Source: a phage
Direction: 5' to 3' (one strand)
DNA: 64,000 nucleotides
Assembly: GCA_018175275.1 (NCBI GenBank)
Contig: GCA_018175275.1_4531.1
Shown: one piece after another, positions 1-64,000 of the stretch
How positions within the stretch are numbered: position 1 is the first letter of the stretch
How the letters are laid out: the number at the start of each line of letters is the position of its first letter
Program-made: the position numbers and the translations under genes
Notes under the pieces: model-generated
What the model saw: the letters and a program-made list of their open reading frames with translations, nothing else
What the model was told of the DNA's origin: nothing
Databases searched by the model: none

Positions 1-116
1 TACAATAGAAGTTGTACCATTGTTTTCAGATGTGTATTTTTCTGGATGGAAAAGAAAAACTGCATTGCCGTTACCATCTTCAAACACGTGTTTTTCTAAT
101 AGAGACATTGTTCCTC

Positions 117-368
117 CTAATCTGTTAGTTGTTCGTCCTCTACCAAGTTTGACACGAGAACGTCTGTTATACATTGATGCTGATAAACCCTTTCGGGACT
201 ATCATCAAAAGCCAAACCTGTGCAAATAGAACAGAGGTCTGATTCCTTGATGACTCCATTTTTATCACGTCTGGAGTGGTTTGTCAAATGCCTATTACAA
301 GCACGGCACCTAAAATAAAAACTATTTTGCATATATCCTTCGAACCCCAAATGGGGAGTGATCGGCAT
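117..368 (-). CDS. hypothetical Cys-containing small protein
   Basis: 83-aa track ORF co-directional with 406..591; SD-like GAGGAG abuts the ATG so start is uncertain. Confidence 0.3.
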   Translation of the reverse strand: MPITPHLGFEGYMQNSFYFRCRACNRHLTNHSRRDKNGVIKESDLCSICTGLAFDDSPERVYQHQCITDVLVSNLVEDEQLTD

Positions 369-405
369 CTCCTCACTTCTAGTTTAGCACGAAGGATATC
401 TTAAG

Positions 406-591
406 TCAACTAGGAATAATTTTATCCTTTTTGGTTTCATAACCAGTCCAATCTAAATCCTCCCAGCCTTCATCATCGTCTAACACATTGTCATCGTCAT
501 AAGATGCAATGTTATAAATAGAACGTGGATTACAAGACATACAATCTTTAATAGGCACATGATGCCATTTGCACGGATTCTCACTAATCAT
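406..591 (-). CDS. hypothetical acidic small protein
   Basis: 61-aa ORF; GGAGGT 5 nt upstream of ATG on minus strand. Confidence 0.5.
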   Translation of the reverse strand: MISENPCKWHHVPIKDCMSCNPRSIYNIASYDDDNVLDDDEGWEDLDWTGYETKKDKIIPS

Positions 592-599
592 TGCACACC

Positions 600-1070
600 T
601 CCATTCTTGTTAAGATGTTCCGTACTGTACTTCATACTAATCTATAGATCAAGTATTATTTATAATAATTTATTATTTTATTTTTTAATTGATAGAAGTT
701 GATCTGTACGTACCAGTTCTGATACACTGTACCTGTTTGTTAGATCTAATAATTATTTATTATTAATATTTAATAATTATTAATCTAGTACGGAGTACAG
801 TACTTGAGTACAGAGTACTACATCAACAACCTAAAACCTTAACTCGCTGCGCTCGTTAATAGATTTCTAGGGTAGCATACTTCGAACACAAAAGTCAAGA
901 GTTTTATTAAAATTATTTTCTGTGTGCAAAAAACCTTGCTTAAATAGGTAGCAATAGTATAGCCTATAACATAAGCTTCATAAGAGGCTCGTAGAGCAAG
1001 TTCACTTACTAGGTAAGGTGATTTATCATCTTATATATAAAAAGTGCGTCAGAGACGCGTTTAGGAGGCT
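600..1070. promoter_or_regulatory. AT-rich divergent control region with GTAC-rich inverted repeats
   Basis: No ORF; repeated GTACTGTACT / AGTACAGTAC motifs flank a ~150 bp A+T tract; separates minus- and plus-strand gene blocks. Confidence 0.4.
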
Positions 1071-1073
1071 AGA

Positions 1074-1397
1074 ATGAGATTTACAAGACAAGAGGTAGTT
1101 GTGCTGGACGAAGCAATGACAATGATCGTCTTTTACTACGAGGATATCTTCTGTGCAGCATATCATTTAAATGATATTCAGATTGAATGGCAGCAGATAG
1201 CATTCCTGTTGGACAAGAGTAATCATTTGGATGGCTTTGAGTATTTGGAGTGGGATGGTGCAAAGGAAGTTAAAATTGTAGGGTTAAATCACGATCAGAT
1301 TGTTGACATGCAATGTAAGTTGTGTCATTATCAGTTCTCAAACAAAGTCAAACTCGAAAGGCAATTGGAGGTGGTTAAAGATGATAGCACTAATTAG
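1074..1397 (+). CDS. hypothetical protein
   Basis: 107-aa ORF; TAGGAGG 5 nt upstream of ATG. Confidence 0.55.
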   Translation: MRFTRQEVVVLDEAMTMIVFYYEDIFCAAYHLNDIQIEWQQIAFLLDKSNHLDGFEYLEWDGAKEVKIVGLNHDQIVDMQCKLCHYQFSNKVKLERQLEVVKDDSTN

Positions 1398-1497
1398 TGA
1401 GAACCCAATCCTGACAACAATTGTTCTGATTTTTGCCATGTGTGTGGTTCACGATGTTCTGGTAAGTTATTTTGACAACAAAGGAGGTAAGAAATGA
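1381..1497 (+). CDS. small hydrophobic peptide (38 aa)
   Basis: Internal ATG of track ORF 1300..1497; GGAGGT 8 nt upstream; hydrophobic core ILTTIVLIFAMCVV; stop overlaps next ATG. Confidence 0.35.
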   Translation: MIALISENPILTTIVLIFAMCVVHDVLVSYFDNKGGKK

Positions 1498-1688
1498 AAG
1501 ACGTTATTCAAATGGTATTCCGTGTCACCCTGGATGATATTCATGTTGTTAAAGGCACCCAGAACTACACAGAAGCGAAAGAACATTTCCTGGAATGGGT
1601 TGAGACGTTGAAGACACAAAACGTTTCCTACAACCGTGTGACGCTCACTGGCGACCATACCCCAATCATGGAGTACGTAAAGAAATGA
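1494..1688 (+). CDS. hypothetical protein
   Basis: 64-aa ORF; AAGGAGGT upstream. Confidence 0.55.
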   Translation: MKDVIQMVFRVTLDDIHVVKGTQNYTEAKEHFLEWVETLKTQNVSYNRVTLTGDHTPIMEYVKK

Positions 1689-1924
1689 GCAAATATCCAA
1701 TTACAGGTGTAACCTATTCTTGTGTATCAAAAGGTGGCTTATATACGGTCGTGGAATTTCCAAAACCTGCCGGAATATCTAAAGTGTTTGATCCTGTTGT
1801 TATCTATGAAGATCTTAGAACAGGTCAACGTTATTGGAGATTTGTGAATGACTTTTTAGATCGTATGGAGGTAGTAAGTGGCGAAAACACCGAAGAAGTT
1901 ATCAAAGCCAAAGAACGTTACTAA
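1685..1924 (+). CDS. hypothetical protein
   Basis: 79-aa ORF; ATGA start-stop overlap with upstream gene. Confidence 0.5.
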   Translation: MSKYPITGVTYSCVSKGGLYTVVEFPKPAGISKVFDPVVIYEDLRTGQRYWRFVNDFLDRMEVVSGENTEEVIKAKERY

Positions 1925-2231
1925 GAAACCGAAAAACGAGGTTCTCAAAGTAGCCAAATCAGTTCCTAAGAAAGATAAGTTTGATACGGAGGCATTCGTC
2001 TTTGACACACCAATCGAGAAGATTGAAGAAGCGTTGCAACGTCTTGAGGAGCAGGAGGCAGATCCAATGGCTGAACCACTCACGGCAGACCAAATCTATT
2101 GGTGGGGAATATGGACTTTGCAACTGCCAGAAGCAAAAAGAAGAGGAATGACTTCAGTTCCTACTTGTGCAAAAGAAGCTGCTGTGTTAGGTTTGTATGA
2201 GAAATCTAAAAAGAGGAGCAAAAAGAAATGA
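1878..2231 (+). CDS. hypothetical Lys-rich protein
   Basis: 117-aa ORF, GTG start with GGAGGT 5 nt upstream; overlaps 3' end of 1685..1924. Confidence 0.45.
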   Translation: MAKTPKKLSKPKNVTKKPKNEVLKVAKSVPKKDKFDTEAFVFDTPIEKIEEALQRLEEQEADPMAEPLTADQIYWWGIWTLQLPEAKRRGMTSVPTCAKEAAVLGLYEKSKKRSKKK

Positions 2232-2509
2232 TCAAGACTTTCCTGAAGTGTGTAAAAGCAACAGATAGTGAGTGGTACTCTGGATTATTCACTGTTGGCA
2301 AGAAATATGAGATCCTCAACGGGACAGGCAAGAAGTTTTCTCTCGTTGTAAACGATGAAGGCACGAAGCAAATGGTATTTGCTGAAAGCTCTGTCTATGG
2401 TATCTTTGAAGTGGTGCAAGAAGGCTCTCCAATGATTCTGGAGTATCATGGCACTAATAAACCATATACTGCTATGGATGTTATCAACAACAAGAGGAAT
2501 GCAAAATGA
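2228..2509 (+). CDS. hypothetical protein
   Basis: 93-aa ORF; GAGGAG upstream; ATGA overlap. Confidence 0.55.
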   Translation: MIKTFLKCVKATDSEWYSGLFTVGKKYEILNGTGKKFSLVVNDEGTKQMVFAESSVYGIFEVVQEGSPMILEYHGTNKPYTAMDVINNKRNAK

Positions 2510-2688
2510 TTTTGCTCTATTCCGGTAAGGCAAAATACATGCAAGGTGTTAAACGCGTAGAGGTTACTAGGACAGTAACAATAGGGAAATCTTTTATCGT
2601 TTATTGTTTCCTTGTTAATGGGAAGGAGTATGCTGTAGCAAAGACCTTGGTTGATAATGGTAAAACTTGGAAAGTGGAGGCACTATGA
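2506..2688 (+). CDS. hypothetical protein
   Basis: 60-aa ORF; ATGA overlap; AGAGGAA upstream. Confidence 0.5.
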   Translation: MILLYSGKAKYMQGVKRVEVTRTVTIGKSFIVYCFLVNGKEYAVAKTLVDNGKTWKVEAL

Positions 2689-2882
2689 TCACTGTAGCTG
2701 GGTGGGTGGTATTGGCAACACTTAATGGGAATGTTACTGTGGAGACTAAAACCATCTTCAAAGCACCAGAAGATTGCTATAACTCCTTGGTAACTTGGCC
2801 TCGTGATGAGGATGATAAGGCAGAGTATCAGTGTTTTTACATTGAGGGTAAGCCTGTAGAATTTGAGGTGAGGGTGAAATGA
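2685..2882 (+). CDS. hypothetical protein
   Basis: Internal ATG (residue 7 of track ORF 2667..2882) with GTGGAGG upstream and ATGA overlap. Confidence 0.5.
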   Translation: MITVAGWVVLATLNGNVTVETKTIFKAPEDCYNSLVTWPRDEDDKAEYQCFYIEGKPVEFEVRVK

Positions 2883-3364
2883 AAATAAAAATTACTAAAG
2901 CACATGTAGATAACCCACAATTCTTTTCTTTGAATACAAGCTACGATATTAAAAACGGAGATGAGTTTGATGTTGTTGATATTGTAACAGATTCCGATGG
3001 CGTGGATTTTGGATATATGATTGTTCCTCCTTGTGGCGGTAGTCCTATTGTTGTATTGCGTGACGAAGCTGTAGAAGTGAGTTATGATGAATCCCAATAC
3101 GACAGTCCATATATGACAGAGTGGATCGTGGCTGTAGATGTTGGAGGTATGGTTTCTGTACTGAAAGCTCCAAATCTCCACCCTGGTTTTACAGAGAACG
3201 GTAAGACAGCTTTGGATTATGGGTTGCCAGAAGATGTTGAGAATACACCGCCAGGTATGTACCGTTGGATTTGCTCTTTCCATGAAGAGAAGGATTGGGA
3301 ATCAGGGCTTGTGGAGGATTGGCATTTTGAAGTGGAGAGTTCTTTTTTAATCATGCCTGCTTAG
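2879..3364 (+). CDS. hypothetical protein
   Basis: 161-aa ORF; GAGGTGAGGG upstream; ATGA overlap. Confidence 0.55.
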   Translation: MKIKITKAHVDNPQFFSLNTSYDIKNGDEFDVVDIVTDSDGVDFGYMIVPPCGGSPIVVLRDEAVEVSYDESQYDSPYMTEWIVAVDVGGMVSVLKAPNLHPGFTENGKTALDYGLPEDVENTPPGMYRWICSFHEEKDWESGLVEDWHFEVESSFLIMPA

Positions 3365-3374
3365 AGGAGGTTAT

Positions 3375-3731
3375 ATGGGTACTATTATTTGGCTTGATGA
3401 TTTACGTGATCCAAAAGATTATGGTTATCCAGATGCAATCTGGTTTAAAACATCACAGGAACTTCTTGCCTCTCGTTACATGAATGAGGTGCAGAAGGGT
3501 TATCGTTTTGTAGACGAGTGGCATTTTGACAACGATTTGGGTGAAGACTCTGATCGAGATGGGTATGATGTTTTCTTACATTTGGAAGAACTCCTGATGT
3601 TTGGTAAACCTTGTTTTGGTTCACCTACTATTTTCGTGCATACTTCTAATCCCTCCGCTGGGGATAAATTCATGCTTGCAAAAGAATCCATGCTGCGTTA
3701 TGGTATTCAAATGAAGCGTGTTCACTATTAA
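3375..3731 (+). CDS. hypothetical protein
   Basis: 118-aa ORF; AGAGGAGG upstream. Confidence 0.55.
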   Translation: MGTIIWLDDLRDPKDYGYPDAIWFKTSQELLASRYMNEVQKGYRFVDEWHFDNDLGEDSDRDGYDVFLHLEELLMFGKPCFGSPTIFVHTSNPSAGDKFMLAKESMLRYGIQMKRVHY

Positions 3732-3742
3732 GGAGAAACTTA

Positions 3743-4099
3743 ATGAGCAGTATTGATCAGAACATTTGTTACCAACCTCTCGCTTGGATCGGTGAGGGGC
3801 ATTATGCGCAACGTGTTATCGTCTGTGCTGCGAATAAGTATATTTTGAATAATGGTGAAGAATTAATTATTCCTTGCGTTAGACATGCAAATCCTGTATT
3901 ATCTGCACAATTGAATGTATTGAAAGAAGCAGGTGTGCTTGATAAAGCGCATTGCCTTCCAAACAATCAAGGTTTTATTGATCAATACTACAATTGGTGG
4001 AGTCGTGAAGATGCATACATCATTGCAAAACACGCAGACCAGATTGACTACGAACGTAATGGTCATGATCGTGACCTATTTAGCGAGGGATTATACTAA
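3743..4099 (+). CDS. hypothetical protein
   Basis: 118-aa ORF; AAGGAGA upstream. Confidence 0.55.
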   Translation: MSSIDQNICYQPLAWIGEGHYAQRVIVCAANKYILNNGEELIIPCVRHANPVLSAQLNVLKEAGVLDKAHCLPNNQGFIDQYYNWWSREDAYIIAKHADQIDYERNGHDRDLFSEGLY

Positions 4100-4650
4100 T
4101 GTTTATTACAAGTGATTTGCATTTTATGCACAAACGTATACGAGAGTTTGCTCCTGAATATCGACCGTGGGAGGATATGGACCACATGACAGAAGCCTTG
4201 ATCGAAGCATGGAACAAATGTGCTACTACTCCTGGTGTTAAGATGTGGCATTTGGGCGACTTCTGTTTCGGAACTGAAGAAGATACCCGTAAAATTGCTT
4301 CTCGTCTCCAAGGAGATATCACCTACTGTGTTGGGAACCATGACTACAGCAAACACCGAGAAGTGCTTGCAGAGTATGGTGAAGTGGTGTATTATGACGA
4401 AGTGAAATATCAGAAGCTGTTCTTCGTCTTAAGTCATTACCCTATGGCCTCCTGGAACAAACAAGGTCGTGGATCAATCATGCTACACGGGCATTCCCAC
4501 GGATCTTTCCCTGATGAAGCTTATGGTAAAATGTTAGATGTGGGTTGGGATGCACACGGAAAAATCTTGCATTTTGATGAGATAATTACTATGATGAGTA
4601 AACGAGATATCGTGACTGTAGACCATCACAAAATAATCAAAGGAGAGTAA
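4099..4650 (+). CDS. calcineurin-like metallophosphoesterase (candidate RNA 2',3'-phosphoesterase)
   Basis: Motifs SDLHFMH (D-x-H), GDFCFG (GD), VGNHD (GNHD); TAATG overlap with upstream gene. Confidence 0.7.
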   Translation: MFITSDLHFMHKRIREFAPEYRPWEDMDHMTEALIEAWNKCATTPGVKMWHLGDFCFGTEEDTRKIASRLQGDITYCVGNHDYSKHREVLAEYGEVVYYDEVKYQKLFFVLSHYPMASWNKQGRGSIMLHGHSHGSFPDEAYGKMLDVGWDAHGKILHFDEIITMMSKRDIVTVDHHKIIKGE

Positions 4651-4651
4651 T

Positions 4652-5584
4652 GTGACTAAATTTAATTGCGACGATTTGGTTGAAAAAGGTTTAGTTCATA
4701 AGAAAACATATAAAGAAGGAGAGTATTCTGGTCTATCTGTTCTTAAGTATAAGAACAAAGTTTTCTGGGATAACCTGTGGAACATTGATTCTCGTCTTCT
4801 AGAATGTCGCGGAATCGTTGTTGACGCTGATGACAATGTTGTTATTTGGCCTTTCACTAAGATTTTTAATCGTTTTGAGAATGGCACAGATCTACCAGCG
4901 GATGAATTTGTAGATGTGGTTCGTAAAGTAAATGGTTTTATGGCCTCTGTAGGTGTATATAAAGGTCAACTTATTGTATCGACAACAGGAAGCCTTGAAT
5001 CAGATTTTGCAAGTATTGCAAAGAATCATATTGTTTCAGAGTGTGATGACATAGAACATTTCATCAAATGGACAGAGAGTGCAAAAGCAACTTTCCTTTT
5101 TGAAATCTGTGATCCTTCTGATCCGCATATTGTCGAAGAAGAACCAGGTGCATACTTAATTGGTGCCAGAATTCAAAACCCTGATGGGACAAGTTTTATG
5201 TTACCTGAAGGTGCTCTTGATGGAATTGCTTCTGTCACCAAATTTAAGCGTCCTGAAGTTCATCCAATGGTTAAGTTTTCAGATGTTGTTGAAATGTCTA
5301 AACATTGTAAACACGAAGGGTTTGTAGTTCGTGAAACAAACTATCCGTTCAACTTACTTTTAAAAATTAAATCACCACACTATCTTACTAAGAAGTTTCT
5401 TATGCGCGGTGGAGATAAAAAGTGGGATCTGATTTGGGATAATCCAAAAAATGCCAAACAAATGGTTGACGAAGAATATTACGCTTTGTTAGAATGGATT
5501 CGAAATAATTTTACGAAGACTCAATGGGCTGCTTTAAATCAGCAAGAGCGACGTGAAAAAATCGAAAACTTTTTTGGAGGATAA
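4652..5584 (+). CDS. Rnl1-like ATP-dependent RNA ligase
   Basis: 310 aa; LECRGIVVD segment resembling T4 Rnl1 as recalled; candidate nucleotidyltransferase motif I as K-V-N-G; GTG start after AGGAG. Confidence 0.55.
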   Translation: MTKFNCDDLVEKGLVHKKTYKEGEYSGLSVLKYKNKVFWDNLWNIDSRLLECRGIVVDADDNVVIWPFTKIFNRFENGTDLPADEFVDVVRKVNGFMASVGVYKGQLIVSTTGSLESDFASIAKNHIVSECDDIEHFIKWTESAKATFLFEICDPSDPHIVEEEPGAYLIGARIQNPDGTSFMLPEGALDGIASVTKFKRPEVHPMVKFSDVVEMSKHCKHEGFVVRETNYPFNLLLKIKSPHYLTKKFLMRGGDKKWDLIWDNPKNAKQMVDEEYYALLEWIRNNFTKTQWAALNQQERREKIENFFGG

Positions 5585-5989
5585 ATGAAACAACTTATCA
5601 TTTTACGTGGCGTTTCAGGTGCTGGTAAATCTACAGTAGCAGAAATTATTTCTGAAGGTTATTGGCCTATCTGTGAGGCAGATCAATATCATTACACAGA
5701 GAGTGGTGTTTACGATTGGAAGCCAGAAAATGTAGGTAAAGCACACGCATGGTGTCAGGGTATTGTTCGTGATGCTATGGCATCTAATCTTAACAAGATT
5801 ATTGTTTCTAATACTTCAACCACAGAGAAAGAACTTAAACCTTATCTAGCTCTTGCTGAAGAGTTTGGTTATCAAGTTATCTCTTTAGTTGTTGAAAATA
5901 GGCACGGTAATGATTCAATTCACGAGGTTCCACAATATATCCGTGATCAGCAAGAGAAACGTCTTCGTGGTTCACTTAAACTTCAATAA
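5585..5989 (+). CDS. P-loop polynucleotide kinase-like protein
   Basis: Walker A GVSGAGKST near N-terminus, 134 aa, adjacent to ligase and phosphoesterase. Confidence 0.65.
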   Translation: MKQLIILRGVSGAGKSTVAEIISEGYWPICEADQYHYTESGVYDWKPENVGKAHAWCQGIVRDAMASNLNKIIVSNTSTTEKELKPYLALAEEFGYQVISLVVENRHGNDSIHEVPQYIRDQQEKRLRGSLKLQ

Positions 5990-5998
5990 GGAGAAATA

Positions 5999-6325
5999 AT
6001 GCAGATTTATACAGATGATCGTAAATATGAGACAATTTTAGATGAAGATACTGGACGAATTACCGTTCTCCGTCACGGTGAAGAGTGGCGTGATGAAACG
6101 GGAGACAATTATATCTTGTCTCTGATTCATCTTATTGAACAAATGCGTGATGATTACGCTGAACTGCATTATGAAAATGAGGCTAATAAAGTAAAATTTG
6201 AAAATGAATTAGAAGAGAAAGAATCCGAAATGGTATATCTAAAAGAAGAGATCTCCCGTTTGGAGGAAGAGATTGATGCTCTTCAAGAAGAGATTTACGA
6301 ACTCAACAACGAACTGAACGCTTAA
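5999..6325 (+). CDS. hypothetical acidic coiled-coil protein
   Basis: 108-aa ORF; AAGGAGA upstream; E-rich heptad-like C-terminus. Confidence 0.5.
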   Translation: MQIYTDDRKYETILDEDTGRITVLRHGEEWRDETGDNYILSLIHLIEQMRDDYAELHYENEANKVKFENELEEKESEMVYLKEEISRLEEEIDALQEEIYELNNELNA

Positions 6326-6334
6326 GGAGGGATT

Positions 6335-6523
6335 ATGAAAAAAGATATCGTTGTTGGTTGGCTGACTTGCCCTTGTGGTAGTAATGACATAACTGTAAAC
6401 ACAGAGGGTGATAAAAATTATTTATTCTACGGGGATAAAATCACTTGCAATACCTGCGGACGTGTTGGTATTATAGAAACCGATGATTGTTGTGCTTTTG
6501 AATCTTGGGATGAAGAAGAATGA
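6335..6523 (+). CDS. small zinc-ribbon protein
   Basis: 62 aa with CPCG...CNTCG; AAGGAGGG upstream. Confidence 0.5.
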   Translation: MKKDIVVGWLTCPCGSNDITVNTEGDKNYLFYGDKITCNTCGRVGIIETDDCCAFESWDEEE

Positions 6524-6741
6524 GTACTGCATTTTATGTTCGTAGCGGAGACGAGGATTTTCTGGCTACTTTTGATGACGGTGATATTGAAGATATGTAT
6601 GACGATATGCTTGACTATGCCAAAGGGCAAGGTTTCACAAGCATTGATTATATGTTGGCAACATCTACAACGTTACTCGACGCAGATTTGGATGAAGTGT
6701 GTAACAGATTGAAAATTTCAGTTTTTAAATGGGAGGACTAA
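6520..6741 (+). CDS. hypothetical acidic protein
   Basis: 73-aa ORF; ATGA overlap. Confidence 0.5.
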   Translation: MSTAFYVRSGDEDFLATFDDGDIEDMYDDMLDYAKGQGFTSIDYMLATSTTLLDADLDEVCNRLKISVFKWED

Positions 6742-7856
6742 TGCAACAAACAAATCAAACGCTGTATGGTAAAGATTCAAAAGGAAAACTTAAACAGTGG
6801 ACAGTGTATACAGATGGTGCAGTTGTTACTGTAGCTCATGGAAGGGTAGGTGGAAAAATCACAGAAAAATCTTATACAGCAGAAGCAAAAAACATCGGTC
6901 GTTCCAATGAAACAACACCGGAAGAACAAGCTGAACTTGAAGCTTTTGCCAAATGGACAAAACAGTTAAAGAATGGCTATTATAAAACAAAAGAAGAAGC
7001 TGAAAACCATGTTCCTTCTACACCAATGAAATGCCAGGATTATAAAGATTATCCTGAAAGGGTTGTGTTCCCTGGTTATGCACAATACAAACTGAACGGG
7101 TTACGTTCTATGATTAACATGAAAGGGGAGTGTTTATCAAAAGCTGGGGAAGTGTATAACCTGCCACCTCATTGGAAAGGTATTCCAAACTTTATTAGTG
7201 AAGTTGTTGGTCATCCTCTTGATGGTGAAGTGTTTGCTGGGTTAGGTGTCCTTAGTCTGCAACAAATTAATAGTGCCTGGAAGAAGCATAATGCAAATAC
7301 ACCTTTGCTGAATTATTACGTATATGATATTCCAGTTCCAGATCTACCGTTTGAAAAACGTGTTGATGTTCTTGCTGCTCTTAAGGCAGTAGTTGAAGAT
7401 TATGGTCTTGATGAGCTTATTTGTGTAGTTCATACAGAGTATATTGAAAACCAAGAACAGTTTGATGCTTTCTATGAAAAAGCTTTACTTGAAAAGGCTG
7501 AAGGTGTAGTATATCGTAATGCTCGCGGAGTTTACGAATTTGATAAACGCTCTTATGACGTTATTAAACGTAAACCTCGTCATACTCTTGAAGTTAAAGT
7601 AACAAATTCAAAAAGTGATAAAAATGGTGATGGAGTGTTGACAGGCGAGATGGAAAATGGTAAAGTAGTCGAATTCTTAATGCGTAAAGATGCTCATGAG
7701 ACTATCAATTATCGTAAAGCAGAGAATGCTTCTACCTTGATTAATCAGTTCGTTGAAATAGAATATGAAGAATTTTCAGATGAAGGTATTCCGACAAAAC
7801 CTGTTGGTGTTCGTATTCGAGAAATGATCCCAGGCACTTGGGAACCAGCAGAGTAA
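6741..7856 (+). CDS. ATP-dependent DNA ligase-like nucleotidyltransferase
   Basis: Motif I variant YKLNGLR (KxDGxR with Asn); GGGAGG upstream of second ATG of track ORF 6729..7856. Confidence 0.6.
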   Translation: MQQTNQTLYGKDSKGKLKQWTVYTDGAVVTVAHGRVGGKITEKSYTAEAKNIGRSNETTPEEQAELEAFAKWTKQLKNGYYKTKEEAENHVPSTPMKCQDYKDYPERVVFPGYAQYKLNGLRSMINMKGECLSKAGEVYNLPPHWKGIPNFISEVVGHPLDGEVFAGLGVLSLQQINSAWKKHNANTPLLNYYVYDIPVPDLPFEKRVDVLAALKAVVEDYGLDELICVVHTEYIENQEQFDAFYEKALLEKAEGVVYRNARGVYEFDKRSYDVIKRKPRHTLEVKVTNSKSDKNGDGVLTGEMENGKVVEFLMRKDAHETINYRKAENASTLINQFVEIEYEEFSDEGIPTKPVGVRIREMIPGTWEPAE

Positions 7857-7865
7857 GGAGGAAAA

Positions 7866-8060
7866 ATGTTTTTAGCCATTCTAATCGTTTTCAGTGCGCT
7901 TTCTTTTTATTGTATGAATGCTTCGGAAAACTTTCCTAAGAATTCAAAGAAAAGAACCGTATGTGTTGCGATTGATTCATGTATGTCTGGAGTTGGGTAT
8001 GCGGTAGTTTCTTGTTTCTTAGCTTATCATTGTGCAAAATACTTGGAGGCATTTTTATGA
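7866..8060 (+). CDS. small membrane protein
   Basis: 64 aa, hydrophobic N-terminus; AAGGAGG upstream. Confidence 0.5.
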   Translation: MFLAILIVFSALSFYCMNASENFPKNSKKRTVCVAIDSCMSGVGYAVVSCFLAYHCAKYLEAFL

Positions 8061-8239
8061 TAATTTTAGCAACAATTCTTATGATGTTGATAGCAATTGC
8101 TATTGTAATACTGGCATCTTTTCCAGCGGATAAATGGTATTTCAATATTCCACGTATGCTTGTTTTCGGTTTTGCAGGAATTTACATGGGTGAGTCTGTA
8201 GTAAATATTAGCAACTTTCTAGAAAGCTATTTTAAATAA
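8057..8239 (+). CDS. small membrane protein
   Basis: Internal ATG of track ORF 7979..8239; GGAGG upstream; ATGA overlap; two hydrophobic segments. Confidence 0.5.
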   Translation: MIILATILMMLIAIAIVILASFPADKWYFNIPRMLVFGFAGIYMGESVVNISNFLESYFK

Positions 8240-8248
8240 GGAGTTATA

Positions 8249-8974
8249 ATGATCGAGAATTTTTTTAAAGATATTAAATTCGATACTGAATTTTTCAAAA
8301 ATGCAGCAAAGCACGTGATTGATTGGAATGCTAAAGCGCGAGGTGGTGAACAACCTGAATTTACTCAAGAGCTATTTATGTCCCAAATCGGGTTCGTTCG
8401 TGAAGAACTTAAAGAGTATGAAACAGCCGCGAAAGTAAACGATCATGTAGAACTCTTGGACGCAGCAGCAGATATTTTTGTAGTATCCAGTTATCTGACT
8501 TACATGTTCTTTGGTGAAGAACATACGATGAATTTCTTGGACTATACTGTAGGTGATGTTTTTACTCCGACTGTGTATACTGACTTTGATGCTTTGGAAC
8601 AAACATTTACAGAGCCAGTTCAAATGGCACTAATGGCTGCTGGTATTATGCGTATGTCTCGTGACACTCTCATTCGTTCAAAATATCCAGAAAAGAAAAT
8701 TATTAAAGAAGTATTGAAAAGTAACGATTCCAAGTATCCAACTAAACAACAGTTGCTGAAAACTTGGAAAACTTCAGATATCGATTCAGCCATTGCACAA
8801 GAATGCACTGCAATTGAAGAACGAAACGCCAATCGTCCAGAAGGAGCATACACGGGTGTTCATGCTGTTTATAATGAAAAACAGAAAGTGTATGTGTTCT
8901 TTGATGATAAAGGTAAGATCATGAAGTGGTCAGGTTTCATTAAACCCAACATTGCAGCTATTATCAAAAAATGA
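8249..8974 (+). CDS. hypothetical protein, possible MazG-like all-alpha NTP pyrophosphohydrolase
   Basis: 241 aa; EELKEYE...ELLDAAADIF pattern reminiscent of MazG/dCTPase EExxE...D motifs; AAGGAG upstream. Confidence 0.4.
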   Translation: MIENFFKDIKFDTEFFKNAAKHVIDWNAKARGGEQPEFTQELFMSQIGFVREELKEYETAAKVNDHVELLDAAADIFVVSSYLTYMFFGEEHTMNFLDYTVGDVFTPTVYTDFDALEQTFTEPVQMALMAAGIMRMSRDTLIRSKYPEKKIIKEVLKSNDSKYPTKQQLLKTWKTSDIDSAIAQECTAIEERNANRPEGAYTGVHAVYNEKQKVYVFFDDKGKIMKWSGFIKPNIAAIIKK

Positions 8975-9612
8975 TAGGTTCAACAAAGGGAGATTTTAGA
9001 ATCTCCCGTCTTTCTGAAACCAAGATTGACAATCAAACTACTTTTGTATGTTTATGCTTGGTATGCCAAAAAGAAAGTTTAAGAACATTGTCCAGTCTGA
9101 AAAGATCAAAGAGTCCGAAATGCATGTATTGTAGTAAGGGCGATGGCCTATCTAATAAGGAACGATATACTTACGAAAGTTATCGTAATATGCTACAAAG
9201 GTGTTATAATGAAAATTGTGAGCACTATGATAGATACGGTGGACGAGGAATTACTGTTTGTGATGATTGGAAGAAATCATTTAACACTTTCTTGAAAGAC
9301 ATGGGTAAGCGACCTAAAAACCATAGTTTAGATCGTGTAAATGTTGATCTTGGTTACAGTAAAGAGAATTGCAGATGGACAACACAAAGTGAACAGATTC
9401 GAAACAGAGGTAAAACAAAAAGCAAGTATTCAAATTTTAGGGGAGTCTCCTATGACAAAGCTAAAAATAAATGGCTGGCTTTTATTTGTTTCGATAAGAA
9501 AACAAAATATTTAGGAAGATATACTACAGAGTTGGAAGCGGCTGAAGCTTACAATCTCGAAGCATTAGAGTTAGGTATGTCTAACTATTTTTTAAATACC
9601 CGTTTTAAATAG
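8971..9612 (+). CDS. HNH homing endonuclease with AP2-like DNA-binding domain
   Basis: SLDRVNVDLGYSKENCRWTT (HNH_3-like) followed by FRGVSYDKAKNKWLAFI...YLGRYTTELEAAEAYN (AP2-like). Confidence 0.65.
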   Translation: MIGSTKGDFRISRLSETKIDNQTTFVCLCLVCQKESLRTLSSLKRSKSPKCMYCSKGDGLSNKERYTYESYRNMLQRCYNENCEHYDRYGGRGITVCDDWKKSFNTFLKDMGKRPKNHSLDRVNVDLGYSKENCRWTTQSEQIRNRGKTKSKYSNFRGVSYDKAKNKWLAFICFDKKTKYLGRYTTELEAAEAYNLEALELGMSNYFLNTRFK

Positions 9613-9620
9613 GAGGAAAC

Positions 9621-10499
9621 ATGTTTGTAAAATCTTTTAAATCCGCTCTGCCTATGGTTGTTGGTGACAATGCTTCTGTAGCATCCCTTAACAGCATTAC
9701 AGATATTCCTCTGGAATTTGTAACAGCAGAAGGCTCCCAGTCACACACTATCGGTCTTGTTCGTTTCGAAGATGACTCTAAATTTGTAAAAGAGTTTTCA
9801 GATCTTGAACTGCTTAATGTAGGTCAATCTGTGAAGAAGGTAGATAAAAAGAAAGTTAAACGTATTCTGAATGAACGTCTAGAAGAAATGCGTCAGGACA
9901 TGGAGAGCGAAGGTAAAGAGTTTTATGTCGATAAAGAAGTAGTCAAAGCAATGAAAGAAGATATTGAATTTGCACTATTGCCTGAAACAGAACCTGAAGA
10001 TTTCTTTAACTATGTTGTCTTGGATAAAACTACGAATCTTCTTTATGTTCTTAATGGAAGTAAAAAGGTTGCAGAAGAGATTACTTCTTTCCTCCGTTCC
10101 GTTCTGGGGACTTTCCCTTCGGTAGGTTTTAGTGTGCACGAAGAAGCTATTGTAAAAGGTTTTGGTGAATTGCTGGAGAATCACGAAGCAGATCGTATTA
10201 CTCTCGGAAATTATATCAAAATGGAGGATAGCGAGGGCGTTGTTGTTTGGAGTAAAGAATCCCTATACGAGTCTAAAGCTGTCGAACTAAAAGAAGATGG
10301 TAAAGATGTTGTTGCAATCGGTCTTGAATATGACGGTGTTGTAGATTTTGTAGTGGATAAAGAGTTTAAACTTTCTAAACTACGTTTTCCGAAATATTTT
10401 GCAGACGAAGAAGGTAGTATTGAAGCTTCAGTCCTTCTGTGCTTCAATGAGATTCGAGGTCTGATGGAAGATTTAACCAAAGCAACAATCCTTAAATAA
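9621..10499 (+). CDS. RdgC-like recombination-associated protein
   Basis: 292 aa; segments YVLNGSKKVAEEITSFLRSVLG and KEFKLSKLRF resemble E. coli RdgC as recalled; AGGAGG upstream. Confidence 0.45.
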   Translation: MFVKSFKSALPMVVGDNASVASLNSITDIPLEFVTAEGSQSHTIGLVRFEDDSKFVKEFSDLELLNVGQSVKKVDKKKVKRILNERLEEMRQDMESEGKEFYVDKEVVKAMKEDIEFALLPETEPEDFFNYVVLDKTTNLLYVLNGSKKVAEEITSFLRSVLGTFPSVGFSVHEEAIVKGFGELLENHEADRITLGNYIKMEDSEGVVVWSKESLYESKAVELKEDGKDVVAIGLEYDGVVDFVVDKEFKLSKLRFPKYFADEEGSIEASVLLCFNEIRGLMEDLTKATILK

Positions 10500-10503
10500 G
10501 TTC

Positions 10504-10532
10504 TTGACTTGCGGGATTAGTTATGATATTAT
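10504..10532 (+). promoter_or_regulatory. sigma70-type promoter
   Basis: TTGACT-17 bp-TATTAT. Confidence 0.45.
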
Positions 10533-10566
10533 GCCTACCTACCTACTTAATGAGGTAGGCTTTTTA
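10533..10566 (+). terminator. rho-independent terminator overlapping promoter
   Basis: GCCTACC...GGTAGGC stem followed by TTTTT. Confidence 0.5.
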
Positions 10567-10575
10567 GGAGGCGTT

Positions 10576-10785
10576 ATGAAAAAGATTCTGACAGTCGTTC
10601 TTTTAGCTTTTAGTTTCACAGTAGCAGCAGGTCAAATTACTTTAATCTTGTCTGATTCTGAAGTTAATGGCAACACAAAATATTGCTACTATTCTAACGC
10701 TAACCAAGATGAAGTTATAGCAATCCCGAAAAGTCGTCAATGTCCGTATACTAAAACATTCTCAACAGAGGATGACGATGAATAA
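10576..10785 (+). CDS. small secreted protein
   Basis: Internal ATG of track ORF 10504..10785 with TTAGGAGG upstream; signal-peptide-like MKKILTVVLLAFSFTVAAG; two Cys. Confidence 0.55.
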   Translation: MKKILTVVLLAFSFTVAAGQITLILSDSEVNGNTKYCYYSNANQDEVIAIPKSRQCPYTKTFSTEDDDE

Positions 10786-10797
10786 TTAGGGGGAAAT

Positions 10798-11916
10798 ATT
10801 AGCGGTTATATTTTAATTAAACCTGAAGATCTTCATTTATATGTCAACGAAGAAACAATAGCTGCAATTGATTATGATCAGATCGCTTTCCAAGCAGCGT
10901 CTGCATTAGAGAAAAGAACAATCATTGCGAAGCACATCCCTTCAGGTGCTCAAAAGGAATTTAAAAATAAGACAGAGTTTTGGGGTAAAAGCAAGACTAA
11001 AATTGGAGGTTGGCTAGGAGACACAAATGCAGAAAGAGCCTCCAAAAACAAACGTCCCTTCACAAAGGAAGAGTTCGAAATTATTGATAAGCAATACCCG
11101 CCAGAAGATATCGGACACACCTTCCAAGCAGCTAAAACAAAAGTCTTAGGTATTCTAAAACATCTACGTTTAGAAAAATATTGCGGAGTTATTGGCGTAG
11201 GAAAAACTTTCAGACACGCCTTCAAAATGCCTGTAGAATATAAATCTGAACGATTAGATATCAAACCACTTCAGCTTTCAGAAACCAAAGATTATCTTGT
11301 GGAGTTTCACAATGGTGATGTTGTTACTGTAATAGAAGCTGATGATGAGTTAGAGAAGTATGGTTTCCAAGGTTATAAAGATTATAAAAGGACGGGTAAA
11401 TTTTCTTATATCGTAGTGTCTATAGATAAAGATAGTTTACATACTCCTAGTATCCTTTTTAATTTCTACAAAGAGGATGGAGTATTTAAAAATCCAGATA
11501 TAATTCTTATTGACGAGTCTATTGGCGATATATGGATCGTAGATAAAGGTAAAAAGAAAGAAGTTAAAGGTTGGGGCAGTTACTGGTTAGCATATCAGAT
11601 GCTAATGGGAGATAAAACAGATAGTATCCGACCTTATCAAGATTTTGATATTAAGTTCGGAGATATTACTTGTTTTAATCTTCTTTCAGCTTGTAAAACT
11701 CAAGCAGAACTTTTCCAAACAGTTAAAGATACTTACTACTCATGGTTCCCAGATGGTGTTAATTTTACTTCTTGGGATGGAGAAGAAGTCCATATGACAA
11801 CAGATGAATGGATAGAAACAATTTTCCAGTTGGTATACATGAAACGCTGGGATAATGACGATACAACATTTGAGAGTATGCTTCAGTCATACATCTCGCA
11901 ACAGGAGGCAGAGTGA
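10798..11916 (+). CDS. rnh: RNase H / 5'-3' exonuclease (FEN family), start codon unresolved
   Basis: IAAIDYDQIAF, IEADDEL and LMGDKTDSI resemble T4 RNase H motifs as recalled; frame open from 10786 with no ATG/GTG/TTG until 11227. Confidence 0.55.
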   Translation: MSGYILIKPEDLHLYVNEETIAAIDYDQIAFQAASALEKRTIIAKHIPSGAQKEFKNKTEFWGKSKTKIGGWLGDTNAERASKNKRPFTKEEFEIIDKQYPPEDIGHTFQAAKTKVLGILKHLRLEKYCGVIGVGKTFRHAFKMPVEYKSERLDIKPLQLSETKDYLVEFHNGDVVTVIEADDELEKYGFQGYKDYKRTGKFSYIVVSIDKDSLHTPSILFNFYKEDGVFKNPDIILIDESIGDIWIVDKGKKKEVKGWGSYWLAYQMLMGDKTDSIRPYQDFDIKFGDITCFNLLSACKTQAELFQTVKDTYYSWFPDGVNFTSWDGEEVHMTTDEWIETIFQLVYMKRWDNDDTTFESMLQSYISQQEAE

Positions 11917-12872
11917 GCAGATTAACAGAAGAGCAGAAAGCAGATATCCTTAGTATGAGTGCAGAGGGTATGTCTTCTCGCAATATTGCAGCAATTGTTT
12001 TAGGTAGTCCAACAAGAAAAAGCACAGTGAACGATTTCCTTGCACGATTCGGAGCAAGTAAACAAGAGCCAGTTAAAAAGAAACAACCAGTTATTAAAAT
12101 TATTGATGTTGAAACTGCACCAGAGATTGCATATACTTTCCGTCGATTCAAAGCCTTCATTTCTCCAGATCAAGTAATTCGTAGGGGTTATTTGTTATCT
12201 TACTCTTCTGCCGACCTGCATACTGGTGAAGTGGAAGGTAAGAATTTGTCTTCTTATCCTCTTTTTGATATTGATCATACAGATGATTGGGAGCTTTGCC
12301 AAGATCTTTGGAACCTTCTGAATGAGGCAGATGTAGTTGTGGCACACAACGGGTATAAGTTTGACCGTGCATACATTAACCAACGATTTGCATATCACGA
12401 TATGGCTCCTCCTTCTAATTATGTAGTTGTTGATACATTGAAGGCAGCTAAGAAACAATTTGCACTTCCTTCCAACTCCCTTAAAGAAATGGGAGCATAT
12501 TTCGAAACAGAAAGTGAAAAACTGGATAACGAGGGGTTCCCTTTATGGAAAGCATGTTGTGAAGGTGATCGTGATGCTTTTGAACGTATGCAGATTTACA
12601 ATGATGGTGATGTTGTTTCACTCCGTGATTTGTATATGAAAATCCTTCCGTGGATTCCACAGCATCCTAACTTATCCGCTTATTACCCAGATGAGAAGGT
12701 CCGTTGTTCTCGTTGTGGCAGTGATCACGTTCACGTTGTTACTGGTAAACAATACCACACTGCGGTAAGTTCTTTCGATATCATTCGTTGTGAATCTTGC
12801 GGCGGTTTGTCACGTAGTAGAGCAAACACCAGATCCAAGGATAAACGAGCAGCAACTATCATTGGAATCTAA
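11913..12872 (+). CDS. DEDD-family 3'-5' exonuclease with N-terminal HTH and C-terminal zinc ribbon
   Basis: Exo motifs IIDVETAP, VAHNGYKFD, YNDGD; CSRCG...CESCGG; GTG start after AGGAGG. Confidence 0.6.
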   Translation: MSRLTEEQKADILSMSAEGMSSRNIAAIVLGSPTRKSTVNDFLARFGASKQEPVKKKQPVIKIIDVETAPEIAYTFRRFKAFISPDQVIRRGYLLSYSSADLHTGEVEGKNLSSYPLFDIDHTDDWELCQDLWNLLNEADVVVAHNGYKFDRAYINQRFAYHDMAPPSNYVVVDTLKAAKKQFALPSNSLKEMGAYFETESEKLDNEGFPLWKACCEGDRDAFERMQIYNDGDVVSLRDLYMKILPWIPQHPNLSAYYPDEKVRCSRCGSDHVHVVTGKQYHTAVSSFDIIRCESCGGLSRSRANTRSKDKRAATIIGI

Positions 12873-12876
12873 TAAT

Positions 12877-12902
12877 CAGGGAGCTTATTGCTCCCTTTTT
12901 TA
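12877..12902 (+). terminator. rho-independent terminator
   Basis: GGGAGC-TTATT-GCTCCC followed by TTTTTT. Confidence 0.6.
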
Positions 12903-12931
12903 TTGACAAAAATTTTATATTAGTGTATACT
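12903..12931 (+). promoter_or_regulatory. sigma70-type early promoter
   Basis: TTGACA-17 bp-TATACT. Confidence 0.6.
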
Positions 12932-12958
12932 CTGCTAACCACAATAAAAGGAGGAAAT

Positions 12959-13186
12959 ATGAGCATTACATTAACAGGTAACGAAATTTTCGAACTGTTT
13001 GAAATGTTAGGTTTGAACTATACCATCGAGAAAGACCCAGATTTACTTGATGTTGAAATAACAATTCAAGAAGATACAGCAATCTACAATAATGATGGTG
13101 ATGTTATCTATCAAGGTAGGGTAGCTTATTATACAGACTACCCAGAAGAAGGCGCAGTAGGAATTCAGGAGGAAAATTATGTCTAA
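12959..13186 (+). CDS. hypothetical protein
   Basis: Internal ATG of track ORF 12923..13186; AAAGGAGG upstream. Confidence 0.55.
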   Translation: MSITLTGNEIFELFEMLGLNYTIEKDPDLLDVEITIQEDTAIYNNDGDVIYQGRVAYYTDYPEEGAVGIQEENYV

Positions 13187-13580
13187 TGCTTTTGATAATC
13201 AGGTTGACGGTGATCACTACACAAAAATGGCAATGCAACCTATTGAACTAGCTTATTTGGTTGGTGGCACACCTTGTTTTTGCAAATTGGCAAAATATGC
13301 AACACGTATTAAAGGTGAACGTCAGATTAACCTAGATAAAGCTATTCATTGTATTGAACTAGAAAGAACCCTTATGCAAAATAACACGTATATGGTTCGT
13401 GAAAATTATCCATCTATGACAAATGCAGCTAAACATGATCAAGCTATGCTTCTTATTGATTTCTTCACAAAAGATCCTTTAATCCGAGTGGCACTGAAAC
13501 ACATGTATAACTCTTCTTATGTAGATGCAATCGAAGCTATTAAACAACTTAAGGAACGTATTAGTGGCGAGCAATACTAA
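13179..13580 (+). CDS. hypothetical protein
   Basis: 133-aa ORF; CAGGAGG upstream. Confidence 0.55.
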   Translation: MSNAFDNQVDGDHYTKMAMQPIELAYLVGGTPCFCKLAKYATRIKGERQINLDKAIHCIELERTLMQNNTYMVRENYPSMTNAAKHDQAMLLIDFFTKDPLIRVALKHMYNSSYVDAIEAIKQLKERISGEQY

Positions 13581-13658
13581 ACAATATGGAGCAGGAGAAG
13601 TTTATAAAATATTCAACCGAAAAGGTGATAAACTTTTACTAACTTTGACTATTCCAGA

Positions 13659-13688
13659 AACAATGTGCAAGGCGGGGTTAGACCGCCT
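13659..13688 (+). terminator. rho-independent terminator
   Basis: GGCGG-GGTTAGA-CCGCC followed by TTTTGTTTTTT. Confidence 0.55.
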
Positions 13689-13747
13689 TTTGTTTTTTAA
13701 ACACAATATCCCACCAGGGGAATATACAGCTAAAAAGGTGAGCAATA

Positions 13748-14323
13748 TTGGCAGGTGAACCAAAAATAATGTGGGGTGAAGGAACACCCTGGAAAACACA
13801 AGCGGAATTTTATACTTATCTTAGAGGATGTTTTAGAAAAGCATGGATGAGACACCCTAATAAAATTAAGGTTATCAATGCAAGGCGTTTTAAAGTTGAT
13901 CGCGTAGATAAAGACGGCAATGTGATGATAGACAAGAAAACTGGAAAACCAAAACAAGTTTGGAATTGTGAGTGCGAAATATGTGGACATAGAGGAGGAA
14001 TGAAAGACTTCCAAGTGGATCATATTCACGCAGCAAAACAACTTCAATGTTTTGATGATATTCCTCTTTTTGTTTTCCGTTTAATCTATGTGAAAGAAGA
14101 AGATTTGCGAATGGTTTGTAAATTGTGCAACTCTATTCTTGCTTATGCAGACAAGCAAGGCATATCTTTTGAAGAAGCGAAAGCTGAAAAAGAAGCAATA
14201 GCTTTGTGTAGAGCTAAGAAAGATAAAGCTTGGTTGAAGAAGCGTAAAATAGAACCTGAAAGCACAGTAGCAAAACGCCGTAAACAAATAGTCAAAATCC
14301 TATTGCAGGAAATTGAAAGTTAG
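13748..14323 (+). CDS. HNH endonuclease (free-standing)
   Basis: CECEICGHRGGMKDFQVDHIH HNH motif plus CKLC; TTG start after AAAGGTGAG. Confidence 0.6.
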   Translation: MAGEPKIMWGEGTPWKTQAEFYTYLRGCFRKAWMRHPNKIKVINARRFKVDRVDKDGNVMIDKKTGKPKQVWNCECEICGHRGGMKDFQVDHIHAAKQLQCFDDIPLFVFRLIYVKEEDLRMVCKLCNSILAYADKQGISFEEAKAEKEAIALCRAKKDKAWLKKRKIEPESTVAKRRKQIVKILLQEIES

Positions 14324-14359
14324 TATAAGATAACTATACTGAAAGAGAGAGGAGGTTTT

Positions 14360-14968
14360 ATGCAGATAGTATGTGATTGGGATTTAGTTGTGGCTCCATT
14401 AGATGTTGCTTGGTTAGAATGGTTGAATAAGATTAGTGGACTTGGTGTTAAGATAGACACATTCACAAAAAATGCAGACTATGATCTTACCAACTACTTT
14501 CCTGGTTTCAGGGAGGAGTTCAATATAGATCCTTACGGATTTCTGGATAATCCTCATCTCTATGATACAATGGGTTTTGTTCCAGGTATGCCAGATTTCT
14601 TAAAGTATGTTTCAAGGAAAGGTAGCAATCTTTTGATCGCAAGTGTGACAAAAGGTGGTCACTTAAGTTCTAAACATAAGCATGTTTTAAGAACGTTAGA
14701 TACGATTGATTTTAGCAAAGGATCTGGTAACGGCTTTTTTGCTACGAAAGAAAAATACTTATTGCCTTGTGATATAGCAATAGATGACAGGGCTGATAAC
14801 CTACTATATTTTCCAGATGAAGTGGTTAAAATATATTTTAATACGCCTTATAAAGATAACCATCTAGAAGAACTAAAGAAAAAACCAAATGTTGTGATCA
14901 CAGGTTTAGAAGATCAGTGGCTAACATGTTTGGATGTTTTTAACACTTTGAACAATTTTAAAAACTAA
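14360..14968 (+). CDS. HAD-type 5'(3')-deoxyribonucleotidase-like protein
   Basis: N-terminal CDWDLVV (DxD) and later IAIDDRADN; GAGGAGG upstream. Confidence 0.5.
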   Translation: MQIVCDWDLVVAPLDVAWLEWLNKISGLGVKIDTFTKNADYDLTNYFPGFREEFNIDPYGFLDNPHLYDTMGFVPGMPDFLKYVSRKGSNLLIASVTKGGHLSSKHKHVLRTLDTIDFSKGSGNGFFATKEKYLLPCDIAIDDRADNLLYFPDEVVKIYFNTPYKDNHLEELKKKPNVVITGLEDQWLTCLDVFNTLNNFKN

Positions 14969-14977
14969 GGAGAAAAA

Positions 14978-15976
14978 ATGACAAAACAGATTTCGGCTAG
15001 TATTATTGCGCATTCCATCACTGAAGACGGAAAAGAGATTGTAACTTTTGAACTGGAATATCCACGTATTATTCATTCAGAACTGATGACTCACCGCCTG
15101 TTCAGTCGTAATGCTGCTTCTAGCCGTGCTATACCTGTTAAAACACTGATTGAAATGGTGCGAAATCAACCTGCTCGTCCTTATCGTTTTGGGGCTAACC
15201 AACCTGGTATGCAGGATAAAGGTGTTGATCATGACGCTCTTATTGATGCAGGTTATACTGCTCAAGAGTGGTGGGATCTTGCCGCGCTTAGTGCAGCACG
15301 TTTTGCAGAAGAATTCTCTTTGGCAGGGTACCACAAACAAGTTGCAAACCGTCTTCTGGAACCTTTCCAACGAATTAAAACAGTTCTGACAGCAACAGAA
15401 TATGAAAATTTCTGGTGGCTACGTGATGACAAAGAAGCCGATCCTACTATCGAAGCTTTGGCTAAAGAGATGCACAAAGAGTATGAAGAATCTACACCAG
15501 AAGTGCTGAAACCAGGGCAATGGCACACACCTTATGTAGACCATTTCTATGATAATATTGGCACAGAAGGTGACGATCATTTTGTTTTTGGTGGATACTA
15601 CGTTCAAGATGAATCTGGAGAAGTTGTTGTGCTTACTTTGGAAGAAGCCAAAGCTATTTCAGCTTCGTGTTGTGCACAGGTTAGCTATCGTCGTTTAAAT
15701 GCAACTAAAGATAAAGCTTTAGATATCTATGGTCGTTTGCTGACTGGGCGTAAGGTTCATGCTTCTCCGTTTGAACATCAAGCTACTCCAATGCAAGAAA
15801 CATGCGAACAATACGGAGAGAACTGTTTTGAAGATTTGTTTATCAATGCTCCTTGGGATTTTAACTCTTGGGAACCAGGTATTACCCATGTAGATCGTAA
15901 TGGTAAGTTTTGGTCTGGCAATTTCAAAGGTTGGATTCAACATCGTCAACTTTTAACAAATCATACTAAATGGTGA
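14978..15976 (+). CDS. thyX: flavin-dependent thymidylate synthase
   Basis: ThyX signature spacing HR-x2-S-x-N-x2-S-x-R present as THRLFSRNAASSR; AAGGAGA upstream. Confidence 0.75.
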   Translation: MTKQISASIIAHSITEDGKEIVTFELEYPRIIHSELMTHRLFSRNAASSRAIPVKTLIEMVRNQPARPYRFGANQPGMQDKGVDHDALIDAGYTAQEWWDLAALSAARFAEEFSLAGYHKQVANRLLEPFQRIKTVLTATEYENFWWLRDDKEADPTIEALAKEMHKEYEESTPEVLKPGQWHTPYVDHFYDNIGTEGDDHFVFGGYYVQDESGEVVVLTLEEAKAISASCCAQVSYRRLNATKDKALDIYGRLLTGRKVHASPFEHQATPMQETCEQYGENCFEDLFINAPWDFNSWEPGITHVDRNGKFWSGNFKGWIQHRQLLTNHTKW

Positions 15977-15991
15977 TCTGTTTAAATAGTT

Positions 15992-16019
15992 ATTGACTTT
16001 AGTATTAGTTTTAGTATAA
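15992..16019 (+). promoter_or_regulatory. sigma70-type early promoter
   Basis: TTGACT-16 bp-TATAAT. Confidence 0.55.
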
Positions 16020-16033
16020 TATAGCACAATACT

Positions 16034-16053
16034 GGGAGGAGGTGAGTCCTCCC
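16034..16053 (+). promoter_or_regulatory. 5'-UTR stem-loop
   Basis: GGGAGGA-GGTGAG-TCCTCCC, about 15 nt downstream of the -10. Confidence 0.4.
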
Positions 16054-16074
16054 ATTCAAAACGAAGGAGAAAAT

Positions 16075-16485
16075 ATGTCATTAGTAAATACTACAACTTG
16101 GGCTACCGTAAGCATGTCTACTGTAATGTCTACCCCTATCTGGAAACTAGAATCAAATAAACACAATGGCAATATCCCACACGAGAAACAAAATGCTGTT
16201 ATTAGAGCGTCGCTTGTAATGCTGGGTATGGCTGAAGATTCACACTATTCTGTTGAGCGTAATGTGAATATCCGAAGCAATAACGATAAGCGAGTAGTGT
16301 TTGCAAATACAACGCTTTTCACTTTCCCTGTTTCACCTAATTGTGGTTTTAAACGAATCTATCAAGAAAATGATATTTTTCATTTTGGTGATGAAGAATT
16401 TACAGGTTGGGGTGCGTCACATATTAAGATGGATGATTTCGGTAACTCTTATGATCCTGCGAAAGCAGATGATACTAATCAATGA
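16075..16485 (+). CDS. hypothetical protein
   Basis: Internal ATG of track ORF 16042..16485 with AAGGAGA upstream. Confidence 0.55.
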   Translation: MSLVNTTTWATVSMSTVMSTPIWKLESNKHNGNIPHEKQNAVIRASLVMLGMAEDSHYSVERNVNIRSNNDKRVVFANTTLFTFPVSPNCGFKRIYQENDIFHFGDEEFTGWGASHIKMDDFGNSYDPAKADDTNQ

Positions 16486-16736
16486 GAGGGACAATGACTG
16501 ATAATAAATATGAAGGCTGTGAAATCGAAGTCTATTTTGATGAAACTATTGGTTGTAATGTAACTGTAATTCTAGACACTTCAAAACGTTTATCTCCTAA
16601 AAGACAAGAAGCAGATCGTCGAGCAAAAGCAAAAGGGTTTGATGACATAACTCATTTTGAAGGTTTTCTATATGCTAATGGACTTTTTAATGAAATGAAG
16701 TTCGGTTATGATGTAGATGTTTTGAATATGCATTAA
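16482..16736 (+). CDS. hypothetical protein
   Basis: 84-aa ORF; ATGA overlap; alternative ATG 12 nt downstream. Confidence 0.5.
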   Translation: MRGTMTDNKYEGCEIEVYFDETIGCNVTVILDTSKRLSPKRQEADRRAKAKGFDDITHFEGFLYANGLFNEMKFGYDVDVLNMH

Positions 16737-16752
16737 TAATAGGGAGGAGAAG

Positions 16753-18996
16753 TTGATTCGTTTTGTAACTAAATCTAATGGTAAGACAGAGGAGTTTAAC
16801 CCAGAAAAACTTCGCAAGTGGTCTGAATTTGCAGCAGGTAAACTAAACTGGTCTGAAATTGAATTAGAAGCTGTGAAGCGGTGTTATGACGGTGTGTCTA
16901 CACGTGATCTGCATAAAGCAATGATTGCAGCGTGTATTGACAAGAAAACACAAGCTTACAGTGATATGGCAGGAAGACTTCTTCTGGGTATGATTTACAA
17001 ACAGGCTCATGGGGGATACCACAGTATCCCTTCACTGAATACCTTTTATCATGATATGGTAGAACGTGGTCATTGGGCTAAAATGGATTATACTGATGAA
17101 GAGATCAAAGAAATCGGTAAGATTGTAAAGCATAATAAAAATCTAACTTATGGTTATTCTGTTTTACGTCAAATGGTGGATAAATATCTTATTCGAGATG
17201 CAGTAAACGATGTGGTGCATGAGTCTCCACAGTTCCTTTTCATTGGTATCGCAATGAAGGTTATGGAGATCCAACCAAAAGAACGCCGTATAGAAGATAT
17301 TAAAAAACTTTATACTTATGTCAGCGATCTTAAGATTAATCTGCCATCGCCATATCTGACAACTCTACGAACTCCAATCAAAGGAAGTGCGTCTTGTTGT
17401 TTATTCCGTGCAGACGATACGGCAGAGTCTTTAGCCATTGCTAATTACTTAGCTCATGAGTATACGTTGAATAACGCAGGTATTGGTGTTAATCTTCAAA
17501 CTCGTGCCACAGGTCAAGGTGTTAAGAATAATCGTATTATTCACGGTGGTCTTCTTCCGTATCTGAAATGGATGGAAGATAGTGTTGGAGCTTCAAAGCA
17601 AGCAAGCCGTGGAGGTAGTGCTACAGTTACCTTTACCATACTTGAACCAGACTTCGACGATCTGATTCGACTGAAGAATCCAACAACACCTATAGATAAA
17701 CGAGTGGATAAACTAGATTATTCTATTGTTGTTAACCGTTCGTTCTTGCGTCGAGCAGCAAAAAACGAAGACTGGATGTTAGTTAGTTGTGATGATGCTC
17801 CTGAACTTTATGAAGCTTTATATAAAAGTGAAGAAGAGTTTGATGCAGTTTATGACAAAGTAAGTCGTCGTCGCATTAAGAAAAAATTTGTTAAGGCTCG
17901 TGATCTTCTGACAGAGATTATTGTTCAACGTGCAGAAACAGGACGTATTTACATGTTCTTTGCTGACAACGTTAACAACCATACACCTTTCTTGGATACG
18001 GTGTATCAATCAAACCTGTGTCAAGAGATCTTCTTACCAACTAAAGCTTTTCACAGTATGCCGGATCTCTTTACTGGTGAAAATACAGAAGATCAAGAAT
18101 TGGCTTTATGTTTCTTATCTTCTATTGTTGCTGGTCGTGTATTACCTGAAGAATATGAGGATGTTGCATACTACACTGTATTGACAATTGACAACGTTAT
18201 TGAAACAATGGATTATCCATTTAAACATAACGAAATAACTGCTAAAGCACGTAGATCTATTGGTGTAGGCATTACAAACTTAGCACATTACTTGGCAAGT
18301 AATTTTGTAAATTATTCAGATGATTATGCTAAAAAATTAATGCATGAACTTGCAGAACGTCATTACTTTTGGTTGGCAAAAGCCTCTTTGCGTCTGGCTA
18401 AGGAAAAAGGTAATGCAGAATGGATCGATAAGACCAAATGGCCTCAAGGTTGGCTACCGATTGACACCTATGCTAAAGCAGTAGATAGTGTCGGTAACTT
18501 TGATCTTAAAATGGACTGGGAAGGTTTACGTGCTGAAATCATTGAACAAGGTGGTATCCGTAATAGTGTCTTGGCTGCTATTGCACCTAATGAGTCCAGC
18601 AGTTTGGTAAGCAATACTACTAACTCTCTGTACCCTGTTCGTGATACTATTATGTATAAACAAAGTCAGAAAGGTAGTGTATTATTTATTGTTCCAGACT
18701 ACGAAAAACTGAAAATGTTCTACCAATCCGCCTGGGATACTCCGGCTAAAGACCTTGCAGAAATGTATGGTATCTTTACCAAGTTTACAGACCAAGGAAT
18801 TTCTTGTGATTCTTGGCTAGATTATTCTAAATTGGTAGGTGGACGTTTATCAGTGAAAGCCGAGATGCAGTTTATTCTGAATTTTGCTAGATTGGGTGGC
18901 AAGTCGTTGTATTATCTTAACAGTAGAACAAAATCAGCAGATTCTTTAGCACAAGAAGATTCTGAAGACGAAGGGTGTAGTGCCTGTAAAATGTAG
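16753..18996 (+). CDS. nrdA: ribonucleoside-diphosphate reductase large subunit
   Basis: 747 aa; N-terminal ATP-cone-like region; length and order relative to nrdB; TTG start after GGGAGGAG. Confidence 0.9.
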   Translation: MIRFVTKSNGKTEEFNPEKLRKWSEFAAGKLNWSEIELEAVKRCYDGVSTRDLHKAMIAACIDKKTQAYSDMAGRLLLGMIYKQAHGGYHSIPSLNTFYHDMVERGHWAKMDYTDEEIKEIGKIVKHNKNLTYGYSVLRQMVDKYLIRDAVNDVVHESPQFLFIGIAMKVMEIQPKERRIEDIKKLYTYVSDLKINLPSPYLTTLRTPIKGSASCCLFRADDTAESLAIANYLAHEYTLNNAGIGVNLQTRATGQGVKNNRIIHGGLLPYLKWMEDSVGASKQASRGGSATVTFTILEPDFDDLIRLKNPTTPIDKRVDKLDYSIVVNRSFLRRAAKNEDWMLVSCDDAPELYEALYKSEEEFDAVYDKVSRRRIKKKFVKARDLLTEIIVQRAETGRIYMFFADNVNNHTPFLDTVYQSNLCQEIFLPTKAFHSMPDLFTGENTEDQELALCFLSSIVAGRVLPEEYEDVAYYTVLTIDNVIETMDYPFKHNEITAKARRSIGVGITNLAHYLASNFVNYSDDYAKKLMHELAERHYFWLAKASLRLAKEKGNAEWIDKTKWPQGWLPIDTYAKAVDSVGNFDLKMDWEGLRAEIIEQGGIRNSVLAAIAPNESSSLVSNTTNSLYPVRDTIMYKQSQKGSVLFIVPDYEKLKMFYQSAWDTPAKDLAEMYGIFTKFTDQGISCDSWLDYSKLVGGRLSVKAEMQFILNFARLGGKSLYYLNSRTKSADSLAQEDSEDEGCSACKM

Positions 18997-19107
18997 TAGG
19001 AGAACAGATGAAGAAGGGTAAACGTAAAGTTACCGTTCTCACAGAGAGGGGAGAAATCCCCTTGATTGTGGATGTTGAACGTAGATTGTGGGAAGGTGGT
19101 GTTATCA

Positions 19108-19665
19108 ATGGAAAAAAGGGTTAATACATTCATAGATCCTTCCTATGCAGCTTGGAAAGGCATGTTTAATCGCGCATATCGTATGGAAAACATTAGACCA
19201 GGTTATAAAGATGTTACCGTGTGTGATGCTTGGTTCACCTTTTCAAACTTTGATAACTGGTATCAAGAACATAACGTGGAAGGCTTTGTTTTAGATAAAG
19301 ATCTTGTTCTTGAAGGAAATACTGTTTACTGTCCTGAATATTGTAGGTTTGTTCCTCCTTACATAAATACACTCTTAAGTTATGCTAAGAGGTATGAAAG
19401 AAAATACTTACTAGGAGCACATGTTAGGAAAGATGGTAAGATTTATGCCAAAGCTTCTGGGAGCAAAGGTAAGCATTTAGGTTACTTCGCTACAGAGGAA
19501 GAGGCACACTTCGCTTGGCTAAAGGATAAAGCTAAGTCAATCAGGGAAACAGCGGATCGTTACAAAGAGGAAGAACATTTTTATCAAGAGGTGTACAACA
19601 CTCTTGTAAACAAGGCGGATTTCTATTGGCATCTGGCTGAAACAAAAACAGTGTTTCGAGGCTAA
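19108..19665 (+). CDS. HNH-family homing endonuclease with AP2-like domain (MobE-like position)
   Basis: Paralogous to 8971..9612 (YxxW..MxxR N-terminus; GAHVRKDGKIYAKASGSKGKHLGYFATEEEAHFAW AP2-like); between nrdA and nrdB. Confidence 0.6.
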   Translation: MEKRVNTFIDPSYAAWKGMFNRAYRMENIRPGYKDVTVCDAWFTFSNFDNWYQEHNVEGFVLDKDLVLEGNTVYCPEYCRFVPPYINTLLSYAKRYERKYLLGAHVRKDGKIYAKASGSKGKHLGYFATEEEAHFAWLKDKAKSIRETADRYKEEEHFYQEVYNTLVNKADFYWHLAETKTVFRG

Positions 19666-19669
19666 ATAT

Positions 19670-19693
19670 AAAGGGGCTTCGGCCCCCTTTTTA
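19670..19693 (+). terminator. rho-independent terminator
   Basis: AGGGGC-TTCG-GCCCCC followed by TTTTT. Confidence 0.65.
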
Positions 19694-19709
19694 TCGAGGA
19701 GAATTTTAA

Positions 19710-20798
19710 ATGGCAGCAATTAATTTACACAATGAAGTTTACAAAACAGGAAAATATCCAGTATTTTTAGGGGAACAATTAGGGATCTTTGATTCTGTTA
19801 ACGTGACTTATCCAGAAATGCACAAACTCTACAAACTTCAAAAAGCACAAGATTGGGATGAAAACGAAGTTAACTTGGATCAGACACGTAAAGATTTCGT
19901 AGCTTGTTCTAAAAACAACTATGATGTTATGATTAAAAACTTATCGTTCCAATGGGAAAATGATTCTCTTGCAAAATCAATCATCACTTTGTTCTCTCCA
20001 TTCTTGAGTAACAATGAAGCCTGTGCTATGATGATGAAGCAGAGTGAAATGGAAGTTCTCCATGCGTTAACGTATTCTGAAATAATCCGTCAATGTACTC
20101 CAGATCCAATCGAAGTCATCAATCAGATTATGATTAATGATAAAATTTTCAATCGTATGGGTATCATTGCTGATATCATGGGTCAGTTGGAAGAAGCTGG
20201 TCATAAGTATGCTCTAGGATTGATTGAAGCTAACGATGAACTTCGACTGCTGATTCTTAAAGGGATGGTAGCCCTGATTGGGTTAGAAGGTATTCAGTTT
20301 ATATCTTCCTTCTCTGCTACTTTTGCTATGGCAGAACAACAACTGTTTGTTGGAGCTTGTAAACTGATCCAGAAAATTATGCTAGATGAAATCTTGCATG
20401 TTAAGATGGATTATGCTGTAATTGATGCATTGATGCATGACCCAATTTGGCGTAAAATTTACGAAGACAATATCGAAGAGTTGACTTTGATTCTCGACAC
20501 TGTTGTTGAACAAGAGGAACAGTGGTGTGACTACCTGTTTAGTGAAGGGCGTTTTATTGTAGGTCTTAACGCCGAATTGTCTAAACAATGGGTTTATTTC
20601 AATGCTGCTCCTATTTATCGTCGATTGAAAATGAAAGCCAAGTTTAAAGCACCTAAACATAGTCCTTTAGCTTGGATGGAAAAATGGTTGAATCCTGATT
20701 TGATTCAGTCAGCAGCCCAAGAGATTCAGTTAACTAACTACAAATTAAATTCAGCTAACAAAGATCTCTCTGATGATGAGGAGCTTGACTTCGAATGA
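19710..20798 (+). CDS. nrdB: ribonucleoside-diphosphate reductase small subunit
   Basis: 362 aa with paired E..H di-iron motifs (EMEVLHAL, DEILHVKMD); GAGGAG upstream. Confidence 0.9.
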   Translation: MAAINLHNEVYKTGKYPVFLGEQLGIFDSVNVTYPEMHKLYKLQKAQDWDENEVNLDQTRKDFVACSKNNYDVMIKNLSFQWENDSLAKSIITLFSPFLSNNEACAMMMKQSEMEVLHALTYSEIIRQCTPDPIEVINQIMINDKIFNRMGIIADIMGQLEEAGHKYALGLIEANDELRLLILKGMVALIGLEGIQFISSFSATFAMAEQQLFVGACKLIQKIMLDEILHVKMDYAVIDALMHDPIWRKIYEDNIEELTLILDTVVEQEEQWCDYLFSEGRFIVGLNAELSKQWVYFNAAPIYRRLKMKAKFKAPKHSPLAWMEKWLNPDLIQSAAQEIQLTNYKLNSANKDLSDDEELDFE

Positions 20799-21004
20799 TT
20801 TTGAAATGTGTTGGTATAATCGACACATTCAAAGACGTTTTTGATAAAGGGGCTTCTTATGAAGCCTCTGAAATGAAGAATGGTTTTTGTGATGTATTCG
20901 GTAAACGCCTGAAGAAAAACGGCGATCCTTGGCTAGGAGTTATGTCTTGTGGTCATATTATTGTAAATGGTGTTGCCAAGTTTGAAATAATTAAGGAGGA
21001 ATAA
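20795..21004 (+). CDS. hypothetical protein
   Basis: 69-aa ORF; ATGA overlap with nrdB stop. Confidence 0.5.
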   Translation: MILKCVGIIDTFKDVFDKGASYEASEMKNGFCDVFGKRLKKNGDPWLGVMSCGHIIVNGVAKFEIIKEE

Positions 21005-21156
21005 TGGCTGAAAAACTTATTTTTTGTCCTGTGTGTGGTGGGACTGGACAAATGGAAGTGGAAATTATGGTAACATTTCCTTGCCTGAATTGTCATGGTG
21101 AGGGGCGAGTAGTAGTCTTTGAAAAAGAAGGGTTGGAGGTAGAAGATGGAGAGTGA
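21004..21156 (+). CDS. small zinc-ribbon protein (about 50 aa)
   Basis: Not in track; ATG after AAGGAGGAA; CPVCGG...CLNCHG. Confidence 0.4.
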   Translation: MAEKLIFCPVCGGTGQMEVEIMVTFPCLNCHGEGRVVVFEKEGLEVEDGE

Positions 21157-21299
21157 AAAAGAGTATGTCCGCATTCCACGAGAATTAACAGATCACATTG
21201 CAGAAGCAATAGCTTTCGAAGCTAGATGTTGTGGAGGTATTGCTTACGATATTTATGAAGCAATTATTAAAGCTGCTCAAGAAGAGGAGGAGATGAATA

Positions 21300-21626
21300 A
21301 TGGGTATTGATATCGAATGGCGTATGTTACAGGGTGCACCATATGATAAATGGAAAGAAATATTTGGAGACGACCCACAAGTTGAAGACCAGTTCGATGG
21401 GGACTTTAATTGGTTTCTCTGCGAAGGTTTGGGCTTGGAAAACATTTCCCCGTGGTACGATGCAGATCCTGAAGATTGTGTCTTCGGTGTCAAGCTGTGT
21501 AGCGGCTGTGGTGCTTGTGCCATAGACCTCACAAGCTTAAATAAAAAAGCGAATGAGATCTATTTTGAACTGCTTAATAAGTATAATATTGAAACTGAAA
21601 CATTAGTATCACAAAACGTCTGGTAA
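21300..21626 (+). CDS. hypothetical protein
   Basis: 108-aa ORF in coupled gene chain; CSGCGAC motif. Confidence 0.5.
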   Translation: MGIDIEWRMLQGAPYDKWKEIFGDDPQVEDQFDGDFNWFLCEGLGLENISPWYDADPEDCVFGVKLCSGCGACAIDLTSLNKKANEIYFELLNKYNIETETLVSQNVW

Positions 21627-21635
21627 GGAGAACTG

Positions 21636-22628
21636 ATGCGCTATCTGGTAACAGGTGGTCTTGGTTTTATTGGGAGTGCCGTGGTGCGCTCTCTTTGTCA
21701 AGATCCTAATAACGAAGTTTTTGTCGTTGATAAGATGAGCTATGCAGCAGATATTGAGAATGTAGGCGATATCACTCACGTTAAACTAAGCATGACAGAT
21801 TTGGCAAACGAAGCCCAAGTAAAAAGTTTAGTAGTAGAGTGCAATCCCGATTTCATCATTCACTTAGCGGCAGAGAGTCATGTGGATAATTCTATCAAGA
21901 ATCCACGAGTTTTCATCGACTCCAATATTATTGGTACATACAATTTATTGGAAGCTGCAAGGCTCCTCCCAAAGAATAAACTGAAGATGTTCGTACACGT
22001 CTCCACAGACGAAGTGTACGGCGATATGGCAGACTCTGGCGTTCCCTTTACCGAAGAGACAGCTTATGCCCCTTCAAGCCCATACAGTGCGTCTAAGGCA
22101 GCATCTGACCATCTTGTGAAAGCTTGGCACCGTACCTACGATTTGCCTGTTGTGATAACCAACTGCTCCAATAACTTTGGACCCTATCAACATCCAGAAA
22201 AGCTGATCCCAAAAATCATCACAAGTATCTTGACGAATAAAGAGATTCCGGTGTATGGTAAAGGCGATCAGGTGCGAGACTGGCTTTTTGTTGAGGATCA
22301 TGCGCGAGCTATTCTTCAAGTGGCAACAGGTGGAGAACCAGGTAAAACGTATAATGTGGGAACACGTAATCCCAAAACCAATATGGAGATCATCTATATG
22401 GTTTGTGACTACATGGATGCTGTACATCCAGAAGCAGGAACCTACCCTTCTTCCAACTTGATAACTTTTGTTGAAGATCGTAAAGGGCATGACTTGCGTT
22501 ATGAAATCAATCCTTCTAAGATAGAGTCTGAACTGGGTTGGAGTGCAAACTCTACATTTGAACAAGATCTCTACTCAACGATTGAATGGTACTTAAACAA
22601 CCCTCAATGGTGGAGTGGGAAGATTTAA
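21636..22628 (+). CDS. rfbB: dTDP-glucose 4,6-dehydratase
   Basis: N-terminal [14 protein letters not shown] Rossmann motif, 330 aa; GGTAAGGAG upstream. Confidence 0.85.
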
Positions 22629-22636
22629 GGAGGGCT

Positions 22637-23515
22637 ATGAAAGGTATTATTTTGGCGGGAGGAAGTGGAACCCGCCTTCATCCGGTAACACGCAGTGTGA
22701 GCAAGCAATTGCTCCCTGTGTATGACAAACCCATGATCTACTACCCTTTATCGGTATTGATGTTGGCTGACATTAAGGATATCTTAATCATCACCACACC
22801 AGGCGATCAGGAAGACTTTGAGTATCTTCTCGGAGATGGGTCTATGTTTGGGATAAAACTCACTTACGCAATCCAATCCGAGCCGCGAGGTCTTGCGGAC
22901 GCTTTCATCATCGGTAAAGATTTTATCGGAGAAGACTCTGTTGCTCTTATTTTAGGTGACAACCTATTCTTCGGACAAAGCTTTGGTAAACTACTGATTA
23001 ACGCCAGTGAGATGGTAGATGTTTGTGGCGGAGCTTGTATCTTCGGGTATTTGGTGAAAGATCCTGAACGATTCGGTGTGGTTGAATTTGGGAGTAATCG
23101 TCAAGCTATTTCTATTGAAGAGAAACCTGAAAATCCTAAATCAGATTATGCTGTCACAGGTTTGTATTTCTATGATAACTCTGTTGTTCAACGTGCATTA
23201 GAAGTAACCCCTTCCGCGCGTGGAGAACTGGAGATCACAGATATCAATCGCAGCTACCTCGAAGACAGGAAGTTACAAGTGGAAGTTCTCGGACGAGGAT
23301 TTACTTGGCTTGACACAGGAACACACGCCAGTCTGATGGAAGCTGGTCAATTCGTGCAGACTATTGAGAACCGTCAAGGGTTGAAGATTGCGTGCCTGGA
23401 AGAAATTGCTTTCAAAAAAGGGTGGATTTCTTTAGAGACTTTGGTATATCATGGAAACTCACTGAAGAAAACAGAGTACGGGCAATACCTACTCAAATTA
23501 GCGGAGAGAAAATGA
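22637..23515 (+). CDS. rfbA: glucose-1-phosphate thymidylyltransferase
   Basis: [16 protein letters not shown] signature; internal ATG of track ORF 22586..23515 with AAGGAGGG upstream. Confidence 0.85.
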
Positions 23516-24078
23516 AAGTAGAAAAAACAAAAATTGAAGGTGCGGTAATTATCAAACCAGACGTTTATAAAGATGATCGTGGTTTCTTTTTAGAAACATA
23601 TAATGAACAAAAATACGAAGATATCATCGGTAGACAAACTTTCGTTCAAGATAACATGTCTAAATCAAACTTCGGTGTTTTGCGAGGAATGCACTTTCAA
23701 ACAAATAATCCGCAAGGTAAGCTTGTTCGTTGTGTAAGTGGGGAAGTATTGGATTTCGCTGTAGACCTACGTAAAGATAGTCCTACTTACGGTGCTTGGG
23801 ACGGTGTTGTTCTTCGTGCACGACACCATACACAGTTCTGGCTTCCACCTGGTTTGGCGCATGGTTTTATAGTGTTGAGTATGGATGCTATCTTCGAATA
23901 CAAATGCACAACTCCATACGACCCTTCCAGCGAACAAAGTTTACGTTGGGATGATCCTGATATAGGGATTGATTGGGGCTTCGATATGATTTTTGACGAA
24001 GATTTTAAACCTATCTTATCAACAAAAGATGCAATGGCTAAGTCTTTTCAACAGCTACGTAGCGAGGGTGTATGCTAA
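23512..24078 (+). CDS. rfbC: dTDP-4-dehydrorhamnose 3,5-epimerase
   Basis: 188 aa cupin-like; YKDDRGFF and RGMHFQ motifs; ATGA overlap with rfbA stop. Confidence 0.8.
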
Positions 24079-24914
24079 CATATCTGGTATTGGGTGGTAA
24101 TGGACAACTGGGACAAGCTTTACGTAAAGTGGCTCCTTCAAATGTGTCTTTAATTTATCCTAAAGAACGTGTAGATATTACAAATTTTGAAGCTGTGCGA
24201 AACGCTATTGTTGAAGATTATGTAGATGGTGTTATTAATTGCGCTGCTTATACGGCTGTAGATAAAGCAGAACAGGATTTTGCTACTGCTTTGGCTGTTA
24301 ATGCCTATGGCCCTGCAAATATTGCGGCAGTGTGCAGCAAACTTAAAATTGATTTTGTGCATATTTCTACAGACTATATTTTTAATTATTCTCATCCTAT
24401 TTTTGAAGACACTACACCTAACCCGATAAACAATTATGGGTATACGAAAGAACTCGGTGAAAAAATGGTGCGAGGAGTTAACCCAAACGCATATATTATT
24501 CGAACAGCGTCTGTATATAGTGAATTTGGAAATAACTTTCTAAAAACCATGTTGTCTCGCTATAATGATGGACAACGTGATTTTATTATTGTTGCTGATC
24601 AGTTCTCTTGTCCAACATATGCCCCAGATTTAGCAGAAGCTATTTTTGAAGTATTAAAAACAGGTTGGTCAAGATCTGTAAAGACTTACCATTTTGCAGG
24701 AAGCCATCTTATTTCTTGGGCGGAGTTTGCGGAAAAGATCTTGACACAGATGCCAGAACCTGTTAAGATATCGGCGGTATCAGCTTCAACCTATAATGCT
24801 CCAGCAGCACGTCCGGTGAAGTCACAATTAGTAACCAGTCACTATCTTACAAAATCAGATTTAAATAAAGGTATTGAACGGTCTTTAGCAGTATTACTTA
24901 ATAAGGAGAGGTAA
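24072..24914 (+). CDS. rfbD: dTDP-4-dehydrorhamnose reductase
   Basis: N-terminal LVLGGNGQLGQAL; 280 aa; start overlaps rfbC stop. Confidence 0.75.
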   Translation: MLTYLVLGGNGQLGQALRKVAPSNVSLIYPKERVDITNFEAVRNAIVEDYVDGVINCAAYTAVDKAEQDFATALAVNAYGPANIAAVCSKLKIDFVHISTDYIFNYSHPIFEDTTPNPINNYGYTKELGEKMVRGVNPNAYIIRTASVYSEFGNNFLKTMLSRYNDGQRDFIIVADQFSCPTYAPDLAEAIFEVLKTGWSRSVKTYHFAGSHLISWAEFAEKILTQMPEPVKISAVSASTYNAPAARPVKSQLVTSHYLTKSDLNKGIERSLAVLLNKER

Positions 24915-25174
24915 TGGAATTTGTAATTTTTGGTAAACCTAACTGTCAATTTTGCGAAATGTCAAAACAACTATTAACCATGCGCAATAAACAGTTTGAA
25001 TATTTAAGTCTTGACCAAGACTACGATTTAGAATCAATGACTAAAACAGTTGTTGATCTTACCGGAGTTCCTCCACGCACATTTCCACAAATTCTGTCTG
25101 AAGTGAACGGGGAGGTAACATACGTAGGCGGTTTTACCGAACTGCGTGATCTCATGGCTCAAATTGCGGAGTAA
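24914..25174 (+). CDS. glutaredoxin-like protein (NrdC/NrdH type)
   Basis: 86 aa, CQFC redox motif near N-terminus; AGGAGAGG upstream. Confidence 0.65.
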   Translation: MEFVIFGKPNCQFCEMSKQLLTMRNKQFEYLSLDQDYDLESMTKTVVDLTGVPPRTFPQILSEVNGEVTYVGGFTELRDLMAQIAE

Positions 25175-25336
25175 CAATTATGAAAAGTAAACAGAAACGT
25201 AAGATCTTTTCTCGTGCTTTGGCAAATGAGCTGAAGTCCAACATAAAGAAAACGAAACCAAAACGTGAAACTTCTCCAGAACACCTGTTGTTTAACGAGT
25301 TGGATCACGGAGTAGGAGATGACGAATAGGAAGTAA

Positions 25337-25837
25337 ATGGCTAAAGTAGTAGATGAGTTTGATATGCTACGAGTCGATGAAGGACTGAAGCTTACTGTTT
25401 ATCAAGACCATCTTGGTTATTGGACAGTCGGCATAGGACACCTTCTGACTAAAATAAAAGATAAAGCAAAGGCTATTCAAATCTTAGATAATCTCCTTGG
25501 TCGTAAGACCAATGGAGTTATCACAGAAAAAGAAGCCCGTCAAATCTTTGCTGACGATGTTGCAAAAGTGAAGAGAGACATAAAAAACAGTGCTATCTTA
25601 TCACCAATCTATGATAAGGTGAGTGATACTCGTAAATTGGGAATAATCAACATGGTTTTCCAGTTGGGGTTAAAAGGTGCTGAAGGGTTTAAAAATAGCT
25701 TGACTTTAATCAGCAATGCATATTATACTCAAGCAGGTAAAAACATGCGTAAAAGCCGATGGTATAGCCAGACGCCAAACCGTGCTGAACGAGTAATTAA
25801 AGTTCTGACTTCTGGAACTTTAGATGCTTACAACTAA
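25337..25837 (+). CDS. e: T4-type lysozyme (endolysin)
   Basis: MLRVDEGLKLTVYQDHLGYWTVGIGHLL and RWYSQTPNRAERVI closely match T4 lysozyme incl. catalytic E/D/T positions. Confidence 0.85.
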   Translation: MAKVVDEFDMLRVDEGLKLTVYQDHLGYWTVGIGHLLTKIKDKAKAIQILDNLLGRKTNGVITEKEARQIFADDVAKVKRDIKNSAILSPIYDKVSDTRKLGIINMVFQLGLKGAEGFKNSLTLISNAYYTQAGKNMRKSRWYSQTPNRAERVIKVLTSGTLDAYN

Positions 25838-25838
25838 T

Positions 25839-25862
25839 AAAGGGGCTTCGGCCCCTTCTAAA
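25839..25862 (+). terminator. terminator-like hairpin
   Basis: AGGGGC-TTCG-GCCCCT with weak U-run. Confidence 0.4.
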
Positions 25863-25874
25863 AGGAGTGCTACT

Positions 25875-26633
25875 ATGGGAAATAAAACCGCAGCTAAAAC
25901 ACAACGGCAGAAACTGGCTAATTCAGCAAAGATTGAAAGCCGTTATGCAGCAAAAGCGGTAGGTAATGACGATTACCGTTTAGATGAATTTATGCCTGAA
26001 GGGGACCAAAATAAGATTGTTCAAAGCATGATTTGGAATGATCTGACTGTTGTAAATGCTCCGGCAGGGACTGGTAAAACCTCTGTTGCTTTATGGAAAG
26101 CTTTGCAGATGCTTCGTTCAGGAGACTTCCGTAAACTACTTTTTATCAAGAACCCTACTGAAGTCGGAGATGACCAGATTGGTTTCTTGTCTGGGGATAA
26201 AACAGATAAACTAGCAGCACACTACGAATCTACAAAACGTATTTTCCAGCAATTCATGACAGCCAATAAATTGGAAAATGATATTGGATCAGGTAAGATC
26301 GAATTGAATATTCCTAACTATTTGTTGGGAGCTACCCTGGATAATACAATTGTCATTATTGACGAAGCACAACTTATGTCAACAGAAACACTTAAACTTC
26401 TTATTGAACGTGCAGGTATTAATACGCATGTTATTGTATTAGGCGATGTTCGCCAGACATATGCAATTAAAAAACGTAGCAATGGTCTGCATCAAATTTT
26501 GGAACTTTTATATCCAGAAAATGAAGAAGGTGTTCGTGAGCCAATTGTAGATTTTATTGGATATGTTGAACTGACAACGGACGATAATAAACGTGGACGT
26601 TTGTCTAAACTGATTACTGAAGTGTTTATTTAA
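25875..26633 (+). CDS. phoH: PhoH-like ATPase
   Basis: Walker A APAGTGKTS; internal ATG of track ORF 25824..26633 with AAAGGAG upstream. Confidence 0.8.
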   Translation: MGNKTAAKTQRQKLANSAKIESRYAAKAVGNDDYRLDEFMPEGDQNKIVQSMIWNDLTVVNAPAGTGKTSVALWKALQMLRSGDFRKLLFIKNPTEVGDDQIGFLSGDKTDKLAAHYESTKRIFQQFMTANKLENDIGSGKIELNIPNYLLGATLDNTIVIIDEAQLMSTETLKLLIERAGINTHVIVLGDVRQTYAIKKRSNGLHQILELLYPENEEGVREPIVDFIGYVELTTDDNKRGRLSKLITEVFI

Positions 26634-26665
26634 TAACGTGGCAGGGAAGCCATTTATAAGGAGGA

Positions 26666-27169
26666 TTGATGGGTGTAGCAACAATAGCTATCGGAAGAAG
26701 TGGTATAGATGAGTGCTATCAAACGGGACTCGTAAAACCTAACGAATTTCGTCAAATTTGTGTAAACCATATTGAAAAAGAGATTGCTCTTACTTTAGAG
26801 AATATGACCCTCCGAGATAAACTGGAAATGTTTAAATGTTGGTGTCTAGGAGAAGATTGGCTTTTAAACCATTTTCAAGAACTTTCTGATAGTAAAGAAA
26901 GCTTGTTTGATTGTATAATAGGAATAGCTGGCTCCGATCCTAGCCTTCTGCACATAACAGAAGAAGAGGCGAAGTTACTGTTCTTAAGTAATTTGTTTAA
27001 TAAGAAAGCACTGCTTGTTCGTGATTGCAGTGATCTTCTTAATAACCCGCTCGCAACGTCTGATCAAATTTTTGTTGACAAAGAGACACTACGTGCGATA
27101 GAATACATCTGCAAATATGTGAATGGCGGGAAAGCGGTTCTTAAAACATTAACAGAGGAGGAAGAATAG
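26666..27169 (+). CDS. hypothetical protein
   Basis: 167-aa ORF; AAGGAGG upstream. Confidence 0.55.
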   Translation: MMGVATIAIGRSGIDECYQTGLVKPNEFRQICVNHIEKEIALTLENMTLRDKLEMFKCWCLGEDWLLNHFQELSDSKESLFDCIIGIAGSDPSLLHITEEEAKLLFLSNLFNKKALLVRDCSDLLNNPLATSDQIFVDKETLRAIEYICKYVNGGKAVLKTLTEEEE

Positions 27170-27861
27170 TGACGACAATTATTGCAACCAAGAATAAGAT
27201 TTTGAGTGATGGTAAGGTAACTTTTGGCGGACGTGTAGATTCTATTAATTTCAAAAAGGTCCGAAAAATTGGAGATTACCTTGTAGGTGGTGCTGGTCGT
27301 CTGACCTCCGTGCTTTCTTTCTTTCAATGGTTTGAACAAAACCTACAGTGCGAAGCAGCACGTGATGCTGTCCCTGGTTTGATGATTCATTCTGATCCAG
27401 ATAAAGAAGATGAAGAGTTTATTGCGCTTGTTGTTCATCCAGACGGACGTATTTTCCTGCACGAAGGTAACAATCCAACACGTGCATATCCGATTGATGA
27501 AGAATATTATGCAGTAGGAAGTGGGTCAGACTTTGCTTTAGCTGCTCTTGATGCAGGGGCAACACCAGAACAAGCTATGGAAGTAGCTAAAAAGCGAGAT
27601 GCTTTTTCTGGTGGTGAAACATTTATTGAAGAACAAGACGAGATTATTGAATTAACAGACGATGATTTAGAAAACTTCTCCAAAGAAGAATTAATCAATC
27701 TTTTGAAATTCGGTAATCCCTACGGTGAAGAAGAACCTCGTAACGTGGCAGGTAACGAGGCGGACACTGAAGAAAAATCTGTTGCAGAAAACAACTTGAC
27801 TTCTAAATCTGAAAATATTAATCTCGTAAATGTGGCGGATTTCGAAGGAACCGCTATTTAA
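27169..27861 (+). CDS. HslV (ClpQ)-like Ntn-hydrolase peptidase with acidic C-terminal extension
   Basis: N-terminal MTTII (Thr1), KKVRK, GGAG and AVGSGSDFALAA parallel HslV; GTG start after AGGAGGAAGAA. Confidence 0.6.
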   Translation: MTTIIATKNKILSDGKVTFGGRVDSINFKKVRKIGDYLVGGAGRLTSVLSFFQWFEQNLQCEAARDAVPGLMIHSDPDKEDEEFIALVVHPDGRIFLHEGNNPTRAYPIDEEYYAVGSGSDFALAALDAGATPEQAMEVAKKRDAFSGGETFIEEQDEIIELTDDDLENFSKEELINLLKFGNPYGEEEPRNVAGNEADTEEKSVAENNLTSKSENINLVNVADFEGTAI

Positions 27862-27865
27862 CAAA

Positions 27866-27888
27866 CTGCCCCTTCGGGGGCATTTCTT
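27866..27888 (+). terminator. rho-independent terminator
   Basis: GCCCC-TTCG-GGGGC followed by ATTTCTT. Confidence 0.5.
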
Positions 27889-27906
27889 AAACATAGGAGA
27901 TTAATA

Positions 27907-28341
27907 ATGTTACAAGTTCCTGCTAAGTTTGTTGAAGGCGCTATCCACTCTTACCGTCAAACATGTAAGAGGGCAAGAAACTGTTTAGATGGTCTGGTGG
28001 CAAAAACCTATACTGTTGAAAAGAAGAAACGTTGGTTTGGCAAAGATGTTTACGAAGTTAATATTTTTGGTGAACATAAACTAAACCACGATACTCCTGA
28101 AAACATGTTAGAAATATTTCTAAGAGATGACAAAATATCTCCTATGGATTACCAACTTTTAAAATTTTATGATTCTTCTTTGGCTATTGATAAGTTTGTT
28201 GAGGATATTTTGTCTAGAAAAACAGATAAAAACACTTATCCTCTAGAGGCTGATCAAATAGGATTATTAAACGAGATTTCATCTTTTAAAGAGTTGGATA
28301 ATATTACAAAAGAGGAGATTTTAGATGGCATTAGATTATGA
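27907..28341 (+). CDS. hypothetical protein
   Basis: 144-aa ORF; TAGGAGA upstream. Confidence 0.55.
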   Translation: MLQVPAKFVEGAIHSYRQTCKRARNCLDGLVAKTYTVEKKKRWFGKDVYEVNIFGEHKLNHDTPENMLEIFLRDDKISPMDYQLLKFYDSSLAIDKFVEDILSRKTDKNTYPLEADQIGLLNEISSFKELDNITKEEILDGIRL

Positions 28342-28834
28342 TCGCCCAACGAGCGATTATTATCCTACACCGCAAAAAGCAATCAATAGTTTGTTTAGTG
28401 TTATAGATTTCAAAAATCTAAAGGAAGAAGGTTGGGTTTTTGCAGAACCTTGCAGAGGTGAAGCTGAAGCGATTTATCGCCATTTTCCTGAAGGTTCAGA
28501 ATATTGTGAACTTGAAGAAGGTAAGGATTATTTTAGTCACGAGTGGGAAAATCGTCCCGACATTATAATCACAAACCCTCCATTTAAGTTAGCAATGGAG
28601 TTCTTGGAAAAGAGCTTAAAAGAGGCGGATGTTTGTATTTATCTTCTTCGGTTGGGCTTCTTGGAGTCAAAGAAACGACGAGAGTTCCATCAAAAGAATC
28701 CACCGACAAACCTTATAGTTCTTTCAGAACGGCCTTCGTTTGTTGCAGGTGGAACAGATAAGACAGCATACGCTTGGTATGTATACGACCCAAAGAATCG
28801 TTTGGGCCTCTCTCAACCATTTTATTTTGTTTAA
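28325..28834 (+). CDS. putative DNA N6-adenine methyltransferase (small phage Dam-like)
   Basis: YYPTP near N-terminus and catalytic-type NPPF tetrapeptide; 169 aa. Confidence 0.45.
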   Translation: MALDYDRPTSDYYPTPQKAINSLFSVIDFKNLKEEGWVFAEPCRGEAEAIYRHFPEGSEYCELEEGKDYFSHEWENRPDIIITNPPFKLAMEFLEKSLKEADVCIYLLRLGFLESKKRREFHQKNPPTNLIVLSERPSFVAGGTDKTAYAWYVYDPKNRLGLSQPFYFV

Positions 28835-28846
28835 GGAGTGTGAACT

Positions 28847-29083
28847 ATGGGTAAACTAATTATGACAGTGGCTATTGATTTTGATGAAGTAGATGAAAGC
28901 CTCAACCTTTCACTTTCTACTGATGTAGAGGGTGAAATGGATAATATTGAAGCAGCTACTGCTCTTTTCTTCAAAAAAGCTATTGAAGTTTATGCCGAAC
29001 ATGCTGCAAACCAAGCAGTAGACTATGGCGGCATCGTGCGAGCTTTGGTTCACTCTACCGAGAACAATGACTGGGAAGACTAA
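28847..29083 (+). CDS. hypothetical acidic protein
   Basis: 78-aa ORF; TAAGGAG upstream. Confidence 0.5.
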   Translation: MGKLIMTVAIDFDEVDESLNLSLSTDVEGEMDNIEAATALFFKKAIEVYAEHAANQAVDYGGIVRALVHSTENNDWED

Positions 29084-29286
29084 TGGCTTACAATTATTAC
29101 TGCATTTATGCACATGAAAAGAAAAAAGGTGACACTGGGACTAACGTTTATGCGGAGTCTGAATCTCATGCAAAAGAGATTGGTGCTATCCTTCTATCAC
29201 GCTGGACTGGAAATAATTACAGTGCAGAAGATATGTTTGCAGAAGTGGATTCTGGTATCCAAGAAGACAACATAACAACTACGTGA
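29083..29286 (+). CDS. hypothetical protein
   Basis: 67-aa ORF; TAATG overlap. Confidence 0.5.
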   Translation: MAYNYYCIYAHEKKKGDTGTNVYAESESHAKEIGAILLSRWTGNNYSAEDMFAEVDSGIQEDNITTT

Positions 29287-29332
29287 TATACTTATACTCC
29301 CTTCTCGGAGGGAGTATTTTTAAGGAGGGATT

Positions 29333-29527
29333 ATGCAGAGCGGAGAAGAACTTTTAGAGAAACAATTCTCAACGCGTCAACAAGCTTTAAGTTATATGGT
29401 TTTTCTAAGTAATCTTGATGTGAATGAGATACTTTTACGGCGCGAAGGTAATTTCTGGAGCGTTAAATATCATGCAACAAGGTCTGTAATCTACCTGGAA
29501 GAGGCGGAATTCTCTTTGGTAGAATGA
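29333..29527 (+). CDS. hypothetical protein
   Basis: 64-aa ORF; AAGGAGGG upstream; preceded by hairpin/T-run at 29292-29322. Confidence 0.5.
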   Translation: MQSGEELLEKQFSTRQQALSYMVFLSNLDVNEILLRREGNFWSVKYHATRSVIYLEEAEFSLVE

Positions 29528-29541
29528 TCCGAGGAGTAGTT

Positions 29542-30114
29542 ATGCGTTCAACTTTCACTGGCAAAATAAACGCTGGTTTGATTTTTACCGCAGTAAGCAT
29601 TCTTAGCAAAAAGTTTAAAGTTGTTAACTTACCTGTGTGTGTCGATTTCGATCATGTTTTTGATCCTTCGAACCCCACTCGTTGCATAGTAAGGAGTAAT
29701 GTTGAAAACCCAACAGAAAATCTTTTTTATGTAACAAAACCATCTCAAAGCATACTTAACCAGGTTGAGGCGAAATTGATACCTAACGGTAAATATTACT
29801 CCTTTTTACCTTGTAAGTCGGTTGAAGTAGAGAATAGCAGTACTTTCGCTAACAACTTGTCTGTATTCGTTTTCTTTGTTTCGCACGAAGATGAAACAGA
29901 TGAAATGGTAGCAACAGTGAGATCACTTTATGACTCTTTAGGGGTTGTTTATAGACAACAAGTGTGCGAAAATAATAAAGCCTGTGTAGATTTCATTATC
30001 AACGGTATTTGTGTTTGTAGAGTAGAATCTTTTTGGCTGCACGATACATATGTGACTGTAGCAGAGGTTATATCTGAACCAAAATTTAGTCATGCGGTTT
30101 CGTTAATAATTTGA
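29542..30114 (+). CDS. hypothetical protein
   Basis: Internal ATG of track ORF 29524..30114 with GAGGAG upstream. Confidence 0.55.
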   Translation: MRSTFTGKINAGLIFTAVSILSKKFKVVNLPVCVDFDHVFDPSNPTRCIVRSNVENPTENLFYVTKPSQSILNQVEAKLIPNGKYYSFLPCKSVEVENSSTFANNLSVFVFFVSHEDETDEMVATVRSLYDSLGVVYRQQVCENNKACVDFIINGICVCRVESFWLHDTYVTVAEVISEPKFSHAVSLII

Positions 30115-30124
30115 GGAGGAAGGA

Positions 30125-30454
30125 ATGGAAATTACTACAGAACAAGCCCTTATCGACGAGGGTCGTAAAATCTTAGAAAAGCATTTAGGGGAGATTCATA
30201 AAACTCCTGGCTATTTGGGTTGGAGAATTGTTGAAGCTGTAGATTTCCTTCCTCGTAACAGTAAAAGCGTCGAAATGCGATCTCTTTTCTTATTAGTAAA
30301 GGTGGATGGGGATACACCTTTTAAAGATGCCGCAGAGCATATTGAAAAAGTTGAAGAGAAAGCTTATGCAGAATTTGCCGATCTTGTTTTAGAACAAAAG
30401 ATTGAAGGAAAGGTGAATATTTTTATTTTCTTAGATTTTGAGGAGGATAAGTGA
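30125..30454 (+). CDS. hypothetical protein
   Basis: 109-aa ORF; GAGGAGGAAGG upstream. Confidence 0.55.
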   Translation: MEITTEQALIDEGRKILEKHLGEIHKTPGYLGWRIVEAVDFLPRNSKSVEMRSLFLLVKVDGDTPFKDAAEHIEKVEEKAYAEFADLVLEQKIEGKVNIFIFLDFEEDK

Positions 30455-31194
30455 TCATACATAGAGAAATTACTGTTAAAAGCGATCAAGATCTTTTTAT
30501 AATTGGAGATCTACACGGTTGTTATAATTTGTATGAAAAAGGAAAGGCAAAGTTAGGTATCCGAGATACAGATGTAGTTGTATCTTTAGGAGATCTTACT
30601 GACCGTGGAAAGCAAAACTTTCGTTGTGTTTTAGAATTTACTCGTAAACACAACCGCTACGCTATTCGTGGAAATCATGAAGACATGATGATTAAAGGTA
30701 TGCTGGAAGGAGATCGTAGCTACTTCGAGTGTTGGTATCAAAATGGAGGATATACAGTCCTTGAAGAATGTGGTGAAGAAGGAGCTACAGCCTTAGCAAT
30801 GATGACAGAAGATTTACCTGTTGTTCTCATTGTTAACTACAGAGGCATGAAACTTGCGTTTATTCATGGTGGGTATCCATCTTCTTTGGAATATCTCCCT
30901 GTAACAGATATTCCAGAATACACTTTGAAGATGACAAAAACACAGGAAAACCGTTTTGCTGAAGCACTTATGTGGGACAGAGATATGGTGGACTGTGCTA
31001 AAGAGGGAATGAAACTTCCTGTTGTGATGGGTGTGGACTATGTGTTTCATGGACACTCTTATGTAAAAACACCTATTATCAATGCGAATCGTGTTTATAT
31101 GGATACTGGATCTGTGTTCAATAATAACTTAACATTTGCTTATTTCGATATGGACGGTGGTCTTCAATTTTATTCAACTCTTGAGGAGGATTAA
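30451..31194 (+). CDS. PPP-family Ser/Thr protein phosphatase (lambda PPase / ApaH-like)
   Basis: GDLHG, GDLTDRG and GNHE motifs in order; GTG start after GAGGAGGA. Confidence 0.75.
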   Translation: MIIHREITVKSDQDLFIIGDLHGCYNLYEKGKAKLGIRDTDVVVSLGDLTDRGKQNFRCVLEFTRKHNRYAIRGNHEDMMIKGMLEGDRSYFECWYQNGGYTVLEECGEEGATALAMMTEDLPVVLIVNYRGMKLAFIHGGYPSSLEYLPVTDIPEYTLKMTKTQENRFAEALMWDRDMVDCAKEGMKLPVVMGVDYVFHGHSYVKTPIINANRVYMDTGSVFNNNLTFAYFDMDGGLQFYSTLEED

Positions 31195-31505
31195 TGTATA
31201 AGATTACAATTATTCAAAGTGTAGGTAATATCCGTAAAGAAGTTATCTTAGAAACAGAAGATGTTAATCTTGTTCGTGAGATTGTTTTTAAGGAAGATGA
31301 CCTGCAAGCTGTAGAATCGGATGCACCGAATCTTATGGTGGATCAAGAATATTCTGAACTTCGTCGTATTTTTGAAGAGATTCAGAAGAAAGAAACACAA
31401 CCTACCATAAAACCTTTTGGTCCTTATGATCCGAGCAATCCTAGCAGTCCTTGGATCATGAGAAATACGGAACCCTATTATGCACCTTTTGAAATTACTT
31501 GCTGA
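31194..31505 (+). CDS. hypothetical protein
   Basis: 103-aa ORF; GAGGAGGA upstream. Confidence 0.55.
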   Translation: MYKITIIQSVGNIRKEVILETEDVNLVREIVFKEDDLQAVESDAPNLMVDQEYSELRRIFEEIQKKETQPTIKPFGPYDPSNPSSPWIMRNTEPYYAPFEITC

Positions 31506-31512
31506 GGTGTTT

Positions 31513-32094
31513 ATGGCAGAATTGTTTTATACGGGAGTTGGAAGTAGAGACATCTCCAAAGAAGAGTGGGCTTTGATGGTAGGCATAGGGAAATGGCTTT
31601 CCAACCTTGGATTTAAATTAAGGTCTGGGAAGGCAGAGGGTAGTGATTCTGCTTTTGAAACAGGTGTCCAAGAGTCTGAAAATCCTAGCAACAAGGAGAT
31701 TTATGTACCTTGGGAAAATTTCAAAGGTAATCAGATTCCAGGTGATGTTATTGTTCTTGCAAAACCAGATACAATGAACTATGCTATCTCTGTGCAATGG
31801 ATCAAAGATGTTCACCCAGCTTATGAAAAGCTTAAGCAGGGCGCTAGAAAATTGCACCAACGTAATGTGCATCAGGTGTTAGGTAAAGATTTGGAGAATC
31901 CTGCTCCATCATGTTTCTTGTTGGCTTGTGCCGATACTGATAAACATGGAGATGCAAAAGGTGGAACAGCTACGGCTTGGAAGATAGCTAAAGCCAATAA
32001 TGTTCCTTGTTTAAACATTCGTGGGAAAACAAAACAAGAGATTTACGATTTTCTACGACCTTTGGTAATGAGGGCAATAACAAGTGATTCCTAA
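31513..32094 (+). CDS. DprA/Smf-like Rossmann-fold (SLOG-type) protein
   Basis: GVGSRDIS, SGKAEGSD, QRN and GGTATA segments in DprA-like order; internal ATG of track ORF 31480..32094. Confidence 0.45.
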   Translation: MAELFYTGVGSRDISKEEWALMVGIGKWLSNLGFKLRSGKAEGSDSAFETGVQESENPSNKEIYVPWENFKGNQIPGDVIVLAKPDTMNYAISVQWIKDVHPAYEKLKQGARKLHQRNVHQVLGKDLENPAPSCFLLACADTDKHGDAKGGTATAWKIAKANNVPCLNIRGKTKQEIYDFLRPLVMRAITSDS

Positions 32095-32596
32095 ACGTAA
32101 ACGTGGTGAACAAAGAACAAACTTGGCAGAAATCTTAGATTACAACATGGTTAATGATGTGACAAAAGAAATTCTGCCTGTTGTAGAAGATATTCTTCAA
32201 AGAGGGTTACGATTCTGCTCGGATCGGGTGCATTTCATGTGGACACATAAAAGTGACTCCGCTTTGAATTTCTATCCTTTGGACTATACTCTGAACAATA
32301 CGGAGATGAAAGATATCAACAAATACTTAATGGGATATAAAGATATAACAGAAACTGTTCTTGGAGAATTGGCAGAAATCTTGGCTAACGATATCCTTAG
32401 AAATATTAATAAGGCTCTTGACAGAAGCCCAGCAGGAGTAGTAGTATCTTTTGCTGTGCCAGATATGGTTAAATATGAGTCTACAATACCTAATAAAGCT
32501 TATGCCTTTCTTCGGAGAGACGTTCGTGGAAATGTGTTGGAGATGGAGTCAAACTACAAGATTGAGGAGGTTTTATGGCAGAGTTCGGATCAGTAA
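32084..32596 (+). CDS. hypothetical protein
   Basis: 170-aa ORF, GTG start. Confidence 0.5.
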   Translation: MIPKRKRGEQRTNLAEILDYNMVNDVTKEILPVVEDILQRGLRFCSDRVHFMWTHKSDSALNFYPLDYTLNNTEMKDINKYLMGYKDITETVLGELAEILANDILRNINKALDRSPAGVVVSFAVPDMVKYESTIPNKAYAFLRRDVRGNVLEMESNYKIEEVLWQSSDQ

Positions 32597-32865
32597 CAAG
32601 TTTTGAAAGTAACTTCGTTACCGCTTGGGAAGCTTGGGATGAAATGGGTGTTGGGGAACTTTATTTTTACAATGTAACACTACGTCCAGAGTATGCTTAC
32701 CTGGTACCAGAAGGAACAGTTCAAATTGGCATGTATTTGTCTTCTCAAGACGGTGTTGTTCAATTTGAGTTTTATTCTAACACAACGGACAACGAATTTA
32801 CATACCGCGCATTTCATGTCAACATGTCTTTAGGAGAGGAGAAATTTTATGACGACCAAGTTTAA
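32575..32865 (+). CDS. hypothetical protein
   Basis: 96-aa ORF; GGAGG upstream. Confidence 0.5.
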   Translation: MAEFGSVTSFESNFVTAWEAWDEMGVGELYFYNVTLRPEYAYLVPEGTVQIGMYLSSQDGVVQFEFYSNTTDNEFTYRAFHVNMSLGEEKFYDDQV

Positions 32866-33046
32866 AACAGTAGAAGAAGCCGTAAAAGCAGCTTATGATG
32901 CTTTAGCGGAAGCAGAGCAGTTAGCAGACGAGACTGGAGAAGGTTTCCATTTCTCCCCTGAATATGGGATGGGTGGTTATTATGATCCAGAAGATGAAAA
33001 TGAGAATACTGGGACAAATTGGCATCCATCTTCTTTAAGTTGTTAA
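32849..33046 (+). CDS. small acidic protein, W-x-(P)-S-S-(L)-S-C C-terminal family
   Basis: 65 aa ending NWHPSSLSC; GGAGAGGAG upstream. Confidence 0.5.
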   Translation: MTTKFKTVEEAVKAAYDALAEAEQLADETGEGFHFSPEYGMGGYYDPEDENENTGTNWHPSSLSC

Positions 33047-33057
33047 TAGGAGGTAAA

Positions 33058-33333
33058 GTGGGAATCGAAGATATCAAAGGTTATAAGGCGCATACTGACG
33101 ATAAGATTGGCAAGGTTAACGCTATTAAAGATGCAGAAGAGCGTTTAGGTTTAATCTTCAAAGCTTTAGAGGAAGAGTATTGTGAAGCATATCATGGGTC
33201 TTTTGACGGCACAGAAAAAGAATTAGATGTTGCATACGAGCGTATTGATCAAATCCGTTGTGCTATTAAACATTTAAAAGAAGCTAGTATGTGGGCTTGT
33301 CGTTCAGTTTTCCAACCGGAGGAGAAATACTAA
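33058..33333 (+). CDS. hypothetical protein
   Basis: GTG start after TAGGAGGT inside track ORF 33019..33333. Confidence 0.45.
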   Translation: MGIEDIKGYKAHTDDKIGKVNAIKDAEERLGLIFKALEEEYCEAYHGSFDGTEKELDVAYERIDQIRCAIKHLKEASMWACRSVFQPEEKY

Positions 33334-33551
33334 TGAGTGATCGTAATGTTGAAGAATTAACTGAAAAAGCCCAAGCTATTATGGCTTTAGTGGACGAACT
33401 TACAAAAGAAGCTGAAGATGCTGGTTTTGGTCTTAGTTTAGAAGATAACGCAATCTGTTTTGAAGATTGGCAATCCTCTTCTTGTTATGGTGAAGGTGAT
33501 GATGGTTTTGTCGTTAATTCTCAAGGTGTTTGGCATAGTAGTAGCTGTTAA
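33333..33551 (+). CDS. small acidic protein, W-x-S-S-S-C C-terminal family
   Basis: 72 aa ending GVWHSSSC (also internal DWQSSSC); GGAGGAGAAA upstream. Confidence 0.5.
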   Translation: MSDRNVEELTEKAQAIMALVDELTKEAEDAGFGLSLEDNAICFEDWQSSSCYGEGDDGFVVNSQGVWHSSSC

Positions 33552-33560
33552 GGAGAGATT

Positions 33561-33833
33561 GTGGAGTCTGAAGGCGAACTGCTGATAAAAAAGAAAGTTA
33601 AAGAGATGGAACAAGCACAGAGAAAGTTTCGTAAGGAAATTGAAGAACTTTGTGAACAGTTTCAGGAACAAGCTTGGATAGGTGACTACGGCAACGGAGA
33701 AACTTATTACCCTACAGGAACGCCAGCCGCAGATCACTATATTGATTTCATTTGTGAAGATTATGGTGTAGAGTTGGATGAAAATGGTTTAACCACAAGA
33801 GGTGTTTGGATCTCTTCTTCCTCAATGTGTTAG
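33561..33833 (+). CDS. small acidic protein, W-x-S-S-S-x-C C-terminal family
   Basis: 90 aa ending GVWISSSSMC; GTG start after AAGGAGAG. Confidence 0.5.
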   Translation: MESEGELLIKKKVKEMEQAQRKFRKEIEELCEQFQEQAWIGDYGNGETYYPTGTPAADHYIDFICEDYGVELDENGLTTRGVWISSSSMC

Positions 33834-33841
33834 TAAATAAT

Positions 33842-33865
33842 AACCCGCTTCGGCGGGTTTTTTAT
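33842..33865 (+). terminator. rho-independent terminator
   Basis: ACCCGC-TTCG-GCGGGT followed by TTTTTT. Confidence 0.6.
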
Positions 33866-33893
33866 TGACAGGAATCTGGAAGCTTGATAAACT
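33865..33893 (+). promoter_or_regulatory. sigma70-type promoter
   Basis: TTGACA-17 bp-TAAACT immediately after terminator. Confidence 0.5.
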
Positions 33894-33923
33894 TAACCTA
33901 TCAACCAATAGAGGAGAAATATT

Positions 33924-34865
33924 ATGGTGTTAATTGGTAGCCGTGCATTACAAATTCATGCTATGGACATGGGAAAAGACTTGTATCGCCCTTGTGTAGA
34001 TTTAGATTATCTCTGTACAGAACAAGAGTGGGAAGAATTATCAAAAATGTTCTCTCAAGACGAGTTTGTTGAACTTGTAGAACGTAAAGGGAACAAAGGC
34101 CATGTCAAAATGATAGCTGGTGCACATTTGGAATACGATATTGCTTCTCAAGGAGATAGCACAGAAGCTTTGATTAGTTATTGTGAAGATTCTGATGATG
34201 TTCGTCGAACTTACGCTGGACATGTTGTTGCTCCTTTAGATGTGCTCTACCTTCTTAAAATGAGTCATCGTTTTAAAAAGGATAGTCCTCACTTCTTTAA
34301 AACTATGAAAGATATTCATTTCATGCGGTCACTGGGCGCAAAGATCCCAGAAAATCTTAAGAGTATTTATGAGTTGCGTGAGAAAGAAACATACACTTAC
34401 TCTCATCCGAACTTAAACGTAAAAAGTAAAGAGTTCTTTAAAGGTGACGAGGTTCCGTATGTTTATGATCATGATTCTATCCATGAAGCAATCGCGTTAA
34501 TGGATGCTCCAGCATATAAATCTTATATGAAAGATGGAAGTGAAGTTATGACCAGCAAAGAAAAGTTTTTTGCTCAACCAAAACATGTGCGGCTGTTAGG
34601 TGTTTATGAAGAAGCGTGTGTTTTGGCTTTGGAACGTTCACAAATTCCTTTCGGTGAAGAGATCGGAGGTCCAACCCCTAAGCAAAGTTTTATAATGGCT
34701 TTATCTAAAGTCTGCACATCCATCACTAGTGGTTGGTTTAGGGAATATGCTTGGGAAAACTTTTATGTTGTTATTAAGCTATATGAAAACATGGGCGAAA
34801 ACGACTATGTTGAACGTTTTAAAGCTAATCAACATGTAGTAAAGCCTTTTGAAGGAGGTTATTAA
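33924..34865 (+). CDS. hypothetical protein with possible minimal nucleotidyltransferase motif
   Basis: 313 aa; N-terminal GS...DLD arrangement; GAGGAGAAA upstream. Confidence 0.55.
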   Translation: MVLIGSRALQIHAMDMGKDLYRPCVDLDYLCTEQEWEELSKMFSQDEFVELVERKGNKGHVKMIAGAHLEYDIASQGDSTEALISYCEDSDDVRRTYAGHVVAPLDVLYLLKMSHRFKKDSPHFFKTMKDIHFMRSLGAKIPENLKSIYELREKETYTYSHPNLNVKSKEFFKGDEVPYVYDHDSIHEAIALMDAPAYKSYMKDGSEVMTSKEKFFAQPKHVRLLGVYEEACVLALERSQIPFGEEIGGPTPKQSFIMALSKVCTSITSGWFREYAWENFYVVIKLYENMGENDYVERFKANQHVVKPFEGGY

Positions 34866-34866
34866 T

Positions 34867-35262
34867 ATGTGTGGATATCTTTCAGAAAGTTATTTCAAAG
34901 TGACGCATGAGGATTTAGAAAAAGCACGATTGAAACTGACAGCTATTATTGAATACTCTAATACTGTTGAACACAGATTAAAGACTACTAAAGTATCTGT
35001 TCCTTGTTGGTTAGGTTTACGGCATAAAATAATGTCTCAACATGACCATGTTGTTCGAGAGATGCATGGTTGGTGTTGGTTTCACGATGTGGCTCTGCAT
35101 TTTGGTTATATTACAGAAGAAGAGCATAGATTCTGTGAACTAACATATCGTATTCCAACCCTTCACGATTTAGATTTGTGGAAGAAAGCAAACGAGATTT
35201 TTCTTACAGAAAGTGATTGGCGTAAAGTTATGGCTTGTCTTGAATGGAGGGGTAATGAGTAA
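34867..35262 (+). CDS. hypothetical protein
   Basis: Internal ATG of track ORF 34849..35262 with GGAGG 8 nt upstream. Confidence 0.5.
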   Translation: MCGYLSESYFKVTHEDLEKARLKLTAIIEYSNTVEHRLKTTKVSVPCWLGLRHKIMSQHDHVVREMHGWCWFHDVALHFGYITEEEHRFCELTYRIPTLHDLDLWKKANEIFLTESDWRKVMACLEWRGNE

Positions 35263-35938
35263 AACAGTTTTGTCTATGTTTGACGGATCTGGGATCATGG
35301 TGTTACGTTATGCCGAAGCAGGTCACAAGTGTTTTTGTGTAAACGCTGATGAAGGGGATCACGGTAAATACGAGGTTAGGATGGAGCACCCAAACATAAC
35401 CTATGTGAATGCTTGGATAGATTCTACATTCAACCCTGAAGATCATGGGATACCTAAACCCGATATTATTTTTGGATTTCCACCTTGCACTATGTTAGCA
35501 GGTAGTGGTAGCAAACACGAACGCAGCACAGAGGAATTGGATGAAGCTTTAGCTAATATTCGTGTAGTGGAAGCTTTGGGTAACAAATATAATGTTCCTT
35601 GGATGATTGAGAACCCAGTAGGTAAACTTTCAACCTTATGGCGTAAACCCGATTTTTACTTTGATCCTTATGAGTATGGTGGGTATTTGTTTGAAGAGGA
35701 AGGAAGCTTTCATCCTAAAATGCCTACCCGTGATGGGTATACAAAGAAAACTTGTATTTGGCACGGCAATGGTTTTGTTCAACCAGTGAAGAAACCAGTA
35801 GATCATATAGGCTGCTTCTGGGGTTGGAAAAGCTTAGGTGGAGCTAGTGCAAAAACAAAACAACTTAGATCCCTAACCGCACGTGGTTTTGCTCGTGCCG
35901 TGTTTTTGTCTAACAATCTTCTAGATAAGGAGAAATAA
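35255..35938 (+). CDS. C5-pyrimidine methyltransferase-like protein (compact, no obvious TRD)
   Basis: FDGSG (motif I-like), GFPPCT (PCQ-like with Cys), ENPVG (ENV-like); internal ATG of track ORF 35213..35938. Confidence 0.5.
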   Translation: MSKTVLSMFDGSGIMVLRYAEAGHKCFCVNADEGDHGKYEVRMEHPNITYVNAWIDSTFNPEDHGIPKPDIIFGFPPCTMLAGSGSKHERSTEELDEALANIRVVEALGNKYNVPWMIENPVGKLSTLWRKPDFYFDPYEYGGYLFEEEGSFHPKMPTRDGYTKKTCIWHGNGFVQPVKKPVDHIGCFWGWKSLGGASAKTKQLRSLTARGFARAVFLSNNLLDKEK

Positions 35939-36588
35939 TGTCAAATTCAAAACCAGTAGTTGCTTATCAAGTAGATCGTAATGATGGTGAAGGAAGTGTT
36001 GTTATTTTCAGTACACACGGTCTTGAGGCTCGTCGAAAAGGTGCATATCGTTTAGAATGTGAGTTTGAAGACTGCACAAGCCACCGTGTCAAACAATTCG
36101 ATCAATATGCTGATAAAGGCTTCGTCCCTATCAAAGCCTTACTGGAAGATGGTTGGTGGGTATATTCTGCTTTTGATGGTGTTAGACTCGACGAACCTGT
36201 AGGAGGTCTTGAGGCAGATTTTGACGAATGCGAAGATGGCTTGTATATTGAAGAGGATCTTGTATTTTCCCTTGACGAGAAAAGCGTGTGGAAGAACTGG
36301 GAAGAAATGGAACGTCACGCGCATTTTATCAACAATGCTTTGATTCGTAAAGCTTGGTTTATGGAGGCGGTGAAGGTAGCGTATCCGCAGTTCACCTTTA
36401 CAGAGGTTTGGGGCGGTCCACACCACATCACCCATACAGCATTTTTCGACTTCCCTGGTTCACGTTACAAAGGTAATATAATGTGGGACTGGGATGAGAA
36501 TAAACAACCTTCGGCTCAAGACTTCCGTTGTTATGTTTGCCAAGGCGATCAAGAAGCCCTTGACAAATACCTACAAAGTCTGGTATAG
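35938..36588 (+). CDS. hypothetical protein
   Basis: 216-aa ORF; AAGGAGAAA upstream. Confidence 0.55.
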   Translation: MSNSKPVVAYQVDRNDGEGSVVIFSTHGLEARRKGAYRLECEFEDCTSHRVKQFDQYADKGFVPIKALLEDGWWVYSAFDGVRLDEPVGGLEADFDECEDGLYIEEDLVFSLDEKSVWKNWEEMERHAHFINNALIRKAWFMEAVKVAYPQFTFTEVWGGPHHITHTAFFDFPGSRYKGNIMWDWDENKQPSAQDFRCYVCQGDQEALDKYLQSLV

Positions 36589-36646
36589 TGCCAGCATCTG
36601 AACAAAGCCTCCTGTTTCAGGGGGCTTTTCTTTTATGGGAGGAAAT

Positions 36647-37138
36647 ATGTTTCAAGTAGAAATTCATGTGCACAACAGTTGTTCAAATTGCGAAACTTGT
36701 GGTTACAATAGTTCAACCATGATCACTATTAGCGGAGACTTAGGAGATGCCAAGTTTGGCGAAGTTGCAAGCTGCTTCAGCGGAGAGGATGCAGATTGGC
36801 ATGATATTGCACACTGGTTGGTGAGCAAACTAAAAGAAAAAGAGAAACCATTTCCTGCTCTGCTTGATCGTTCTCTTGTGGAAGATGCAGGTAAAGCATA
36901 TGCAGACTATGCATATGCAGACGGGAAATATTTGGAAGATGATAAGGCTAACCATTTGCTTTATGTTTACTATGAAGCTGAATCTGCCTACGATAATTAT
37001 TACAGCATGTCCAACATTCTACGTTTGTTTGCGGAGTTTGATATTTACTTTGAAGTGAGTTATTCTCAAGACGAAGTGCACGATTTGGATGACGAAGATT
37101 ATGATGATTATGAGGAGGAAGAATGCCAAGACGATTAA
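36647..37138 (+). CDS. hypothetical Zn-finger protein with acidic tail
   Basis: CSNCETCG near N-terminus; D/E-rich C-terminus; GGGAGGAAA upstream; preceded by hairpin/T-run at 36607-36635. Confidence 0.5.
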   Translation: MFQVEIHVHNSCSNCETCGYNSSTMITISGDLGDAKFGEVASCFSGEDADWHDIAHWLVSKLKEKEKPFPALLDRSLVEDAGKAYADYAYADGKYLEDDKANHLLYVYYEAESAYDNYYSMSNILRLFAEFDIYFEVSYSQDEVHDLDDEDYDDYEEEECQDD

Positions 37139-37923
37139 TAGTGATCAGCGGCGCTGGCTTAAGCGCCGATAGCGGTGTTCGTACTTTCCGCACTGACACA
37201 GAAAGTGGCAAAGCTTTGTGGGATGAATACGACCTTTCTGAAGTGTGCGACATTTTCAACTTCCGTGCTGGATACCAACAAGAACAGTGTGTTCCTGGGG
37301 CTGTTGGCGGATTAGATGCAGAGGGATACAACCTCTACCGTAAAACTCATGACTTCTACAATAAACGTCGCGTAGAGATGGATAGTGTAACTCCTAACGC
37401 TGCGCATTACCAGATCGCGGAATGGTTTCAAGAGTACGGCTGTGATCGTGTTATCAACATCACGACAAACGTAGATGATCTTCTGGAACAAGCGGGTGTT
37501 GTTCATGAAGATGTTCTACATGTTCACGGCTTCCTGCCTGAAGTGATCGTAGACAATAGAATCATCAAAGATGTTGGCTATGCTGCTATCGATGTGGATG
37601 ATTACAAGTATGTGAAGCCCAATGTAGTGTTCTTTGGGGAGACTGCCCCATTGTATAACGATATGTACCACATCTTAGACGGCTTGACGGCTCAAGATAT
37701 GGTGATTGTAGTGGGTTGCTCTAATCAAGTTATCAATTTTAACTGGGAGCTTTTTCCTGCTCTTAATAGCGGGACAAAAATGGTTGTAGTTAACCCTGGA
37801 GTTAATTACGAAGAAACACTTCTCTATGAAGATCGTGGAGTTTTTGTTTACCGAGAAAAAGCTGCAACAGCCTTCAGCAATGAAGGTTTCATTAAAATGG
37901 TCGAAGACCACTTAAACAAATAA
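37123..37923 (+). CDS. SIR2-family protein lacking the zinc-ribbon module
   Basis: GAGLSADSGVRTFR, TTNVDDLLEQAG, VHG, VVFFGE, VVGCS in sirtuin order; GAGGAGGAAGA upstream. Confidence 0.65.
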   Translation: MPRRLIVISGAGLSADSGVRTFRTDTESGKALWDEYDLSEVCDIFNFRAGYQQEQCVPGAVGGLDAEGYNLYRKTHDFYNKRRVEMDSVTPNAAHYQIAEWFQEYGCDRVINITTNVDDLLEQAGVVHEDVLHVHGFLPEVIVDNRIIKDVGYAAIDVDDYKYVKPNVVFFGETAPLYNDMYHILDGLTAQDMVIVVGCSNQVINFNWELFPALNSGTKMVVVNPGVNYEETLLYEDRGVFVYREKAATAFSNEGFIKMVEDHLNK

Positions 37924-37929
37924 ACCACT

Positions 37930-37955
37930 CAAGGGGCTTCGGCCCCTTTCTTATT
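37930..37955 (+). terminator. terminator-like hairpin
   Basis: AGGGGC-TTCG-GCCCCT followed by TTCTTATT. Confidence 0.5.
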
Positions 37956-37966
37956 AGGAGAATAAA

Positions 37967-38239
37967 ATGACTGAAGAAATCCGTGATTACTACCTTGCAC
38001 ATTACGTTTACTACTTTGCTAATGCTACACAAAAAGGGGAAGGTAATCTTTACTTGGCAACAGGACATGGAACAGGCGTTAGGAAATCAAATATTGATAA
38101 TGCCTTGGCTCAAGTGGCTGCGGGGCTAGAAGATAAACTTCAAACACCTGTAGTTGTAGTGATGCAAAATATAAGTTACCTAGCAAGTTGTACTGAAACC
38201 GAATTTAACGCGTCTGAGACGCAATCTAACGAAGAATAA
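37967..38239 (+). CDS. hypothetical protein
   Basis: 90-aa ORF; TAGGAGA upstream. Confidence 0.55.
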   Translation: MTEEIRDYYLAHYVYYFANATQKGEGNLYLATGHGTGVRKSNIDNALAQVAAGLEDKLQTPVVVVMQNISYLASCTETEFNASETQSNEE

Positions 38240-38241
38240 AA

Positions 38242-38270
38242 CAAAGGCACCCAAGTGGGTGCCTTTTCTA
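38242..38270. terminator. bidirectional rho-independent terminator between convergent gene blocks
   Basis: AAGGCACCC-AAGT-GGGTGCCTT flanked by A-run and T-run. Confidence 0.6.
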
Positions 38271-38308
38271 TTTTAGAGCGTCTCTGTTCGATTTAGGTGG
38301 GTTCTAGC

Positions 38309-38539
38309 TTACTTGTGCAGTGCTCTCTCGTATAACTCGATGATCAATTCATCCTCTACTGTAATACGCGCCATTTGATCCGTCTTGAGTATTGTTGGTT
38401 GGTAGTGGTGCATTTCACTATTGATACTACAATCCCATTCGTCATAACCTAAATACTCTCCTACATGGACCTTAACCATAAAGGGAAACGGGTTATCTAC
38501 CAAAAATGCCATACAACCTTCTTCGATTTTATTTAACAC
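38309..38539 (-). CDS. hypothetical protein
   Basis: 76-aa ORF, GTG start after AGGAGG. Confidence 0.45.
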   Translation of the reverse strand: MLNKIEEGCMAFLVDNPFPFMVKVHVGEYLGYDEWDCSINSEMHHYQPTILKTDQMARITVEDELIIELYERALHK

Positions 38540-38562
38540 ACGACCTCCTATTGCTACAGATA

Positions 38563-38586
38563 TGAAAAAACCCGCCGAAGCGGGTT
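38563..38586 (-). terminator. terminator/attenuator-like hairpin
   Basis: On minus strand ACCCGC-UUCG-GCGGGU then U-run, 25 nt upstream of next start. Confidence 0.45.
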
Positions 38587-38630
38587 CTATTGCTACGATA
38601 GGATCACTATCCTATAGTATTGTTTCTGTG

Positions 38631-38912
38631 TCAAGCCTTAGCGTAGAAAAACTTCTCATATTCAGATTTTGTTACGATTGTGGGGCAACCTTTTGTTCCA
38701 TCCTCGATAACAGGGGCTTCTACCATTCTGGTGTTGAATAAGCAATAAGTTCCACGCATGTAAATACCCAGTTTTGTTTCTACGATGTGCTCTTTACTTA
38801 CGCTTGAAAACTTAATCTCACCATCGGAGTCTCTTATAGCAATAAGCGCATGTTCGGGCCAATCTTTTCCTTTTGCTCCTAAAGCATTATACAATTCTTG
38901 AACGAGTTCCAT
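38631..38912 (-). CDS. hypothetical protein
   Basis: 93-aa ORF; AAGGAGGT upstream. Confidence 0.6.
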   Translation of the reverse strand: MELVQELYNALGAKGKDWPEHALIAIRDSDGEIKFSSVSKEHIVETKLGIYMRGTYCLFNTRMVEAPVIEDGTKGCPTIVTKSEYEKFFYAKA

Positions 38913-38924
38913 ATGACCTCCTTA

Positions 38925-39098
38925 TTAAATAACAAATTTTTCTTCTTCTGGCTTATCGTAATCTGGAGAATAAACATGTGCGGGATTAAAACCTTTAAAA
39001 TTTCCGCGACCTTTACGTGGACAGTTGAATGTGCGAGCTTGATGATCCCCAAAAGATTTCCCACAATGCATACATTTAAAATCAGTGCGTTTAGTCAT
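38925..39098 (-). CDS. small zinc-ribbon protein
   Basis: Internal ATG of track ORF 38925..39125 with AAGGAG upstream; CMHCG...NCPRKG. Confidence 0.5.
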   Translation of the reverse strand: MTKRTDFKCMHCGKSFGDHQARTFNCPRKGRGNFKGFNPAHVYSPDYDKPEEEKFVI

Positions 39099-39261
39099 GC
39101 CATATCTCCTTTTAAAAGGCTGCACCTATTGAAGATGCAGCTTTGATAGATTATTTAGATGAGTCTAAAATGTCTTTTACTTTTGCCGTGATAACGTCTT
39201 GATATTTGTTAATAAGATAGCCTACAACTACACCTACGATAAATGAAACCATTATTTCTCC

Positions 39262-39870
39262 TTATTTAAGTGGTGAGAGAACAATCTCTCGGTTTTTTAA
39301 GAACCAAAGCATGTCATCTTGATCATAGTCTGATCCCTCTGTAGTAGAATTTTTGATAGAATCAAAAAACCAACGAGGTATACCAAAACAACTTCCAGAT
39401 GACTGCATGTCTTTCTGCGACATTTTAAATGTGATTGGAAAATCACAATTATCAATCTCTCGTATATCTGCTGAAGATAAGATTGTAACTTCAACCAGTT
39501 CGTCGTTAGATGTAGTATCGTTGTCTTCCTGAATAATGTCAAATGCTTTTTGCACATCTTTTGCATCTAATGTTAAACCTGTGGCTTTCTGAAAAGCCGA
39601 AACAAAAATTAGAGCTTCTTCAGAGCAAGGGGCTTCCAGCAAATGAGCCATAATAGGTGACAAGCAAATGTTAAGATCTTTGTCATACCAACGAACAATC
39701 CACACAGGCGTTGCTCCGTTTTGTTTGTCACGAGCCAAAATTGTAACGTGCTGACCTTCTTCTGGTATATGATACAAACCAGAAAAACCAGGGCCTGTAG
39801 TAGATTTTTTGACACGTGCTACGTGTCCAACTTCTAAAGGATCTTTACCATCCCAAATCTTCTCTTCCAT
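39262..39870 (-). CDS. hypothetical protein
   Basis: 202-aa ORF; AGGAGGT upstream. Confidence 0.6.
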   Translation of the reverse strand: MEEKIWDGKDPLEVGHVARVKKSTTGPGFSGLYHIPEEGQHVTILARDKQNGATPVWIVRWYDKDLNICLSPIMAHLLEAPCSEEALIFVSAFQKATGLTLDAKDVQKAFDIIQEDNDTTSNDELVEVTILSSADIREIDNCDFPITFKMSQKDMQSSGSCFGIPRWFFDSIKNSTTEGSDYDQDDMLWFLKNREIVLSPLK

Positions 39871-39878
39871 ATAACCTC

Positions 39879-40142
39879 CTAAATAACATCTTTGAAATAG
39901 TGAATCACTTCAATATTATGGTACAAAGTGCTTCGCTCTTTTGTGTACTCTGTTTTAGTAACAAACACTTTTGCAATACCGTACTTATGTGCTGGTAGGT
40001 TTGGATTGGTTTGCATAATTTCTTTCACTACACTTATAGTTTCGTGCTCGGATTCCCAATAAGTGAAGTAACCCTCACTATCAACGATTAAAGACTCGTT
40101 TTCAAGATCTACAAAACAGAAAAATATTGACGGATGGCTCAT
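39879..40142 (-). CDS. hypothetical protein
   Basis: 87-aa ORF; start overlaps upstream stop. Confidence 0.5.
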   Translation of the reverse strand: MSHPSIFFCFVDLENESLIVDSEGYFTYWESEHETISVVKEIMQTNPNLPAHKYGIAKVFVTKTEYTKERSTLYHNIEVIHYFKDVI

Positions 40143-40306
40143 TCTTTTTCTTCAACCTTCTTCAAAGCTTTTTGATCGAATATAGCGTGTTGCAACTCCC
40201 CGTTTTCATCAAACCAAGTTACTTTACAAGATTCACCATAACTTTCTATTACTGTCATTTGTTTGTTTGCACCTTTAAGACAAACCACATCACCTACTTG
40301 CATCAT
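40139..40306 (-). CDS. small protein (YodC/DUF2158-like pattern)
   Basis: Not in track; about 55 aa MMQVGDVVCLKGANKQMTV...; ATGA overlaps on both sides. Confidence 0.35.
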   Translation of the reverse strand: MMQVGDVVCLKGANKQMTVIESYGESCKVTWFDENGELQHAIFDQKALKKVEEKE

Positions 40307-40752
40307 GATTGAGTTCCTTTTTGTTTTTCAATAGCTGCACGAATTTCTGCTAAAGGCTCTGCTACCAGATCTTCAACTTCTTGGATTTGTTCATTCATTA
40401 CGTCACGAACCATTTGAATCCGCTCTTCAAGGGAAACAGCAAGTTCATCTGCATAAGCCATATTAAGAACGTGGTAGAAATTTTCTTGTGCACTTAAAGC
40501 ACCAGATAACAAATAATCCTGATCTTCCTCTGGTAAAAGCATGTGTTGCTCATATTCAGCAAAAGTGTTTTTGTTAATCTCAAGCAAAGCACCCATCATA
40601 ACATCATACTGATAATCTTTATGACCAGGATTGTTTAAAATAACATCTTCAAAGATATTAAGAAGAATCTTAGTAACAAAAGCATTGTTTTCGGCACCTT
40701 CCATCTGACGGATTACTGTGATTACTTCTTTTTCTTTAGCGTTTTGGCTCAT
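40303..40752 (-). CDS. hypothetical protein
   Basis: 149-aa ORF; AGGAGAAA upstream. Confidence 0.6.
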   Translation of the reverse strand: MSQNAKEKEVITVIRQMEGAENNAFVTKILLNIFEDVILNNPGHKDYQYDVMMGALLEINKNTFAEYEQHMLLPEEDQDYLLSGALSAQENFYHVLNMAYADELAVSLEERIQMVRDVMNEQIQEVEDLVAEPLAEIRAAIEKQKGTQS

Positions 40753-40942
40753 AGTGTTTCTCCTCTGATTCTATTTGGATATAACCTGTGGTTTTGCACG
40801 GGTTACACTCGTAAATTTGACCTACATCCGCCATAACATATCCTGCACCACCACAATAGGGGCAAGGCATAGGAGGACAAGGTATGGACGTAGTGATTGT
40901 TACGACATTATCAATTTTCAACATTTTCGCCATTATTACCAT
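40736..40942 (-). CDS. small zinc-ribbon protein
   Basis: CPPMPCPYCGG...CNPCK. Confidence 0.5.
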   Translation of the reverse strand: MVIMAKMLKIDNVVTITTSIPCPPMPCPYCGGAGYVMADVGQIYECNPCKTTGYIQIESEEKHYEPKR

Positions 40943-40981
40943 TCCGCTATTAACGTCAAACCAAGTGCATCGTTAAAACGC

Positions 40982-41155
40982 TCAACATTTGAGTATAGGT
41001 ATGGAGGGGGTTATTTGCTCTAAAATTTGTGCTGCTTCCACTTGGTGCTCTATGTTTTGAGAAGTTCGGGCATAAACTAAGACACCCATTTTATTCAAAA
41101 TAAAAACAGAATCAGACCCATCCAGCTTATCAACGGCTGCATACATTTTAGTCAT
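40982..41155 (-). CDS. hypothetical protein
   Basis: Internal ATG of track ORF 40982..41185 with AGGAGAAG upstream. Confidence 0.5.
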   Translation of the reverse strand: MTKMYAAVDKLDGSDSVFILNKMGVLVYARTSQNIEHQVEAAQILEQITPSIPILKC

Positions 41156-41168
41156 ATCTTCTCCTGGA

Positions 41169-41384
41169 TTACCACTCAGCAACAAGACTAGGATTCATAG
41201 CAAAAGCTTTGAAAGTTGTTATATCATGACTAACATTAAAACTAACACCTTTTACTTTCTCTAGTATTTGAACTTTCGTCTCTCCGTCCCACGGTAGGAT
41301 GATAACACCATCTGCTGTGATCAACCACCAATGGTTCTCTCCATCTCGTGAATCTTTTGCTTTGTATAGAAAATTGGAACTCAT
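41169..41384 (-). CDS. hypothetical protein
   Basis: 71-aa ORF; AGGAGGAAG upstream. Confidence 0.6.
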   Translation of the reverse strand: MSSNFLYKAKDSRDGENHWWLITADGVIILPWDGETKVQILEKVKGVSFNVSHDITTFKAFAMNPSLVAEW

Positions 41385-41399
41385 TCTTCCTCCTGTTCG

Positions 41400-41720
41400 G
41401 TATTATTCACTTGTGAGACACAATGTAACATAAGCTTTGTGAGTTTGTCAAGGATCTAATTACATTCTACAGAAGAAGAGGGTTAATAACTATAGGAATA
41501 GTCTTACTATAGGTGCAATACTAGTTAAGAGTTAGATTGATAGGTAAGACTTATCTTAAACAGATAATTGATAGGTGAATCAGCATTGACTTTTTCAAAA
41601 AAATATGGTACCCTAAACATATGTTTACGAGCGATAGCGAGTAGTAGATTTCTATATAATAATGTTTCATGTTACTCACGATAGTGAGGTATGAAACGTA
41701 AGTGAAGGTAGATAAACTAT
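41400..41720. promoter_or_regulatory. ORF-free regulatory region with direct repeats and long hairpin
   Basis: Direct repeats ATTGATAGGT (x2) and ACTATAGG (x2); nested hairpin GTTTCAT..CTCAC-GATA-GTGAG..ATGAAAC; promoter-like TTGACA on minus strand. Confidence 0.4.
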
Positions 41721-41744
41721 GATCATCTATCTACCATCTATTAA

Positions 41745-41954
41745 TCAATATAGATCTAATGTTAGACTAACAGTTATCCAACAAACAATAGCAGTCCATA
41801 TAACAAGTAATGATCTACAAACTACATCCCATTCAAATACATTGTATGTTAACCATTCTCCCATCACAACAGAAGAACCCAACCAACATCCAACAACAAC
41901 TATAATCCAATAAAAGAATCCTACAGTAGAGTATACAGCAAAAGCTTTTAACAT
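41745..41954 (-). CDS. small membrane protein (two predicted TM segments)
   Basis: 69 aa, hydrophobic; GGAGGAAAG upstream. Confidence 0.55.
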   Translation of the reverse strand: MLKAFAVYSTVGFFYWIIVVVGCWLGSSVVMGEWLTYNVFEWDVVCRSLLVIWTAIVCWITVSLTLDLY

Positions 41955-42367
41955 CTTTCCTCCAGAAGTTGTTCAACAGTTTGACGAGTATGATTGTCCC
42001 AGTAAACCTTAGTGAAGTCAAGAGTTCCTTGTTCGTTTCTCTTAGTTTCGAAGAAGTATCCGCCTTCTCTTTCTACTCTGTCTCTAATGTGCTCTATGAG
42101 GTGCTTTTTACAAGATGCTGATAAACAATAGTCATACTCCCCACGAAGCAATGCTATAGCTGCAAGTCTGTTATCACCAACTTGAGATATTGTCCAAGAA
42201 AGCATACTACCTTTTATACCTAAAGGTGTTTGTCGAATGGAATATCCACCATGCCGACTGATAGAAATTATGGCAAGTGGTTCTCCTGTTAGAGATCTTC
42301 CTAATGCACCTTCTGTTGGACTTCCTTCGATAATACGTTTGAAAAAGGCTTTGATCTTACCTAACAT
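41948..42367 (-). CDS. hypothetical protein
   Basis: 139-aa ORF; GGGGGA upstream. Confidence 0.55.
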   Translation of the reverse strand: MLGKIKAFFKRIIEGSPTEGALGRSLTGEPLAIISISRHGGYSIRQTPLGIKGSMLSWTISQVGDNRLAAIALLRGEYDYCLSASCKKHLIEHIRDRVEREGGYFFETKRNEQGTLDFTKVYWDNHTRQTVEQLLEERC

Positions 42368-42384
42368 AAGTCCCCCTTAAAAAT

Positions 42385-42519
42385 TTACTTGTTTAAAGTA
42401 TCTCTTACTTGTTCTGCTTGACGTTTAGTAATAAAAGTCCCAACCGAAACGTTAAACTCATTGACTACAGAGAACGATCCATCACGGTTCTCACGAATAT
42501 TAAACAATTTCTTACTCAT
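42385..42519 (-). CDS. small protein (about 44 aa)
   Basis: Not in track; GGAGGTAGAA upstream; ATGAGTAA-type overlap with upstream stop. Confidence 0.35.
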   Translation of the reverse strand: MSKKLFNIRENRDGSFSVVNEFNVSVGTFITKRQAEQVRDTLNK

Positions 42520-42715
42520 TTCTACCTCCTTCAATGCTTTGTGCCGTACCATCCCAAGCCATTAGAATGTTTTCCAATAGTTCACGAGGATCTTTAAACC
42601 AAACTTCCATTTCATCAAGGATCTCGTCCGTGTCGTAAGTATAACCTGGAACACCAAGTTCACATTTCTTAAGATAGCTTTCTAACCAGCGGTGATAATT
42701 CTTAACCCCATTCAT
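42512..42715 (-). CDS. hypothetical protein
   Basis: 67-aa ORF. Confidence 0.5.
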   Translation of the reverse strand: MNGVKNYHRWLESYLKKCELGVPGYTYDTDEILDEMEVWFKDPRELLENILMAWDGTAQSIEGGRNE

Positions 42716-43040
42716 ACTGTGCTACCTTTTCTTTTACCCAATCTACACGATCTTTATCATAATGTTGAGTGCCAAGGAAAAGACCATTGTGGAAACTTTC
42801 CTCACCGAAAGGATAAATTGGATCTAAACCATCTTCTTCAAATAACATTTTTAATCTGTTTGATGTAGATTTCTTAGTTTCTGAATTGTAGTTTGTGGTT
42901 ATAAGCCAATCTTCCAAACAACGACACAAACCTTGACGAGAATCCCAAGGAAAAACACAATCTCCGACAGGAGCTTGTTCCGCCCATTTCAACCAGCCTT
43001 TAAAAAAGTTATACAGTATGTAGTCTTCAGTGTAATACAT
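42702..43040 (-). CDS. paralog family A protein (GLC...PF...RVxWV motif)
   Basis: Internal ATG of track ORF 42702..43088 with AAGGAGGAG upstream; shares WL..W, GLCRCL, PFG, RVDWVKE with five other ORFs. Confidence 0.55.
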   Translation of the reverse strand: MYYTEDYILYNFFKGWLKWAEQAPVGDCVFPWDSRQGLCRCLEDWLITTNYNSETKKSTSNRLKMLFEEDGLDPIYPFGEESFHNGLFLGTQHYDKDRVDWVKEKVAQYEWG

Positions 43041-43091
43041 TATCTCCTCCTTTACGTATACAATAACACCCCGAAGAACGGGGTGCAACTG

Positions 43092-43703
43092 TTATTTAAT
43101 CTGTTTGAAAATTTCGTTTGGAACGGTACCGTTTAAAATACCTTCTACGATCTCTTGTGCAGATGTGTAAGAGAGTCCAAAAGAAGCTACGCCTAAAATT
43201 GCCTCCTTCAAAGGATCTGGCAGGGGTTCAAAATTACCTGCAACAAAGCCACCTGCACAAGCAGCGCCTTCATCATCCCAGAAAACAACTGCTACATCGT
43301 TACCATGCGAAGTTGTGCGATGTGCAATAACTTCAACTTCGGTGCCTTCTTTAGGAACAGAATAAGAACTGTCCCAAGAATATCTTTCTAAATCAGGAAC
43401 AAAGATAACCTTTTCACCTACTGGCGGCAGTTCACAACGATAATACCAAGAATTTTTTTCGTTCATTGCTCTATTTTCCTCCACGTCTTCAAAAGTAACG
43501 ATCCAATCGTAGCCGTAAGAAAACGGATATTTTAGATCTAAAGAATAAGTTTGACCTAGATCGTCCTCAACAAGAACCATCTTGTCAAAGTTTGCGATGT
43601 TAGGATTATGTTTAATGACAGGGTATGTTTCCCCTACAGTAAATTGTCCTAAATGGTAAAGTTCATCTCTCCAAGTAATTTGGATATGAGTGCATTGAAT
43701 CAT
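43092..43703 (-). CDS. hypothetical protein
   Basis: 203-aa ORF; GGGGGTGA upstream. Confidence 0.6.
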   Translation of the reverse strand: MIQCTHIQITWRDELYHLGQFTVGETYPVIKHNPNIANFDKMVLVEDDLGQTYSLDLKYPFSYGYDWIVTFEDVEENRAMNEKNSWYYRCELPPVGEKVIFVPDLERYSWDSSYSVPKEGTEVEVIAHRTTSHGNDVAVVFWDDEGAACAGGFVAGNFEPLPDPLKEAILGVASFGLSYTSAQEIVEGILNGTVPNEIFKQIK

Positions 43704-43707
43704 AAAA

Positions 43708-43980
43708 TCACCCCCAAGAAATATTTATATATCTTACAATGTTTGCACTGTCTAAAGCCATGTTTGCACCACACCCACGCTCGCGCCAGTAACTAACAAT
43801 ACCTTCACAGATACTCTCTTGTATCTTCTTATCACTTGGCATTTCTAGTATAAGACTTGGGTTGTGGATGTTTATGTTATAATACCCTTCCTCTGCTGCT
43901 TGAGCTACCAATTTACTTACTTTTTCAAAGTACGGGGAATTAGTGGCATCTGCCATTGTTTTTAAGGTTTGTCTATCCAT
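43708..43980 (-). CDS. hypothetical protein
   Basis: 90-aa ORF; TAATG overlap. Confidence 0.5.
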   Translation of the reverse strand: MDRQTLKTMADATNSPYFEKVSKLVAQAAEEGYYNINIHNPSLILEMPSDKKIQESICEGIVSYWRERGCGANMALDSANIVRYINISWG

Positions 43981-44345
43981 TATTCTGCCTCATCATAGAA
44001 GAAATCCAACTCTTGTTCCAGTTGTTTAACTTGATCCTTAACCCACTGTACACGTTTTTCATTAAACATGCAACGTTTTTCCTTACACTCTTGCTCAAAA
44101 GATTTTGCTGTGTTAAACGGGAAAGTTGTATCTAAACCAGCATTTTCAAAACTGGCTAATTGCATACCATAAACAGAATATGCTAAAGAATGATCGGCTC
44201 GAAATTCATCACTTATATACATACGTAGACCTCGGCATAAGCCAACATCAGCGTAACCACTTTCTCGTGGAAAGAGACGGAGGTGTTCTAACCAATTATT
44301 ATAGAAATCTAAAAGAATCCTCTTACACTTCAAATCAATTGTCAT
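43980..44345 (-). CDS. paralog family A protein
   Basis: Internal ATG of track ORF 43980..44378 with AGGAG upstream; GLCRGL, PFN, RVQWVKDQV. Confidence 0.55.
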   Translation of the reverse strand: MTIDLKCKRILLDFYNNWLEHLRLFPRESGYADVGLCRGLRMYISDEFRADHSLAYSVYGMQLASFENAGLDTTFPFNTAKSFEQECKEKRCMFNEKRVQWVKDQVKQLEQELDFFYDEAE

Positions 44346-44745
44346 AAAAAGTTTCTCCTTCATCGAACAAGTTGGCAAGATTGTTCACCGCAATTTGGGT
44401 GGAAAGAAGACAACTGTTTGCAGACACATAAGCACGAGCTATTTTGTAAACATAGGCTTTCGTATTACAATTATCTAGGATCGGAAGACTTTCGTCGATA
44501 GCATCTATAACACTAAACATCACATCTAAAACTTTAATGGTGAGTGTTGTATTTGTATCTTCGTAACCTTTTTCAATCCGACCTGAATAGAAAGCATAGT
44601 CCTCAACAGTTCGTCGTTTAAACTGGCGCATAAAATCGGAACCATCTGTAGCAGAATTGAACAAATTTTCAAAAAATACGTCCCATCCGGCAAAAAGGGC
44701 TGACAGCATGATTAAGTGATCTATAGATTCATTTTCTTGTTTCAT
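44335..44745 (-). CDS. hypothetical protein
   Basis: 136-aa ORF; AGGAGAGG upstream. Confidence 0.6.
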   Translation of the reverse strand: MKQENESIDHLIMLSALFAGWDVFFENLFNSATDGSDFMRQFKRRTVEDYAFYSGRIEKGYEDTNTTLTIKVLDVMFSVIDAIDESLPILDNCNTKAYVYKIARAYVSANSCLLSTQIAVNNLANLFDEGETFYDN

Positions 44746-44753
44746 ATCCTCTC

Positions 44754-45425
44754 CTATTTAATGTTCAGTCTGGCACACAAACGAGAAACAGTTTTAGCAT
44801 CCCATTTACCACCACGTGCTGTTGCTATTTTCTTACTATTGAATTTTTCAGCAATAGTTTTGTAAGGTGTATTTAAATCTCTAAGGATCTCCAAGCGTTC
44901 ACGGAATGTCTCTGCAAAAGCGTCTGCTTTAACAGAGTTGTATTCCATTTTTCCTTTTCTACGTGCAGCGGCAGTTTTAGGATTAGCACTGCCTAATAAA
45001 ACACCTTTGCTTTTTGCTACAGCAAGCCCCTTTTTAATACGATCAGCAATACCTCTAACTTCTTGTTCAGCCAGAACAGACAGAAGCTGTATAACCATTT
45101 TATCTGCGTCTGGCATGATGGCTATCTTAACATCAATCATTTCTAGAAGAGTTGCTACGGAGGCGTTGTTACGACCCAAGCGGTCAACTTTAGCTACCAA
45201 TAAAGTTGCTCCGGTAGCTTTACACATTTCAACCGCTTTAACCAGTTCCTTACGTTGCTTCCAATCGCCCTTACCCGAATAGTATTCAGAAAATTGACCA
45301 ATAACTTCCGCATCAGGCACAGAGTCTAAGAAGTAACGGATATCATTCTCTTGGCTCTCCATACCATATTGTGCCTCACCTTTTTTCTGTTTAGAAAGAC
45401 GACTGTAAACAACAAACTTTTTCAT
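44754..45425 (-). CDS. serine recombinase (resolvase/invertase family)
   Basis: VYSRLSKQKKGEAQ (catalytic Ser region), VDRLGRN, LAEQEVRGIADRIKKG; C-terminal HTH-like tail; AGGAG upstream. Confidence 0.75.
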   Translation of the reverse strand: MKKFVVYSRLSKQKKGEAQYGMESQENDIRYFLDSVPDAEVIGQFSEYYSGKGDWKQRKELVKAVEMCKATGATLLVAKVDRLGRNNASVATLLEMIDVKIAIMPDADKMVIQLLSVLAEQEVRGIADRIKKGLAVAKSKGVLLGSANPKTAAARRKGKMEYNSVKADAFAETFRERLEILRDLNTPYKTIAEKFNSKKIATARGGKWDAKTVSRLCARLNIK

Positions 45426-45454
45426 AACCACTCCTAAACCATTGCTGTATTCTC

Positions 45455-45484
45455 ACTTTACAAAACGAATAAACACTTGTCAAG
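45455..45484 (-). promoter_or_regulatory. sigma70-type promoter for recombinase gene
   Basis: Minus strand TTGACA-18 bp-TAAAGT, no downstream stem-loop. Confidence 0.45.
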
Positions 45485-45495
45485 GTATTTATTAT

Positions 45496-45708
45496 TTACA
45501 GCCATTCTACTCTTAAGCAGTATTCCTCGACATGTTGTTTACGCTTGTTTTTGTCTATGTAAGTGTATTCAACAAATGTCCCAAGATAGTCCTTGTCTAC
45601 ATTGTGTGGGCTATTGATTGGACATTTAGTACGACAAACCCGTTGCCACTGACGAAGAATTACGGCTTTGTTTTTAGGATCAAAGGGATGAGGGTAATGT
45701 ACCTTCAT
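45496..45708 (-). CDS. hypothetical protein
   Basis: 70-aa ORF; AGGAGGCG upstream. Confidence 0.55.
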   Translation of the reverse strand: MKVHYPHPFDPKNKAVILRQWQRVCRTKCPINSPHNVDKDYLGTFVEYTYIDKNKRKQHVEEYCLRVEWL

Positions 45709-46032
45709 TCACGCCTCCTGTTTTAGTCGAAAAATATTTTGAATAACTAGAGATGTATAGTTATCACTTAGTCCCATAAGTTCTACTTCCAAGTTTCGAA
45801 TATCTTCCACCGTAGGAGGATATGTTGGTAAAAATGCTTGAGCATTGCCAGATCCAACCTCATTGCTGTAAGCAGTTGTAAAATTGTAAGATACAAAACA
45901 TGAAACACCTTTTTGTCGGTACCCGATTAATCGACGAATACACCAGATAAGAGCCAAACCTATGAGAACACCTCCTAAACCAGCTAACAAGAAGGATAAG
46001 TTCATAATAGCTTCGTTAACAACTGCTTGCAT
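45709..46032 (-). CDS. membrane protein
   Basis: 107 aa with TM-like LSFLLAGLGGVLIGLALIWCI; AAGGAGAAA upstream. Confidence 0.6.
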   Translation of the reverse strand: MQAVVNEAIMNLSFLLAGLGGVLIGLALIWCIRRLIGYRQKGVSCFVSYNFTTAYSNEVGSGNAQAFLPTYPPTVEDIRNLEVELMGLSDNYTSLVIQNIFRLKQEA

Positions 46033-46042
46033 TCTTTTCTCC

Positions 46043-46342
46043 TTAGTTGTGTAAACCCAAATGTGCTACAACTTCTCTACGATAAGATAACTGCATAGCG
46101 ATTTTATAGCCAGGATGAAAACCATTTACATCAATGTCATCAAACCAAACCTCAAATGAACCGTGTTTAAGAGTCATTAAGTTAATATACCATTCAATAG
46201 TATAATGATCGTTAGCAATACCTTCGATGTAAAATTCTCGACAACAGTGAGATAAATCTTCACTTGTTTCACGTTTCCAGTCTTTGATAGCACCCTTCTC
46301 TTTGGCTTTATTCAGAATGTGGATCAGGTCTTCAACTTGCAT
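46043..46342 (-). CDS. hypothetical protein
   Basis: Internal ATG of track ORF 46043..46390 with AAGGAGAG upstream. Confidence 0.55.
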   Translation of the reverse strand: MQVEDLIHILNKAKEKGAIKDWKRETSEDLSHCCREFYIEGIANDHYTIEWYINLMTLKHGSFEVWFDDIDVNGFHPGYKIAMQLSYRREVVAHLGLHN

Positions 46343-46352
46343 ATTCTCTCCT

Positions 46353-46907
46353 TTAGTTCCAACTAATAATAATGTGTTTGATAATCCCAAAAATACTGTG
46401 CTCTGCGGTTGCCAATGTTACATCCAAACCTTTTGCACGTAGCATTGTAGCTACAACATTTGCCCCTCTTTTCTGTTCACTTATCTGTTCATAAGAAGAA
46501 GGGTTATTGCACAAACCAAAACTGGAAGGTTCAAAGTATTTTTCAAACTTCCCTTGTTCCGCACAATCTTCAATCTCTAATAGAACGGCGTCTACCATTT
46601 CAGTAAAATGGGAATTTGCTTGCAGTGCTTTATTACGCAGTTTATCACGTAAACTTCCCGTAGATTCTTCCTGCTCTTCTGTCTGTCCATCTTCACAGAA
46701 AGGATGAAGTTCAGCCCAGTCCCAAGCATCTCCTTCTAAAGCAAATGGAGTGTTGTAATTGAAGAAAGTGCAGCGCGGATATTCCCCGTTGAAAGAATCT
46801 TTCAGCAGAATATATTTCTTACCGTTTGCATGGAAGAGTTCTCCTTTGATAACCTTACCTACAAGGATATCACTGTTAGTGGAACGGGTGCAAATAAATT
46901 TTTTCAT
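46353..46907 (-). CDS. hypothetical protein
   Basis: 184-aa ORF; AGAGGAGAAA upstream. Confidence 0.6.
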   Translation of the reverse strand: MKKFICTRSTNSDILVGKVIKGELFHANGKKYILLKDSFNGEYPRCTFFNYNTPFALEGDAWDWAELHPFCEDGQTEEQEESTGSLRDKLRNKALQANSHFTEMVDAVLLEIEDCAEQGKFEKYFEPSSFGLCNNPSSYEQISEQKRGANVVATMLRAKGLDVTLATAEHSIFGIIKHIIISWN

Positions 46908-46969
46908 GATTTTCTCCTCTTTGTTTCGATGAGATGATTATGACAAAGACAGATCCTTCTGTCAACTAT

Positions 46970-47191
46970 TTATTTCCATTCCCCTTGGTGTTCTTTGATC
47001 TCATAAGAGTAGTATTCGAACATGCTCATACAAACCACACCAGACATTTCTAAACAAAGAGGTTTACTATTATAAAAGGCACTTATCATTCTTCCAGCTT
47101 TATCTGCTGACTCTTTAGTATCACATCCACAAACTGTTCTCACCCAAGGATCAGGGCCATCATATTTAAGACGCACAATCCACATGATCAT
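46970..47191 (-). CDS. hypothetical protein
   Basis: 73-aa ORF; ATGA overlap. Confidence 0.5.
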   Translation of the reverse strand: MIMWIVRLKYDGPDPWVRTVCGCDTKESADKAGRMISAFYNSKPLCLEMSGVVCMSMFEYYSYEIKEHQGEWK

Positions 47192-47415
47192 TCTTCCATC
47201 TCAAACCATTCAGGGAACACTTTGCGGAAGACCCGCGTGTTTTCTAAGAGAAATTCCAACTCTTTTTCCAAATCTGCGTTCCAACCGTTTATTTTAACAC
47301 GGATTGCCAATGCACTTGCACGGCGACTCAATTCTTGACAGATTGGATCACGCAGAACTATTGAGTCATAAAACTGACAAACAGCCTCAAGTTCATACCA
47401 GTTATAATCCGACAT
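47188..47415 (-). CDS. hypothetical protein
   Basis: 75-aa ORF; AGGAGGATG upstream. Confidence 0.55.
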   Translation of the reverse strand: MSDYNWYELEAVCQFYDSIVLRDPICQELSRRASALAIRVKINGWNADLEKELEFLLENTRVFRKVFPEWFEMEE

Positions 47416-47741
47416 TATTCATCCTCCTCTGCAATACGATCTCTTACCCAATTAATCCTGTCCACGTTCAGGTGACATACCTCTGCATCTGATTCTAAGA
47501 CATATGCATCGTAGTTCTCATTGAAAGGGAGTGCTTGACTCAACCCTTTGTGGTAAAACTGTGCGTGCATTTCATCTGACAAGGTTGTTATAAGGGGATT
47601 GTAATTACCTCTGTGCACATAATCGAACAAGTTGGCACACAAACCACAATCCCGCCGAAAAGGTTTACCATCAGGAGCACCAACATCAATCCATGCTAGA
47701 TAAATTTTATAAAACTCCATCAACCTTGTGCTTGTTTTCAT
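47415..47741 (-). CDS. paralog family A protein
   Basis: YLAWI, GLCANL, PFN, RINWVRDRI; GAGGTGG upstream. Confidence 0.6.
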   Translation of the reverse strand: MKTSTRLMEFYKIYLAWIDVGAPDGKPFRRDCGLCANLFDYVHRGNYNPLITTLSDEMHAQFYHKGLSQALPFNENYDAYVLESDAEVCHLNVDRINWVRDRIAEEDE

Positions 47742-47979
47742 TTAGCCACCTCGTTAGTTTTTCTTGCTCTTTGTTTGCGCGTTCTAAGCTTCTGAACTTT
47801 AAACAGAGGGAACGAGAATCCCTACCCATGCACAAGCTTTCATCTAAGCTGTGCTCCCCAACCAACCAAAGAGAGTATGTTTGAACATCTAACCCATAGT
47901 TTCTGTCTTTCCATAATCTCACCCCAAGAACATCAAAAGGAGCTTCCGCGACTAAAGAAAGAAACCGATCTTTATTCAT
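47707..47979 (-). CDS. hypothetical protein
   Basis: 90-aa ORF; AAGGTGGTG upstream. Confidence 0.5.
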   Translation of the reverse strand: MNKDRFLSLVAEAPFDVLGVRLWKDRNYGLDVQTYSLWLVGEHSLDESLCMGRDSRSLCLKFRSLERANKEQEKLTRWLNENKHKVDGVL

Positions 47980-48041
47980 ATTACACCACCTTGCTCACGT
48001 TGATAATGTATGTATACCATACATAAAATAAATGTCAAGGC

Positions 48042-48242
48042 TTATCGACACAGATAGTTGTAACGATCTGCTTTATCCTCGGCTTCAGCAAAGTCAGCAA
48101 TCAAGGAAGTTTTGAGTTCTTCCAACTCTTTCACCCAAGAGTCGTAATCGTTCTGTGTTTCTCCAATAGTTTGGAGAAAACAATCGTCGTAGCCAATAGA
48201 CATGGCTAACTCGATAATACGTTCCAGTTTTTCTTCCATCAC
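48042..48242 (-). CDS. hypothetical acidic protein
   Basis: 66-aa ORF; start overlaps upstream stop. Confidence 0.5.
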   Translation of the reverse strand: MMEEKLERIIELAMSIGYDDCFLQTIGETQNDYDSWVKELEELKTSLIADFAEAEDKADRYNYLCR

Positions 48243-48601
48243 TTCTCTCCTTCTACAGACTTCTGTTTAACATAAAAGTAAGCACCACGAGCAAGATACA
48301 AATCATGTTCAATATCGCTCACAGGAAAACCATCTGGATTTTTAAAACCGTCTTCTACAGCCAAAATGAGAGATCGTAAACTGATAGCTAACAACTCCAT
48401 TTGATCTTGTAGTTTTCTATTTTCTGCATAAAGGTTTTTGCATTTTTGTTCTGCATTTTTCCATTGTTCTAATGCATGATCATAGTTTCGCATAAGGATA
48501 GCTTTTTCTTGTTCACGTTTAAAAGTTTCTTCACAAATGAAACCCGTGCCTAAACCAGTTTCTTCATCTTTGACAAACACTTCAACAAAATCTTTAGACA
48601 T
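48239..48601 (-). CDS. hypothetical coiled-coil protein
   Basis: Internal ATG of track ORF 48239..48733 with TAGGAGAT upstream. Confidence 0.5.
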   Translation of the reverse strand: MSKDFVEVFVKDEETGLGTGFICEETFKREQEKAILMRNYDHALEQWKNAEQKCKNLYAENRKLQDQMELLAISLRSLILAVEDGFKNPDGFPVSDIEHDLYLARGAYFYVKQKSVEGEK

Positions 48602-48602
48602 A

Positions 48603-48866
48603 TTATCTCCTATTTGCTTTTGGATACTCCCAACCCTCTGGGAGATCTTCTTTACACATCCACTCAAAAGGCCAGCGACAATAACTGTGCCACTTTCCAT
48701 CGAGATACAAGCAATCTTCATCCACTGGTCCACAAGGGTTGATAACTACAACACACCCTTTTGCTCGCCAATATTGAACTATTTCAGGGTAAAAACAAGA
48801 AACGTCGGTCCACTCCCAAATACGTTCATCATTCAAACGGTATGCTGCTGGCAATGTCTCTTTCAT
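48603..48866 (-). CDS. hypothetical Cys/Trp-rich protein
   Basis: 87-aa ORF; AGAGGT upstream. Confidence 0.5.
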   Translation of the reverse strand: MKETLPAAYRLNDERIWEWTDVSCFYPEIVQYWRAKGCVVVINPCGPVDEDCLYLDGKWHSYCRWPFEWMCKEDLPEGWEYPKANRR

Positions 48867-48870
48867 ATTA

Positions 48871-49317
48871 TTAAACCTCTGTCAAAGAGAAACGCCAATC
48901 CTTACTACTACCTACACCAAGGAAGATATAGTCTCCGGTACTAACGGAATATCTCCAAGCGGGAATCCAATCAGGAATCTCTGGCTTATGGCTGTAGCCA
49001 TAACGCTCGCCACTCGAATCTGTTGCAATATAATTAACAAATTCAGGAACCTCTAAAGTTTCACCTTGATACTCTACACGCTTGAAGCCATCTTCCACTT
49101 CTTTCTCACCTTCTACCAGAAGGGCAAGAAGTTTGATGTGAGGGCAAGTGAAATCTTGTCCTGGATAACGTGAACGGATATCTGTTAACAATGCGACTAC
49201 AGCATCCGATAACTCTTTATAATCCTCATATCTTACAAATGTGCCTTCTGTCGGATCATCAGGACACAAACGCCAAACATCGTTGCAGTTTACAGCGTAA
49301 TGTCTCATTTTAGTCAT
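48871..49317 (-). CDS. hypothetical protein
   Basis: 148-aa ORF; GGGGGA upstream. Confidence 0.6.
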   Translation of the reverse strand: MTKMRHYAVNCNDVWRLCPDDPTEGTFVRYEDYKELSDAVVALLTDIRSRYPGQDFTCPHIKLLALLVEGEKEVEDGFKRVEYQGETLEVPEFVNYIATDSSGERYGYSHKPEIPDWIPAWRYSVSTGDYIFLGVGSSKDWRFSLTEV

Positions 49318-49326
49318 AAATCCCCC

Positions 49327-49725
49327 TTATCGTTGCGTACAATCAGCTTCTAGAGTAAGAACATTCGTTATTGTTTTATCATTTTTTAGAAATGCAAACC
49401 AAGCCAAAGTGTCTCGATACTCTGTGCGCATCATTACTACTTCAGTAGTGCCAATAAATTGTTGTGAACCGTACATAGCACTACCATCTTTACTTTTTTC
49501 TCCTGTGTATTGCAGAATGCCACTCATCAAAGCACCACCTGAATTTTTAAGGATAAAGGAGTTATCTTTATTAATGACAACAGAAGCCATTTTCTTAGGA
49601 CCAGAAATCACTTCACCTTTCAGATTTTTAACAACCACATCTGACACACACTCATAAACTTGAGACGCATTTGCTGTTCCAAGTGATGCAACGAGTAGCA
49701 ATAAACCTACAATGATCTTTTTCAT
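49327..49725 (-). CDS. secreted/periplasmic protein
   Basis: Signal-peptide-like MKKIIVGLLLLVASLGTANA; AGAGGAGAG upstream. Confidence 0.6.
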   Translation of the reverse strand: MKKIIVGLLLLVASLGTANASQVYECVSDVVVKNLKGEVISGPKKMASVVINKDNSFILKNSGGALMSGILQYTGEKSKDGSAMYGSQQFIGTTEVVMMRTEYRDTLAWFAFLKNDKTITNVLTLEADCTQR

Positions 49726-49739
49726 ATAAACTCTCCTCT

Positions 49740-49820
49740 TTATTTACCCGACGCGCCCCTGTTGGGCAGAAAGGGTTGTACGCAAAATTTTTAGCTCCAA
49801 TCGTCGGGTGTCCCGACTCC
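49740..49820 (-). other. structured intergenic element (nested inverted repeats)
   Basis: CCCGACG...CGTCGGG long-range pair enclosing GCCCC-TGTT-GGGC and GTCGGG-TGT-CCCGAC hairpins. Confidence 0.3.
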
Positions 49821-50027
49821 TTACGCTTTTAATGTTTTAATAGAATGACAAGCTTTGCAAACCATAACCGGAACAAGTTCGTCTCCACTATCCGCATAAA
49901 TCACTGTTTTCTTCATCCTGCCACCACATGAACAATACTCCGTATGATCTGCTGGAATATTAAATATTCCGTAATCACTTTCATACTGTTTCTTACATAT
50001 GGACACTGCTTTTGTAAAACAAGACAT
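49821..50027 (-). CDS. small zinc-finger protein
   Basis: CSCGG...CKACH; 68 aa. Confidence 0.5.
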   Translation of the reverse strand: MSCFTKAVSICKKQYESDYGIFNIPADHTEYCSCGGRMKKTVIYADSGDELVPVMVCKACHSIKTLKA

Positions 50028-50029
50028 AC

Positions 50030-50251
50030 CTACTCCGAAAGAACATTCACTTCATCAGAGAAAAATACGTAATCACAACCTTCCCAAACATCTTCTTCAA
50101 ACCACTCCCATCCCTCAACTTTGGACATTTCTTCTATCGTAACAAAGAATGTTGTCATGTCATCGCTAACAAGATGTGCTTCAACAACAAAAGGAATCTG
50201 AACATTCTCAAAACCAACATAACCCAATACATCACAAACTCTAATTTTCAT
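50030..50251 (-). CDS. hypothetical protein (paralog of 53581..53802)
   Basis: Shares W-x-W...EG-DYVFF segment with 53581..53811; AGGAG upstream. Confidence 0.55.
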   Translation of the reverse strand: MKIRVCDVLGYVGFENVQIPFVVEAHLVSDDMTTFFVTIEEMSKVEGWEWFEEDVWEGCDYVFFSDEVNVLSE

Positions 50252-50252
50252 A

Positions 50253-50441
50253 TTATGCTCCTTTGTAGATTATGTTGGTGCGTTCACACTCTGCCACCAG
50301 CAAGCGATTAGCGATGTTGTCCATAGGAACATCAATCTCTACGCTCCAGGCATTGATATACACTTCTTCAATCTTTGCTCCAAGCGTTTGTGCGATCAGG
50401 GCAACAGCCCCAGCATATTCAAGTTTAATCTCTATTACCAT
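50253..50441 (-). CDS. hypothetical protein
   Basis: Internal ATG of track ORF 50253..50453 with GGTG upstream. Confidence 0.45.
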   Translation of the reverse strand: MVIEIKLEYAGAVALIAQTLGAKIEEVYINAWSVEIDVPMDNIANRLLVAECERTNIIYKGA

Positions 50442-50455
50442 TTTGCACCTCAAGG

Positions 50456-50656
50456 TTATTTATCTTGCTTGTATCTTACAAGGCGATCACACTCCAGGTC
50501 AAGAAATTTCTCCGCATTTCGTTCATGTTTGAGCACAATACATTGTTCTTTCCAGTCTGTAGCTCTTTGCTGCGCTGCTCCTGGGTCAAAATCCCAAAGC
50601 CATGCCGCGAAAAGAACAACCATAACAATTACCAAGAAACTAAACACTATTGGCAT
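50456..50656 (-). CDS. small membrane protein
   Basis: Internal ATG of track ORF 50456..50692 with AGGAGGATG upstream; TM segment IVFSFLVIVMVVLFAAWLW. Confidence 0.5.
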   Translation of the reverse strand: MPIVFSFLVIVMVVLFAAWLWDFDPGAAQQRATDWKEQCIVLKHERNAEKFLDLECDRLVRYKQDK

Positions 50657-50961
50657 TGCACATCCTCCTGTGTAGCATGATCTTTTACCCATTTTATACG
50701 GGCAGCATTCAAATGTAGCAGCCCGTTTCTTTGTGCAAAATCATATTTAAACCAATCCCCATCATCAAACGGGTATTCTTCAGACAAACCTGCTTCGCGG
50801 AATTGCATTTGCATTTCATAATTTAGGTCATCATAACCACCAGACCAAAGATAGAGGCAACTACATAATCCTTTATCATGCCAGAAAGGATTATTATCTG
50901 GAGCACCAGCTAACAGCCAGTTATGATATGCCTGATAAAATTCTTTAAGTTCCTCTGACAT
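50647..50961 (-). CDS. paralog family A protein
   Basis: YHNWLLAG, GLCSCL, PFD, RIKWVKD; AGGAGGT upstream. Confidence 0.6.
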   Translation of the reverse strand: MSEELKEFYQAYHNWLLAGAPDNNPFWHDKGLCSCLYLWSGGYDDLNYEMQMQFREAGLSEEYPFDDGDWFKYDFAQRNGLLHLNAARIKWVKDHATQEDVQCQ

Positions 50962-50962
50962 T

Positions 50963-51139
50963 TAACCTCCTGTATACAGTGTTGAAAGATACGCAGCAAA
51001 AGCATTCTCGGCTGTTTTCACCTCCTCTTCAAGATCTTCACGCTCTGCTGGCGTTAATGCATTCCGCACAGCAGCGTCTGCTTCTCGGATTTTTCTTACT
51101 AAACGTGAAACATCTTTCAGTTGTTGAAAAGTAGCCATA
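50963..51139 (-). CDS. small protein (about 58 aa)
   Basis: Not in track; AGGAG 7 nt upstream of ATG. Confidence 0.35.
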
Positions 51140-51174
51140 ATCTTTCTCCTAGAATCTTTGTGATTTCACTTTTT

Positions 51175-51393
51175 TCAATTAGTCTGATTTTCATATCGTA
51201 CTTCCTTCAATGCGAGTAATGCATTCACCAGATTATCAACACCTTGATCATCCAGTGCAATAACATCAAAGTTAAACCCTGTATCAGTTGGGACTTTACG
51301 TTTTATGGTGTAATAGTCTCCTTCATGACGTTCAACATACGCGTATGGGTAACTGCTGTTTGGATCATGTTTCACGCGAATAGATGTTTTCAT
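51175..51393 (-). CDS. hypothetical protein
   Basis: 72-aa ORF; AGAGGAGAA upstream. Confidence 0.55.
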   Translation of the reverse strand: MKTSIRVKHDPNSSYPYAYVERHEGDYYTIKRKVPTDTGFNFDVIALDDQGVDNLVNALLALKEVRYENQTN

Positions 51394-51408
51394 GTTTTGT
51401 TCTCCTCT

Positions 51409-51645
51409 TTAGTCAAACCAGTCGTATTCAGAAGGGTAACGAGCGTAGTTTGGCTTGTACCCCAGCCTTTCCATCTTAACAGACATACGAGTGAAGCCAA
51501 AGGTTGTTTTGCCCTTAGACATAAACTTCTTCCCACTCTTCATTGGCTTCTTAGGGTCTTTGATCGTCTGGTGTAACGCTCGCGCAAGCCACAAAGTGTA
51601 TGCGCTCGGCACTTGATTAACTTTCATCTTGTTACCTTTCATCAT
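51409..51645 (-). CDS. hypothetical basic protein
   Basis: Internal ATG of track ORF 51409..51660 with GAGGTGA upstream; Lys-rich. Confidence 0.5.
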   Translation of the reverse strand: MMKGNKMKVNQVPSAYTLWLARALHQTIKDPKKPMKSGKKFMSKGKTTFGFTRMSVKMERLGYKPNYARYPSEYDWFD

Positions 51646-51941
51646 TTCACCTCGGACCAATCAATAGTGATCCACTCGTATGCCCCGTTCAGATCCATTT
51701 CTTTATAAACAATAAGCCCACGCTCACGAAGAATTGCTACTGCTTCATCCATCCACTTCACCTGATTGTAGATCGCCCCTGGGTGGGTAGGGGAATTATC
51801 CAGACCAAAATCAGATGGTGTGAAATTTCTTGAAGAATTCCCCGCTCGTGCTTCAGCAAAACATGTCTCGATCACTTCTTCAACAGGGAAGTTGAAGGAA
51901 GCTTCTTTTGCAATACGGCGTAACTGTTCGGTCAGATTCAT
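51642..51941 (-). CDS. hypothetical protein
   Basis: 99-aa ORF; AAGGAGAA upstream. Confidence 0.55.
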   Translation of the reverse strand: MNLTEQLRRIAKEASFNFPVEEVIETCFAEARAGNSSRNFTPSDFGLDNSPTHPGAIYNQVKWMDEAVAILRERGLIVYKEMDLNGAYEWITIDWSEVK

Positions 51942-51968
51942 CTTATTCTCCTTTCGTTGTGCGAAACA

Positions 51969-52406
51969 TTATAACAGATCTAATGCTTTCAATTCTTCTT
52001 TCAATGATTCAGGCAGGTCACATTCAATGTCAATCAGAGATAACAAGTGACCAACAATGCCTTCCAGATGTTGATACTCACTATAACTTATAAATTCAGA
52101 ATTGTAAACAGAAACATCCTTAGTTTCTTTCACAACTTCCCCCGCAGACACGCACATAAAAAAGTTACGCTCTCCGCGAGCTAACAATATCTCCCAACTC
52201 CTGAACGGATACTGTCCAGCTTCAATAATATCCCCGCTGTCCAATAAAGTCAATGAGCAAACAGACCCTGATTCACTAACATCTTCGACGCGGAAACAAG
52301 ACCCTTCAATCAAAGCTGCCATTTTGAAATTTTCATCAGAGATCATAGAGAAAGCTTCACGGGCAGCTTTAGTTTTGAAACAGTAAACAGCATTAACTTT
52401 AAACAT
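51969..52406 (-). CDS. hypothetical protein
   Basis: Internal ATG of track ORF 51969..52472 with GGGGGA upstream. Confidence 0.5.
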   Translation of the reverse strand: MFKVNAVYCFKTKAAREAFSMISDENFKMAALIEGSCFRVEDVSESGSVCSLTLLDSGDIIEAGQYPFRSWEILLARGERNFFMCVSAGEVVKETKDVSVYNSEFISYSEYQHLEGIVGHLLSLIDIECDLPESLKEELKALDLL

Positions 52407-52419
52407 AACATTCCCCCTT

Positions 52420-52878
52420 TTAAACAAAAGATACGCCGATGGTAGCAACAACCAAACGTTTATAAACTTCAACCTCTTCTGTAGGATTAGCCATTTTATG
52501 CTCTGCTGCTTCTTTCAAAGCTTCTTCATAACTTTCAAATCCAGAAATACAGGTGTCATCAGTCATTACAACATACCACTCTTCTTTTGTTGTATCAACA
52601 GGTTCTTCTTGGGGTTTTCCACGACCACCACGAACACCACCGTCAACAAAATAATCTATATGAGCAGAATTGATTATGTAACGATCCCCATCACCAGCAG
52701 TGATAATACCATCTCTCATACCTATTACAACCATTGACAAGATATTACCATTTGCATCAGTGCTCAACACCTCGAAAAAATTCTCTCCAATGATAGCCGC
52801 AATACTGTTATCAAAGGTAGAATATAGTCGCATATAATCCTCATCCTGGAAACGGTAGACATGACCTTCTTTAAACAT
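52420..52878 (-). CDS. hypothetical protein
   Basis: 152-aa ORF; AGGAGGAGAG upstream. Confidence 0.55.
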   Translation of the reverse strand: MFKEGHVYRFQDEDYMRLYSTFDNSIAAIIGENFFEVLSTDANGNILSMVVIGMRDGIITAGDGDRYIINSAHIDYFVDGGVRGGRGKPQEEPVDTTKEEWYVVMTDDTCISGFESYEEALKEAAEHKMANPTEEVEVYKRLVVATIGVSFV

Positions 52879-53332
52879 TGCTCTCTCCTCCTAGTTCATC
52901 ATACCATTTCAAAGCGTCTTTTGGAAGCATACCAAAATCTTCTTTCAGTTCTTTTTCAATCTCTTCTTGCATTTCCATCAGCATTTTCAGTTGGCGTATT
53001 TTCTTCCGTAACAAAGCTTCCCGTTCACTGTTGCTTGGTGTTACTTCGTTTGCTGTTACCATTACATATCCTGTCGGAGAGCAAGGAAGATAATCATCAA
53101 TATTTTCTAAAGCATAACGATAATTGGAGTCCAGGAAGTTTACATGCACTCGATCACATCCAAACAACGTGGCACGAAATACTTCATAACGAGTTTCAGA
53201 TAAGATATGTTGCACACAGACAATGCCTACATCATTTTGCACTGCACAGGTTACATTTAATAAACTTGAGTGTTCTTTGACATAATCTACAACACATTGC
53301 ACATGCGCTTCCAGTATAGATGGTTGTCTCAT
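52871..53332 (-). CDS. hypothetical protein
   Basis: 153-aa ORF; GGGGAGGT upstream. Confidence 0.55.
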   Translation of the reverse strand: MRQPSILEAHVQCVVDYVKEHSSLLNVTCAVQNDVGIVCVQHILSETRYEVFRATLFGCDRVHVNFLDSNYRYALENIDDYLPCSPTGYVMVTANEVTPSNSEREALLRKKIRQLKMLMEMQEEIEKELKEDFGMLPKDALKWYDELGGESNV

Positions 53333-53577
53333 TTTCTACCTCCCCATAATGCTAACATTTTATTGAAAATGGAAACGCGTCGTGCGCGAGATGCCATATC
53401 ATAATTCATTCTTTCCGTCTCTGCAAGAAATTGATCTACTGTAATCAACGCTTTTGTCTTCTCTTTCAGAGTTTGCATATTCATCCATTCACATTCAGAG
53501 TACCAATTATCGAAATACAAACTATCAAGAAGATCCATTGCTGCTTCATTTTGTTGTGGTGTGATCATTGCATACAA
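53329..53577 (-). CDS. hypothetical protein
   Basis: 82-aa ORF; start region with two ATGs. Confidence 0.5.
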   Translation of the reverse strand: MYAMITPQQNEAAMDLLDSLYFDNWYSECEWMNMQTLKEKTKALITVDQFLAETERMNYDMASRARRVSIFNKMLALWGGRK

Positions 53578-53580
53578 CCT

Positions 53581-53802
53581 TTAATAAACAATTGCATATT
53601 CGTGAGGAAAGAAAACATAATCTTCCCCTTCTCGTGCATCTATCTCGTCCCAAAACCATTCCTGCACTTCCATCATCTTCGAGAATCGCACATGAGCAAG
53701 CCCACTGTATTCCACCGTAGCTTCCAACACAAGTGGGAATTTTGCACGGGTAAGTCCTTTATAACCACCATCATTCTCAATACGAATTTTCATGCGTTTC
53801 AT
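53581..53802 (-). CDS. hypothetical protein (paralog of 50030..50251)
   Basis: Internal ATG of track ORF 53581..53811; shares EG-DYVFF segment. Confidence 0.5.
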   Translation of the reverse strand: MKRMKIRIENDGGYKGLTRAKFPLVLEATVEYSGLAHVRFSKMMEVQEWFWDEIDAREGEDYVFFPHEYAIVY

Positions 53803-53803
53803 G

Positions 53804-54013
53804 TTATGCATCCTTCAGACCCTTAATAAAGTAACGACCAACCGGATTCCCTCGGAAGTATTCGTTAATGAAATCGATAACACACGTTTCACTGCCTGTC
53901 ACAACGGACGGCTTAAAGTTTTGGAATTCTACAGCTACACGGCTGGCTTTAGCCAGTGCTTGCACACGTGTAGGATCAGTCAAGAACATTGTGACAGTTT
54001 TCAAATTCTTCAT
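53804..54013 (-). CDS. hypothetical protein
   Basis: 69-aa ORF; GAGGAGATG upstream. Confidence 0.55.
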   Translation of the reverse strand: MKNLKTVTMFLTDPTRVQALAKASRVAVEFQNFKPSVVTGSETCVIDFINEYFRGNPVGRYFIKGLKDA

Positions 54014-54062
54014 TTCATCTCCTCATTGGCTATCTGTTATGTCATCCATTATACAAACATCT

Positions 54063-54431
54063 TTATTCAATGCAAGCATTATTTGCATCTTCAATGCGAT
54101 CTTTCACCCATTGAAGACGTAACGTGTTGGTATGACACGCCAAGTTTATACACTCTGAAAGGTAATCCATGCAATCTGCATTGAACGGAAGATTGTAGTC
54201 CAGCCCTGCACATGTAAATTGTTTCCTCATTTCATATTTCAAACGGTCTAACAAATGATCACGCCATCTTCTATCTTCTTCTCTAGTTGCCTCACCAACA
54301 AAATCATCTACATAATCTACCAGACAACCACATAAGCCACTCGTTGTGCGATTCATTGCAGGATAGTTGGCAATCCATGCTTTGTAGAAGCGAAGCAATG
54401 TTGCACTACTCAACGGAATATTATTTGTCAT
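54063..54431 (-). CDS. paralog family A protein
   Basis: Internal ATG of track ORF 54063..54446 with AAGGAGAG upstream; FYKAWIA, GLCGCL, PFN, RLQWVKDRI. Confidence 0.55.
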   Translation of the reverse strand: MTNNIPLSSATLLRFYKAWIANYPAMNRTTSGLCGCLVDYVDDFVGEATREEDRRWRDHLLDRLKYEMRKQFTCAGLDYNLPFNADCMDYLSECINLACHTNTLRLQWVKDRIEDANNACIE

Positions 54432-54765
54432 TTTTCTCTCCTTCATAATCCTGAATTCTATCTAGCACCCATTGTATACGATGTTTGTTTTTATGGCAAA
54501 TATGTTTTTTATGTTCGAAGGTGTATTCCTCATAACCACCTTCATTAAACGGGAAATTGTAATCTAGTCCTGCACCAATAAACTGGGATTTCATCTCTTG
54601 TTGTAGACGAGGTAACAGTTCATCAGGGTATGTTCCCTCTACATACTTAATCAAACATATGCACAAGCCACTCGTTGTGTGACCTTCTACCTCACCAGCA
54701 AGCCAAGCTTTGTAAAACTTCATTAGACGTAAACTACTTAACGGAACATTTTTACTCTCTTGCAT
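54421..54765 (-). CDS. paralog family A protein
   Basis: FYKAWLAG, GLCICL, PFN, RIQWVLDRI; AGAGGAGAT upstream. Confidence 0.6.
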   Translation of the reverse strand: MQESKNVPLSSLRLMKFYKAWLAGEVEGHTTSGLCICLIKYVEGTYPDELLPRLQQEMKSQFIGAGLDYNFPFNEGGYEEYTFEHKKHICHKNKHRIQWVLDRIQDYEGEKNDK

Positions 54766-56360
54766 GACAATCTCCTCTCATCGTTAGCCATCTTTCATGG
54801 CAATCATCAATCACCAACATCATACGATCAATCTTAAGGAATTACAATCGAATTACCATAGGGGATTCCTATCAATTATCCCATATATACCGATTATTTT
54901 TGACACCCCACTCTTGTATAAAAAGTAACCCAAAATATCTACGGGGAGAGATTATTTCGGGACACCTTGTTTCATGGCAATCATGGCAAGAATATCTAAT
55001 AGAATCAATATCCTATGGCAAAAATCATGGCGCATACGTAAGAAGTGCTTAACGCGAATTTTCGGGCCGTCAGGTCCACGCAGCGACAATTCCCAAATAT
55101 CATGCGAATGAGAATAATTATCATTCGTATTCAATGACTTATGCAAGGCTCATGCCAACATAGCGACAAGGTGGGCCACCTGATTATAAATCACACAAAT
55201 ACTTATTTATCAATGGTTTGGCAACTTCATCATATGACGGAACACTGTCAACTAATCCCGCTCATGACAAGCAGACTATTATTTATATGAGAATGATTAT
55301 TATTTAAACGTTTATTAACATAAAAACTAAAATAAATCAAGAATTTTCTGATTTTATTTACGTTTAAGAGAACTTGCTCAACATTCCCGCCTGTGGCGGT
55401 AACATTTCGCCCCCAAAATTATTGACTTTTATTCTATTATGTGCATAGTGTGCAATGTATCGGAATGATGATAATCATCCTCCCATTGCCCCCATAATTA
55501 TTGCCTTGCTAATCTTTTCATTGCTAATCATTACAATGATTATTGTTATTGCGCTAATGTTATGATCTTGGTAATTACATATAATGCTAATAATAAGCCA
55601 GCGCAATAAGTGTAAGCGTCATTACGCTTGCAATTATTGCAAGCTACGCAGTAACAAGAAATAACCGTCACCGATGGTTATGATTGTTGGGGTGTAGTTG
55701 GCTTATTATTAGCTCGCTATGTGTCCGGCATAGCGTGCTAATGATGACTCTGTGAATGATTCGTTTTGTAATGATTTCATTCATGCACTATTTTGCTAAT
55801 AGTTATTATTTTAATGGTTTCGTTTGTTATTGTTCGTTAGTTGGTTGTTTTGTCGTGTTATCGTTATTTTGCTTAGTATTCATCATGGTTTGATTGTTTG
55901 TCGTTATCAATCATCTTGCTATTATTCCTTTGATTATGATTAGTTTGCTTATTGTTTTATGTTGTTTGTTGGTTAGTTGTTGCGAACTATTATCAACATT
56001 ATAATTATGCGCTTATATTGCATAGATAATCATGGGTAGATGATAATGGTTATCATTGCACTAGAAAGGAGGTAAAAGGGTGTTTTTGATGGTTTGTTGT
56101 TGGTTGTTGATCGATTTTAACCGCTCTAAATGGCTCTCTAACAGCCTGTAACCCTGGGAGGTATGGTTATTCGTTTGCTGGTTGATTAGCTCGATACCGC
56201 GATTTATTCAGTTTTGTTCTGTGTCGGTTTTTCATAGGCGGAACCTATTGAGAAGATGATAAATAAACTTGTTTGTTATTGTCTGATTAATAGGGTTAGT
56301 CTATCAACATTGTTCGGGCAAAAAGAAAGGGCGCTTGGTGCGCCCTTGTTTTGTTGTCAA
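54766..56360. other. ORF-free island with iterons, palindromes and strand-compositional skew
   Basis: No ORF >=60 aa with SD on either strand over about 1.6 kb; six (T/C)GCTAAT copies at 55505-55805; C-poor G+T-rich plus strand 55800-56000. Confidence 0.5.
56318..56348 (-). terminator. rho-independent terminator
   Basis: Minus strand AAGGGCGCA-CCAA-GCGCCCTT followed by UCUUUUU. Confidence 0.55.
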
Positions 56361-56594
56361 TTATAACGCTTCATAGATTGAGTAGATCCGGTTTGCCAGG
56401 TCATTACGAAAGCGGAATTTTTCATCACGTTTAATCATCAGATCCTTAAAACCGCATTCTTTCAATGCTTCATTAACTTTATGGCGGCAAACGTTCATAT
56501 TATCCTGCGCGTCACCAATAAACTTATTACTGTGATGCATTGCTTTGATCTCTTCCTCTAACACCAGGGCAACTACTGCGATCATCTTTTTCAT
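56361..56594 (-). CDS. hypothetical protein
   Basis: 77-aa ORF; AGGAAGAGG upstream. Confidence 0.55.
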   Translation of the reverse strand: MKKMIAVVALVLEEEIKAMHHSNKFIGDAQDNMNVCRHKVNEALKECGFKDLMIKRDEKFRFRNDLANRIYSIYEAL

Positions 56595-56623
56595 GCGTCT
56601 ATCCTCTTCCTATTGCGTTCAAT

Positions 56624-56639
56624 GGGGCGTTACCGCCCC
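56624..56639 (-). promoter_or_regulatory. intercistronic RNA stem-loop
   Basis: GGGGCG-GUAA-CGCCCC between co-directional genes. Confidence 0.4.
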
Positions 56640-56648
56640 GCTTATGGT

Positions 56649-56885
56649 TTATTGATTGATGTTATAATGAAAGTTATTTTCTTCAATAGCTTTTAAAATA
56701 AAAGCCGTGATCGCTTTCGTGTCTACTTGTTCGAACGTATCAGAATAGCACCAATAATAATCATCCCCTACTTTCGGCGGGTAAACCTGGACAAGGAGAT
56801 CGCCACCTGGTTGATCTATAAGCTCAACATGCAAGCCGGATGATTCAGCGGTTTTAACGGCGTTTAATACTGTTGCAATACTCAT
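56649..56885 (-). CDS. hypothetical protein
   Basis: 78-aa ORF; AGGGAAAGA upstream. Confidence 0.55.
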   Translation of the reverse strand: MSIATVLNAVKTAESSGLHVELIDQPGGDLLVQVYPPKVGDDYYWCYSDTFEQVDTKAITAFILKAIEENNFHYNINQ

Positions 56886-56905
56886 AATCTTTCCCTTTCT
56901 GATGT

Positions 56906-56921
56906 GGGGCGTTGCCGCCCC
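56906..56921 (-). promoter_or_regulatory. intercistronic RNA stem-loop
   Basis: GGGGCG-GCAA-CGCCCC between co-directional genes. Confidence 0.4.
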
Positions 56922-56929
56922 TTTGTTGA

Positions 56930-57229
56930 TTAGATCGCTGTTTCCAGTAGTTCGGCTAACGTCTTACCGCCTGATAGTTGGTCTAACGTTTGCTCTTCTG
57001 GCAAGAAATTAGCTGATATTAAACCGACTTGATTCCCTTTGTGCCAGTTAGCCTGGCGGATGATTCCATCCTTTAAGGATTTTACCGCCATTGTGCAACC
57101 GTCGCCAAATGATTCATTTTTATGGTCCATCACTTCATAAGCGCCCAGTTTGCTGCTGTTAGGCACCATTAACGCGAACACATCACCAACAACCAGTTTT
57201 TCTACGGTAACAATAGCGATAGTTTCCAT
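56930..57229 (-). CDS. hypothetical protein
   Basis: 99-aa ORF; GAGGAAAA upstream. Confidence 0.55.
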   Translation of the reverse strand: METIAIVTVEKLVVGDVFALMVPNSSKLGAYEVMDHKNESFGDGCTMAVKSLKDGIIRQANWHKGNQVGLISANFLPEEQTLDQLSGGKTLAELLETAI

Positions 57230-57244
57230 TTTATTTTCCTCATT

Positions 57245-57305
57245 ATCGGCGGCACCATTGCCGCCCTACGTGGTAAATATTAGCACACTGGCGATCTGTG
57301 TCAAT
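57245..57305 (-). promoter_or_regulatory. PeSL-like cassette (early promoter + 5' stem-loop)
   Basis: Minus strand TTGACA, TAnnnT-type -10, GTAGGGCGGCAATGGTGCCGCC hairpin. Confidence 0.55.
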
Positions 57306-57310
57306 ACTTT

Positions 57311-57697
57311 TTATTCAATATAAATCAAATTATCTTCACCAATGTAAGCCGACACGTTCGGCATAAACTTAGCTGCATTTGTTAGGCGGTTCGCCGTGTT
57401 AGTGGTGTATATTTCAGGGCGATCCCAAAATCCTACGCCGTGACCGTTACGGGTAAAATGTAAATCATTCCCGATCTGGTTGGCTGTTGCGCCGTCGCTC
57501 ATTGCCTCAGAGATAGCGGCAAGATTAGCATTAATAAAGGCTGTTACATCCTGGGCGATCCGTTCGTCCGCGCTAGGAGAAAAATCATAATCGTCTAAGT
57601 TATCAATAAAATTACCTTCATGATCCCTGGCTGATTCAGCAAAAATAAAGGCTTCTTTATAGCCGTTGATGATTTCAATAATGATTTCTGTTTTCAT
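57311..57697 (-). CDS. hypothetical protein
   Basis: 128-aa ORF; start overlaps upstream stop. Confidence 0.55.
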   Translation of the reverse strand: MKTEIIIEIINGYKEAFIFAESARDHEGNFIDNLDDYDFSPSADERIAQDVTAFINANLAAISEAMSDGATANQIGNDLHFTRNGHGVGFWDRPEIYTTNTANRLTNAAKFMPNVSAYIGEDNLIYIE

Positions 57698-57909
57698 GCT
57701 GTACGCTCGACAATAATAATGGTTTGCGGTATCTCGTTTTCTACTACTAATAAGGCTTTTTTCTGCGTGATAGATATTTTAACACGTTGTAAAGTAGCGG
57801 TAAAATCTTTCATTTCATTATGCGCGGATTTAGTGCAATGCCAGATCTCAGGCTTACCTATTTGCAAGCCGCGTAAAAATTCTGTTTTACCTGTCTTATT
57901 CGTGATCAT
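57694..57909 (-). CDS. hypothetical protein
   Basis: Internal ATG of track ORF 57694..57918 with AGGTGA upstream. Confidence 0.5.
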   Translation of the reverse strand: MITNKTGKTEFLRGLQIGKPEIWHCTKSAHNEMKDFTATLQRVKISITQKKALLVVENEIPQTIIIVERTA

Positions 57910-57919
57910 TTGATTCACC

Positions 57920-58024
57920 TTAACCGATACCGTGGGAAGATAGGATCATATTAGCCATAGTTGCAACCACTCCAACCGATAACGCCAGGCCCACTATTAC
58001 AACCGTGAAAATTTTCTCTAACAT
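57920..58024 (-). CDS. small hydrophobic peptide (about 34 aa)
   Basis: Not in track; directly downstream of PeSL; MLEKIFTVVIVGLALSVGVVA. Confidence 0.3.
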   Translation of the reverse strand: MLEKIFTVVIVGLALSVGVVATMANMILSSHGIG

Positions 58025-58039
58025 GATTCTACCCTCATT

Positions 58040-58105
58040 AATGGGCGTTGCCTTATTGCCCCGCCCTATGTCGTACACTTTACCAGATAACCGCGTATTG
58101 TCAAA
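58040..58105 (-). promoter_or_regulatory. PeSL-like cassette (degenerate stem)
   Basis: Minus strand TTGACA-16-TAAAGT then GGGCGGGGCAATAAGGCAACGCCC. Confidence 0.5.
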
Positions 58106-58300
58106 CTATTTTTTACAAGGGATCAGTAAACTCCTTGCTACTGCTTCACGTAAACCTTTACTTTTTATTAGATCTATTGTTGCAGGGTGGCAAGTAAAAG
58201 CCTTTGACCATTTTTGATCACCTGGTTTACGGGCGAAAATGTATACTTCCCCGTCGATTTCATCCCAACGAGTATTGCTTGTTAATTTTTTAAGCGCCAT
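58106..58300 (-). CDS. hypothetical protein
   Basis: Internal ATG of track ORF 58106..58330, whose first 10 codons lie in the PeSL hairpin. Confidence 0.5.
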   Translation of the reverse strand: MALKKLTSNTRWDEIDGEVYIFARKPGDQKWSKAFTCHPATIDLIKSKGLREAVARSLLIPCKK

Positions 58301-58319
58301 GATGATTTCTCTTTTAGTT

Positions 58320-58380
58320 GTGAGCGGCACTATTGCCGCCCTACGAAATACATTCTATCAAGTAATAAACTATTGTCAAG
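58320..58380 (-). promoter_or_regulatory. PeSL-like cassette
   Basis: Minus strand TTGACA-16-TAGAAT-7 nt-GTAGGGCGGCAATAGTGCCGCTCAC. Confidence 0.6.
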
Positions 58381-58564
58381 ATTTATTTTACTTCCCAAAC
58401 GGAAAATTCGCTGCCTGTTGGGATCATCTTTTTAATCTTGTTTGCTGCCGCTACCAGGTCAACGGCTTGCACTGTAATAATATAACCAATTGTTGAGGCT
58501 GTTGCGTTGAAAGTTTTCATTATATTACCCTTTAATACAGGCGGGATTAATCCCGCCTTGTTGA

Positions 58565-58735
58565 TTACTCTTCATCGTTGCCGTTATAGTATTCAATGCC
58601 GTTTTCATCGGTTACGGTGATGTTAACGCCACCGATAGCAACACGATCACGGGCAAACGTCATAGCTTCATTTAAATCTTCAGACCAAAAAATATTGTGA
58701 CCTTTGCGTGATACATAAAACATAGTCGGGATCAT
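58565..58735 (-). CDS. hypothetical protein
   Basis: Internal ATG (residue 29) of track ORF 58565..58819; upstream part is the PeSL. Confidence 0.5.
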   Translation of the reverse strand: MIPTMFYVSRKGHNIFWSEDLNEAMTFARDRVAIGGVNITVTDENGIEYYNGNDEE

Positions 58736-58754
58736 GATTTGTTTCTCTTCTGTT

Positions 58755-58820
58755 ATGAGCGGTGGACCATTCCGCCGCCCTATGTGGTAAACTTTACTAC
58801 GTTGTTTGCCTGCTGTCAAA
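58755..58820 (-). promoter_or_regulatory. PeSL-like cassette
   Basis: TTGACA plus GGGCGGCGGAATGGTCCACCGCTC hairpin. Confidence 0.55.
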
Positions 58821-59105
58821 TTATTTTTTAATGTTTTGCCCTACAAAATTGATCACTTCCTTAAGCTGTCTCTCTGTCATGATCGTACCTGGTAATTCCT
58901 CTTTAATTTCTTCCGGTAAATAAATATTACCACGCCAGGTTAACAAACAACCGTTTTGATCTTCGCAGATAGAATAGGAAAACATCCATTCGCAATCATT
59001 TTCAAGCTCCCAAAAACACAAAAAGTCTTCTTTCCCTAAGTTTTCAACGGTTAAACATAATCCGCGACGTGCTGCATAATTACTTAGGCTTTTTGTGATT
59101 TTCAT
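58821..59105 (-). CDS. hypothetical protein
   Basis: Internal ATG (residue 18) of track ORF 58821..59156; upstream part is the PeSL. Confidence 0.55.
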   Translation of the reverse strand: MKITKSLSNYAARRGLCLTVENLGKEDFLCFWELENDCEWMFSYSICEDQNGCLLTWRGNIYLPEEIKEELPGTIMTERQLKEVINFVGQNIKK

Positions 59106-59121
59106 GATTTTTCTCTCTTCT

Positions 59122-59183
59122 TGTGAGCGGCACCATTGCCGCCCTACAAGATACATATTACCAGACTAAGCCGACTTGTCAAA
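59122..59183 (-). promoter_or_regulatory. PeSL-like cassette
   Basis: TTGACA, GTAGGGCGGCAATGGTGCCGCTCACAA. Confidence 0.6.
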
Positions 59184-59293
59184 CTATTTTTTCTTTTTCT
59201 TTGCTTCCAACCGTCTAAGGTTACGGCTTGACTTATTGCGCAAGGCGCTTAGATCGTCGTACCCTTTCCATGCTTGCATATCTTTCGGATTCA
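59183..59293 (-). CDS. small basic protein (about 36 aa)
   Basis: Not in track; GGGGA upstream of ATG; Lys-rich tail. Confidence 0.3.
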
Positions 59294-59303
59294 TGTTATC
59301 CCC

Positions 59304-59465
59304 TTACTTGTTAGCCGGATTATATGCCAGGACCGCGCCGCTTGCTTTCACGCTTTCCGCTTCATAGTTGCGCAGATCGTTTTCTGTAAGGTTGAGCGCG
59401 ATCACTTCCTCGATCTCAACGTCAGCGGCAAGGGCGATCTCTTTGATAATGTCTGTTGTTTTCAT
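59304..59465 (-). CDS. hypothetical protein
   Basis: Internal ATG of track ORF 59304..59504 with AAGGTG upstream. Confidence 0.45.
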   Translation of the reverse strand: MKTTDIIKEIALAADVEIEEVIALNLTENDLRNYEAESVKASGAVLAYNPANK

Positions 59466-59475
59466 AGTACGCACC

Positions 59476-59595
59476 TTATAAGATGATTGATAAGATAGTG
59501 ACAACGAAAGTGATTATACTGATGGCAAATGTCATCTTTTTACCTTCGGATACTGCCGGATTTTCTACCGTGTATTCTACTATGTACTTGCTCAT
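59476..59595 (-). CDS. small membrane peptide (about 39 aa)
   Basis: Not in track; hydrophobic C-terminus FAISIITFVVTILSIIL. Confidence 0.3.
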   Translation of the reverse strand: MSKYIVEYTVENPAVSEGKKMTFAISIITFVVTILSIIL

Positions 59596-59614
59596 CGTGT
59601 AATCCTCTCGTTTG

Positions 59615-59690
59615 CTTTGAGAACTATTCCCGCCGCCCTATGAATTAAATATACACTATCTGAAAATGATTGCAAGCCTTTTTCTAAATT
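59615..59690 (-). promoter_or_regulatory. PeSL-like cassette (degenerate)
   Basis: TTGCAA-18-TATTTA then TAGGGCGGCGGGAATAGTTCTC. Confidence 0.45.
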
Positions 59691-59692
59691 AT

Positions 59693-59977
59693 TTATGCAG
59701 TAAACAAACCATCATTTACAACGGCGGCGATGATCTCCCGTGCCATTGATTCAGGGAAAGGGGCGCTATAGTCCTGGCTTGTCTCATCGGTATCAGTGAT
59801 CCAATGATAAGCTAACGAGTAAAAGCCTTTACTAACTGTTTTCAGTGAGATGATGATCACTCGGTCAAGCTTATTGGTGAATGTTGCCGTTAATGTGTTA
59901 CCCTCCTGCGTCATGTTGGACAAGTAAGCGGGATCATTAATCAGGGAAAACATTAGCACGATGTTAGCTTTACTCAT
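59693..59977 (-). CDS. hypothetical protein
   Basis: Internal ATG (residue 11) of track ORF 59693..60007 with GAGGA upstream. Confidence 0.5.
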   Translation of the reverse strand: MSKANIVLMFSLINDPAYLSNMTQEGNTLTATFTNKLDRVIIISLKTVSKGFYSLAYHWITDTDETSQDYSAPFPESMAREIIAAVVNDGLFTA

Positions 59978-59994
59978 GATTGCATCCTCAAAGG

Positions 59995-60055
59995 GGCGCG
60001 GCACCATTGCCGCCCTACGCGATAACTATAACACAATATAAAACAGGATCAACCT
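59995..60055 (-). promoter_or_regulatory. PeSL-like cassette
   Basis: TTGATC-16-TATAGT then GTAGGGCGGCAATGGTGCCGCG. Confidence 0.55.
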
Positions 60056-60261
60056 TTATTTTTCCACGGTGTCAGCTTGTTAATCATTGGTGATAAATAG
60101 CGTTTACCAACGTAAAACAGTACGCCAACTGATGCAACGGCGGCGATCTCATGTAAGGAGGAAGGTCGCGCGGTGTCATAGTAGGTACCAATAATAGCAA
60201 TAGCGGCTACTGCGGCAATGTCTGTAATAATTTTTTCTTGTTTTGTTGTGATAGTGGTCAT
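60049..60261 (-). CDS. small hydrophobic protein
   Basis: 70 aa; IAAVAAIAIIGTYY and VASVGVLFYV segments. Confidence 0.5.
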   Translation of the reverse strand: MTTITTKQEKIITDIAAVAAIAIIGTYYDTARPSSLHEIAAVASVGVLFYVGKRYLSPMINKLTPWKNKG

Positions 60262-60277
60262 AATGTTTTTCTCTTTT

Positions 60278-60340
60278 ATGTGGTCGGGAACTATTCCCGC
60301 CCTACGTGATACATCTTATCATACTTGGTTATGCTGTCAA
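60278..60340 (-). promoter_or_regulatory. PeSL-like cassette
   Basis: TTGACA-16-TAAGAT-7 nt-GTAGGGCGGGAATAGTTCCCGACC (compensated stem). Confidence 0.6.
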
Positions 60341-60346
60341 CCGTTT

Positions 60347-60532
60347 TTAAAGATATTTTATGCTAATGACGTTTTCAGGTTTAACCTTGTTGTGATGTGC
60401 ATCAACATAGATCAAACCATCGTCAGAAAAGCCCAGGATCACGCCCTGCGCGATAAAACCATACGCATCACGGTAACGCACGGCTATTTTTAATGTTGCG
60501 TTGTAGGCTGTTTTAAGCTCGTTTAAAGTCAT
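60347..60532 (-). CDS. hypothetical protein
   Basis: 61-aa ORF; GAGGAT upstream. Confidence 0.5.
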   Translation of the reverse strand: MTLNELKTAYNATLKIAVRYRDAYGFIAQGVILGFSDDGLIYVDAHHNKVKPENVISIKYL

Positions 60533-60551
60533 TTTTGTTTATCCTCTACAT

Positions 60552-60582
60552 GTAAAAAGAAAGGGCGCTTGATGCGCCCTTG
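60552..60582 (-). terminator. terminator-like hairpin (near-duplicate of 56318-56348)
   Basis: AAGGGCGCA-UCAA-GCGCCCUU then U-run on minus strand. Confidence 0.45.
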
Positions 60583-60588
60583 TTATGT

Positions 60589-60735
60589 TAATCCTCTAAA
60601 TCCATCCAATTATATTTGTCACTCTTCCCGCGCTTTGTTTTATTGCGCTTGTCGCCTTTGCGGATCACTTCCTCGTTCCAGGCCTTGCGGATCTTGGAAG
60701 ATTGAATTTTTTCTGCGCGATTAGATGTATTCATT
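60589..60735 (-). CDS. small basic protein (about 48 aa)
   Basis: Not in track; GAGGAAACAAA upstream; K/R-rich. Confidence 0.35.
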
Positions 60736-60749
60736 TTGTTTCCTCTTCA

Positions 60750-60808
60750 TATGAGCGGCACCATTGCCGCTATATTGTTAATTTAAACTGTTTTGTAAAA
60801 TTGTCAAG
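60750..60808 (-). promoter_or_regulatory. PeSL-like cassette (degenerate)
   Basis: TTGACA plus GCGGCAATGGTGCCGCTCA hairpin but no GTAGGG box. Confidence 0.45.
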
Positions 60809-60813
60809 GTTTA

Positions 60814-61167
60814 TCATTCATAAGAGCAAGCAAGGATCACGCCTGCAATATAAAGCCAATAATTTTCCCTTTCTCGTTGGATTTTATCATCGCTGCTATT
60901 CTCTTTAATGTATCCCCAGGATGTTAACAGGCGATCAATTTCCCAATATTCGAAAGCGATATTGATATCTGATGGCAAGCCTTGTAACCATGATGCAAGT
61001 GCTTTAACAATACTATAATTAAAACGTGATTGGTTATCAGGGTACCAGTACTCGGAATTAAAACGGCGCATCAATTCCGCGATCTTCTCTTTTTCGGTTG
61101 TAATACCGTAATCATTAAAATCGATAGCGGCAAGGATGTACTCTTTAATTGCATTTTGTGCTTTCAT
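60814..61167 (-). CDS. hypothetical protein
   Basis: 117-aa ORF; GAGAGAAAG upstream. Confidence 0.55.
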   Translation of the reverse strand: MKAQNAIKEYILAAIDFNDYGITTEKEKIAELMRRFNSEYWYPDNQSRFNYSIVKALASWLQGLPSDINIAFEYWEIDRLLTSWGYIKENSSDDKIQRERENYWLYIAGVILACSYE

Positions 61168-61184
61168 GGTCTTTCTCTCTTTTT

Positions 61185-61245
61185 GAGCGGGAAACCATTT
61201 CCCGCCCTATGTGTAACAGTTTACTAAAAATTAAATCGGTGTCAA
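61185..61245 (-). promoter_or_regulatory. PeSL-like cassette
   Basis: TTGACA-16-TAAACT then TAGGGCGGGAAATGGTTTCCCGCTC (compensated stem). Confidence 0.6.
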
Positions 61246-61248
61246 GCT

Positions 61249-61470
61249 TTATTTTGTTACTACCATTTGGTACCCTGTTTCAATGTTGCTAAACACTGTT
61301 ATCCCGTCCTGACGTTCACTCATTAGCATACAAGGCGCTAACATCCTTTCTACTGCCTTGCACTCATTATAAGCGGCGGTGATGTCTCCTGCTGCCTTGT
61401 CTTCTGTAGTAAATGTCTCGTTTACGTAAACCTGACCAGCAACAACGGCGACAATAGCAAAAGTAATCAT
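61249..61470 (-). CDS. hypothetical protein
   Basis: 73-aa ORF beginning MITFA; AAGGAAAC upstream. Confidence 0.5.
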   Translation of the reverse strand: MITFAIVAVVAGQVYVNETFTTEDKAAGDITAAYNECKAVERMLAPCMLMSERQDGITVFSNIETGYQMVVTK

Positions 61471-61544
61471 GATGTTTCCTTGTTAATAGTGGTTTCTCTT
61501 CTCTATAGCGCCCATTATAAGGCGCTATAACGAAAAGTCAACGA

Positions 61545-61712
61545 TTATTTTTTAAGGCTTAAAGTACCTAACTTGTCAGCATGACGCAGACCAGGGAAGA
61601 TCCATTTGCCTGATTTATCTTTTACCGGAGCTTTAAGCGTAGCGCCCAGGTTGGCGGCGTTAACTTTACGTGCAACGTTGCGAGCGGCTTCACGGGTAGC
61701 GAAAGTGATCAT
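61545..61712 (-). CDS. small basic protein (about 55 aa)
   Basis: Not in track; begins MITFA like the downstream gene; GAGGAAAAC upstream. Confidence 0.4.
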   Translation of the reverse strand: MITFATREAARNVARKVNAANLGATLKAPVKDKSGKWIFPGLRHADKLGTLSLKK

Positions 61713-61729
61713 GATGTTTTCCTCTTCTC

Positions 61730-61800
61730 TTTGTTAGGCGGTTGGCTATTCCACCGCCTTGATGAATACAGTTTACTTTATTTTTGCAGTATTGCAAGCG
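61730..61800 (-). promoter_or_regulatory. PeSL-like cassette (variant)
   Basis: TTGCAA-16-TAAACT then GGCGGTGGAATAGCCAACCGCC. Confidence 0.5.
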
Positions 61801-61803
61801 GTT

Positions 61804-62019
61804 TTATGAAATAATTGTCAAAGTAAAATTGTAATCCTTTGACAGTTTATATTGCACCTTGTTACCATAGTAGTCACCTTTACGTAAAGATCCACGAATA
61901 CCGATAACATCCTTCACGTCTTTTAAATTTTTCACGCCTGTAATGTCTTTATTGAAATACTCGTCATCTGAAAATAAAACTTGACTTGCATTTTTCAGTA
62001 AAGTGCGGATATTAGCCAT
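61804..62019 (-). CDS. hypothetical protein
   Basis: 71-aa ORF. Confidence 0.5.
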   Translation of the reverse strand: MANIRTLLKNASQVLFSDDEYFNKDITGVKNLKDVKDVIGIRGSLRKGDYYGNKVQYKLSKDYNFTLTIIS

Positions 62020-62039
62020 CGTGATAATCTCTCTTCTGT

Positions 62040-62101
62040 TGTGAGCGGCACCATTGCCGCCCTATGTAATATATTCTACTCTTTTTCTTTCCGGTGTCAA
62101 C
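62040..62101 (-). promoter_or_regulatory. PeSL-like cassette
   Basis: TTGACA then TAGGGCGGCAATGGTGCCGCTCAC. Confidence 0.6.
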
Positions 62102-62110
62102 AATCTTTTT

Positions 62111-62338
62111 TCAGATTAATTCATCCAGGCACAACAAGCGATCAACGTTGAGATCGGTTAGGCTGATGGTTGGCACCTGGTAGGATTCGATGTACTCGAC
62201 GCTCGCATATTCTCCAAAATTAGCAATAGCCCACTTATTCAAGATCTCACATACATCATTAATCTTTTTGTTTGTTACAACTGCTACAACCTGGGAACTG
62301 CCAACGGTGCCGGATACACGAACAATATTGATAGCCAT
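62111..62338 (-). CDS. hypothetical protein
   Basis: 75-aa ORF beginning MAINI. Confidence 0.5.
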   Translation of the reverse strand: MAINIVRVSGTVGSSQVVAVVTNKKINDVCEILNKWAIANFGEYASVEYIESYQVPTISLTDLNVDRLLCLDELI

Positions 62339-62357
62339 AATCTTTAATCTCTCTGCT

Positions 62358-62423
62358 GTGAGCGGGAAACCATTTCCCGCTCTCTATGTAATACAGTTTA
62401 CTCTTTTTATTCGTGCTGTCAAT
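62358..62423 (-). promoter_or_regulatory. PeSL-like cassette
   Basis: TTGACA then GAGCGGGAAATGGTTTCCCGCTCAC. Confidence 0.55.
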
Positions 62424-62428
62424 GCTTT

Positions 62429-62794
62429 TTATAAATCTTTTTTACGTTTAACATCGCTCGCATGACTGTATACAGTGATCCCATTATCACGGCAAAAACG
62501 GGAAAGATACGCGCCGCGTGAAAACTCTTTACCTTCCATATTAATAACCTTGCTAAATTCTTCCAGGGCGACGGTATCAAAATGATCACCATAACCATAT
62601 TGAAACGGAACGTTAACCACCTCGATCAGTTTACCGCCGATCTCAACGTCAACCATTAAAGAAAAATATGTGTTACCGTAGGACTGTTGAAACCAACGAC
62701 GGGCGCTAATATGCACCGCCTCAATGCTGGATAGTTCAATTTTAGCCGTGTCAGCCAGGGTAGCATAAGAGGAAACATTGATATTAATAGCCAT
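62429..62794 (-). CDS. hypothetical protein
   Basis: 121-aa ORF beginning MAINI. Confidence 0.55.
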   Translation of the reverse strand: MAININVSSYATLADTAKIELSSIEAVHISARRWFQQSYGNTYFSLMVDVEIGGKLIEVVNVPFQYGYGDHFDTVALEEFSKVINMEGKEFSRGAYLSRFCRDNGITVYSHASDVKRKKDL

Positions 62795-62804
62795 GATATT
62801 ACTC

Positions 62805-62862
62805 TCTTTTTTGGTTAGTGGGAAGTATTCCCGATAAAAGTTATTATGCTTATACTATCACT
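62805..62862 (-). promoter_or_regulatory. PeSL-like cassette (variant stem)
   Basis: TTGACA then CGGGAATACTTCCCAC. Confidence 0.5.
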
Positions 62863-62892
62863 CATTGTCAATAGTATAAGACTAAAACTTTT

Positions 62893-63072
62893 AACGATAA
62901 TCGTTATAGGCTTTATTGACCTGGCGAATATAGCATTCAAAAGCTAGATCAATAGATTTATATTCACGGATATAATCACCATAGGAAACCACATACATTT
63001 CTATAGCTTCCTCATATGCCAGGATGATAGAATCTAAACCTATAATCTCAGTTTTTGCAATGATAGTCATGA
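62893..63072 (-). CDS. small protein (about 59 aa)
   Basis: Not in track; AAAAGG upstream; directly downstream of a PeSL. Confidence 0.4.
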
Positions 63073-63087
63073 TGTTAACCTTTTATT

Positions 63088-63149
63088 GTTGGCGGCACCA
63101 TTGCCGCCCTACGTGATAAACTATACCAGAATTTTAAACAGTGTCAACC
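63088..63149 (-). promoter_or_regulatory. PeSL-like cassette
   Basis: TTGACA then GTAGGGCGGCAATGGTGCCGCC. Confidence 0.6.
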
Positions 63150-63153
63150 GTTT

Positions 63154-63516
63154 TTATTCGTAAATTTTACCGCTTTCGGCCCATACCATAACGCGGCGCA
63201 TACTATCCCAAGTGTTTTGATCCAGGTTTAAGCCGTGCAACTCTTCGGTACTTCCCAGACCAGGTACCGCCTTGTTGTAAGTAGCATATAAGCGCCCTTG
63301 ATACTCATACGCCAGAATAAGATCCGTTTGAATCATCTTTTTAAGCATAGCATTAAGCATCATATTAGCGGCATGTTGATCACGTTTTAGCGGTAACATG
63401 TCAATAAGGGCGCGATAAGCTGAAACATGAATATCAACCGTTTCACGTGGTAAATTTTTCATATCATCGCGGAAAGATACCAGATTAAACATGATAGTAT
63501 TGATTTGCTTGCTCAT
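63154..63516 (-). CDS. hypothetical protein
   Basis: 120-aa ORF. Confidence 0.55.
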   Translation of the reverse strand: MSKQINTIMFNLVSFRDDMKNLPRETVDIHVSAYRALIDMLPLKRDQHAANMMLNAMLKKMIQTDLILAYEYQGRLYATYNKAVPGLGSTEELHGLNLDQNTWDSMRRVMVWAESGKIYE

Positions 63517-63554
63517 TGTATTGCCCTTTTTGATTTGGCGGGGAAGTATTCCGC

Positions 63555-63618
63555 CGCCTTATGTGGTACATCTTATCAGCTTATTAGCTGTTGTCAATAA
63601 TGTTTTTAGATAATTTTT
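63555..63618 (-). promoter_or_regulatory. PeSL-like cassette
   Basis: TTGACA then AAGGCGGCGGAATACTTCCCCGCC. Confidence 0.55.
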
Positions 63619-63898
63619 AACTATATGATCCGCATCGTTCGCAGTAGTGATCATCGTCGTCATCTGCCACTTGGTTGATAAAGTGATCGACCTTCGATCT
63701 CAGGTTTTTATAATTGTTCTCTACTTCCTGCAATCTTCGTTGGTAGTATTCCAGGGCTTCCACGTATGCTGATTGTTCGGTTTTAGCTTGCATAGCTAAA
63801 TTCATGCCGCGCGTCTCATCGTATAGCCAAAAACCATCAGTGCACTCACTCATTGAGAGAGTAGGGCTTAACTCTTTATGATTAATTACCTTGCTCAT
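63617..63898 (-). CDS. hypothetical protein with C-terminal CxxC
   Basis: Track ORF 63617..63931; likely start at internal Met (MSKVINHKE); ends HYCERCGSYS. Confidence 0.5.
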   Translation of the reverse strand: MSKVINHKELSPTLSMSECTDGFWLYDETRGMNLAMQAKTEQSAYVEALEYYQRRLQEVENNYKNLRSKVDHFINQVADDDDDHYCERCGSYS

Positions 63899-63934
63899 AA
63901 TGTGCGCCTTATAGAATGATTGAAATAACAATTA

Positions 63935-63992
63935 CTACAGTGATCCACACTGGAACGGCTAACAAAATAGCGTTAATCGTTCCAACCGTCAA
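63935..63992 (-). promoter_or_regulatory. promoter with different downstream hairpin
   Basis: Minus strand TTGACG-17-TATTTT followed by CAGTG-TGGAT-CACTG. Confidence 0.45.
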
Positions 63993-64000
63993 GCTATTTT

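Follow-up and report, generated by a model that had tools for sequence, protein, structure and literature searches.

A small serine recombinase gene with its own putative promoter in Phapecoctavirus and related virulent phages: identity, distribution and possible role in resolving phage DNA

The presence of a site-specific recombinase gene in a phage that is described as lytic raises the question of which reaction the enzyme carries out and on which DNA. In this study, we analyzed such a gene within a 64,000-nucleotide stretch of phage DNA (the window), together with its relatives in phages, prophages and plasmids. The source is an E. coli phage of the genus Phapecoctavirus (phAPEC8-like, Stephanstirmvirinae), and the window is 98-99.5% identical to the Phapecoctavirus genomes 536P1, phAPEC8 and SKA64. 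Members of this genus have been described as lytic and are virulent myoviruses of the subfamily Stephanstirmvirinae. A preliminary description of the locus had called the phage T4-like, which was wrong, since the window matches phAPEC8-like Stephanstirmvirinae, whose terminal repeats are direct and short (Schickermooser, 328 bp; BME3, 342 bp). The sole link to T4 is a 70-aa ORF directly upstream of the recombinase gene (45496-45708); at the nucleotide level it shares 78-83% identity with a small T-even gene from the tk.3/tk.4 area. Since the Schickermooser record begins at what is window position 55378, the physical left end together with its repeat falls at about 55051-55378. Seen from this end, the recombinase gene lies about 10 kb inward, and it is transcribed away from the end.

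The features of the locus are collected in Table 1. The listed ORF of the gene (44754..45431, minus strand) begins at a GTG, but the ATG is the likely start because the AGGAG motif lies 5 nt upstream of it and overlaps the alternative GTG; the predicted N-terminus is MKKFVVYSRLSKQ. The motifs quoted in the preliminary description (YSRLSKQ, DRLGRN and LAEQEVRGIADRIKKG) were every one found in the translation. That description had also proposed a profile search for the resolvase N-terminal domain, and the outcome was positive, with a match of residues 5-142 to Pfam PF00239 at E 5.2e-18 (66 bits; cut-off, 23.3 bits) that is shared by all 58 homologs. PHROG 125, labeled 'DNA invertase', was matched at E 2.6e-32, and a sequence search of the PDB returned Tn3 and gamma-delta resolvase at E about 1e-6. 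An AlphaFold model built with the 58 homologs as input (mean pLDDT 88) consists of a strand/helix core, a long helix at residues 109-139 and four C-terminal helices, and its best Foldseek matches were the catalytic domains of Sin, gamma-delta and TP901-1 as well as the full-length large serine integrase Bxb1. Among the NCBIfam equivalogs only far sub-threshold matches to YneB, XisF and Mpi were obtained, and the PADLOC defense-system models gave no match. Taken from sequence and model together, the gene almost certainly encodes a working small serine site-specific recombinase; Pfam and the alignments bear out the earlier reading of such an enzyme with an HTH-type C-terminal tail.

Table 1. Coordinates of the recombinase gene, its parts and associated sites in the window
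Feature	Position	Strand	Details and basis
Small serine recombinase CDS, 223 aa	44754..45425	-	ATG 45425-45423; stop TAG 44756-44754; ORF list, Pfam, PHROG
Catalytic domain and long helix E, residues 1-145	44991..45425	-	Alignments, Pfam, model helix 109-139, Foldseek
C-terminal DNA-binding region, residues 146-223	44757..44990	-	Basic linker ARRKGK and HTH; weak PF07508; model helices
Ribosome-binding site AGGAG	45431-45435	-	5 nt upstream of ATG; read from sequence
Sigma70-type promoter, putative	45455..45483	-	-35 TTGACA 45483-45478; 17-nt spacer; -10 TAAAGT 45460-45455
'Empty site', 46-bp gap with terminator hairpin	29287..29332	+	Between homologs of phi92 gp054 and gp052

Residues required for catalysis have been kept throughout the family. 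The nucleophile Ser11 is encoded by TCT at 45395-45393 (minus strand). In two alignments (A2 and A3, with 25 and 58 family members) no variation is seen at Y7, R9, S11, Q25, R58, D81, R82 or R85 and hardly any at E120, E122 and R129, and the invariance of the catalytic residues spans 58 homologs down to about 30% identity. Seven of the invariant residues (Y7, R9, S11, R58, D81, R82 and R85) are the counterparts of gamma-delta Y6, R8, S10, R45, D67, R68 and R71; this numbering follows the gamma-delta sequence placed in A2, of which residues 34-142 were confirmed in the PDB search. Loss of the catalytic serine or arginine residues, which the preliminary description had named as evidence against its reading, was thus not seen. 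The protein is 100% identical across about 60 published genomes, and at the DNA level the gene differs from that of Ro121c4YLVW by 13 synonymous and 0 non-synonymous substitutions and from that of phAPEC8 by 4 synonymous and 0 non-synonymous ones. Between genera, dN/dS was about 0.09-0.18 in the three computable comparisons; against Citrobacter phage Tr1 it could not be computed, as synonymous sites are saturated. Judged by these comparisons, the gene is under strong purifying selection with its catalytic residues intact. The frameshifted copy in the Schickermooser record was considered as a natural knockout and rejected: small deletions are also present in neighboring genes of the same record, so that the frameshifts are probably sequencing errors.

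The C-terminal tail shows a different pattern. It carries an HTH motif (IA..FN..KIATARGGKW....VSRL) and model helices at residues 149-172, 175-183, 188-197 and 210-219, and residues 187-216 give a weak match to PF07508 'Recombinase' (E 0.003, 18.2 bits against a cut-off of 21.1) that covers profile positions 19-48 of 102. Among the 58 homologs, 25 match PF07508 in this region and two match PF20552 (HTH_62, Recombinase-like HTH), whereas HTH_7 (PF02796) was matched neither by the recombinase nor by any of the 58. As read from these profiles, the tail is a truncated HTH of the large-serine-recombinase type and not the HTH_7 of Hin and the resolvases. The protein stops after the first helical sub-domain, at residue 223, and therefore has no zinc ribbon or coiled coil. 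The tail also diverges faster than the catalytic part, with identities of typically 35-40% against 60-70%. In phiWec181 this is extreme: residues 1-145 are 95% identical to the window protein and residues 146-223 only 37%, and nucleotide homology between the two ends at the domain boundary. By all appearances in the alignment, the C-terminal domain has been exchanged outright in the phiWec181 lineage, which would mean that target specificity has changed between close relatives. This natural swap of a DNA-binding domain offers an experimental handle on the target of the recombinase.

The gene also appears to have its own promoter. The preliminary description had proposed a TTGACA/TAAAGT promoter with an 18-nt spacer; both boxes are present and the arrangement recurs in seven of seven lineages, with the spacer corrected to 17 nt. 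The predicted promoter is about 29 nt upstream of the ATG and matches the consensus at 10 of 12 positions, a score that by itself is at chance level (6 kb contain 15 sites of this quality, and shuffled sequence 15.3). Over the 70 bp upstream of the gene, both Ro121c4YLVW and phAPEC8 show 100% identity, and the nucleotide homology with phiWec181 reaches upstream to 45493. A comparable sigma70-like promoter was found 24-40 nt upstream of the start codon in all seven phage lineages examined. Among relatives from IMG/VR, a match of at least 10/12 lies upstream in 15 of 78 loci, against 1.3% of control windows, and these matches are concentrated in the large-phage clade. The recurrence in the seven lineages and the enrichment in IMG/VR indicate that the conserved unit is promoter plus gene. 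On the strength of these sequence matches, the gene would most likely be transcribed early by host RNA polymerase from its own promoter. The small-gene block in which it had been placed is a block of small early genes, and all nine neighboring ORFs scanned (42702-46907) belong to PHROGs of unknown function.

Comparison with tblastn revealed the gene in every Stephanstirmvirinae lineage sampled. The protein identity to the window recombinase is 100% in all Phapecoctavirus-level records, 75% in the phiWec181 group, 67% in Citrobacter phage Tr1, 57% in Justusliebigvirus phi92 (gp053) and 55% in Klebsiella phages; outside the subfamily it is 35-39% in Vibrio phages of 128-137 kb and 30% in a few ICP1 isolates. 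No relative was detected in Vequintavirus (rV5-like phages) at E < 1e-8. ORF-by-ORF blastp comparison showed that the gene occupies two non-homologous positions within the subfamily. The window, phiWec181 and Tr1 have it among the small early genes of the left-end block; phi92 and the Klebsiella phage phi1_175008 have it in the other transcription block, between homologs of window ORFs 29083-29286 and 29333-29527, and there gene and promoter stand exactly at the point that is the empty site of the window (29287..29332). Within the genus the position is fixed, in about 65 Phapecoctavirus records. In ICP1 the gene is part of a variable block between GP30 and GP41, in only a few isolates. The Vibrio phages, some ICP1 isolates included, have the same layout of promoter and gene. 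No neighboring gene is conserved among the Phapecoctavirus, phi92, ICP1 and Vibrio loci, to which only the recombinase is common.

Outside phages, the closest full-length relatives are on plasmids, at 35-40% identity; 102 of 120 such plasmids are non-mobilizable, and many are only 5-30 kb in size. In two plasmid examples a non-coding stretch of about 650 bp precedes the recombinase gene, and in one of them, from Klebsiella, a 16-2-16 palindrome is placed about 35 bp upstream of the start. We infer that this is the layout expected for a multimer-resolution system. Some prophage relatives adjoin tail or baseplate genes, so that the wider family may include invertases. In two prophage loci (L010 and L012) no clear inverted repeats were found; a hix-like pair of palindromes is present in L010.

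Of the three roles that the preliminary description had suggested, namely inversion of a nearby segment, multimer resolution and membership of a mobile cassette, multimer resolution is the most plausible. We tentatively propose that the recombinase would carry out recombination of the resolution or deletion type, its partners being copies of one phage site in direct repeat, a reading that we hold as possible and somewhat short of probable; segment inversion and integration into the host are both less likely. By analogy with the family, dimers would bind a short, roughly palindromic site through the C-terminal HTH and two site-bound dimers would synapse, whereupon Ser11 would cut all four strands with a 2-bp stagger and half of the complex would rotate before the DNA is rejoined. 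Terminally repeated, dimeric or oligomeric early replication forms would in this way be converted to monomer circles. The site itself would lie in phage DNA away from the recombinase gene.

Several observations are consistent with resolution on phage DNA. Because of the direct terminal repeats of 328-342 bp, each infecting genome contains a directly repeated sequence. The small-plasmid relatives are presumed to be multimer resolvers, and Cre does a comparable job for phage P1. The lack of inverted repeats near the gene and in the window, of copies in 5,426 E. coli genomes and of zinc-ribbon and coiled-coil domains argues for a resolvase over an invertase or an integrase. Other observations count against it. 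Why a phage would resolve multimers when it packages from concatemers is not obvious. The gene does not keep its place from genus to genus, and the finding of no relative in Vequintavirus at E < 1e-8, together with its presence in only a few ICP1 isolates, suggests an accessory rather than a core replication function. A DNA-binding domain that diverges fast and has been swapped once fits a changing target equally as well as a fixed phage site, and the prophage relatives beside tail genes recall the Gin/Cin invertases.

The search for a site also counts against resolution. No palindrome centered on 2 bp was detected less than 400 bp from the gene in seven phage lineages. The non-coding flanks of the gene are 64 bp upstream and 8 bp downstream (10-57 bp upstream in relatives), and neither a three-subsite res site nor repeated half-sites were found in these 64 bp or in the relatives; a classical res site cannot fit, as the flanking intergenic DNA is too short. 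Across the window, palindromes centered on 2 bp with arms of 12-16 nt occur at 748, 7914, 38238 (a terminator) and 55605. These four were rejected as recombination sites, their half-sites being unrelated, and the one at 55605 is more likely a hairpin, since its 2-bp center is lost in phiWec181.

A more specific form of the proposal is that recombination at a single site would be a regular early step of lytic infection in Stephanstirmvirinae, circularizing or monomerizing the incoming genome, with the site possibly in the 1.6-kb terminal region and the tail of the protein co-evolving or being swapped with it. In this complete form we regard the idea as improbable; if true, strictly virulent phages would possess a counterpart of Cre/loxP in which a serine recombinase does the work.

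The terminal region has features of its own. The ORF-free stretch of 1.6 kb at 54766-56360 includes the terminal repeat, and a non-coding element at about 55575-55745 within it is conserved, with 70-88% nucleotide identity, across Phapecoctavirus, Justusliebigvirus and the Klebsiella phages. Compensatory changes were found in 11 of 57 predicted pairs of this element, several helices being kept, and no Rfam family matched it. Possible identities of the element are a structured RNA, an origin of replication and a signal for packaging, and any tie between it and the recombinase is pure speculation. In addition, three close matches to the E. coli Fur-box consensus cluster in the same stretch.

The strongest competitor to resolution holds that promoter and recombinase form a selfish, moron-like single-gene cassette that spreads among large virulent phages, possibly driven by its own product and with little benefit to the phage. 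The two non-homologous positions within one subfamily speak for such a cassette, the one in phi92 being a clean single-gene insertion or deletion between conserved neighbors, and so do the otherwise unrelated neighboring genes, the identical layout of promoter and gene in unrelated Vibrio phages and in the variable ICP1 block, and the mosaic surroundings, in which the upstream ORF is about 80% nucleotide-identical to a T-even gene. Within Phapecoctavirus, however, the gene keeps one position in all of about 65 records, with a protein that is 100% identical and substitutions that are all synonymous, whereas selfish genes at fixation usually decay. No flanking repeats or target duplications were seen at the loci. 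Moreover, the protein tree follows the phage genera (100, 75, 67, 57 and 55%), so that one old relocation suffices to explain the two positions. The mobile cassette of the preliminary description is accordingly upheld in part, in that gene and promoter occur at two positions and differ by a single-gene insertion or deletion, and weakened by the fixed position within the genus and the purifying selection. All in all, we consider a selfish cassette unlikely; if the gene does move in this way, it would be an unusual kind of phage mobile gene.

Rather less likely still is an enzyme directed at the host or at competitors, in which an early accessory protein would rearrange host, prophage, plasmid or satellite DNA for takeover, counter-defense or interference with rivals. 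Such a role would suit a gene that is located among small early genes of unknown function with host-type promoters, that is patchy outside the subfamily and belongs to a variable block in ICP1, and whose DNA-binding domain evolves fast and has been exchanged, as for a changing target. Against this, the protein has no similarity to known defense proteins, no related gene with sites to borrow was found in 5,426 complete E. coli genomes, and no candidate target was found; no precedent is known for a host- or competitor-directed recombinase of this kind.

Resolvases often repress their own promoter, and a protein that now acts as a DNA-binding regulator and no longer uses catalysis would agree with the failure of the palindrome scan in seven lineages to locate a recombination site. 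Nevertheless, the catalytic residues are invariant in 58 homologs, which would not be expected were the chemistry dispensable, and a purely regulatory role is very unlikely.

A DNA invertase of the Gin/Cin/Hin type, flipping a phage segment to switch, for example, a receptor-binding protein, is suggested by the label 'DNA invertase' in PHROG 125 and several GenBank records and by the distant prophage relatives beside baseplate or tail genes. The preliminary description had recommended a search for inverted repeats around the gene; run over +/-7 kb, it produced only RBS-like, chance and terminator matches and no credible sites. Inverted repeats of at least 18 nt occur nearby in just two of 80 related viral loci. 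The sole perfect inverted pair in the window, 22 bp at 33842/38565, was rejected as a pair of recombination sites: it is a terminator used twice, and the intervening segment is never inverted in at least 52 genomes. These related genomes (at least 52) are collinear over window 32.5-57.5 kb, and the individually fetched loci are fully collinear; coverage of more than 81% in one same-strand block excludes inversion of this part. The suggested inversion of a nearby segment is therefore contradicted by the lack of credible inverted repeats, both within +/-7 kb and in the 64-kb window, and by the collinearity, and together with a C-terminal domain that is not HTH_7 this makes an invertase highly improbable.

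An integrase or a remnant of a temperate lifestyle is barely credible, since the one Klebsiella phage record that names its homolog 'integrase', and the habit of screening tools of flagging serine recombinases as lysogeny markers, are set against the missing zinc-ribbon and coiled-coil domains, a phage family described as lytic with direct terminal repeats, and a blastn search of the gene against 5,426 complete E. coli genomes that gave no match and hence no prophage copy there.

The findings have practical and conceptual consequences. Phages of the genera Phapecoctavirus and Justusliebigvirus find use in therapy and have been put forward for it, and pipelines read any recombinase as a warning of lysogeny; that integrase domains, prophage copies in the E. 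coli genomes searched and an invertible segment beside the gene are all lacking aids both safety assessment and annotation. Furthermore, an intact recombinase under selection in a virulent subfamily and in unrelated Vibrio phages implies that lytic infection involves a recombination reaction not described so far.

Public genomes already carry annotations of the gene, under labels that conflict: 'putative site-specific recombinase', 'resolvase', 'DNA invertase', 'serine recombinase gin', 'integrase', 'ABC transporter ATP-binding protein' and 'hypothetical'. Of the papers on these phages, two state that they have no recombinase and another offers the resolution of concatemers as a guess unsupported by data, and no functional study of phi92 gp053 or its orthologs was found in the searchable literature. 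The nearest known genes are phi92 gp053 ('DNA invertase'), phAPEC8_0049 ('putative site-specific recombinase') and the other orthologs in Phapecoctavirus and Justusliebigvirus, which are of the same gene family and have the same domain layout and their own promoter; gp053 is 57% identical over its full length and has a different genomic position from the window gene.

Compared with characterized systems, the recombinase fits none of the invertases, Tn3-type resolvases, serine integrases and IS607 transposases. With Tn3 and gamma-delta resolvase, Sin and other small serine resolvases it shares the catalytic domain, helix E, the catalytic residues and a similar size (about 200 aa). Unlike the Tn3/gamma-delta resolvases, it has no HTH_7 and no adjacent three-part res site or transposase, neither a transposase nor transposon ends being present among the nine neighboring ORFs scanned (42702-46907), and about 10 residues fewer separate strand 4 from helix E. 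The Hin, Gin, Cin and Pin invertases are likewise small phage-encoded serine recombinases, and database labels group the gene with them; in contrast to these, it has no inverted hix/gix-type sites or invertible segment in the window, its DNA-binding domain is another one, and its phage is lytic rather than temperate. The large serine recombinases (Bxb1, phiC31, TP901-1 and A118) have in common with it the N-terminal pattern Y.R.S....Q...S.Q and an HTH matching the start of PF07508, but they are 450-600 aa long against 223 aa, and a complete PF07508, a zinc ribbon and a coiled coil (PF13408) are all missing from the phage protein; because nothing follows the first helical sub-domain, the control that decides between integration and excision in these enzymes is inapplicable. 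The IS607-type serine transposases have a MerR-like HTH first and the catalytic domain last, which is the reverse of the order in the phage protein. Cre/loxP of P1 offers a functional analogy only: Cre is phage-encoded and can circularize a terminally repetitious genome and resolve dimers, but it belongs to the tyrosine recombinases, its phage is temperate, and the loxP site adjoins the cre gene. The closest counterparts in architecture are 'recombinase family proteins' (about 215-235 aa) encoded by small non-mobilizable plasmids of Klebsiella, Paracoccus, Marinovum and Synechococcus, which align over their full length at 35-40%; the phage gene differs in having a 64-bp promoter region where some 650 bp of non-coding sequence precede the plasmid genes. 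The recombinase is a member of an uncharacterized group of recombinases of about 220 aa that is shared with small plasmids.

Near the genome end, a conserved non-coding element on the plus strand is shared by four lineages of Stephanstirmvirinae. Its nucleotide identity was 88% to phage phiWec181 and about 70% to both Justusliebigvirus PHB05 and Klebsiella phage phi1_175008. Compensatory changes preserved several helices, among them the 15-bp outer stem GCTAATAATAAGCCA/TGGCTTATTATTAGC and the hairpin CGCTATG-TGTCCGG-CATAGCG, and 11 of the 57 predicted pairs covaried. The G-T pairs of the plus strand hint at an RNA. A search of Rfam returned no family match for the element, which may represent a structured RNA, a replication origin or a signal for packaging.

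Position 55378 of the window corresponds to position 1 of the Schickermooser record (MK373788) and of many other records, and the published length of the terminal repeat is 328 bp; together, these place the physical genome end and the repeat as listed in the table. With the genome end lying inside the window, the source assembly must run across the ends. In addition, three Fur-box-like palindromes were clustered in and beside the terminal repeat, as scored against TGATAATnATTATCA, the E. coli Fur-box core. Relative to this consensus, five matches were counted over the whole window against 0.9 expected, and both of the matches with a single mismatch fell in the cluster. Iron-responsive control is one possible role for these palindromes, and binding by a phage protein is another.

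Coordinates of the features described in the window and in two records carrying recombinase homologs
Feature	Location	Strand	Remarks
Conserved non-coding element	window 55575-55745	+	inside ORF-free stretch 54766-56360
Physical genome end and terminal repeat	window 55051-55378		from record start mapping and published repeat length
Fur-box-like palindromes (three)	window 55109-55123, 55288-55302, 56041-56055		1-2 mismatches to core
Paralogous early proteins, about 105-130 aa	window 42702-43088, 43980-44378, 47415-47741, 50647-50961, 54063-54446, 54421-54765	- (all)	
70-aa ORF	window 45496-45708	-	PHROG 2008, function unknown; immediately upstream of recombinase promoter
22-bp terminator hairpins AACCCGCTTCGGCGGGTTTTTT	window 33842-33863 and 38565-38586		identical, opposite orientation
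16-2-16 palindrome ATGAATGCTTCGGAAA-AC-TTTCCTAAGAATTCAA (13/16)	window 7914-7947		intergenic, between two + strand genes
16-2-16 palindrome TATCATTTGTTTGCCG-NN-CGGCAAATTTATGATA	Klebsiella plasmid NZ_CP118334 4323-4356		about 35 bp upstream of recombinase homolog
Inverted pair of 25-nt copies with a 38-nt spacing	prophage contig L010 4624-4711		adjoining 43%-identical recombinase homolog

The left-end block of small early genes around the recombinase contains at least six members of a paralogous family whose C-termini resemble RVDWVKEKV or RINWVRDRI, and the expansion of this family differs in phiWec181 and Tr1. The two paralogs scanned, 42702-43088 and 43980-44378, were both assigned to PHROG 2510, of unknown function.

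The Schickermooser recombinase was considered as a natural knockout. Positions 11300-11600 of that record, aligned with window 45100-45400, carry six small deletions, all clustered within the gene's first 200 bp, and only the last 128 aa are annotated. This reading was set aside, because neighbouring genes in the record also carry small deletions, and sequencing error is the probable cause.

The terminator hairpins, 4.7 kb apart, are the sole perfect inverted repeat in the window, and inversion of the segment between them was found in none of at least 52 related genomes. The intergenic palindrome of the window is unrelated in sequence to the others.

The DNA of the ORF upstream of the recombinase promoter shares 78-83% identity with a small gene that T4, T2, T6 and RB phages carry in their tk.3/tk.4 area, a likeness which indicates that T-even phages and Phapecoctavirus have exchanged genes. 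Among relatives of the recombinase, the homolog on the Klebsiella plasmid is 36% identical, and the palindrome upstream of it is a plausible candidate for the binding or crossover site of that relative. The homolog on the prophage contig has a T4_baseplate-domain gene beside it and a large serine recombinase nearby, and its inverted copies may constitute an inversion switch; each of them contains a hix/gix-like palindrome, such as AGGAAAACCGTGTTTTCTT.

Follow-up and report, generated by a model that had tools for sequence, protein, structure and literature searches.

The gene-free island of a Phapecoctavirus assembly is very probably the collapsed terminus of a linear genome and carries conserved non-coding elements

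The gene-free island at positions 54766–56360 of the 64-kb stretch of phage DNA analysed here (the window) very probably represents the region in which a linear Phapecoctavirus genome physically ends, or its concatemer junction, collapsed by assembly. The window comes from a Phapecoctavirus, an E. coli myovirus of the phAPEC8 type, the island being 91–98% identical to genomes of this genus, and the terminus looks like an internal gap because the assembly merged the two end copies into one. What had appeared as a gap is thereby resolved as a genome end, not an internal locus. A terminus at this position is expected for the phage group; direct terminal repeats (DTRs) end the genomes of the Stephanstirmvirinae (PMC12695924). 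An initial annotation of the same DNA had listed a recombination or packaging site among its candidates, and this was essentially right, since a DTR homologue and both its cut sites lie inside the island; the central fact, that assembly had collapsed the physical end of a linear genome into this island, was missed.

The evidence for a terminus comes in the first place from homology to determined ends. Three separately deposited linear records, Schickermooser, Mt1B1_P17 and KKP 3954, carry terminal repeats that map at 96–98% identity to one place in the window, the DTR homologue at 55050–55378 (to which no strand is assigned). The 329-bp exact terminal repeat of Schickermooser corresponds to 55378–55050, the 328-bp repeat of Mt1B1_P17 to 55051–55378 and the 309-bp repeat of KKP 3954 to 55059–55367, and the slightly different boundaries of the last indicate that deposited ends vary in precision. 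For Schickermooser, Korf et al. give a repeat of 328 bp (PMC6563267). The annotated DTR-L and DTR-R of phi92 (343 bp) align to the homologous place, at both ends, and the island is the starting or finishing point of several other records. On this homology, at 96–98% identity, the termini of the present phage itself can be provisionally placed. A single DTR copy is found in the window, as expected of a collapsed assembly. Furthermore, the gap falls between the last and the first genes of the linear map: of the two flanking genes, both on the minus strand, the one at 54765–54421 is the homologue of Schickermooser gene 1, and the last gene of Schickermooser and its terminator correspond to the genes from 56361 onward, the nearest of which occupies 56361–56594.

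Both DTR boundaries are islands of conservation (alignment A2), and both carry GTTR|AGC in genome orientation. At the border with the left unique region (55045–55056) the plus strand reads GTGCT|TAACGCG, that is ...CGCGTTA|AGCAC in genome orientation, and this junction sequence is identical in Schickermooser, Mt1B1_P17 and phi92. At the border with the right unique region, a block at 55335–55384 reads ...TTTAAGAGAACTTGCT|CAACA on the plus strand (GTTG|AGC in genome orientation) and is kept even in phi92-like phages, the rest of the DTR being ~71% identical in the divergent clade. The GTTG|AGC and GTTA|AGC junctions are found in the window, Schickermooser, Mt1B1_P17 and phi92, which represent two genera, and the motif also borders the annotated 343-bp repeat of phi92. 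By analogy with DTR phages of the T7 type, terminase cleavage at GTTR|AGC is most likely: concatemers would be cut during packaging at the two sites bounding the repeat, and the repeat would be duplicated in the process, giving each virion DNA a copy at both ends. The motif offers a concrete candidate cleavage site for the terminase of this phage group, which is in wide use in therapy cocktails.

We propose that in genome orientation, that is along the minus strand, the last right-end gene would be followed by its terminator (56347–56327), by ~950 bp of non-coding DNA (56326–55379), by the 329-bp DTR (55378–55050) and by a 284-bp left-end leader with sigma-70-type promoters that leads into the first gene. 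The leader (54766–55049, minus strand) carries tandem sigma-70-like promoters and the ribosome-binding site of the first gene, which in Schickermooser starts 613 nt from the left genome end. One promoter-like sequence, TTGCCA-18-AATAAT at 54980–54951, is a 10/12 match, and another, TTGTAA-17-TATGAT at 54847–54819, is present in six of six aligned relatives; host RNA polymerase would initiate at these promoters after injection. Scans for sigma-70 promoters, both standard and conservation-aware, are not discriminating in such AT-rich DNA, returning 14 hexamer sites against 10.8 expected. At the other side of the island, the intrinsic terminator of the last right-end gene (56327–56347, minus strand) is annotated as a terminator at the corresponding place in the phAPEC8 and Schickermooser records, and 12 of 13 sequences retain its minus-strand T-tail (AAAAAGAAAG on the plus strand). 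In this lineage the hairpin resembles a terminator when read on the plus strand as well; the plus-strand tail is poor in phi92-like and Vequintavirinae-like phages.

The region between the genes is non-coding. The initial claim that it lacks any ORF of 60 aa or more with a ribosome-binding site was confirmed, as the overlapping ORFs are all of 64 aa or less and none is conserved, and about 140 phage records conserve 54766–56360, with no annotation there in most of the records listed. A PHROG scan of the nine longest or most plausible island ORFs gave no family match, and nearly all nine are interrupted by stops or frameshifts in divergent relatives. A protein-coding island was rejected on these grounds, and homologous phages, which according to the initial annotation might show ordinary coding sequence here, have broken ORFs in an interval left mostly without annotation. 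It is highly improbable that the island consists of small proteins overlooked by gene callers. Four to eight 'hypothetical proteins' are annotated in it in the ETEC-TG, PsgM04F and WPEC records, and a 23-codon ORF at 56080–56151 is preceded by the Shine-Dalgarno sequence AAGGAGGT; however, this mini-ORF is not conserved, its start being lost in phiWec186 and its sequence unrelated in phi92. ARAGORN found no tRNA or tmRNA, and the island has no Chi site. One site matching the IHF consensus is present in the island, at 55208, which is not significant by itself because the whole window has 10. Beyond the island, the neighbouring 'PeSL array' of the initial annotation corresponds to seven copies of the stem-loop motif GTAGGGCGGCAATGGTGCCGC at 57249–63112 on the minus strand, where none is expected; in phAPEC8, this stem-loop is placed after annotated putative promoters, two of them of the host sigma-70 type.

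Within the right flank, a conserved structured element of 150 nt lies on the plus strand at 55586–55735, with five helices that form a three-way junction plus a hairpin. The closing helix P1 pairs 55586–55600 with 55699–55713 and encloses two arms, H1 (55603–55640) and P2/P3/H2 (55643–55698), and a separate hairpin, H3, follows at 55715–55735. A structure and covariance search against related phages had been suggested as a check by the initial annotation. Carried out on 11 sequences, representing five sequence groups, with RNAalifold and a count of pairs, it yielded a fold of 52 pairs with 98.1% of cells paired, in which 12 pairs show compensatory double changes, a level of covariation reached by none of 500 shuffles; slid controls pair at 23–52%. 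No covariation evidence comes from the outermost 10 bp of P1, which do not vary. The fold is specific to the plus strand, with a minimum free energy of −76.4 kcal/mol (z = −10.0) versus −56.5 kcal/mol (z = −6.75) for the minus strand, and four of its G·U pairs are invariant, 14 more cells having one-sided changes to G·U, on the plus strand only. A covariance model finds one copy of the fold in the window and, in Vequintavirinae-like loci, weak 90-nt analogues of 18–21 bits that are not convincing. The Rfam database includes phage pRNA and 6S RNA families, and cmscan against it of 53000–58000 at E ≤ 1 gave no match.

Next to this element, a C-depleted, T+G-rich tract extends over 55746–56017 of the plus strand, with 11% C. 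The composition described for 55800–56000 in the initial annotation was borne out: this interval has 9% C, 74% G+T, a GC skew of +0.33 and an AT skew of −0.52, and the GC skew is negative on both sides of it. In phi92-like phages the equivalent interval has 5–6% C over 350–450 nt, and the sequences are not alignable; C depletion is common to two genera without alignable sequence. Past this tract, the block at 56036–56356 (RNAalifold −19.5 kcal/mol, weak covariation) is treated as conserved in sequence rather than structured. It contains a promoter-like GTTAGA-17-TAAAAT on the minus strand (56114–56142), which points toward the terminal repeat and recurs at one and the same column of the alignment in all 13 sequences, which come from two subfamilies. 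It also contains a 52-nt conserved stretch without ORF or fold (56186–56237), common to Vequintavirinae-like phages (88% identical in Av-05, 85% in TH18) and not coding, as judged from a 1-nt indel in phi92-like phages, and a 56-nt insertion (56249–56304) that is missing in all 12 other aligned sequences (alignments A1 and A5). On the opposite side of the fold, the spacer that adjoins the DTR (55379–55583) is variable, with indels and low identity (alignment A2). It holds three YGCTAAT copies, a lineage-specific Fur-like site (55461–55482) and a GC hairpin (55388–55400) that occurs as two sequence alleles in core Phapecoctavirus and is absent from phi92-like phages. Identity to the divergent clade, low in the DTR as said above, is 89% at 55560–55770 and 92–93% at 55940–56260, and most likely the right-end flank carries cis-acting elements whose evolution is slower than that of the repeat. 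When IMG/VR and JGI metagenomes were scanned for patterns of the conserved motifs, the matches were mostly due to chance, with a handful of true homologues, and a protein-anchored locus search gave one locus.

What is the role of the folded element? The non-coding RNA locus suggested initially was upheld only in part: the 150-nt covarying plus-strand fold stands, but a secure promoter and terminator for a transcript do not. Upstream of the fold, plus-strand promoter-like sites are weak and not conserved, and the plus-strand terminator tail is good in Phapecoctavirus only; lacking a convincing conserved promoter, and with a poor tail outside this genus, the RNA reading is not secured. On balance we favour by a little the view that the fold is a non-coding RNA of the plus strand, antisense to the neighbouring genes. 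Such an RNA would run from the repeat side into the C-poor tract, which would be Rho-resistant because of its low C content. Otherwise, the fold would form in the plus strand as single-stranded DNA. A literature search for transcriptomes of these phages gave nothing useful. It is also possible, if doubtful, that the island encodes a regulatory RNA, or two, acting in trans (for example as an sRNA aimed at the host or as a sponge for a protein) and unrelated to end processing, which would sit at the terminus only because non-coding space exists there. The covarying fold would suit such RNAs, as would the sense-type skew of the plus strand over 55500–56300, the conserved blocks at 56110–56240, little structured like sRNA seed regions, and the overlap of a Fur-like site (site C, below) with plus-strand promoter-like hexamers, as in Fur-repressed sRNA genes, of which ryhB is one. 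However, besides the missing Rfam match and the insecure promoter and terminator in some lineages, BLAST of 55584–56250 on both strands against 5,426 E. coli genomes (sensitive to 65–70% identity over stretches longer than sRNA-type seeds) found no match, and the position of the element beside the repeat is conserved across two genera.

The repeats and palindromes of the right flank had also suggested a replication origin or primosome loading zone. The six YGCTAAT copies reported on the plus strand are all there (55507, 55522, 55552, 55585, 55736 and 55794), and dinucleotide shuffles of 55400–55900 contain 0.19 copies on average, none of 2000 reaching six. Two of the six, which flank helices of the fold, are the same in all lineages, one further copy is kept in the Phapecoctavirus-like clade only, and the other three vary, so that four of the six differ between lineages overall. 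The reported palindromes are likewise all present, each with a spacer or central base: position 55614 is the start of AAGCGT-CATT-ACGCTT, 55627 that of CTTGCAAT-T-ATTGCAAG, and 55170 that of GGTGG-G-CCACC, the last not conserved in the divergent clade and probably incidental. The repeated units of TTATTGTT turned out to be unremarkable, the island holding three of the window's 11 copies. An origin of the iteron type did not hold up, given that the 7-mers are irregularly spaced, that the divergent Phapecoctavirus-like clade keeps just three of the six (the other three vary there), and that none of the 10 TTWTNCACA matches to DnaA boxes in the window falls in the island. The AT-rich, strand-skewed tract is compatible with a DNA-unwinding or priming zone. 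It is conceivable, although we consider it unlikely, that the right flank (55400–56300) is a replication origin whose repeats and palindromes bind an initiator, whose skewed tract is the unwinding or priming zone and whose plus-strand fold is a single-strand initiation signal (primosome or primase) on the lagging-strand template; an origin of this kind can coexist with the terminus. Consistent with this possibility, 55800–56000 has the A+T content of an unwinding element (72%), promoter-like sites are found on both sides (the origins of T7 and T4 are transcription-activated), the tract is GTT-rich on the plus strand, and a fork that came in from the repeat side would have this strand, to which the fold is specific, as its lagging-strand template. 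Against it, no initiator gene is adjacent, AT-richness alone leaves the loss of C unexplained (C 5–11% while G is 17–19%), and G·U pairs that are conserved typify RNA folds more than DNA folds. The C-poor tract could also act on the minus strand, where a C-rich, G-poor RNA would make a strong Rho-loading (rut) site that backs up the intrinsic terminator and keeps transcription from crossing the concatemer junction and reaching the repeat and the early genes of the left end, an explanation that we regard as improbable. Over 55746–56017 the minus-strand RNA would have ~18% C and 11% G (17–18% and 5–6% in phi92-like phages), the tract lies, in minus-strand terms, directly downstream of the conserved terminator, and its composition is constrained without sequence conservation. 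A pure insulator would nevertheless be at odds with the minus-strand promoter-like site at 56142–56114, conserved in all 13 sequences, between terminator and tract, and Rho loading leaves the plus-strand-specific fold unexplained.

Three Fur-box-like palindromes, two of them in the DTR, complete the set of conserved elements. Palindrome A (55104–55128, in the DTR) matches the consensus GATAATGATWATCATTATC at 15 of 19 positions here and at 15–17 in all relatives; palindrome B (55289–55307, also in the DTR) has 14 of 19 matching positions here, against 17 in muut and phi92; and for palindrome C (56036–56060), AATGRTTATYATT is kept in all 13 sequences, the Vequintavirinae-like phages among them, and the site overlaps the plus-strand promoter-like TTGCAT-18-GATAAT and TAATCA-18-TATCAT. 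Every lineage keeps the three sites at 13–17 of 19. In total, the island has eight Fur-like sites of at least 14/19, versus 0.23 in shuffles, which is half of those in the 64-kb window. The protein that binds these palindromes is probably host Fur, or one encoded by the phage whose specificity is similar, as judged from their match to the consensus and their conservation. Whether the conserved GAGAATGATTATCATT palindromes turn the genome end into a module that responds to iron or titrates Fur is a different matter, and we find this rather unlikely: host Fur would repress the promoters of the repeat and of 56036–56060, or else the replicating copies, in their hundreds, would titrate Fur and derepress host iron uptake. 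In line with it are the abundance of sites, their conservation, the 6-bp phasing typical of Fur hexamer arrays at several of them (for example 55104/55110 and 56036/56042) and the overlap of A, B and C with promoter-like hexamers. On the other hand, consensus match is the evidence for Fur, and palindromes so rich in A+T could be sites for a protein of the phage itself, for example an early regulator or the small subunit of terminase; the literature searched gave no link between Fur boxes and lytic phage genomes, and the island of phage LL12 has no site of at least 14/19. With low confidence, we suggest that a structured ~150-nt RNA, its Rho-resistant C-poor tail and Fur-type operators may constitute a conserved end module of phAPEC8-like and phi92-like phages. 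If so, the RNA would act at the genome end, in concatemer processing or packaging or in replication priming, and the operators would couple this to the iron status of the host.

For the fold, which is absent from Rfam, as for the C-poor tract, the three Fur-like palindromes and the 52-nt block, no earlier description was found in the literature searched. Locating the terminus helps to annotate and orient the many phAPEC8-like and phi92-like genomes, whose records have arbitrary start points and in several cases spurious ORFs in the island. To our knowledge, the recognition, cutting and duplication of ends in short-DTR myoviruses are poorly understood outside the T7-like phages. The fold, the C-poor tract and the Fur-box-like sites are testable conserved non-coding elements at the genome end of a large myovirus and obvious starting points for the study of end processing.

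The closest parallels are the repeats of phi92 and Schickermooser, homologous to the DTR of the window and sharing its position, length class and boundary motif GTTR|AGC. A comparable island exists in the true Vequintavirus LL12, whose DTR (459 bp) is likewise set in an extensive non-coding region (PMC6658697), but the motifs of the window are missing there: we found neither a shared cut motif nor flank elements, so that the elements are not universal to the wider group. The records and papers on these three phages describe nothing past the repeat, and the flank elements are added here. In topology, the fold resembles the pRNA of phi29, a three-way junction of ~120–170 nt with paired 5΄ and 3΄ ends plus two arms formed by hairpins; both folds are encoded near the end of a linear genome. 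The likeness goes no further than topology, as the fold has no Rfam match and no evident complementary loop pair, whereas pRNA, whose complementary loops form a ring, belongs to protein-primed podoviruses without a conventional small terminase. Similarly, the right flank recalls iteron-type origins (lambda ori, plasmids) in having short direct repeats beside an AT-rich tract, but such origins have regular repeats of ~17–22 bp that are conserved in relatives, and the 7-mers of the window are spaced 15, 30, 33, 151 and 58 nt apart, two of them flanking fold helices. The Fur-like sites resemble E. coli Fur boxes (GATAATGATWATCATTATC or NATWAT hexamer arrays) in their 14–17/19 matches, 6-bp phased overlaps and overlapped promoter-like hexamers, and differ in that these candidate sites are found at the end of a lytic phage genome, two within the terminal repeat.

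The general plan is that of the T7/T3 concatemer junction, reportedly described by Dunn and Studier in 1983 and by Chung, Hinkle and co-workers in 1990. In T7 and T3, the terminal repeat is flanked by the SRL and SRR arrays, a hairpin-forming palindrome lies to the left of the repeat, phiOR reads toward the junction, and the early promoters A1–A3 are at the left end. Likewise, the DTR of the window is short, host-type promoters stand in tandem close inside the left end, the DNA on the right-end side of the repeat is non-coding and contains palindromes and short repeats, and a promoter-like site faces the junction. There is no sequence similarity, however, and the phage of the window is a myovirus that uses host RNA polymerase and has a far longer right flank (~950 bp), in which, unlike the T7/T3 junction palindrome, the main structure is a multi-helix, single-strand-specific fold located 208–357 nt from the repeat.

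By sequence homology, the ORF-free island at 54766-56360 is a member of the family of direct terminal repeat (DTR) termini of the Stephanstirmvirinae and rV5-like phages. Megablast matched it to 76 phage records and sensitive blastn to 139, and nearly all the close matches (91–98% identity) were to Phapecoctavirus, the genus of phAPEC8-like E. coli myoviruses in the subfamily Stephanstirmvirinae. Korf et al. (PMC6563267) gave the terminal repeat of a close relative, Schickermooser, as 328 bp; the first 329 bases of its linear record equal the last 329, and this repeat aligns with window 55378..55050 at 97% identity. Its first gene is homologous to window 54765-54421, and its last gene and terminator to the window genes and hairpin from 56327 onward. 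This match in repeat and gene order sets the biological orientation as the window minus strand, in which the last gene is followed by the terminator, about 950 bp of non-coding right-end DNA (the right flank, 56326-55379), the repeat, a 284-bp leader (54766-55049) and the first gene. Two further separately deposited linear records carry repeats at the same place, Mt1B1_P17 (328 bp, 55051-55378) and KKP 3954 (309 bp, 55059-55367). In the sister genus, phi92 has an annotated 343-bp DTR on the left and another on the right, which can be aligned with both ends of the window's repeat; between its right DTR and its last gene lie about 770 bp of non-coding DNA. The window holds a single copy of the repeat, as expected from an assembler collapsing two ends. 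The ORF-free island is thereby explained, and as a terminal repeat region it is already known for the subfamily, whose genomes "terminate with direct terminal repeats" (2025 paper, PMC12695924).

All the features listed in the initial annotation were found in the island, beginning with the lack of genes: the longest overlapping ORF has at most 64 aa. Nine candidate ORFs had no match in PHROG, and across the relatives nearly all candidates are broken by frameshifts or stops in divergent genomes, with none conserved. A 23-codon ORF at 56080-56151, with AAGGAGGT upstream, was rejected, its start being lost in phiWec186 and the sequence being unrelated in phi92. Most annotated records among the matches listed have no feature under the island match, and in phAPEC8, ESCO13 and Schickermooser the terminator is the sole annotation. 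A few pipeline-annotated records place 4–8 short "hypothetical proteins" across it; in ETEC-TG (3029-4544), PsgM04F (1473-2946) and the WPEC records these fall within the terminal repeat and its flanks, and none is conserved as an ORF. Some near-identical Phapecoctavirus/Justusliebigvirus genomes were deposited as phages of Campylobacter (B15, A145, C3), Acinetobacter (ABPW7) or Pseudomonas (PsgM04F); with 79–95% identity to coliphages, these host labels may be contamination or propagation artefacts.

A packaging site had been among the candidates proposed, and this one is supported by the homology to determined ends of related genomes and by a motif common to both repeat boundaries. Read along the genome, the sequence is ...GTTG|AGC... 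where the right unique region passes into the repeat and ...GTTA|AGC... where the repeat gives way to the left unique region. Both are exact in Schickermooser and phi92; the repeat-to-left boundary deposited for Mt1B1_P17 lies one base earlier because its repeat is recorded as 328, not 329 bp. In a multi-genus alignment both boundaries are conserved blocks amid diverged DNA (+ strand, GTGCT|TAACGCGAATTT and TTTAAGAGAAC..GCT|CAACA). A shared GTTR|AGC is what would be expected of a recognised site when the repeat is cut from concatemers, presumably by the terminase. The motif is absent from the rV5-like phage LL12 and is thus specific to Stephanstirmvirinae. A metagenome contig of 99% identity, Ga0129312_1007529, starts at window 55077, within the repeat and 27 nt from its boundary at 55050, which fits a physical DNA end at this point in an environmental population. 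Mid-repeat, TATCAATGGTTTG (55208-55220) fits the IHF consensus WATCAANNNNTTR and is retained in both phAPEC8 and muut; such matches number 10 window-wide, and this one is not significant alone. Nine nt outside the repeat boundary, a small GC hairpin (55388-55400) has two alleles in core Phapecoctavirus, CCGCC-YGT-GGCGG or TATCGC-TAC-GCGATA; phi92-like phages and the divergent clade have at most a weak form of it.

Judged by its conservation, the right flank is constrained more strongly than the repeat. Identity to a divergent clade (phiWec186, PsgM04F and one IMG/VR contig) is about 71% over the repeat (55040-55400), 89% over 55560-55770 and 92–93% over 55940-56260, with 81–93% in the neighbouring genes. 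The segments 55622-55745 and 55940-56238 can be aligned in phi92-like phages, and 56186-56237 and the terminator even in the Vequintavirinae-classified Av-05 and TH18, with 55967-56057 in Av-05 only. The 52-nt block 56186-56237, nearly invariant across the two subfamilies, is non-coding, since phi92-like phages have a 1-nt indel in it; it gave no supported fold. A minus-strand promoter-like sequence pointing toward the repeat, GTTAGA-17-TAAAAT (56142-56114), occurs in 13/13 sequences, and the terminator hairpin (56327-56347) keeps its minus-strand T-tail in 12/13, its + strand tail being good in Phapecoctavirus only. A 56-nt insertion (56249-56304), seen in the window and in none of the 12 other aligned sequences, is bounded by short inverted ends, CCTATT...AATAGG. 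The metagenome contig ERZ1090862 NODE-37 (3423-4059) is a mosaic, with block and terminator 95–97% Phapecoctavirus-like and upstream sequence aligning with Vequintavirinae-like loci, which suggests recombination within the right-end flank.

The clearest element of this flank is a covarying, strand-specific fold at 55586-55735. An alignment of 11 sequences in five groups (core Phapecoctavirus, the phiWec/PsgM04F clade, phi92-like phages, a Klebsiella Stephanstirmvirinae phage and an IMG/VR contig) gave an RNAalifold consensus of 52 pairs: a 14–15-bp closing helix P1 (55586-55600 with 55699-55713) around a long hairpin H1 (55603-55640) and a P2(-P3)-H2 arm (55643-55698), followed by a separate hairpin H3 (55715-55735). 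Pairing is present in 98.1% of cells and 12 pairs show compensatory double changes; none of 500 shuffles reached the observed values on any measure, and sliding the 3' partners by 1–3 columns lowered pairing to 23–52%. Compensation is seen in P1 (AAGCCA/TGGCTT to AACGCA/TGCGTT, ACCGCA/TGCGGT or AACACA/TGTGTT), in H2 (ATAACC/GGTTAT to ATAACT/AGTTAT or ATTACTATT/AATAGTAAT) and in H3 (CGCTATG/CATAGCG to CGCTACG/CGTAGCG or GCCTATG/CATAGGC). The outer 10 bp of P1 are invariant, so covariation supports only inner P1. A covariance model derived from this alignment detected one copy in the window, and in Vequintavirinae-like loci only weak 90-nt analogues (18–21 bits) at a syntenic place. The three inverted repeats reported initially are in place, the two adjacent palindromes forming the apex and the 3' portion of H1. 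On the + strand YGCTAAT occurs six times from 55507 to 55794 (shuffles average 0.19, and 0/2000 reach six); one opens the P1 5' arm and another directly follows H3, both invariant across lineages.

In the fold, four G·U pairs never vary and another 14 cells have changed on one side only to give G·U; on the opposite strand every one of these would be an A·C mismatch. The folding energy is -76.4 kcal/mol (z = -10.0) on the + strand and -56.5 (z = -6.75) on the minus strand. These two asymmetries exclude a double-stranded protein-binding palindrome or a cruciform and indicate folding of a single-stranded + strand molecule, as RNA or ssDNA. We lean towards an RNA made from the + strand, for which no convincing conserved + strand promoter was found upstream; a fold of the lagging-strand template as ssDNA is less likely. 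The fold may act in end processing, packaging or priming. The adjoining skewed tract has 9% C and 74% G+T at 55800-56000 and a GC skew opposite to that of both flanks. Between the fold and about 56017, C makes up 9–11% of the + strand in Phapecoctavirus-like genomes, and phi92-like genomes have 5–6% C over 350–450 nt that cannot be aligned with them; such a constraint on composition, not sequence, has several possible causes. Rho loads on C-rich, G-poor RNA. In our judgement the favoured cause is a + strand untranslated RNA avoiding Rho, given the sense-type skew (G>C, T>A) across 55500-56300 and the adjoining + strand fold; a minus-strand rut site backing up the terminator, or a priming or unwinding zone, are possible. 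An iteron-type origin is not supported: the right flank is compatible with a replication origin, but specific origin features do not support it, since DnaA boxes, regularly spaced iterons and an initiator gene are all missing.

Fur-box-like palindromes also accumulate here. Scanning the whole window with GATAATGATWATCATTATC gave 16 positions at >=14/19, half of them (8/16) in an island that makes up 2.5% of the window; when the island was dinucleotide-shuffled the mean was 0.23, and 0/500 shuffles reached eight. Several occur as pairs with 6-bp phasing, the pattern of Fur hexamer arrays, and three score 13–17/19 in every lineage examined: two inside the repeat (55104-55128 and 55289-55307) and one, present also in Vequintavirinae-like loci, at 56036-56060. 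All three overlap promoter-like hexamers. At the level of sequence the Fur-site test was thus positive; the candidate binder would be host Fur or a phage protein, and a literature search on Fur boxes in lytic phage genomes found none. Chance matches to the AT-rich Fur consensus lie on the + strand only below ~32 kb and on the minus only above ~34 kb, which suggests a switch of coding strand at about 33000-34500 and an island inside a ~30-kb minus-strand block.

We propose that the terminase would recognise the junction and cut at GTTR|AGC, and that the repeat would be duplicated during packaging, both by analogy with T7-type phages. Early transcription would start in the leader, from minus-strand sigma-70-like promoters TTGCCA-18-AATAAT (54980-54951, 10/12 match) and TTGTAA-17-TATGAT (54847-54819, in 6/6 aligned genomes), which, as in other DTR phages, would be the first to fire once the DNA is injected. 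To a specialist the terminus itself will be no surprise. The conserved non-coding elements of the right flank, especially the covarying 150-nt fold, we found described nowhere; they offer a defined, testable entry into end processing by short-DTR myoviruses, and the possible host Fur link is unexpected.

Among known systems, the island failed the tests applied for an iteron origin. The fold resembles phi29 pRNA only in its three-way-junction topology and its position near a genome end, and fails the one available test, having no match in Rfam. The T7 concatemer junction is alike in outline of working, but there is no common sequence, and the right flank of the island is much longer and differently structured. 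In LL12, PhageTerm predicted a 459-bp repeat "in a noncoding region" (PMC6658697), which lies inside a 2.5-kb ORF-free gap (MH491969.1 103998-106516); none of the Stephanstirmvirinae motifs sought there was found, and large non-coding termini may be general in the supergroup, with differing content. Both genes flanking the island are on the minus strand, and to its right the stem-loop motif GTAGGGCGGCAATGGTGCCGC has seven minus-strand copies (57249-63112, versus 0 expected), the "PeSL array" of the initial annotation. In phAPEC8 an annotated putative promoter precedes each such stem-loop, in front of small early genes, two of these promoters being host-type (TTGACA-N17-TAATAT-like), and the array at the right genome end corresponds to the T4 'PeSL'-like arrangement of promoters and stem-loops.

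Follow-up and report, generated by a model that had tools for sequence, protein, structure and literature searches.

The last 7.6 kb of the window, as we call the whole 64,000-nucleotide stretch of phage DNA analysed here, carry many copies of an element, a promoter followed by a stem-loop, placed before small genes of the minus strand. What is this element, and what does its hairpin do? The phage is a Phapecoctavirus, a phAPEC8-like E. coli myovirus of the Stephanstirmvirinae; the initial annotation had likened the array to elements of T4-type phages, and this phage is not T4-like. The same cassette architecture was seen in phi92, in rV5-like phages and in the 350-kb Asteriusvirus jumbo phages. 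The cassettes precede small orphan genes of a hyperplastic early region, and the 20 array proteins tested were all of unknown function. No earlier description of this cassette type was found in the searchable literature.

Organization of the promoter array

Seventeen near-consensus sigma-70 promoters were found on the minus strand between positions 57,227 and 63,597. The array of about 17 cassettes proposed by the initial annotation was thus recovered, with a density of one per ~390 bp instead of the ~450 bp first given. The −35 element was exactly TTGACA in 13 of the 17 promoters, the spacer was 16–17 bp long, and the −10 element was TAnnnT with the single exception of CATAAT, commonly with a TGn extension. 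A C-R-T start motif lay 7–8 nt after the −10. The cassette, an intergenic segment of ~80–95 bp (for a repeated module of ~85 bp), has an A-rich tract and then the −35, and after the hairpin a 17–25 nt linker, A/C-rich and unstructured, bears a purine-rich SD and then the ATG. The predicted leaders measured 36–50 nt, with the SD-AUG region predicted mostly unpaired. All the copies (~17) were in direct orientation. The sequence TAGGGCGG occurred 11 times, always on the minus strand (57,261–63,111), against 0.36 ± 0.64 expected from shuffles of the 64-kb window, none of 100 shuffles reaching 11. When the window was scanned outside the array, only a handful of promoter-like sites had any downstream hairpin and none belonged to the cassette-hairpin family.

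For each of the 17 promoters, picked by the promoter alone and ignoring structure, the predicted 5′ end was folded. A strong GC hairpin (cut-off dG ≤ −11 kcal/mol, range −11 to −17) was present in 14 of the 17 leaders, with z-scores of −2.7 to −4.9 in 13 of these; the cassettes with −35 at 62871 and 59675 had weak or degenerate hairpins, and no leader hairpin (dG 0) was obtained for the one at 61541.

The cassettes, all on the minus strand, are numbered in the direction of transcription (dG in kcal/mol). Cassette 1 (63514–63597), before a 120-aa gene, has TTGACA at 63597–63592, TAAGAT at 63575–63570, a hairpin at 63558–63537 (GGCGG-C-GGAA/TTCC-CCGCC, dG −14.1, z −4.3) and its ATG at 63516. Cassette 2 (63068–63147) shows the −35 at 63147, TATAGT at 63125–63120, GGCGGCA/TGCCGCC at 63108–63091 (−14.4) and the ATG at 63070. 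Cassette 3 (62792–62880) is of a variant type, found as well before the homologous gene of the jumbo phage SP27: a 10-bp inverted repeat (62880–62849, folding at −11.0) encloses the −35 (62871), the −10 is CATAAT (62848–62843), and a weak leader hairpin, GGGAA/TTCCC (62832–62820, −5.5), precedes the ATG 62794. In cassette 4 (62336–62422; −35 62422; TAAACT 62400–62395; ATG 62338) the hairpin at 62382–62360 is GAGCGGGAAA/TTTCCCGCTC (−16.7, z −4.9), and in cassette 5 (62017–62100; −35 62100; TAGAAT 62078–62073; ATG 62019) it is GGGCGGCA/TGCCGCTC at 62062–62043 (−14.4). Cassette 6 (61710–61797) combines TTGCAA at 61797–61792 and TAAACT at 61775–61770 with GGCGGTGG/CCA-A-CCGCC at 61759–61736 (−14.4) and the ATG 61712. 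Cassette 7 (61468–61541) has the layout of the phage RB49 elements discussed below: TTGACT at 61541, and an inverted repeat at 61530–61503 (ATAGCGCC/GGCGCTAT, −16.4) with the −10, TATAAT (61519–61514), in its loop; the ATG is at 61470. Cassette 8 (61165–61245; −35 61245; −10 61223–61218; ATG 61167) bears GGGCGGGAAA/TTTCCCGCTC at 61207–61185 (−15.8), cassette 9 (60732–60807; −35 60807; TAAATT 60785–60780; ATG 60734) bears AGCGGCA/TGCCGCT at 60771–60754 (−11.4), and cassette 10 (60259–60340; −35 60340; −10 60318–60313; ATG 60261) bears the core CGGGAA/TTCCCG at 60299–60285 (−11.2). Cassette 11 (59975–60052) has TTGATC at 60052, TATAGT at 60030–60025, a hairpin at 60015–59995 (−14.1) and the ATG 59977. 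Cassette 12 (59593–59675; TTGCAA 59675; −10 59653–59648; ATG 59595) is degenerate: it keeps the TAGGGCGG box, and the 3′ arm has decayed, so that the hairpin at 59631–59619 is weak (−4.8, z −0.4). Strong hairpins are found again in cassettes 13 (59103–59182; −35 59182; TAATAT 59160–59155; hairpin 59144–59125, −15.8; ATG 59105), 14 (58733–58819; −35 58819; −10 58796–58791; hairpin 58780–58757 with a conserved C.A mismatch, −15.0; ATG 58735) and 15 (58298–58379; −35 58379; −10 58357–58352; hairpin 58341–58322, −14.9; ATG 58300). Cassette 16 (58022–58104; −35 58104; −10 58082–58077; ATG 58024) has GGGCG..GC/GC..CGCCC with an internal loop at 58066–58043 (−14.9), and an rV5-like contig shows near-identical flanks around a different hairpin. 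Cassette 17 (57227–57304; −35 57304; −10 57282–57277; ATG 57229) ends the series with GGCGGCA/TGCCGCC at 57265–57248 (−14.2). A weak eighteenth site at 63896–63992, with TTGACG (63992), a 17-nt spacer, TATTTT, a weak hairpin (63952–63938) and the ATG 63898, is conserved in phi92.

Position and sequence of the leader hairpins

The hairpin started 10–12 nt after the −10 in 66 of 99 copies across 16 loci. Its 5′ arm is G-rich, with 1–6 nt (mode 3) separating it from the predicted 5′ end, and in 15–16 of the 17 cassettes the hairpin spans roughly positions +2 to +30 of the transcript as predicted; its placement at the extreme 5′ end of each transcript, as first described, holds to that extent. Two other points of that description had to be amended. 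The stems measured 5–10 bp instead of 5–7 bp, the loops had 3–6 nt and not in every case 4, and the "GTAGGGCGG box" is not a separate element, GGGCGG being the 5′ arm of the stem itself. 

Within the Stephanstirmvirinae an RTAGGGCGG box is conserved beyond the needs of the stem, and the loop contains AAT in 16 of 16 window copies. This conservation could reflect sequence-specific recognition, or merely recent common descent or gene conversion. In the first case the hairpin, the box and the AAU-containing loop would form a tag by which a phage or host protein regulates the early regulon post-transcriptionally, for instance by selective protection during destruction of the host mRNA, or by a concerted shut-off or cleavage when early expression gives way to middle expression. 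The element indeed marks nearly every early transcript. In phage T4, Srd stimulates RNase E. A homologue of Srd, gp11, was proposed in the rV5 genome paper (PMC3606486). However, other lineages do not share the box and loop: Asteriusvirus has CATsAA plus GGGGAG stems, and rV5-like and other contigs have loops such as ACAAG, CACT and AAC, which makes a universal sequence-specific reader unlikely. No candidate binding protein emerged, the 20 array proteins tested were of unknown function, and we regard such a tag as unlikely.

Covariation of the stems

The initial annotation had noted that stems vary while pairing is kept, and compensatory changes were indeed observed. Both partners change in 6 of the 8 pairs of the 3-nt-loop class, and its covariation score was 0.408 against 0.141 ± 0.021 in shuffles (0/500 as high) and ≤0.153 in a slid control. 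The 4-nt-loop class scored 0.442 against 0.155 ± 0.034 (0/500), both classes thus reaching about three times the value of the shuffles. In a comparison that did not select on hairpins, genes of phi92, rV5-like and Asteriusvirus genomes were paired by protein homology (60–97% amino acid identity). In the leaders of these orthologous genes a hairpin was again present at the matching position, its stem being unrelated in sequence, GGGCGGCA/TGCCGCTC for example corresponding to GGGGAGAA/TTCTCCCC; in one pair the flanks were near-identical and the hairpin alone was replaced.

These observations bear on the idea that the cassettes arose by recent duplication and carry the palindrome as inherited baggage without function. 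The window copies are highly similar, 8 of them having a GGCGGCA...TGCCGC core, and gene conversion between copies is plausible. Against this, the 16 loci together show more than 40 different stem variants, all self-complementary, the covariation is significant, and lineages whose proteins are only 60–77% identical keep the hairpin at orthologous positions with the stem sequence wholly replaced. An absence of function, already disfavoured, is very improbable. Covariation by itself does not separate RNA from DNA structure. In a comparison meant to reveal strand-specific selection at the RNA level, the G.T and A.C appositions in the stems numbered 18 and 11, respectively, with one conserved C.A-mismatch lineage.

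Recombination at the cassettes

The boundaries of indels relative to Schickermooser, ESCO13 and phi92 coincide with cassettes, the single cassette of one genome aligning to both flanking cassettes of the other. Three cassettes are chimeric; the crossover falls within the hairpin in one, within the box plus hairpin in another and within the promoter spacer in the third. Relative to Schickermooser, the first type is seen in cassette 4 and the second in cassette 17. The expected gain and loss of genes at cassette boundaries was found, with three crossovers mapping inside. Genome comparison shows, at the level of sequence, that gene-plus-cassette units were added, lost and swapped between related phages by recombination at the repeats. 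That breakpoints lie at cassettes is in part to be expected, since a genome stays viable only when broken between genes. With about 17 copies in direct orientation, the ~85-bp module offers a substrate for homologous recombination by which single units are deleted, inserted or swapped. In the lambdoid phages, "morons" are promoter-gene-terminator units, likewise accessory genes expressed autonomously with their own flanking regulatory signals. No conserved repeat flanks the morons, whose movement is ascribed to illegitimate recombination, whereas here the conserved cassette itself supplies the homology.

The inverted repeat might work in DNA, either as a recombination hotspot or structure-specific target, or as an extruded hairpin affecting the promoter, as in the virion-RNA-polymerase promoters of phage N4. 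Of the three crossovers that were mapped, two fall in the box and hairpin, no difference in hairpin stability between sense and antisense strands was detected (Wilcoxon p = 0.35), and the authors of the work on the RB49 elements speculated that GGGG...CCCC motifs could be targeted by a recombination protein (PMC2839356). Yet the box plus hairpin is the longest stretch common to the cassettes, so that crossovers there need no special mechanism, and a complete sigma-70 promoter before each hairpin means that a hairpin promoter is not needed. Stems of 5–10 bp are also short for cruciform extrusion, and the promoter-less copies described below are positioned relative to ATGs. An action in DNA appears improbable.

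Comparison with PeSLs and terminators

Promoter-early stem-loops (PeSLs) are mobile regulatory cassettes of the T4-type phages RB49/phi1, PST and nt-1 (Arbiol et al. 2010, PMC2839356; Comeau et al. 2014, PMC4122927), and gene gain and loss by recombination at the cassettes is the behaviour that defines them (PMC2839356). The initial annotation had equated the present array with PeSLs, which is partly right. The composite cassette is shared (A/T-rich tract, strong sigma-70 early promoter, GC stem-loop with a G-run then a C-run, conserved leader, SD and ATG), as are the small orphan genes of a hyperplastic early region and the single-gene indels with chimeric cassettes. The anatomy differs. PeSLs were defined in RB49. 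In the intergenic regions scanned in the RB49 hyperplastic region, the stem-loop lay mostly between −35 and −10 or across the −10, and none had it in the transcribed leader. Being inside the promoter, it does not form part of the cassette's own transcript, and it reportedly acts as a terminator of transcription from upstream. In the window, the hairpin is fixed about 10–12 nt after the −10, downstream of the predicted start. Two of the 17 cassettes (61541 and 62871) do resemble PeSLs in having a stem-loop across the −10 or −35. PeSLs belong to T4-type (Straboviridae) lineages, and the present element to the Stephanstirmvirinae and also to the Vequintavirinae and Asteriusvirus.

Could the hairpin nevertheless terminate or attenuate upstream transcription as in PeSLs, making each small gene an isolated monocistronic unit? 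One RB49 stem-loop cut read-through about as much as rrnB T1 (PMC2839356), and the scanned RB49 stem-loops likewise are without obvious U-tracts. Only two canonical intrinsic terminators occur in 7.6 kb, one within the array (60561–60581, minus strand, a hairpin followed by TCTTTTT, 28 nt upstream of the ATG 60532) and one closing it (56327–56347, minus strand). The cassette hairpins resemble such Rho-independent terminators by their GC-rich stem and small loop, but a U-tract is absent after every one of them, the two true terminators being distinct elements. At its leader position an efficient terminator would abort its own mRNA at about +25, which the RB49 stem-loop avoids by sitting inside the promoter. 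Termination is accordingly an unlikely role. 

Four promoter-less hairpins lie 18–29 nt upstream of other ATGs, a distance similar to that in the cassettes. Among them are, on the minus strand, an intercistronic one at 58539–58558 (AGGCGGGA-TTAA-TCCCGCCT, −14.2, 18 nt upstream of the ATG 58520) and two with GNRA loops, GGGGCG-GCAA-CGCCCC at 56906–56921 (−12.6, 20 nt upstream of the ATG 56885) and GGGGCG-GTAA-CGCCCC at 56624–56639 (−12.6, 29 nt upstream of the ATG 56594). Those in the array come after stop codons, which would suit a terminator; their distance from the ATG argues for a promoter-independent role in RNA.

A model for the function of the cassette

We propose that the element is a modular early-expression cassette of a promoter-dense early (host-takeover) gene region, in which the hairpin stabilises or insulates the mRNA and the cassette also serves as a recombination substrate, as proposed for the PeSLs of T4-type phages. 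We give this explanation as a whole a probability of about 55%. In this model, the host RNA polymerase would fire all the cassettes right after infection, and the hairpin would most likely act in RNA. The near-terminal stem-loop would make the 5′ end less accessible to RppH and RNase E, and on read-through transcripts it would stand between cistrons as an obstacle to scanning RNase E and to 3′ exonucleases. The ribosome-binding site would moreover be insulated by it from the sequence upstream, and the outcome would be a uniformly high, context-independent expression of whichever small gene follows.

The closest parallel is given by the 5′-terminal stabilising stem-loops of the ompA and papA leaders (Emory, Bouvet and Belasco 1992, as cited in PMC3997798). 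As in the transcripts predicted here, a stable hairpin a few nucleotides from the 5′ end precedes an unstructured leader with the ribosome-binding site, and the stem may vary in sequence as long as the structure is retained. The difference is that those are leaders of one gene, whereas here the module is phage-borne, mobile and present in about 17 copies per array. RppH is blocked by a 5′-terminal stem-loop and has a bias against pyrimidines at position 2; both it and RNase E require a minimum of 2 unpaired 5′ nucleotides, with a preference for 3 or more (PMC8833179). Position 2 of the predicted cassette transcripts is U. The protection may be only partial, since the 3 unpaired nucleotides predicted here are at the edge of what these enzymes accept.

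Consequences for gene annotation

Four open reading frames of the automatic track start inside cassettes (58330, 58819, 59156 and 60007), as had been pointed out, and their SD-preceded ATGs are at 58300, 58735, 59105 and 59977. The longest-frame start 60007 is an ATG in the hairpin loop of cassette 11, 59156 overlaps the −10 of cassette 13, and the TTG at 58819 is the −35 of cassette 14 itself. The predicted mis-calling of starts has occurred in a deposited genome: Schickermooser_00282 has been given a GTG start that lies within the hairpin, corresponding to the GTG 58330 of cassette 15 in the window. Two PHROG profiles contain 11–12 extra N-terminal residues.

Genomic Context of the Array

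The array (7.6 kb) showed 94–96% identity to the complete genomes of the phAPEC8-like myoviruses Schickermooser, ESCO13 and Ro121c4YLVW, and its closest records belonged to the Stephanstirmvirinae (genus Phapecoctavirus), not to the T4-type phages (Straboviridae). In the deposited relatives the region is annotated as small "hypothetical protein" genes, and promoters and stem-loops are absent from the annotation. The 20 array proteins tested all fell into distinct PHROGs, 19 of them without a known function and one labelled only as a membrane protein. The gene content of the array varied among genomes that were 95% identical. The rightward small-gene unit of Schickermooser extends from approximately 130.4 to 150.0 kb, near the right genome end, so the window carries only the distal portion of a longer array. 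Beyond the terminator that closes the array, positions 55000–56300 formed a segment of approximately 1.3 kb devoid of ORFs of at least 60 aa. It aligned to positions 44996–46195 of our locus L002, the far right end of the linear record of Schickermooser, and the window therefore crosses the genome terminus of that record. About 22 records named as Campylobacter phages, together with records of Acinetobacter and Pseudomonas phages, matched the array at 78–94% identity; these host labels look doubtful. Several records label a 71-aa array gene "phosphoribosylpyrophosphate synthetase", probably a mis-annotation copied from one record to the next.

Organization of the Cassettes

Seventeen sigma-70-type promoters were located on the minus strand between positions 63,597 and 57,304, one per approximately 390 bp, and a weak eighteenth site was present at position 63,992 on the same strand. 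The −35 element was an exact TTGACA in 13 of the 17 promoters, the spacer measured 16–17 bp, the −10 element had the form TAnnnT, and many copies carried a TGn extended −10. Upstream of all 17 lay an A-rich tract, which usually included the preceding gene's stop codon. The octamer TAGGGCGG was found 11 times, always on the minus strand inside the array, for an expectation of 0.36 ± 0.64. From the promoter geometry, the predicted transcription start was placed at the purine of a conserved C-R-T motif, 8 nt after the −10 element, which gives leaders of 36–50 nt. With the start at this R, 1–6 unpaired nucleotides (mode 3) precede the hairpin. The distance from the hairpin end to the ATG was 17–25 nt and comprised an A/C-rich linker and a purine-rich SD (AGAGAGA, AAGAGG), the stretch from the SD to the AUG being predicted as mostly unpaired.

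The array contained 26 gene starts: 17 were preceded by a promoter cassette, four by a GC hairpin lacking a promoter, and the others were tightly coupled to the preceding gene. The four promoter-less hairpins (minus strand, 58558–58539, 56921–56906, 56639–56624 and 60581–60561) were situated 18–29 nt upstream of an ATG, the last one being a canonical terminator. The other three displayed the cassette-like succession of hairpin, linker, SD and ATG with the promoter half missing, and those at 56906–56921 and 56624–56639 were closed by the GNRA tetraloops GCAA and GUAA, respectively. Two promoter cassettes, named after the window coordinate of their first −35 base, were variants. In cassette 61541 the −10 element occupied the loop of an inverted repeat (61496–61537, minus strand), and in cassette 62871 a 10-bp inverted repeat (62849–62880, minus strand) enclosed the −35 element. 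Cassettes of the 62871 type with longer arms (CAGTACTATCAA...TTGATAGTACTG) precede homologous genes in the jumbo phage SP27.

The suspicion in the initial annotation that automatic gene calls would begin inside cassettes proved correct at the four minus-strand starts concerned, the SD-preceded ATGs lying downstream. The longest-ORF start at 58330 was a GTG within the hairpin (SD-preceded ATG at 58300), that at 58819 the TTG of the −35 element (ATG at 58735), that at 59156 overlapped the −10 element (ATG at 59105), and that at 60007 was an ATG in the hairpin loop (ATG at 59977). Likewise, the deposited start of Schickermooser gene 00282 was a GTG inside the hairpin, and PHROG profiles 20168 and 13850 contained 11–12 surplus N-terminal residues.

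Stability of the Leader Hairpins

For each of the 17 promoters, picked by promoter only, the predicted 5′ end was folded. Strong hairpins were obtained in 14 of the 17 (dG of −11 to −17 kcal/mol), with z values of −2.7 to −4.9 in 13 of these 14. The hairpin was weak or degenerate at 62871 and 59675, and none was found by folding at 61541. No promoter-like site in the rest of the 64-kb window was accompanied by this hairpin family. The array of about 17 promoter-plus-stem-loop cassettes initially put forward is thus borne out by the promoter number, the folding of the 5′ ends and the excess of the octamer. The description of the hairpin had to be amended: the supposed separate box (GGGCGG) turned out to be the 5′ arm of the stem, and the dimensions were broader, with stems of 5–10 bp and loops of 3–6 nt. 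A search of positions 56000–64000 with the Rfam 15 covariance models returned no match at E ≤ 1.

The cassette hairpin could also, though less probably, be a terminator or attenuator of upstream transcription. Intrinsic terminators consist of a GC hairpin directly followed by a U-tract, whereas no U-tract followed the cassette hairpins and none of these was called as an intrinsic terminator on the minus strand. Among the GC-rich intergenic hairpins of the array, only those at 60581–60561 and 56347–56327 were canonical terminators on this strand. In addition, the hairpin follows the start predicted for its own cassette, and an efficient terminator at that point would cut short the very transcript to which it belongs; efficient termination is therefore disfavoured.

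Conservation of Structure across Phages

Further copies were collected with a promoter-plus-hairpin descriptor written in Python rather than with a covariance model. The harvest covered 16 loci (the window, Schickermooser, phi92, rV5, SP27, and IMG/VR contigs of 97–153 kb and 348 kb). Only multi-copy arrays were taken as evidence of breadth; IMG/VR contigs with a single match were excluded because they had been selected by the search pattern itself. The total was 99 instances, corresponding to 60 unique hairpins, and 66 of the 99 began 10–12 nt past the −10 element. In a MAFFT alignment of the window cassettes, the discriminator and the box were conserved and an AAT in the loop was invariant. 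This AAT was rejected as a universal feature, as it varied in other lineages.

MAFFT alignments of whole cassettes (A1) or of mixed loop classes (A3) clashed with the structure, and the set was split by loop size (A4 and A5). Covariation was computed on loop-centred windows of real, unique sequences. In the class with 3-nt loops, both-sided changes were present in six of eight pairs. The covariation value was 0.408 for this class (shuffles 0.141 ± 0.021, 0/500 reaching it; at most 0.153 with the partner slid) and 0.442 for the class with 4-nt loops (shuffles 0.155 ± 0.034, 0/500), counts that are partly circular because the sequence sets were chosen as hairpins.

The comparison of orthologs was free of hairpin selection. 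Array genes were matched by tblastn to genes of phi92, rV5-like phages and Asteriusvirus (60–97% aa identity). These orthologs were likewise preceded by a promoter and by a hairpin placed identically in the leader, its stem being unrelated to that of the window copy. For the 71-aa gene, the upstream arms GGGCGGCA/TGCCGCTC were replaced by GGGGAGAA/TTCTCCCC in the ortholog. A swap of the hairpin between near-identical flanks was seen at window cassette 58104 (GGGCGGGGCAATAAGGCAACGCCC) and in an rV5-like contig, L038 (CGCGGGAATACTTCCCGCC). The compensatory stem changes proposed at the outset were thus recovered in both loop classes, and the orthologs agree with them. The feature of an ompA-type, mRNA-stabilising 5′-terminal stem-loop, conservation of the structure over that of the stem sequence, was found in the covariation, the ortholog comparison and the hairpin swap. 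It is the structure of the cassette hairpin that is maintained, and not its sequence. Functionless inheritance of the hairpin is largely excluded. A protein-recognition tag is a less likely reading of the hairpin.

Recombination at the Cassettes

In alignments of the array with Schickermooser, ESCO13 and phi92, the blocks stopped at cassettes, and one cassette in one genome aligned to both cassettes bordering an extra gene in the other genome. At three junctions, chimeric cassettes were resolved base by base. The crossover was inside the hairpin at window cassette 62422, and in the box plus hairpin, inside an identical GTAGGGCGGCAATGGTGCCGC, at window cassette 57304. In an ESCO13 cassette compared to window cassettes 58379 and 58104, it was in the promoter spacer. 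The genome comparison therefore bears out the expectation that gene gain and loss would break at cassettes. It is conceivable that the hairpin is a DNA-level recombination hotspot; two of these crossovers involve the hairpin and the third falls in the spacer.

Several array genes have homologues in Vequintavirinae and Asteriusvirus, each provided with a cassette of the resident style, and cassettes of the variant type seen at 62871 accompany their gene into the jumbo phage. On sequence grounds, we class the leader-hairpin cassette as common to at least three other coliphage lineages. The first 1020 positions of the record of the siphovirus Enterococcus phage heks (MT119359.1, minus strand) contained three cassettes of the phi92/phAPEC8 type and two E. 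coli-phage early genes with 85% identity to the window. This first kilobase most likely stems from chimeric assembly or cross-contamination, not from a real transfer.

Relationship to PeSLs

PeSLs combine a strong sigma-70 early promoter with a stem-loop mostly located between the −35 and −10 elements or over the −10 (PMC2839356). Found beside ORFans in hyperplastic regions, this stem-loop has terminator activity and also mediates recombination and the formation of mini-circles; in a minor subclass it is "downstream of the -10" (PMC2839356). The array cassettes likewise have a strong early promoter of the sigma-70 type, preceded by an A-rich tract, and end in an SD and an ATG. They include a stable stem-loop (dG ≤ −11 kcal/mol in 14/17), are associated with ORFans in a hyperplastic region, and recombine to give indels and chimeric cassettes (three junctions), a behaviour identical to that of PeSLs.

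The placement of the stem-loop is different. In the 13 intergenic regions scanned in the hyperplastic region of RB49, a G-run/C-run stem-loop was inside the promoter in most and in the leader in none. The RB49 stem-loop is thus usually upstream of its cassette's own start, whereas in the window the predicted start comes first and the hairpin follows it. Fifteen to 16 of the 17 window hairpins began 8–14 nt after the −10 element, and only 61541 and 62871 conform to a PeSL-type placement. The lineages also differ (T4-type phages versus Stephanstirmvirinae). The match to T4-type PeSLs proposed in the initial annotation consequently stands for promoter, stem-loop, ORFans and recombination, and fails for stem-loop placement and phage lineage. 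We classify the cassettes as PeSL-like mobile regulatory cassettes outside the T4-type phages, with the stem-loop moved into the predicted leader. An N4-type hairpin promoter was set aside, a full sigma-70 promoter being present upstream of every hairpin. Searches of the literature on Phapecoctavirus, phi92, rV5 and Asteriusvirus (promoter, stem-loop or hairpin, box sequence, transcriptomes; the phi92 and PVP-SE1 genome papers fell outside this scope) found no description of the element, nor did the rV5, E. coli O177-phage and Schickermooser papers contain one.

Proposed Role of the Hairpin

Internal transition appositions amounted to 18 G·T versus 11 A·C in an unbiased count that includes a conserved lineage with a C·A mismatch, and sense and antisense folding energies did not differ (Wilcoxon p = 0.35). 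The sequence alone therefore cannot place the structure in the transcript. In all the hairpins harvested from the 16 loci and in the RB49 PeSLs, the G-rich arm came first and the C-rich arm second, and CCGCC...GGCGG was never seen; this order is unchanged by reverse complementation and is therefore uninformative on the strand. We favour an RNA structure because the hairpin is in the predicted leader and because the promoter-less copies are positioned relative to the ATGs.

In addition to the demonstrated repetition of the promoter–hairpin–linker–SD module, the conservation of the hairpin structure and the location of the junctions in cassettes, we propose the following scheme. The host RNA polymerase would initiate at the C-R-T motif and the hairpin would form in the RNA. 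There it may limit 5′-end-dependent decay, insulate the RBS and, on read-through RNA, form a barrier between cistrons. RppH and RNase E require at least two unpaired 5′ nucleotides and prefer at least three; for RppH, a pyrimidine at position 2 is disfavoured and a 5′-terminal stem-loop is blocking (PMC8833179).

A wider reading, which we consider unlikely, is that the hairpin is an "early-transcript tag" on nearly all sigma-70-driven early mRNAs of Stephanstirmvirinae, Vequintavirinae and Asteriusvirus. A factor of host or phage origin would recognise it and thereby spare or time the phage messages amid the destruction of host mRNA. The tag would also be the common homology by which unrelated coliphages exchange single host-takeover genes, an integron-like gene-cassette pool across families with no integrase.

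If the hairpin is functional, the cassette would be a compact and portable rule by which large lytic coliphages express dozens of unrelated host-takeover genes strongly, durably and uniformly within minutes of infection. The PeSL concept is widened beyond the T4-type phages, to a different anatomy and to at least three other lineages with shared homologous early genes. The cassettes account for a recurrent mis-annotation of start codons, placed in either promoter hexamer or in the hairpin. In phage therapy candidates (phAPEC8-, phi92- and rV5-like), they provide a simple signature by which early regions and the true starts of genes can be located. Synthetic biology could draw on them for ready promoters, 5′ stabilisers and RBSs, and they allow a direct test of the fate of phage early mRNAs exposed to RppH and RNase E while the host is being shut off.

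Hairpins Outside the Array

On the plus strand of the window, consensus-like sigma-70 promoters at 10504 and 15993 precede hairpins of unrelated sequence (CCTAC...GTAGG followed by a T-run, and TGGGAGGA...TCCTCCCA). Given these, leader hairpins may be general in this phage. A cassette of the family type, GCGGGGAA-TAG-TTCCCCGC, was also present outside the array in Schickermooser (minus strand, −35 at position 10842 of locus L002). It sits on the opposite transcription unit, adjoining a TerC-like gene cluster.
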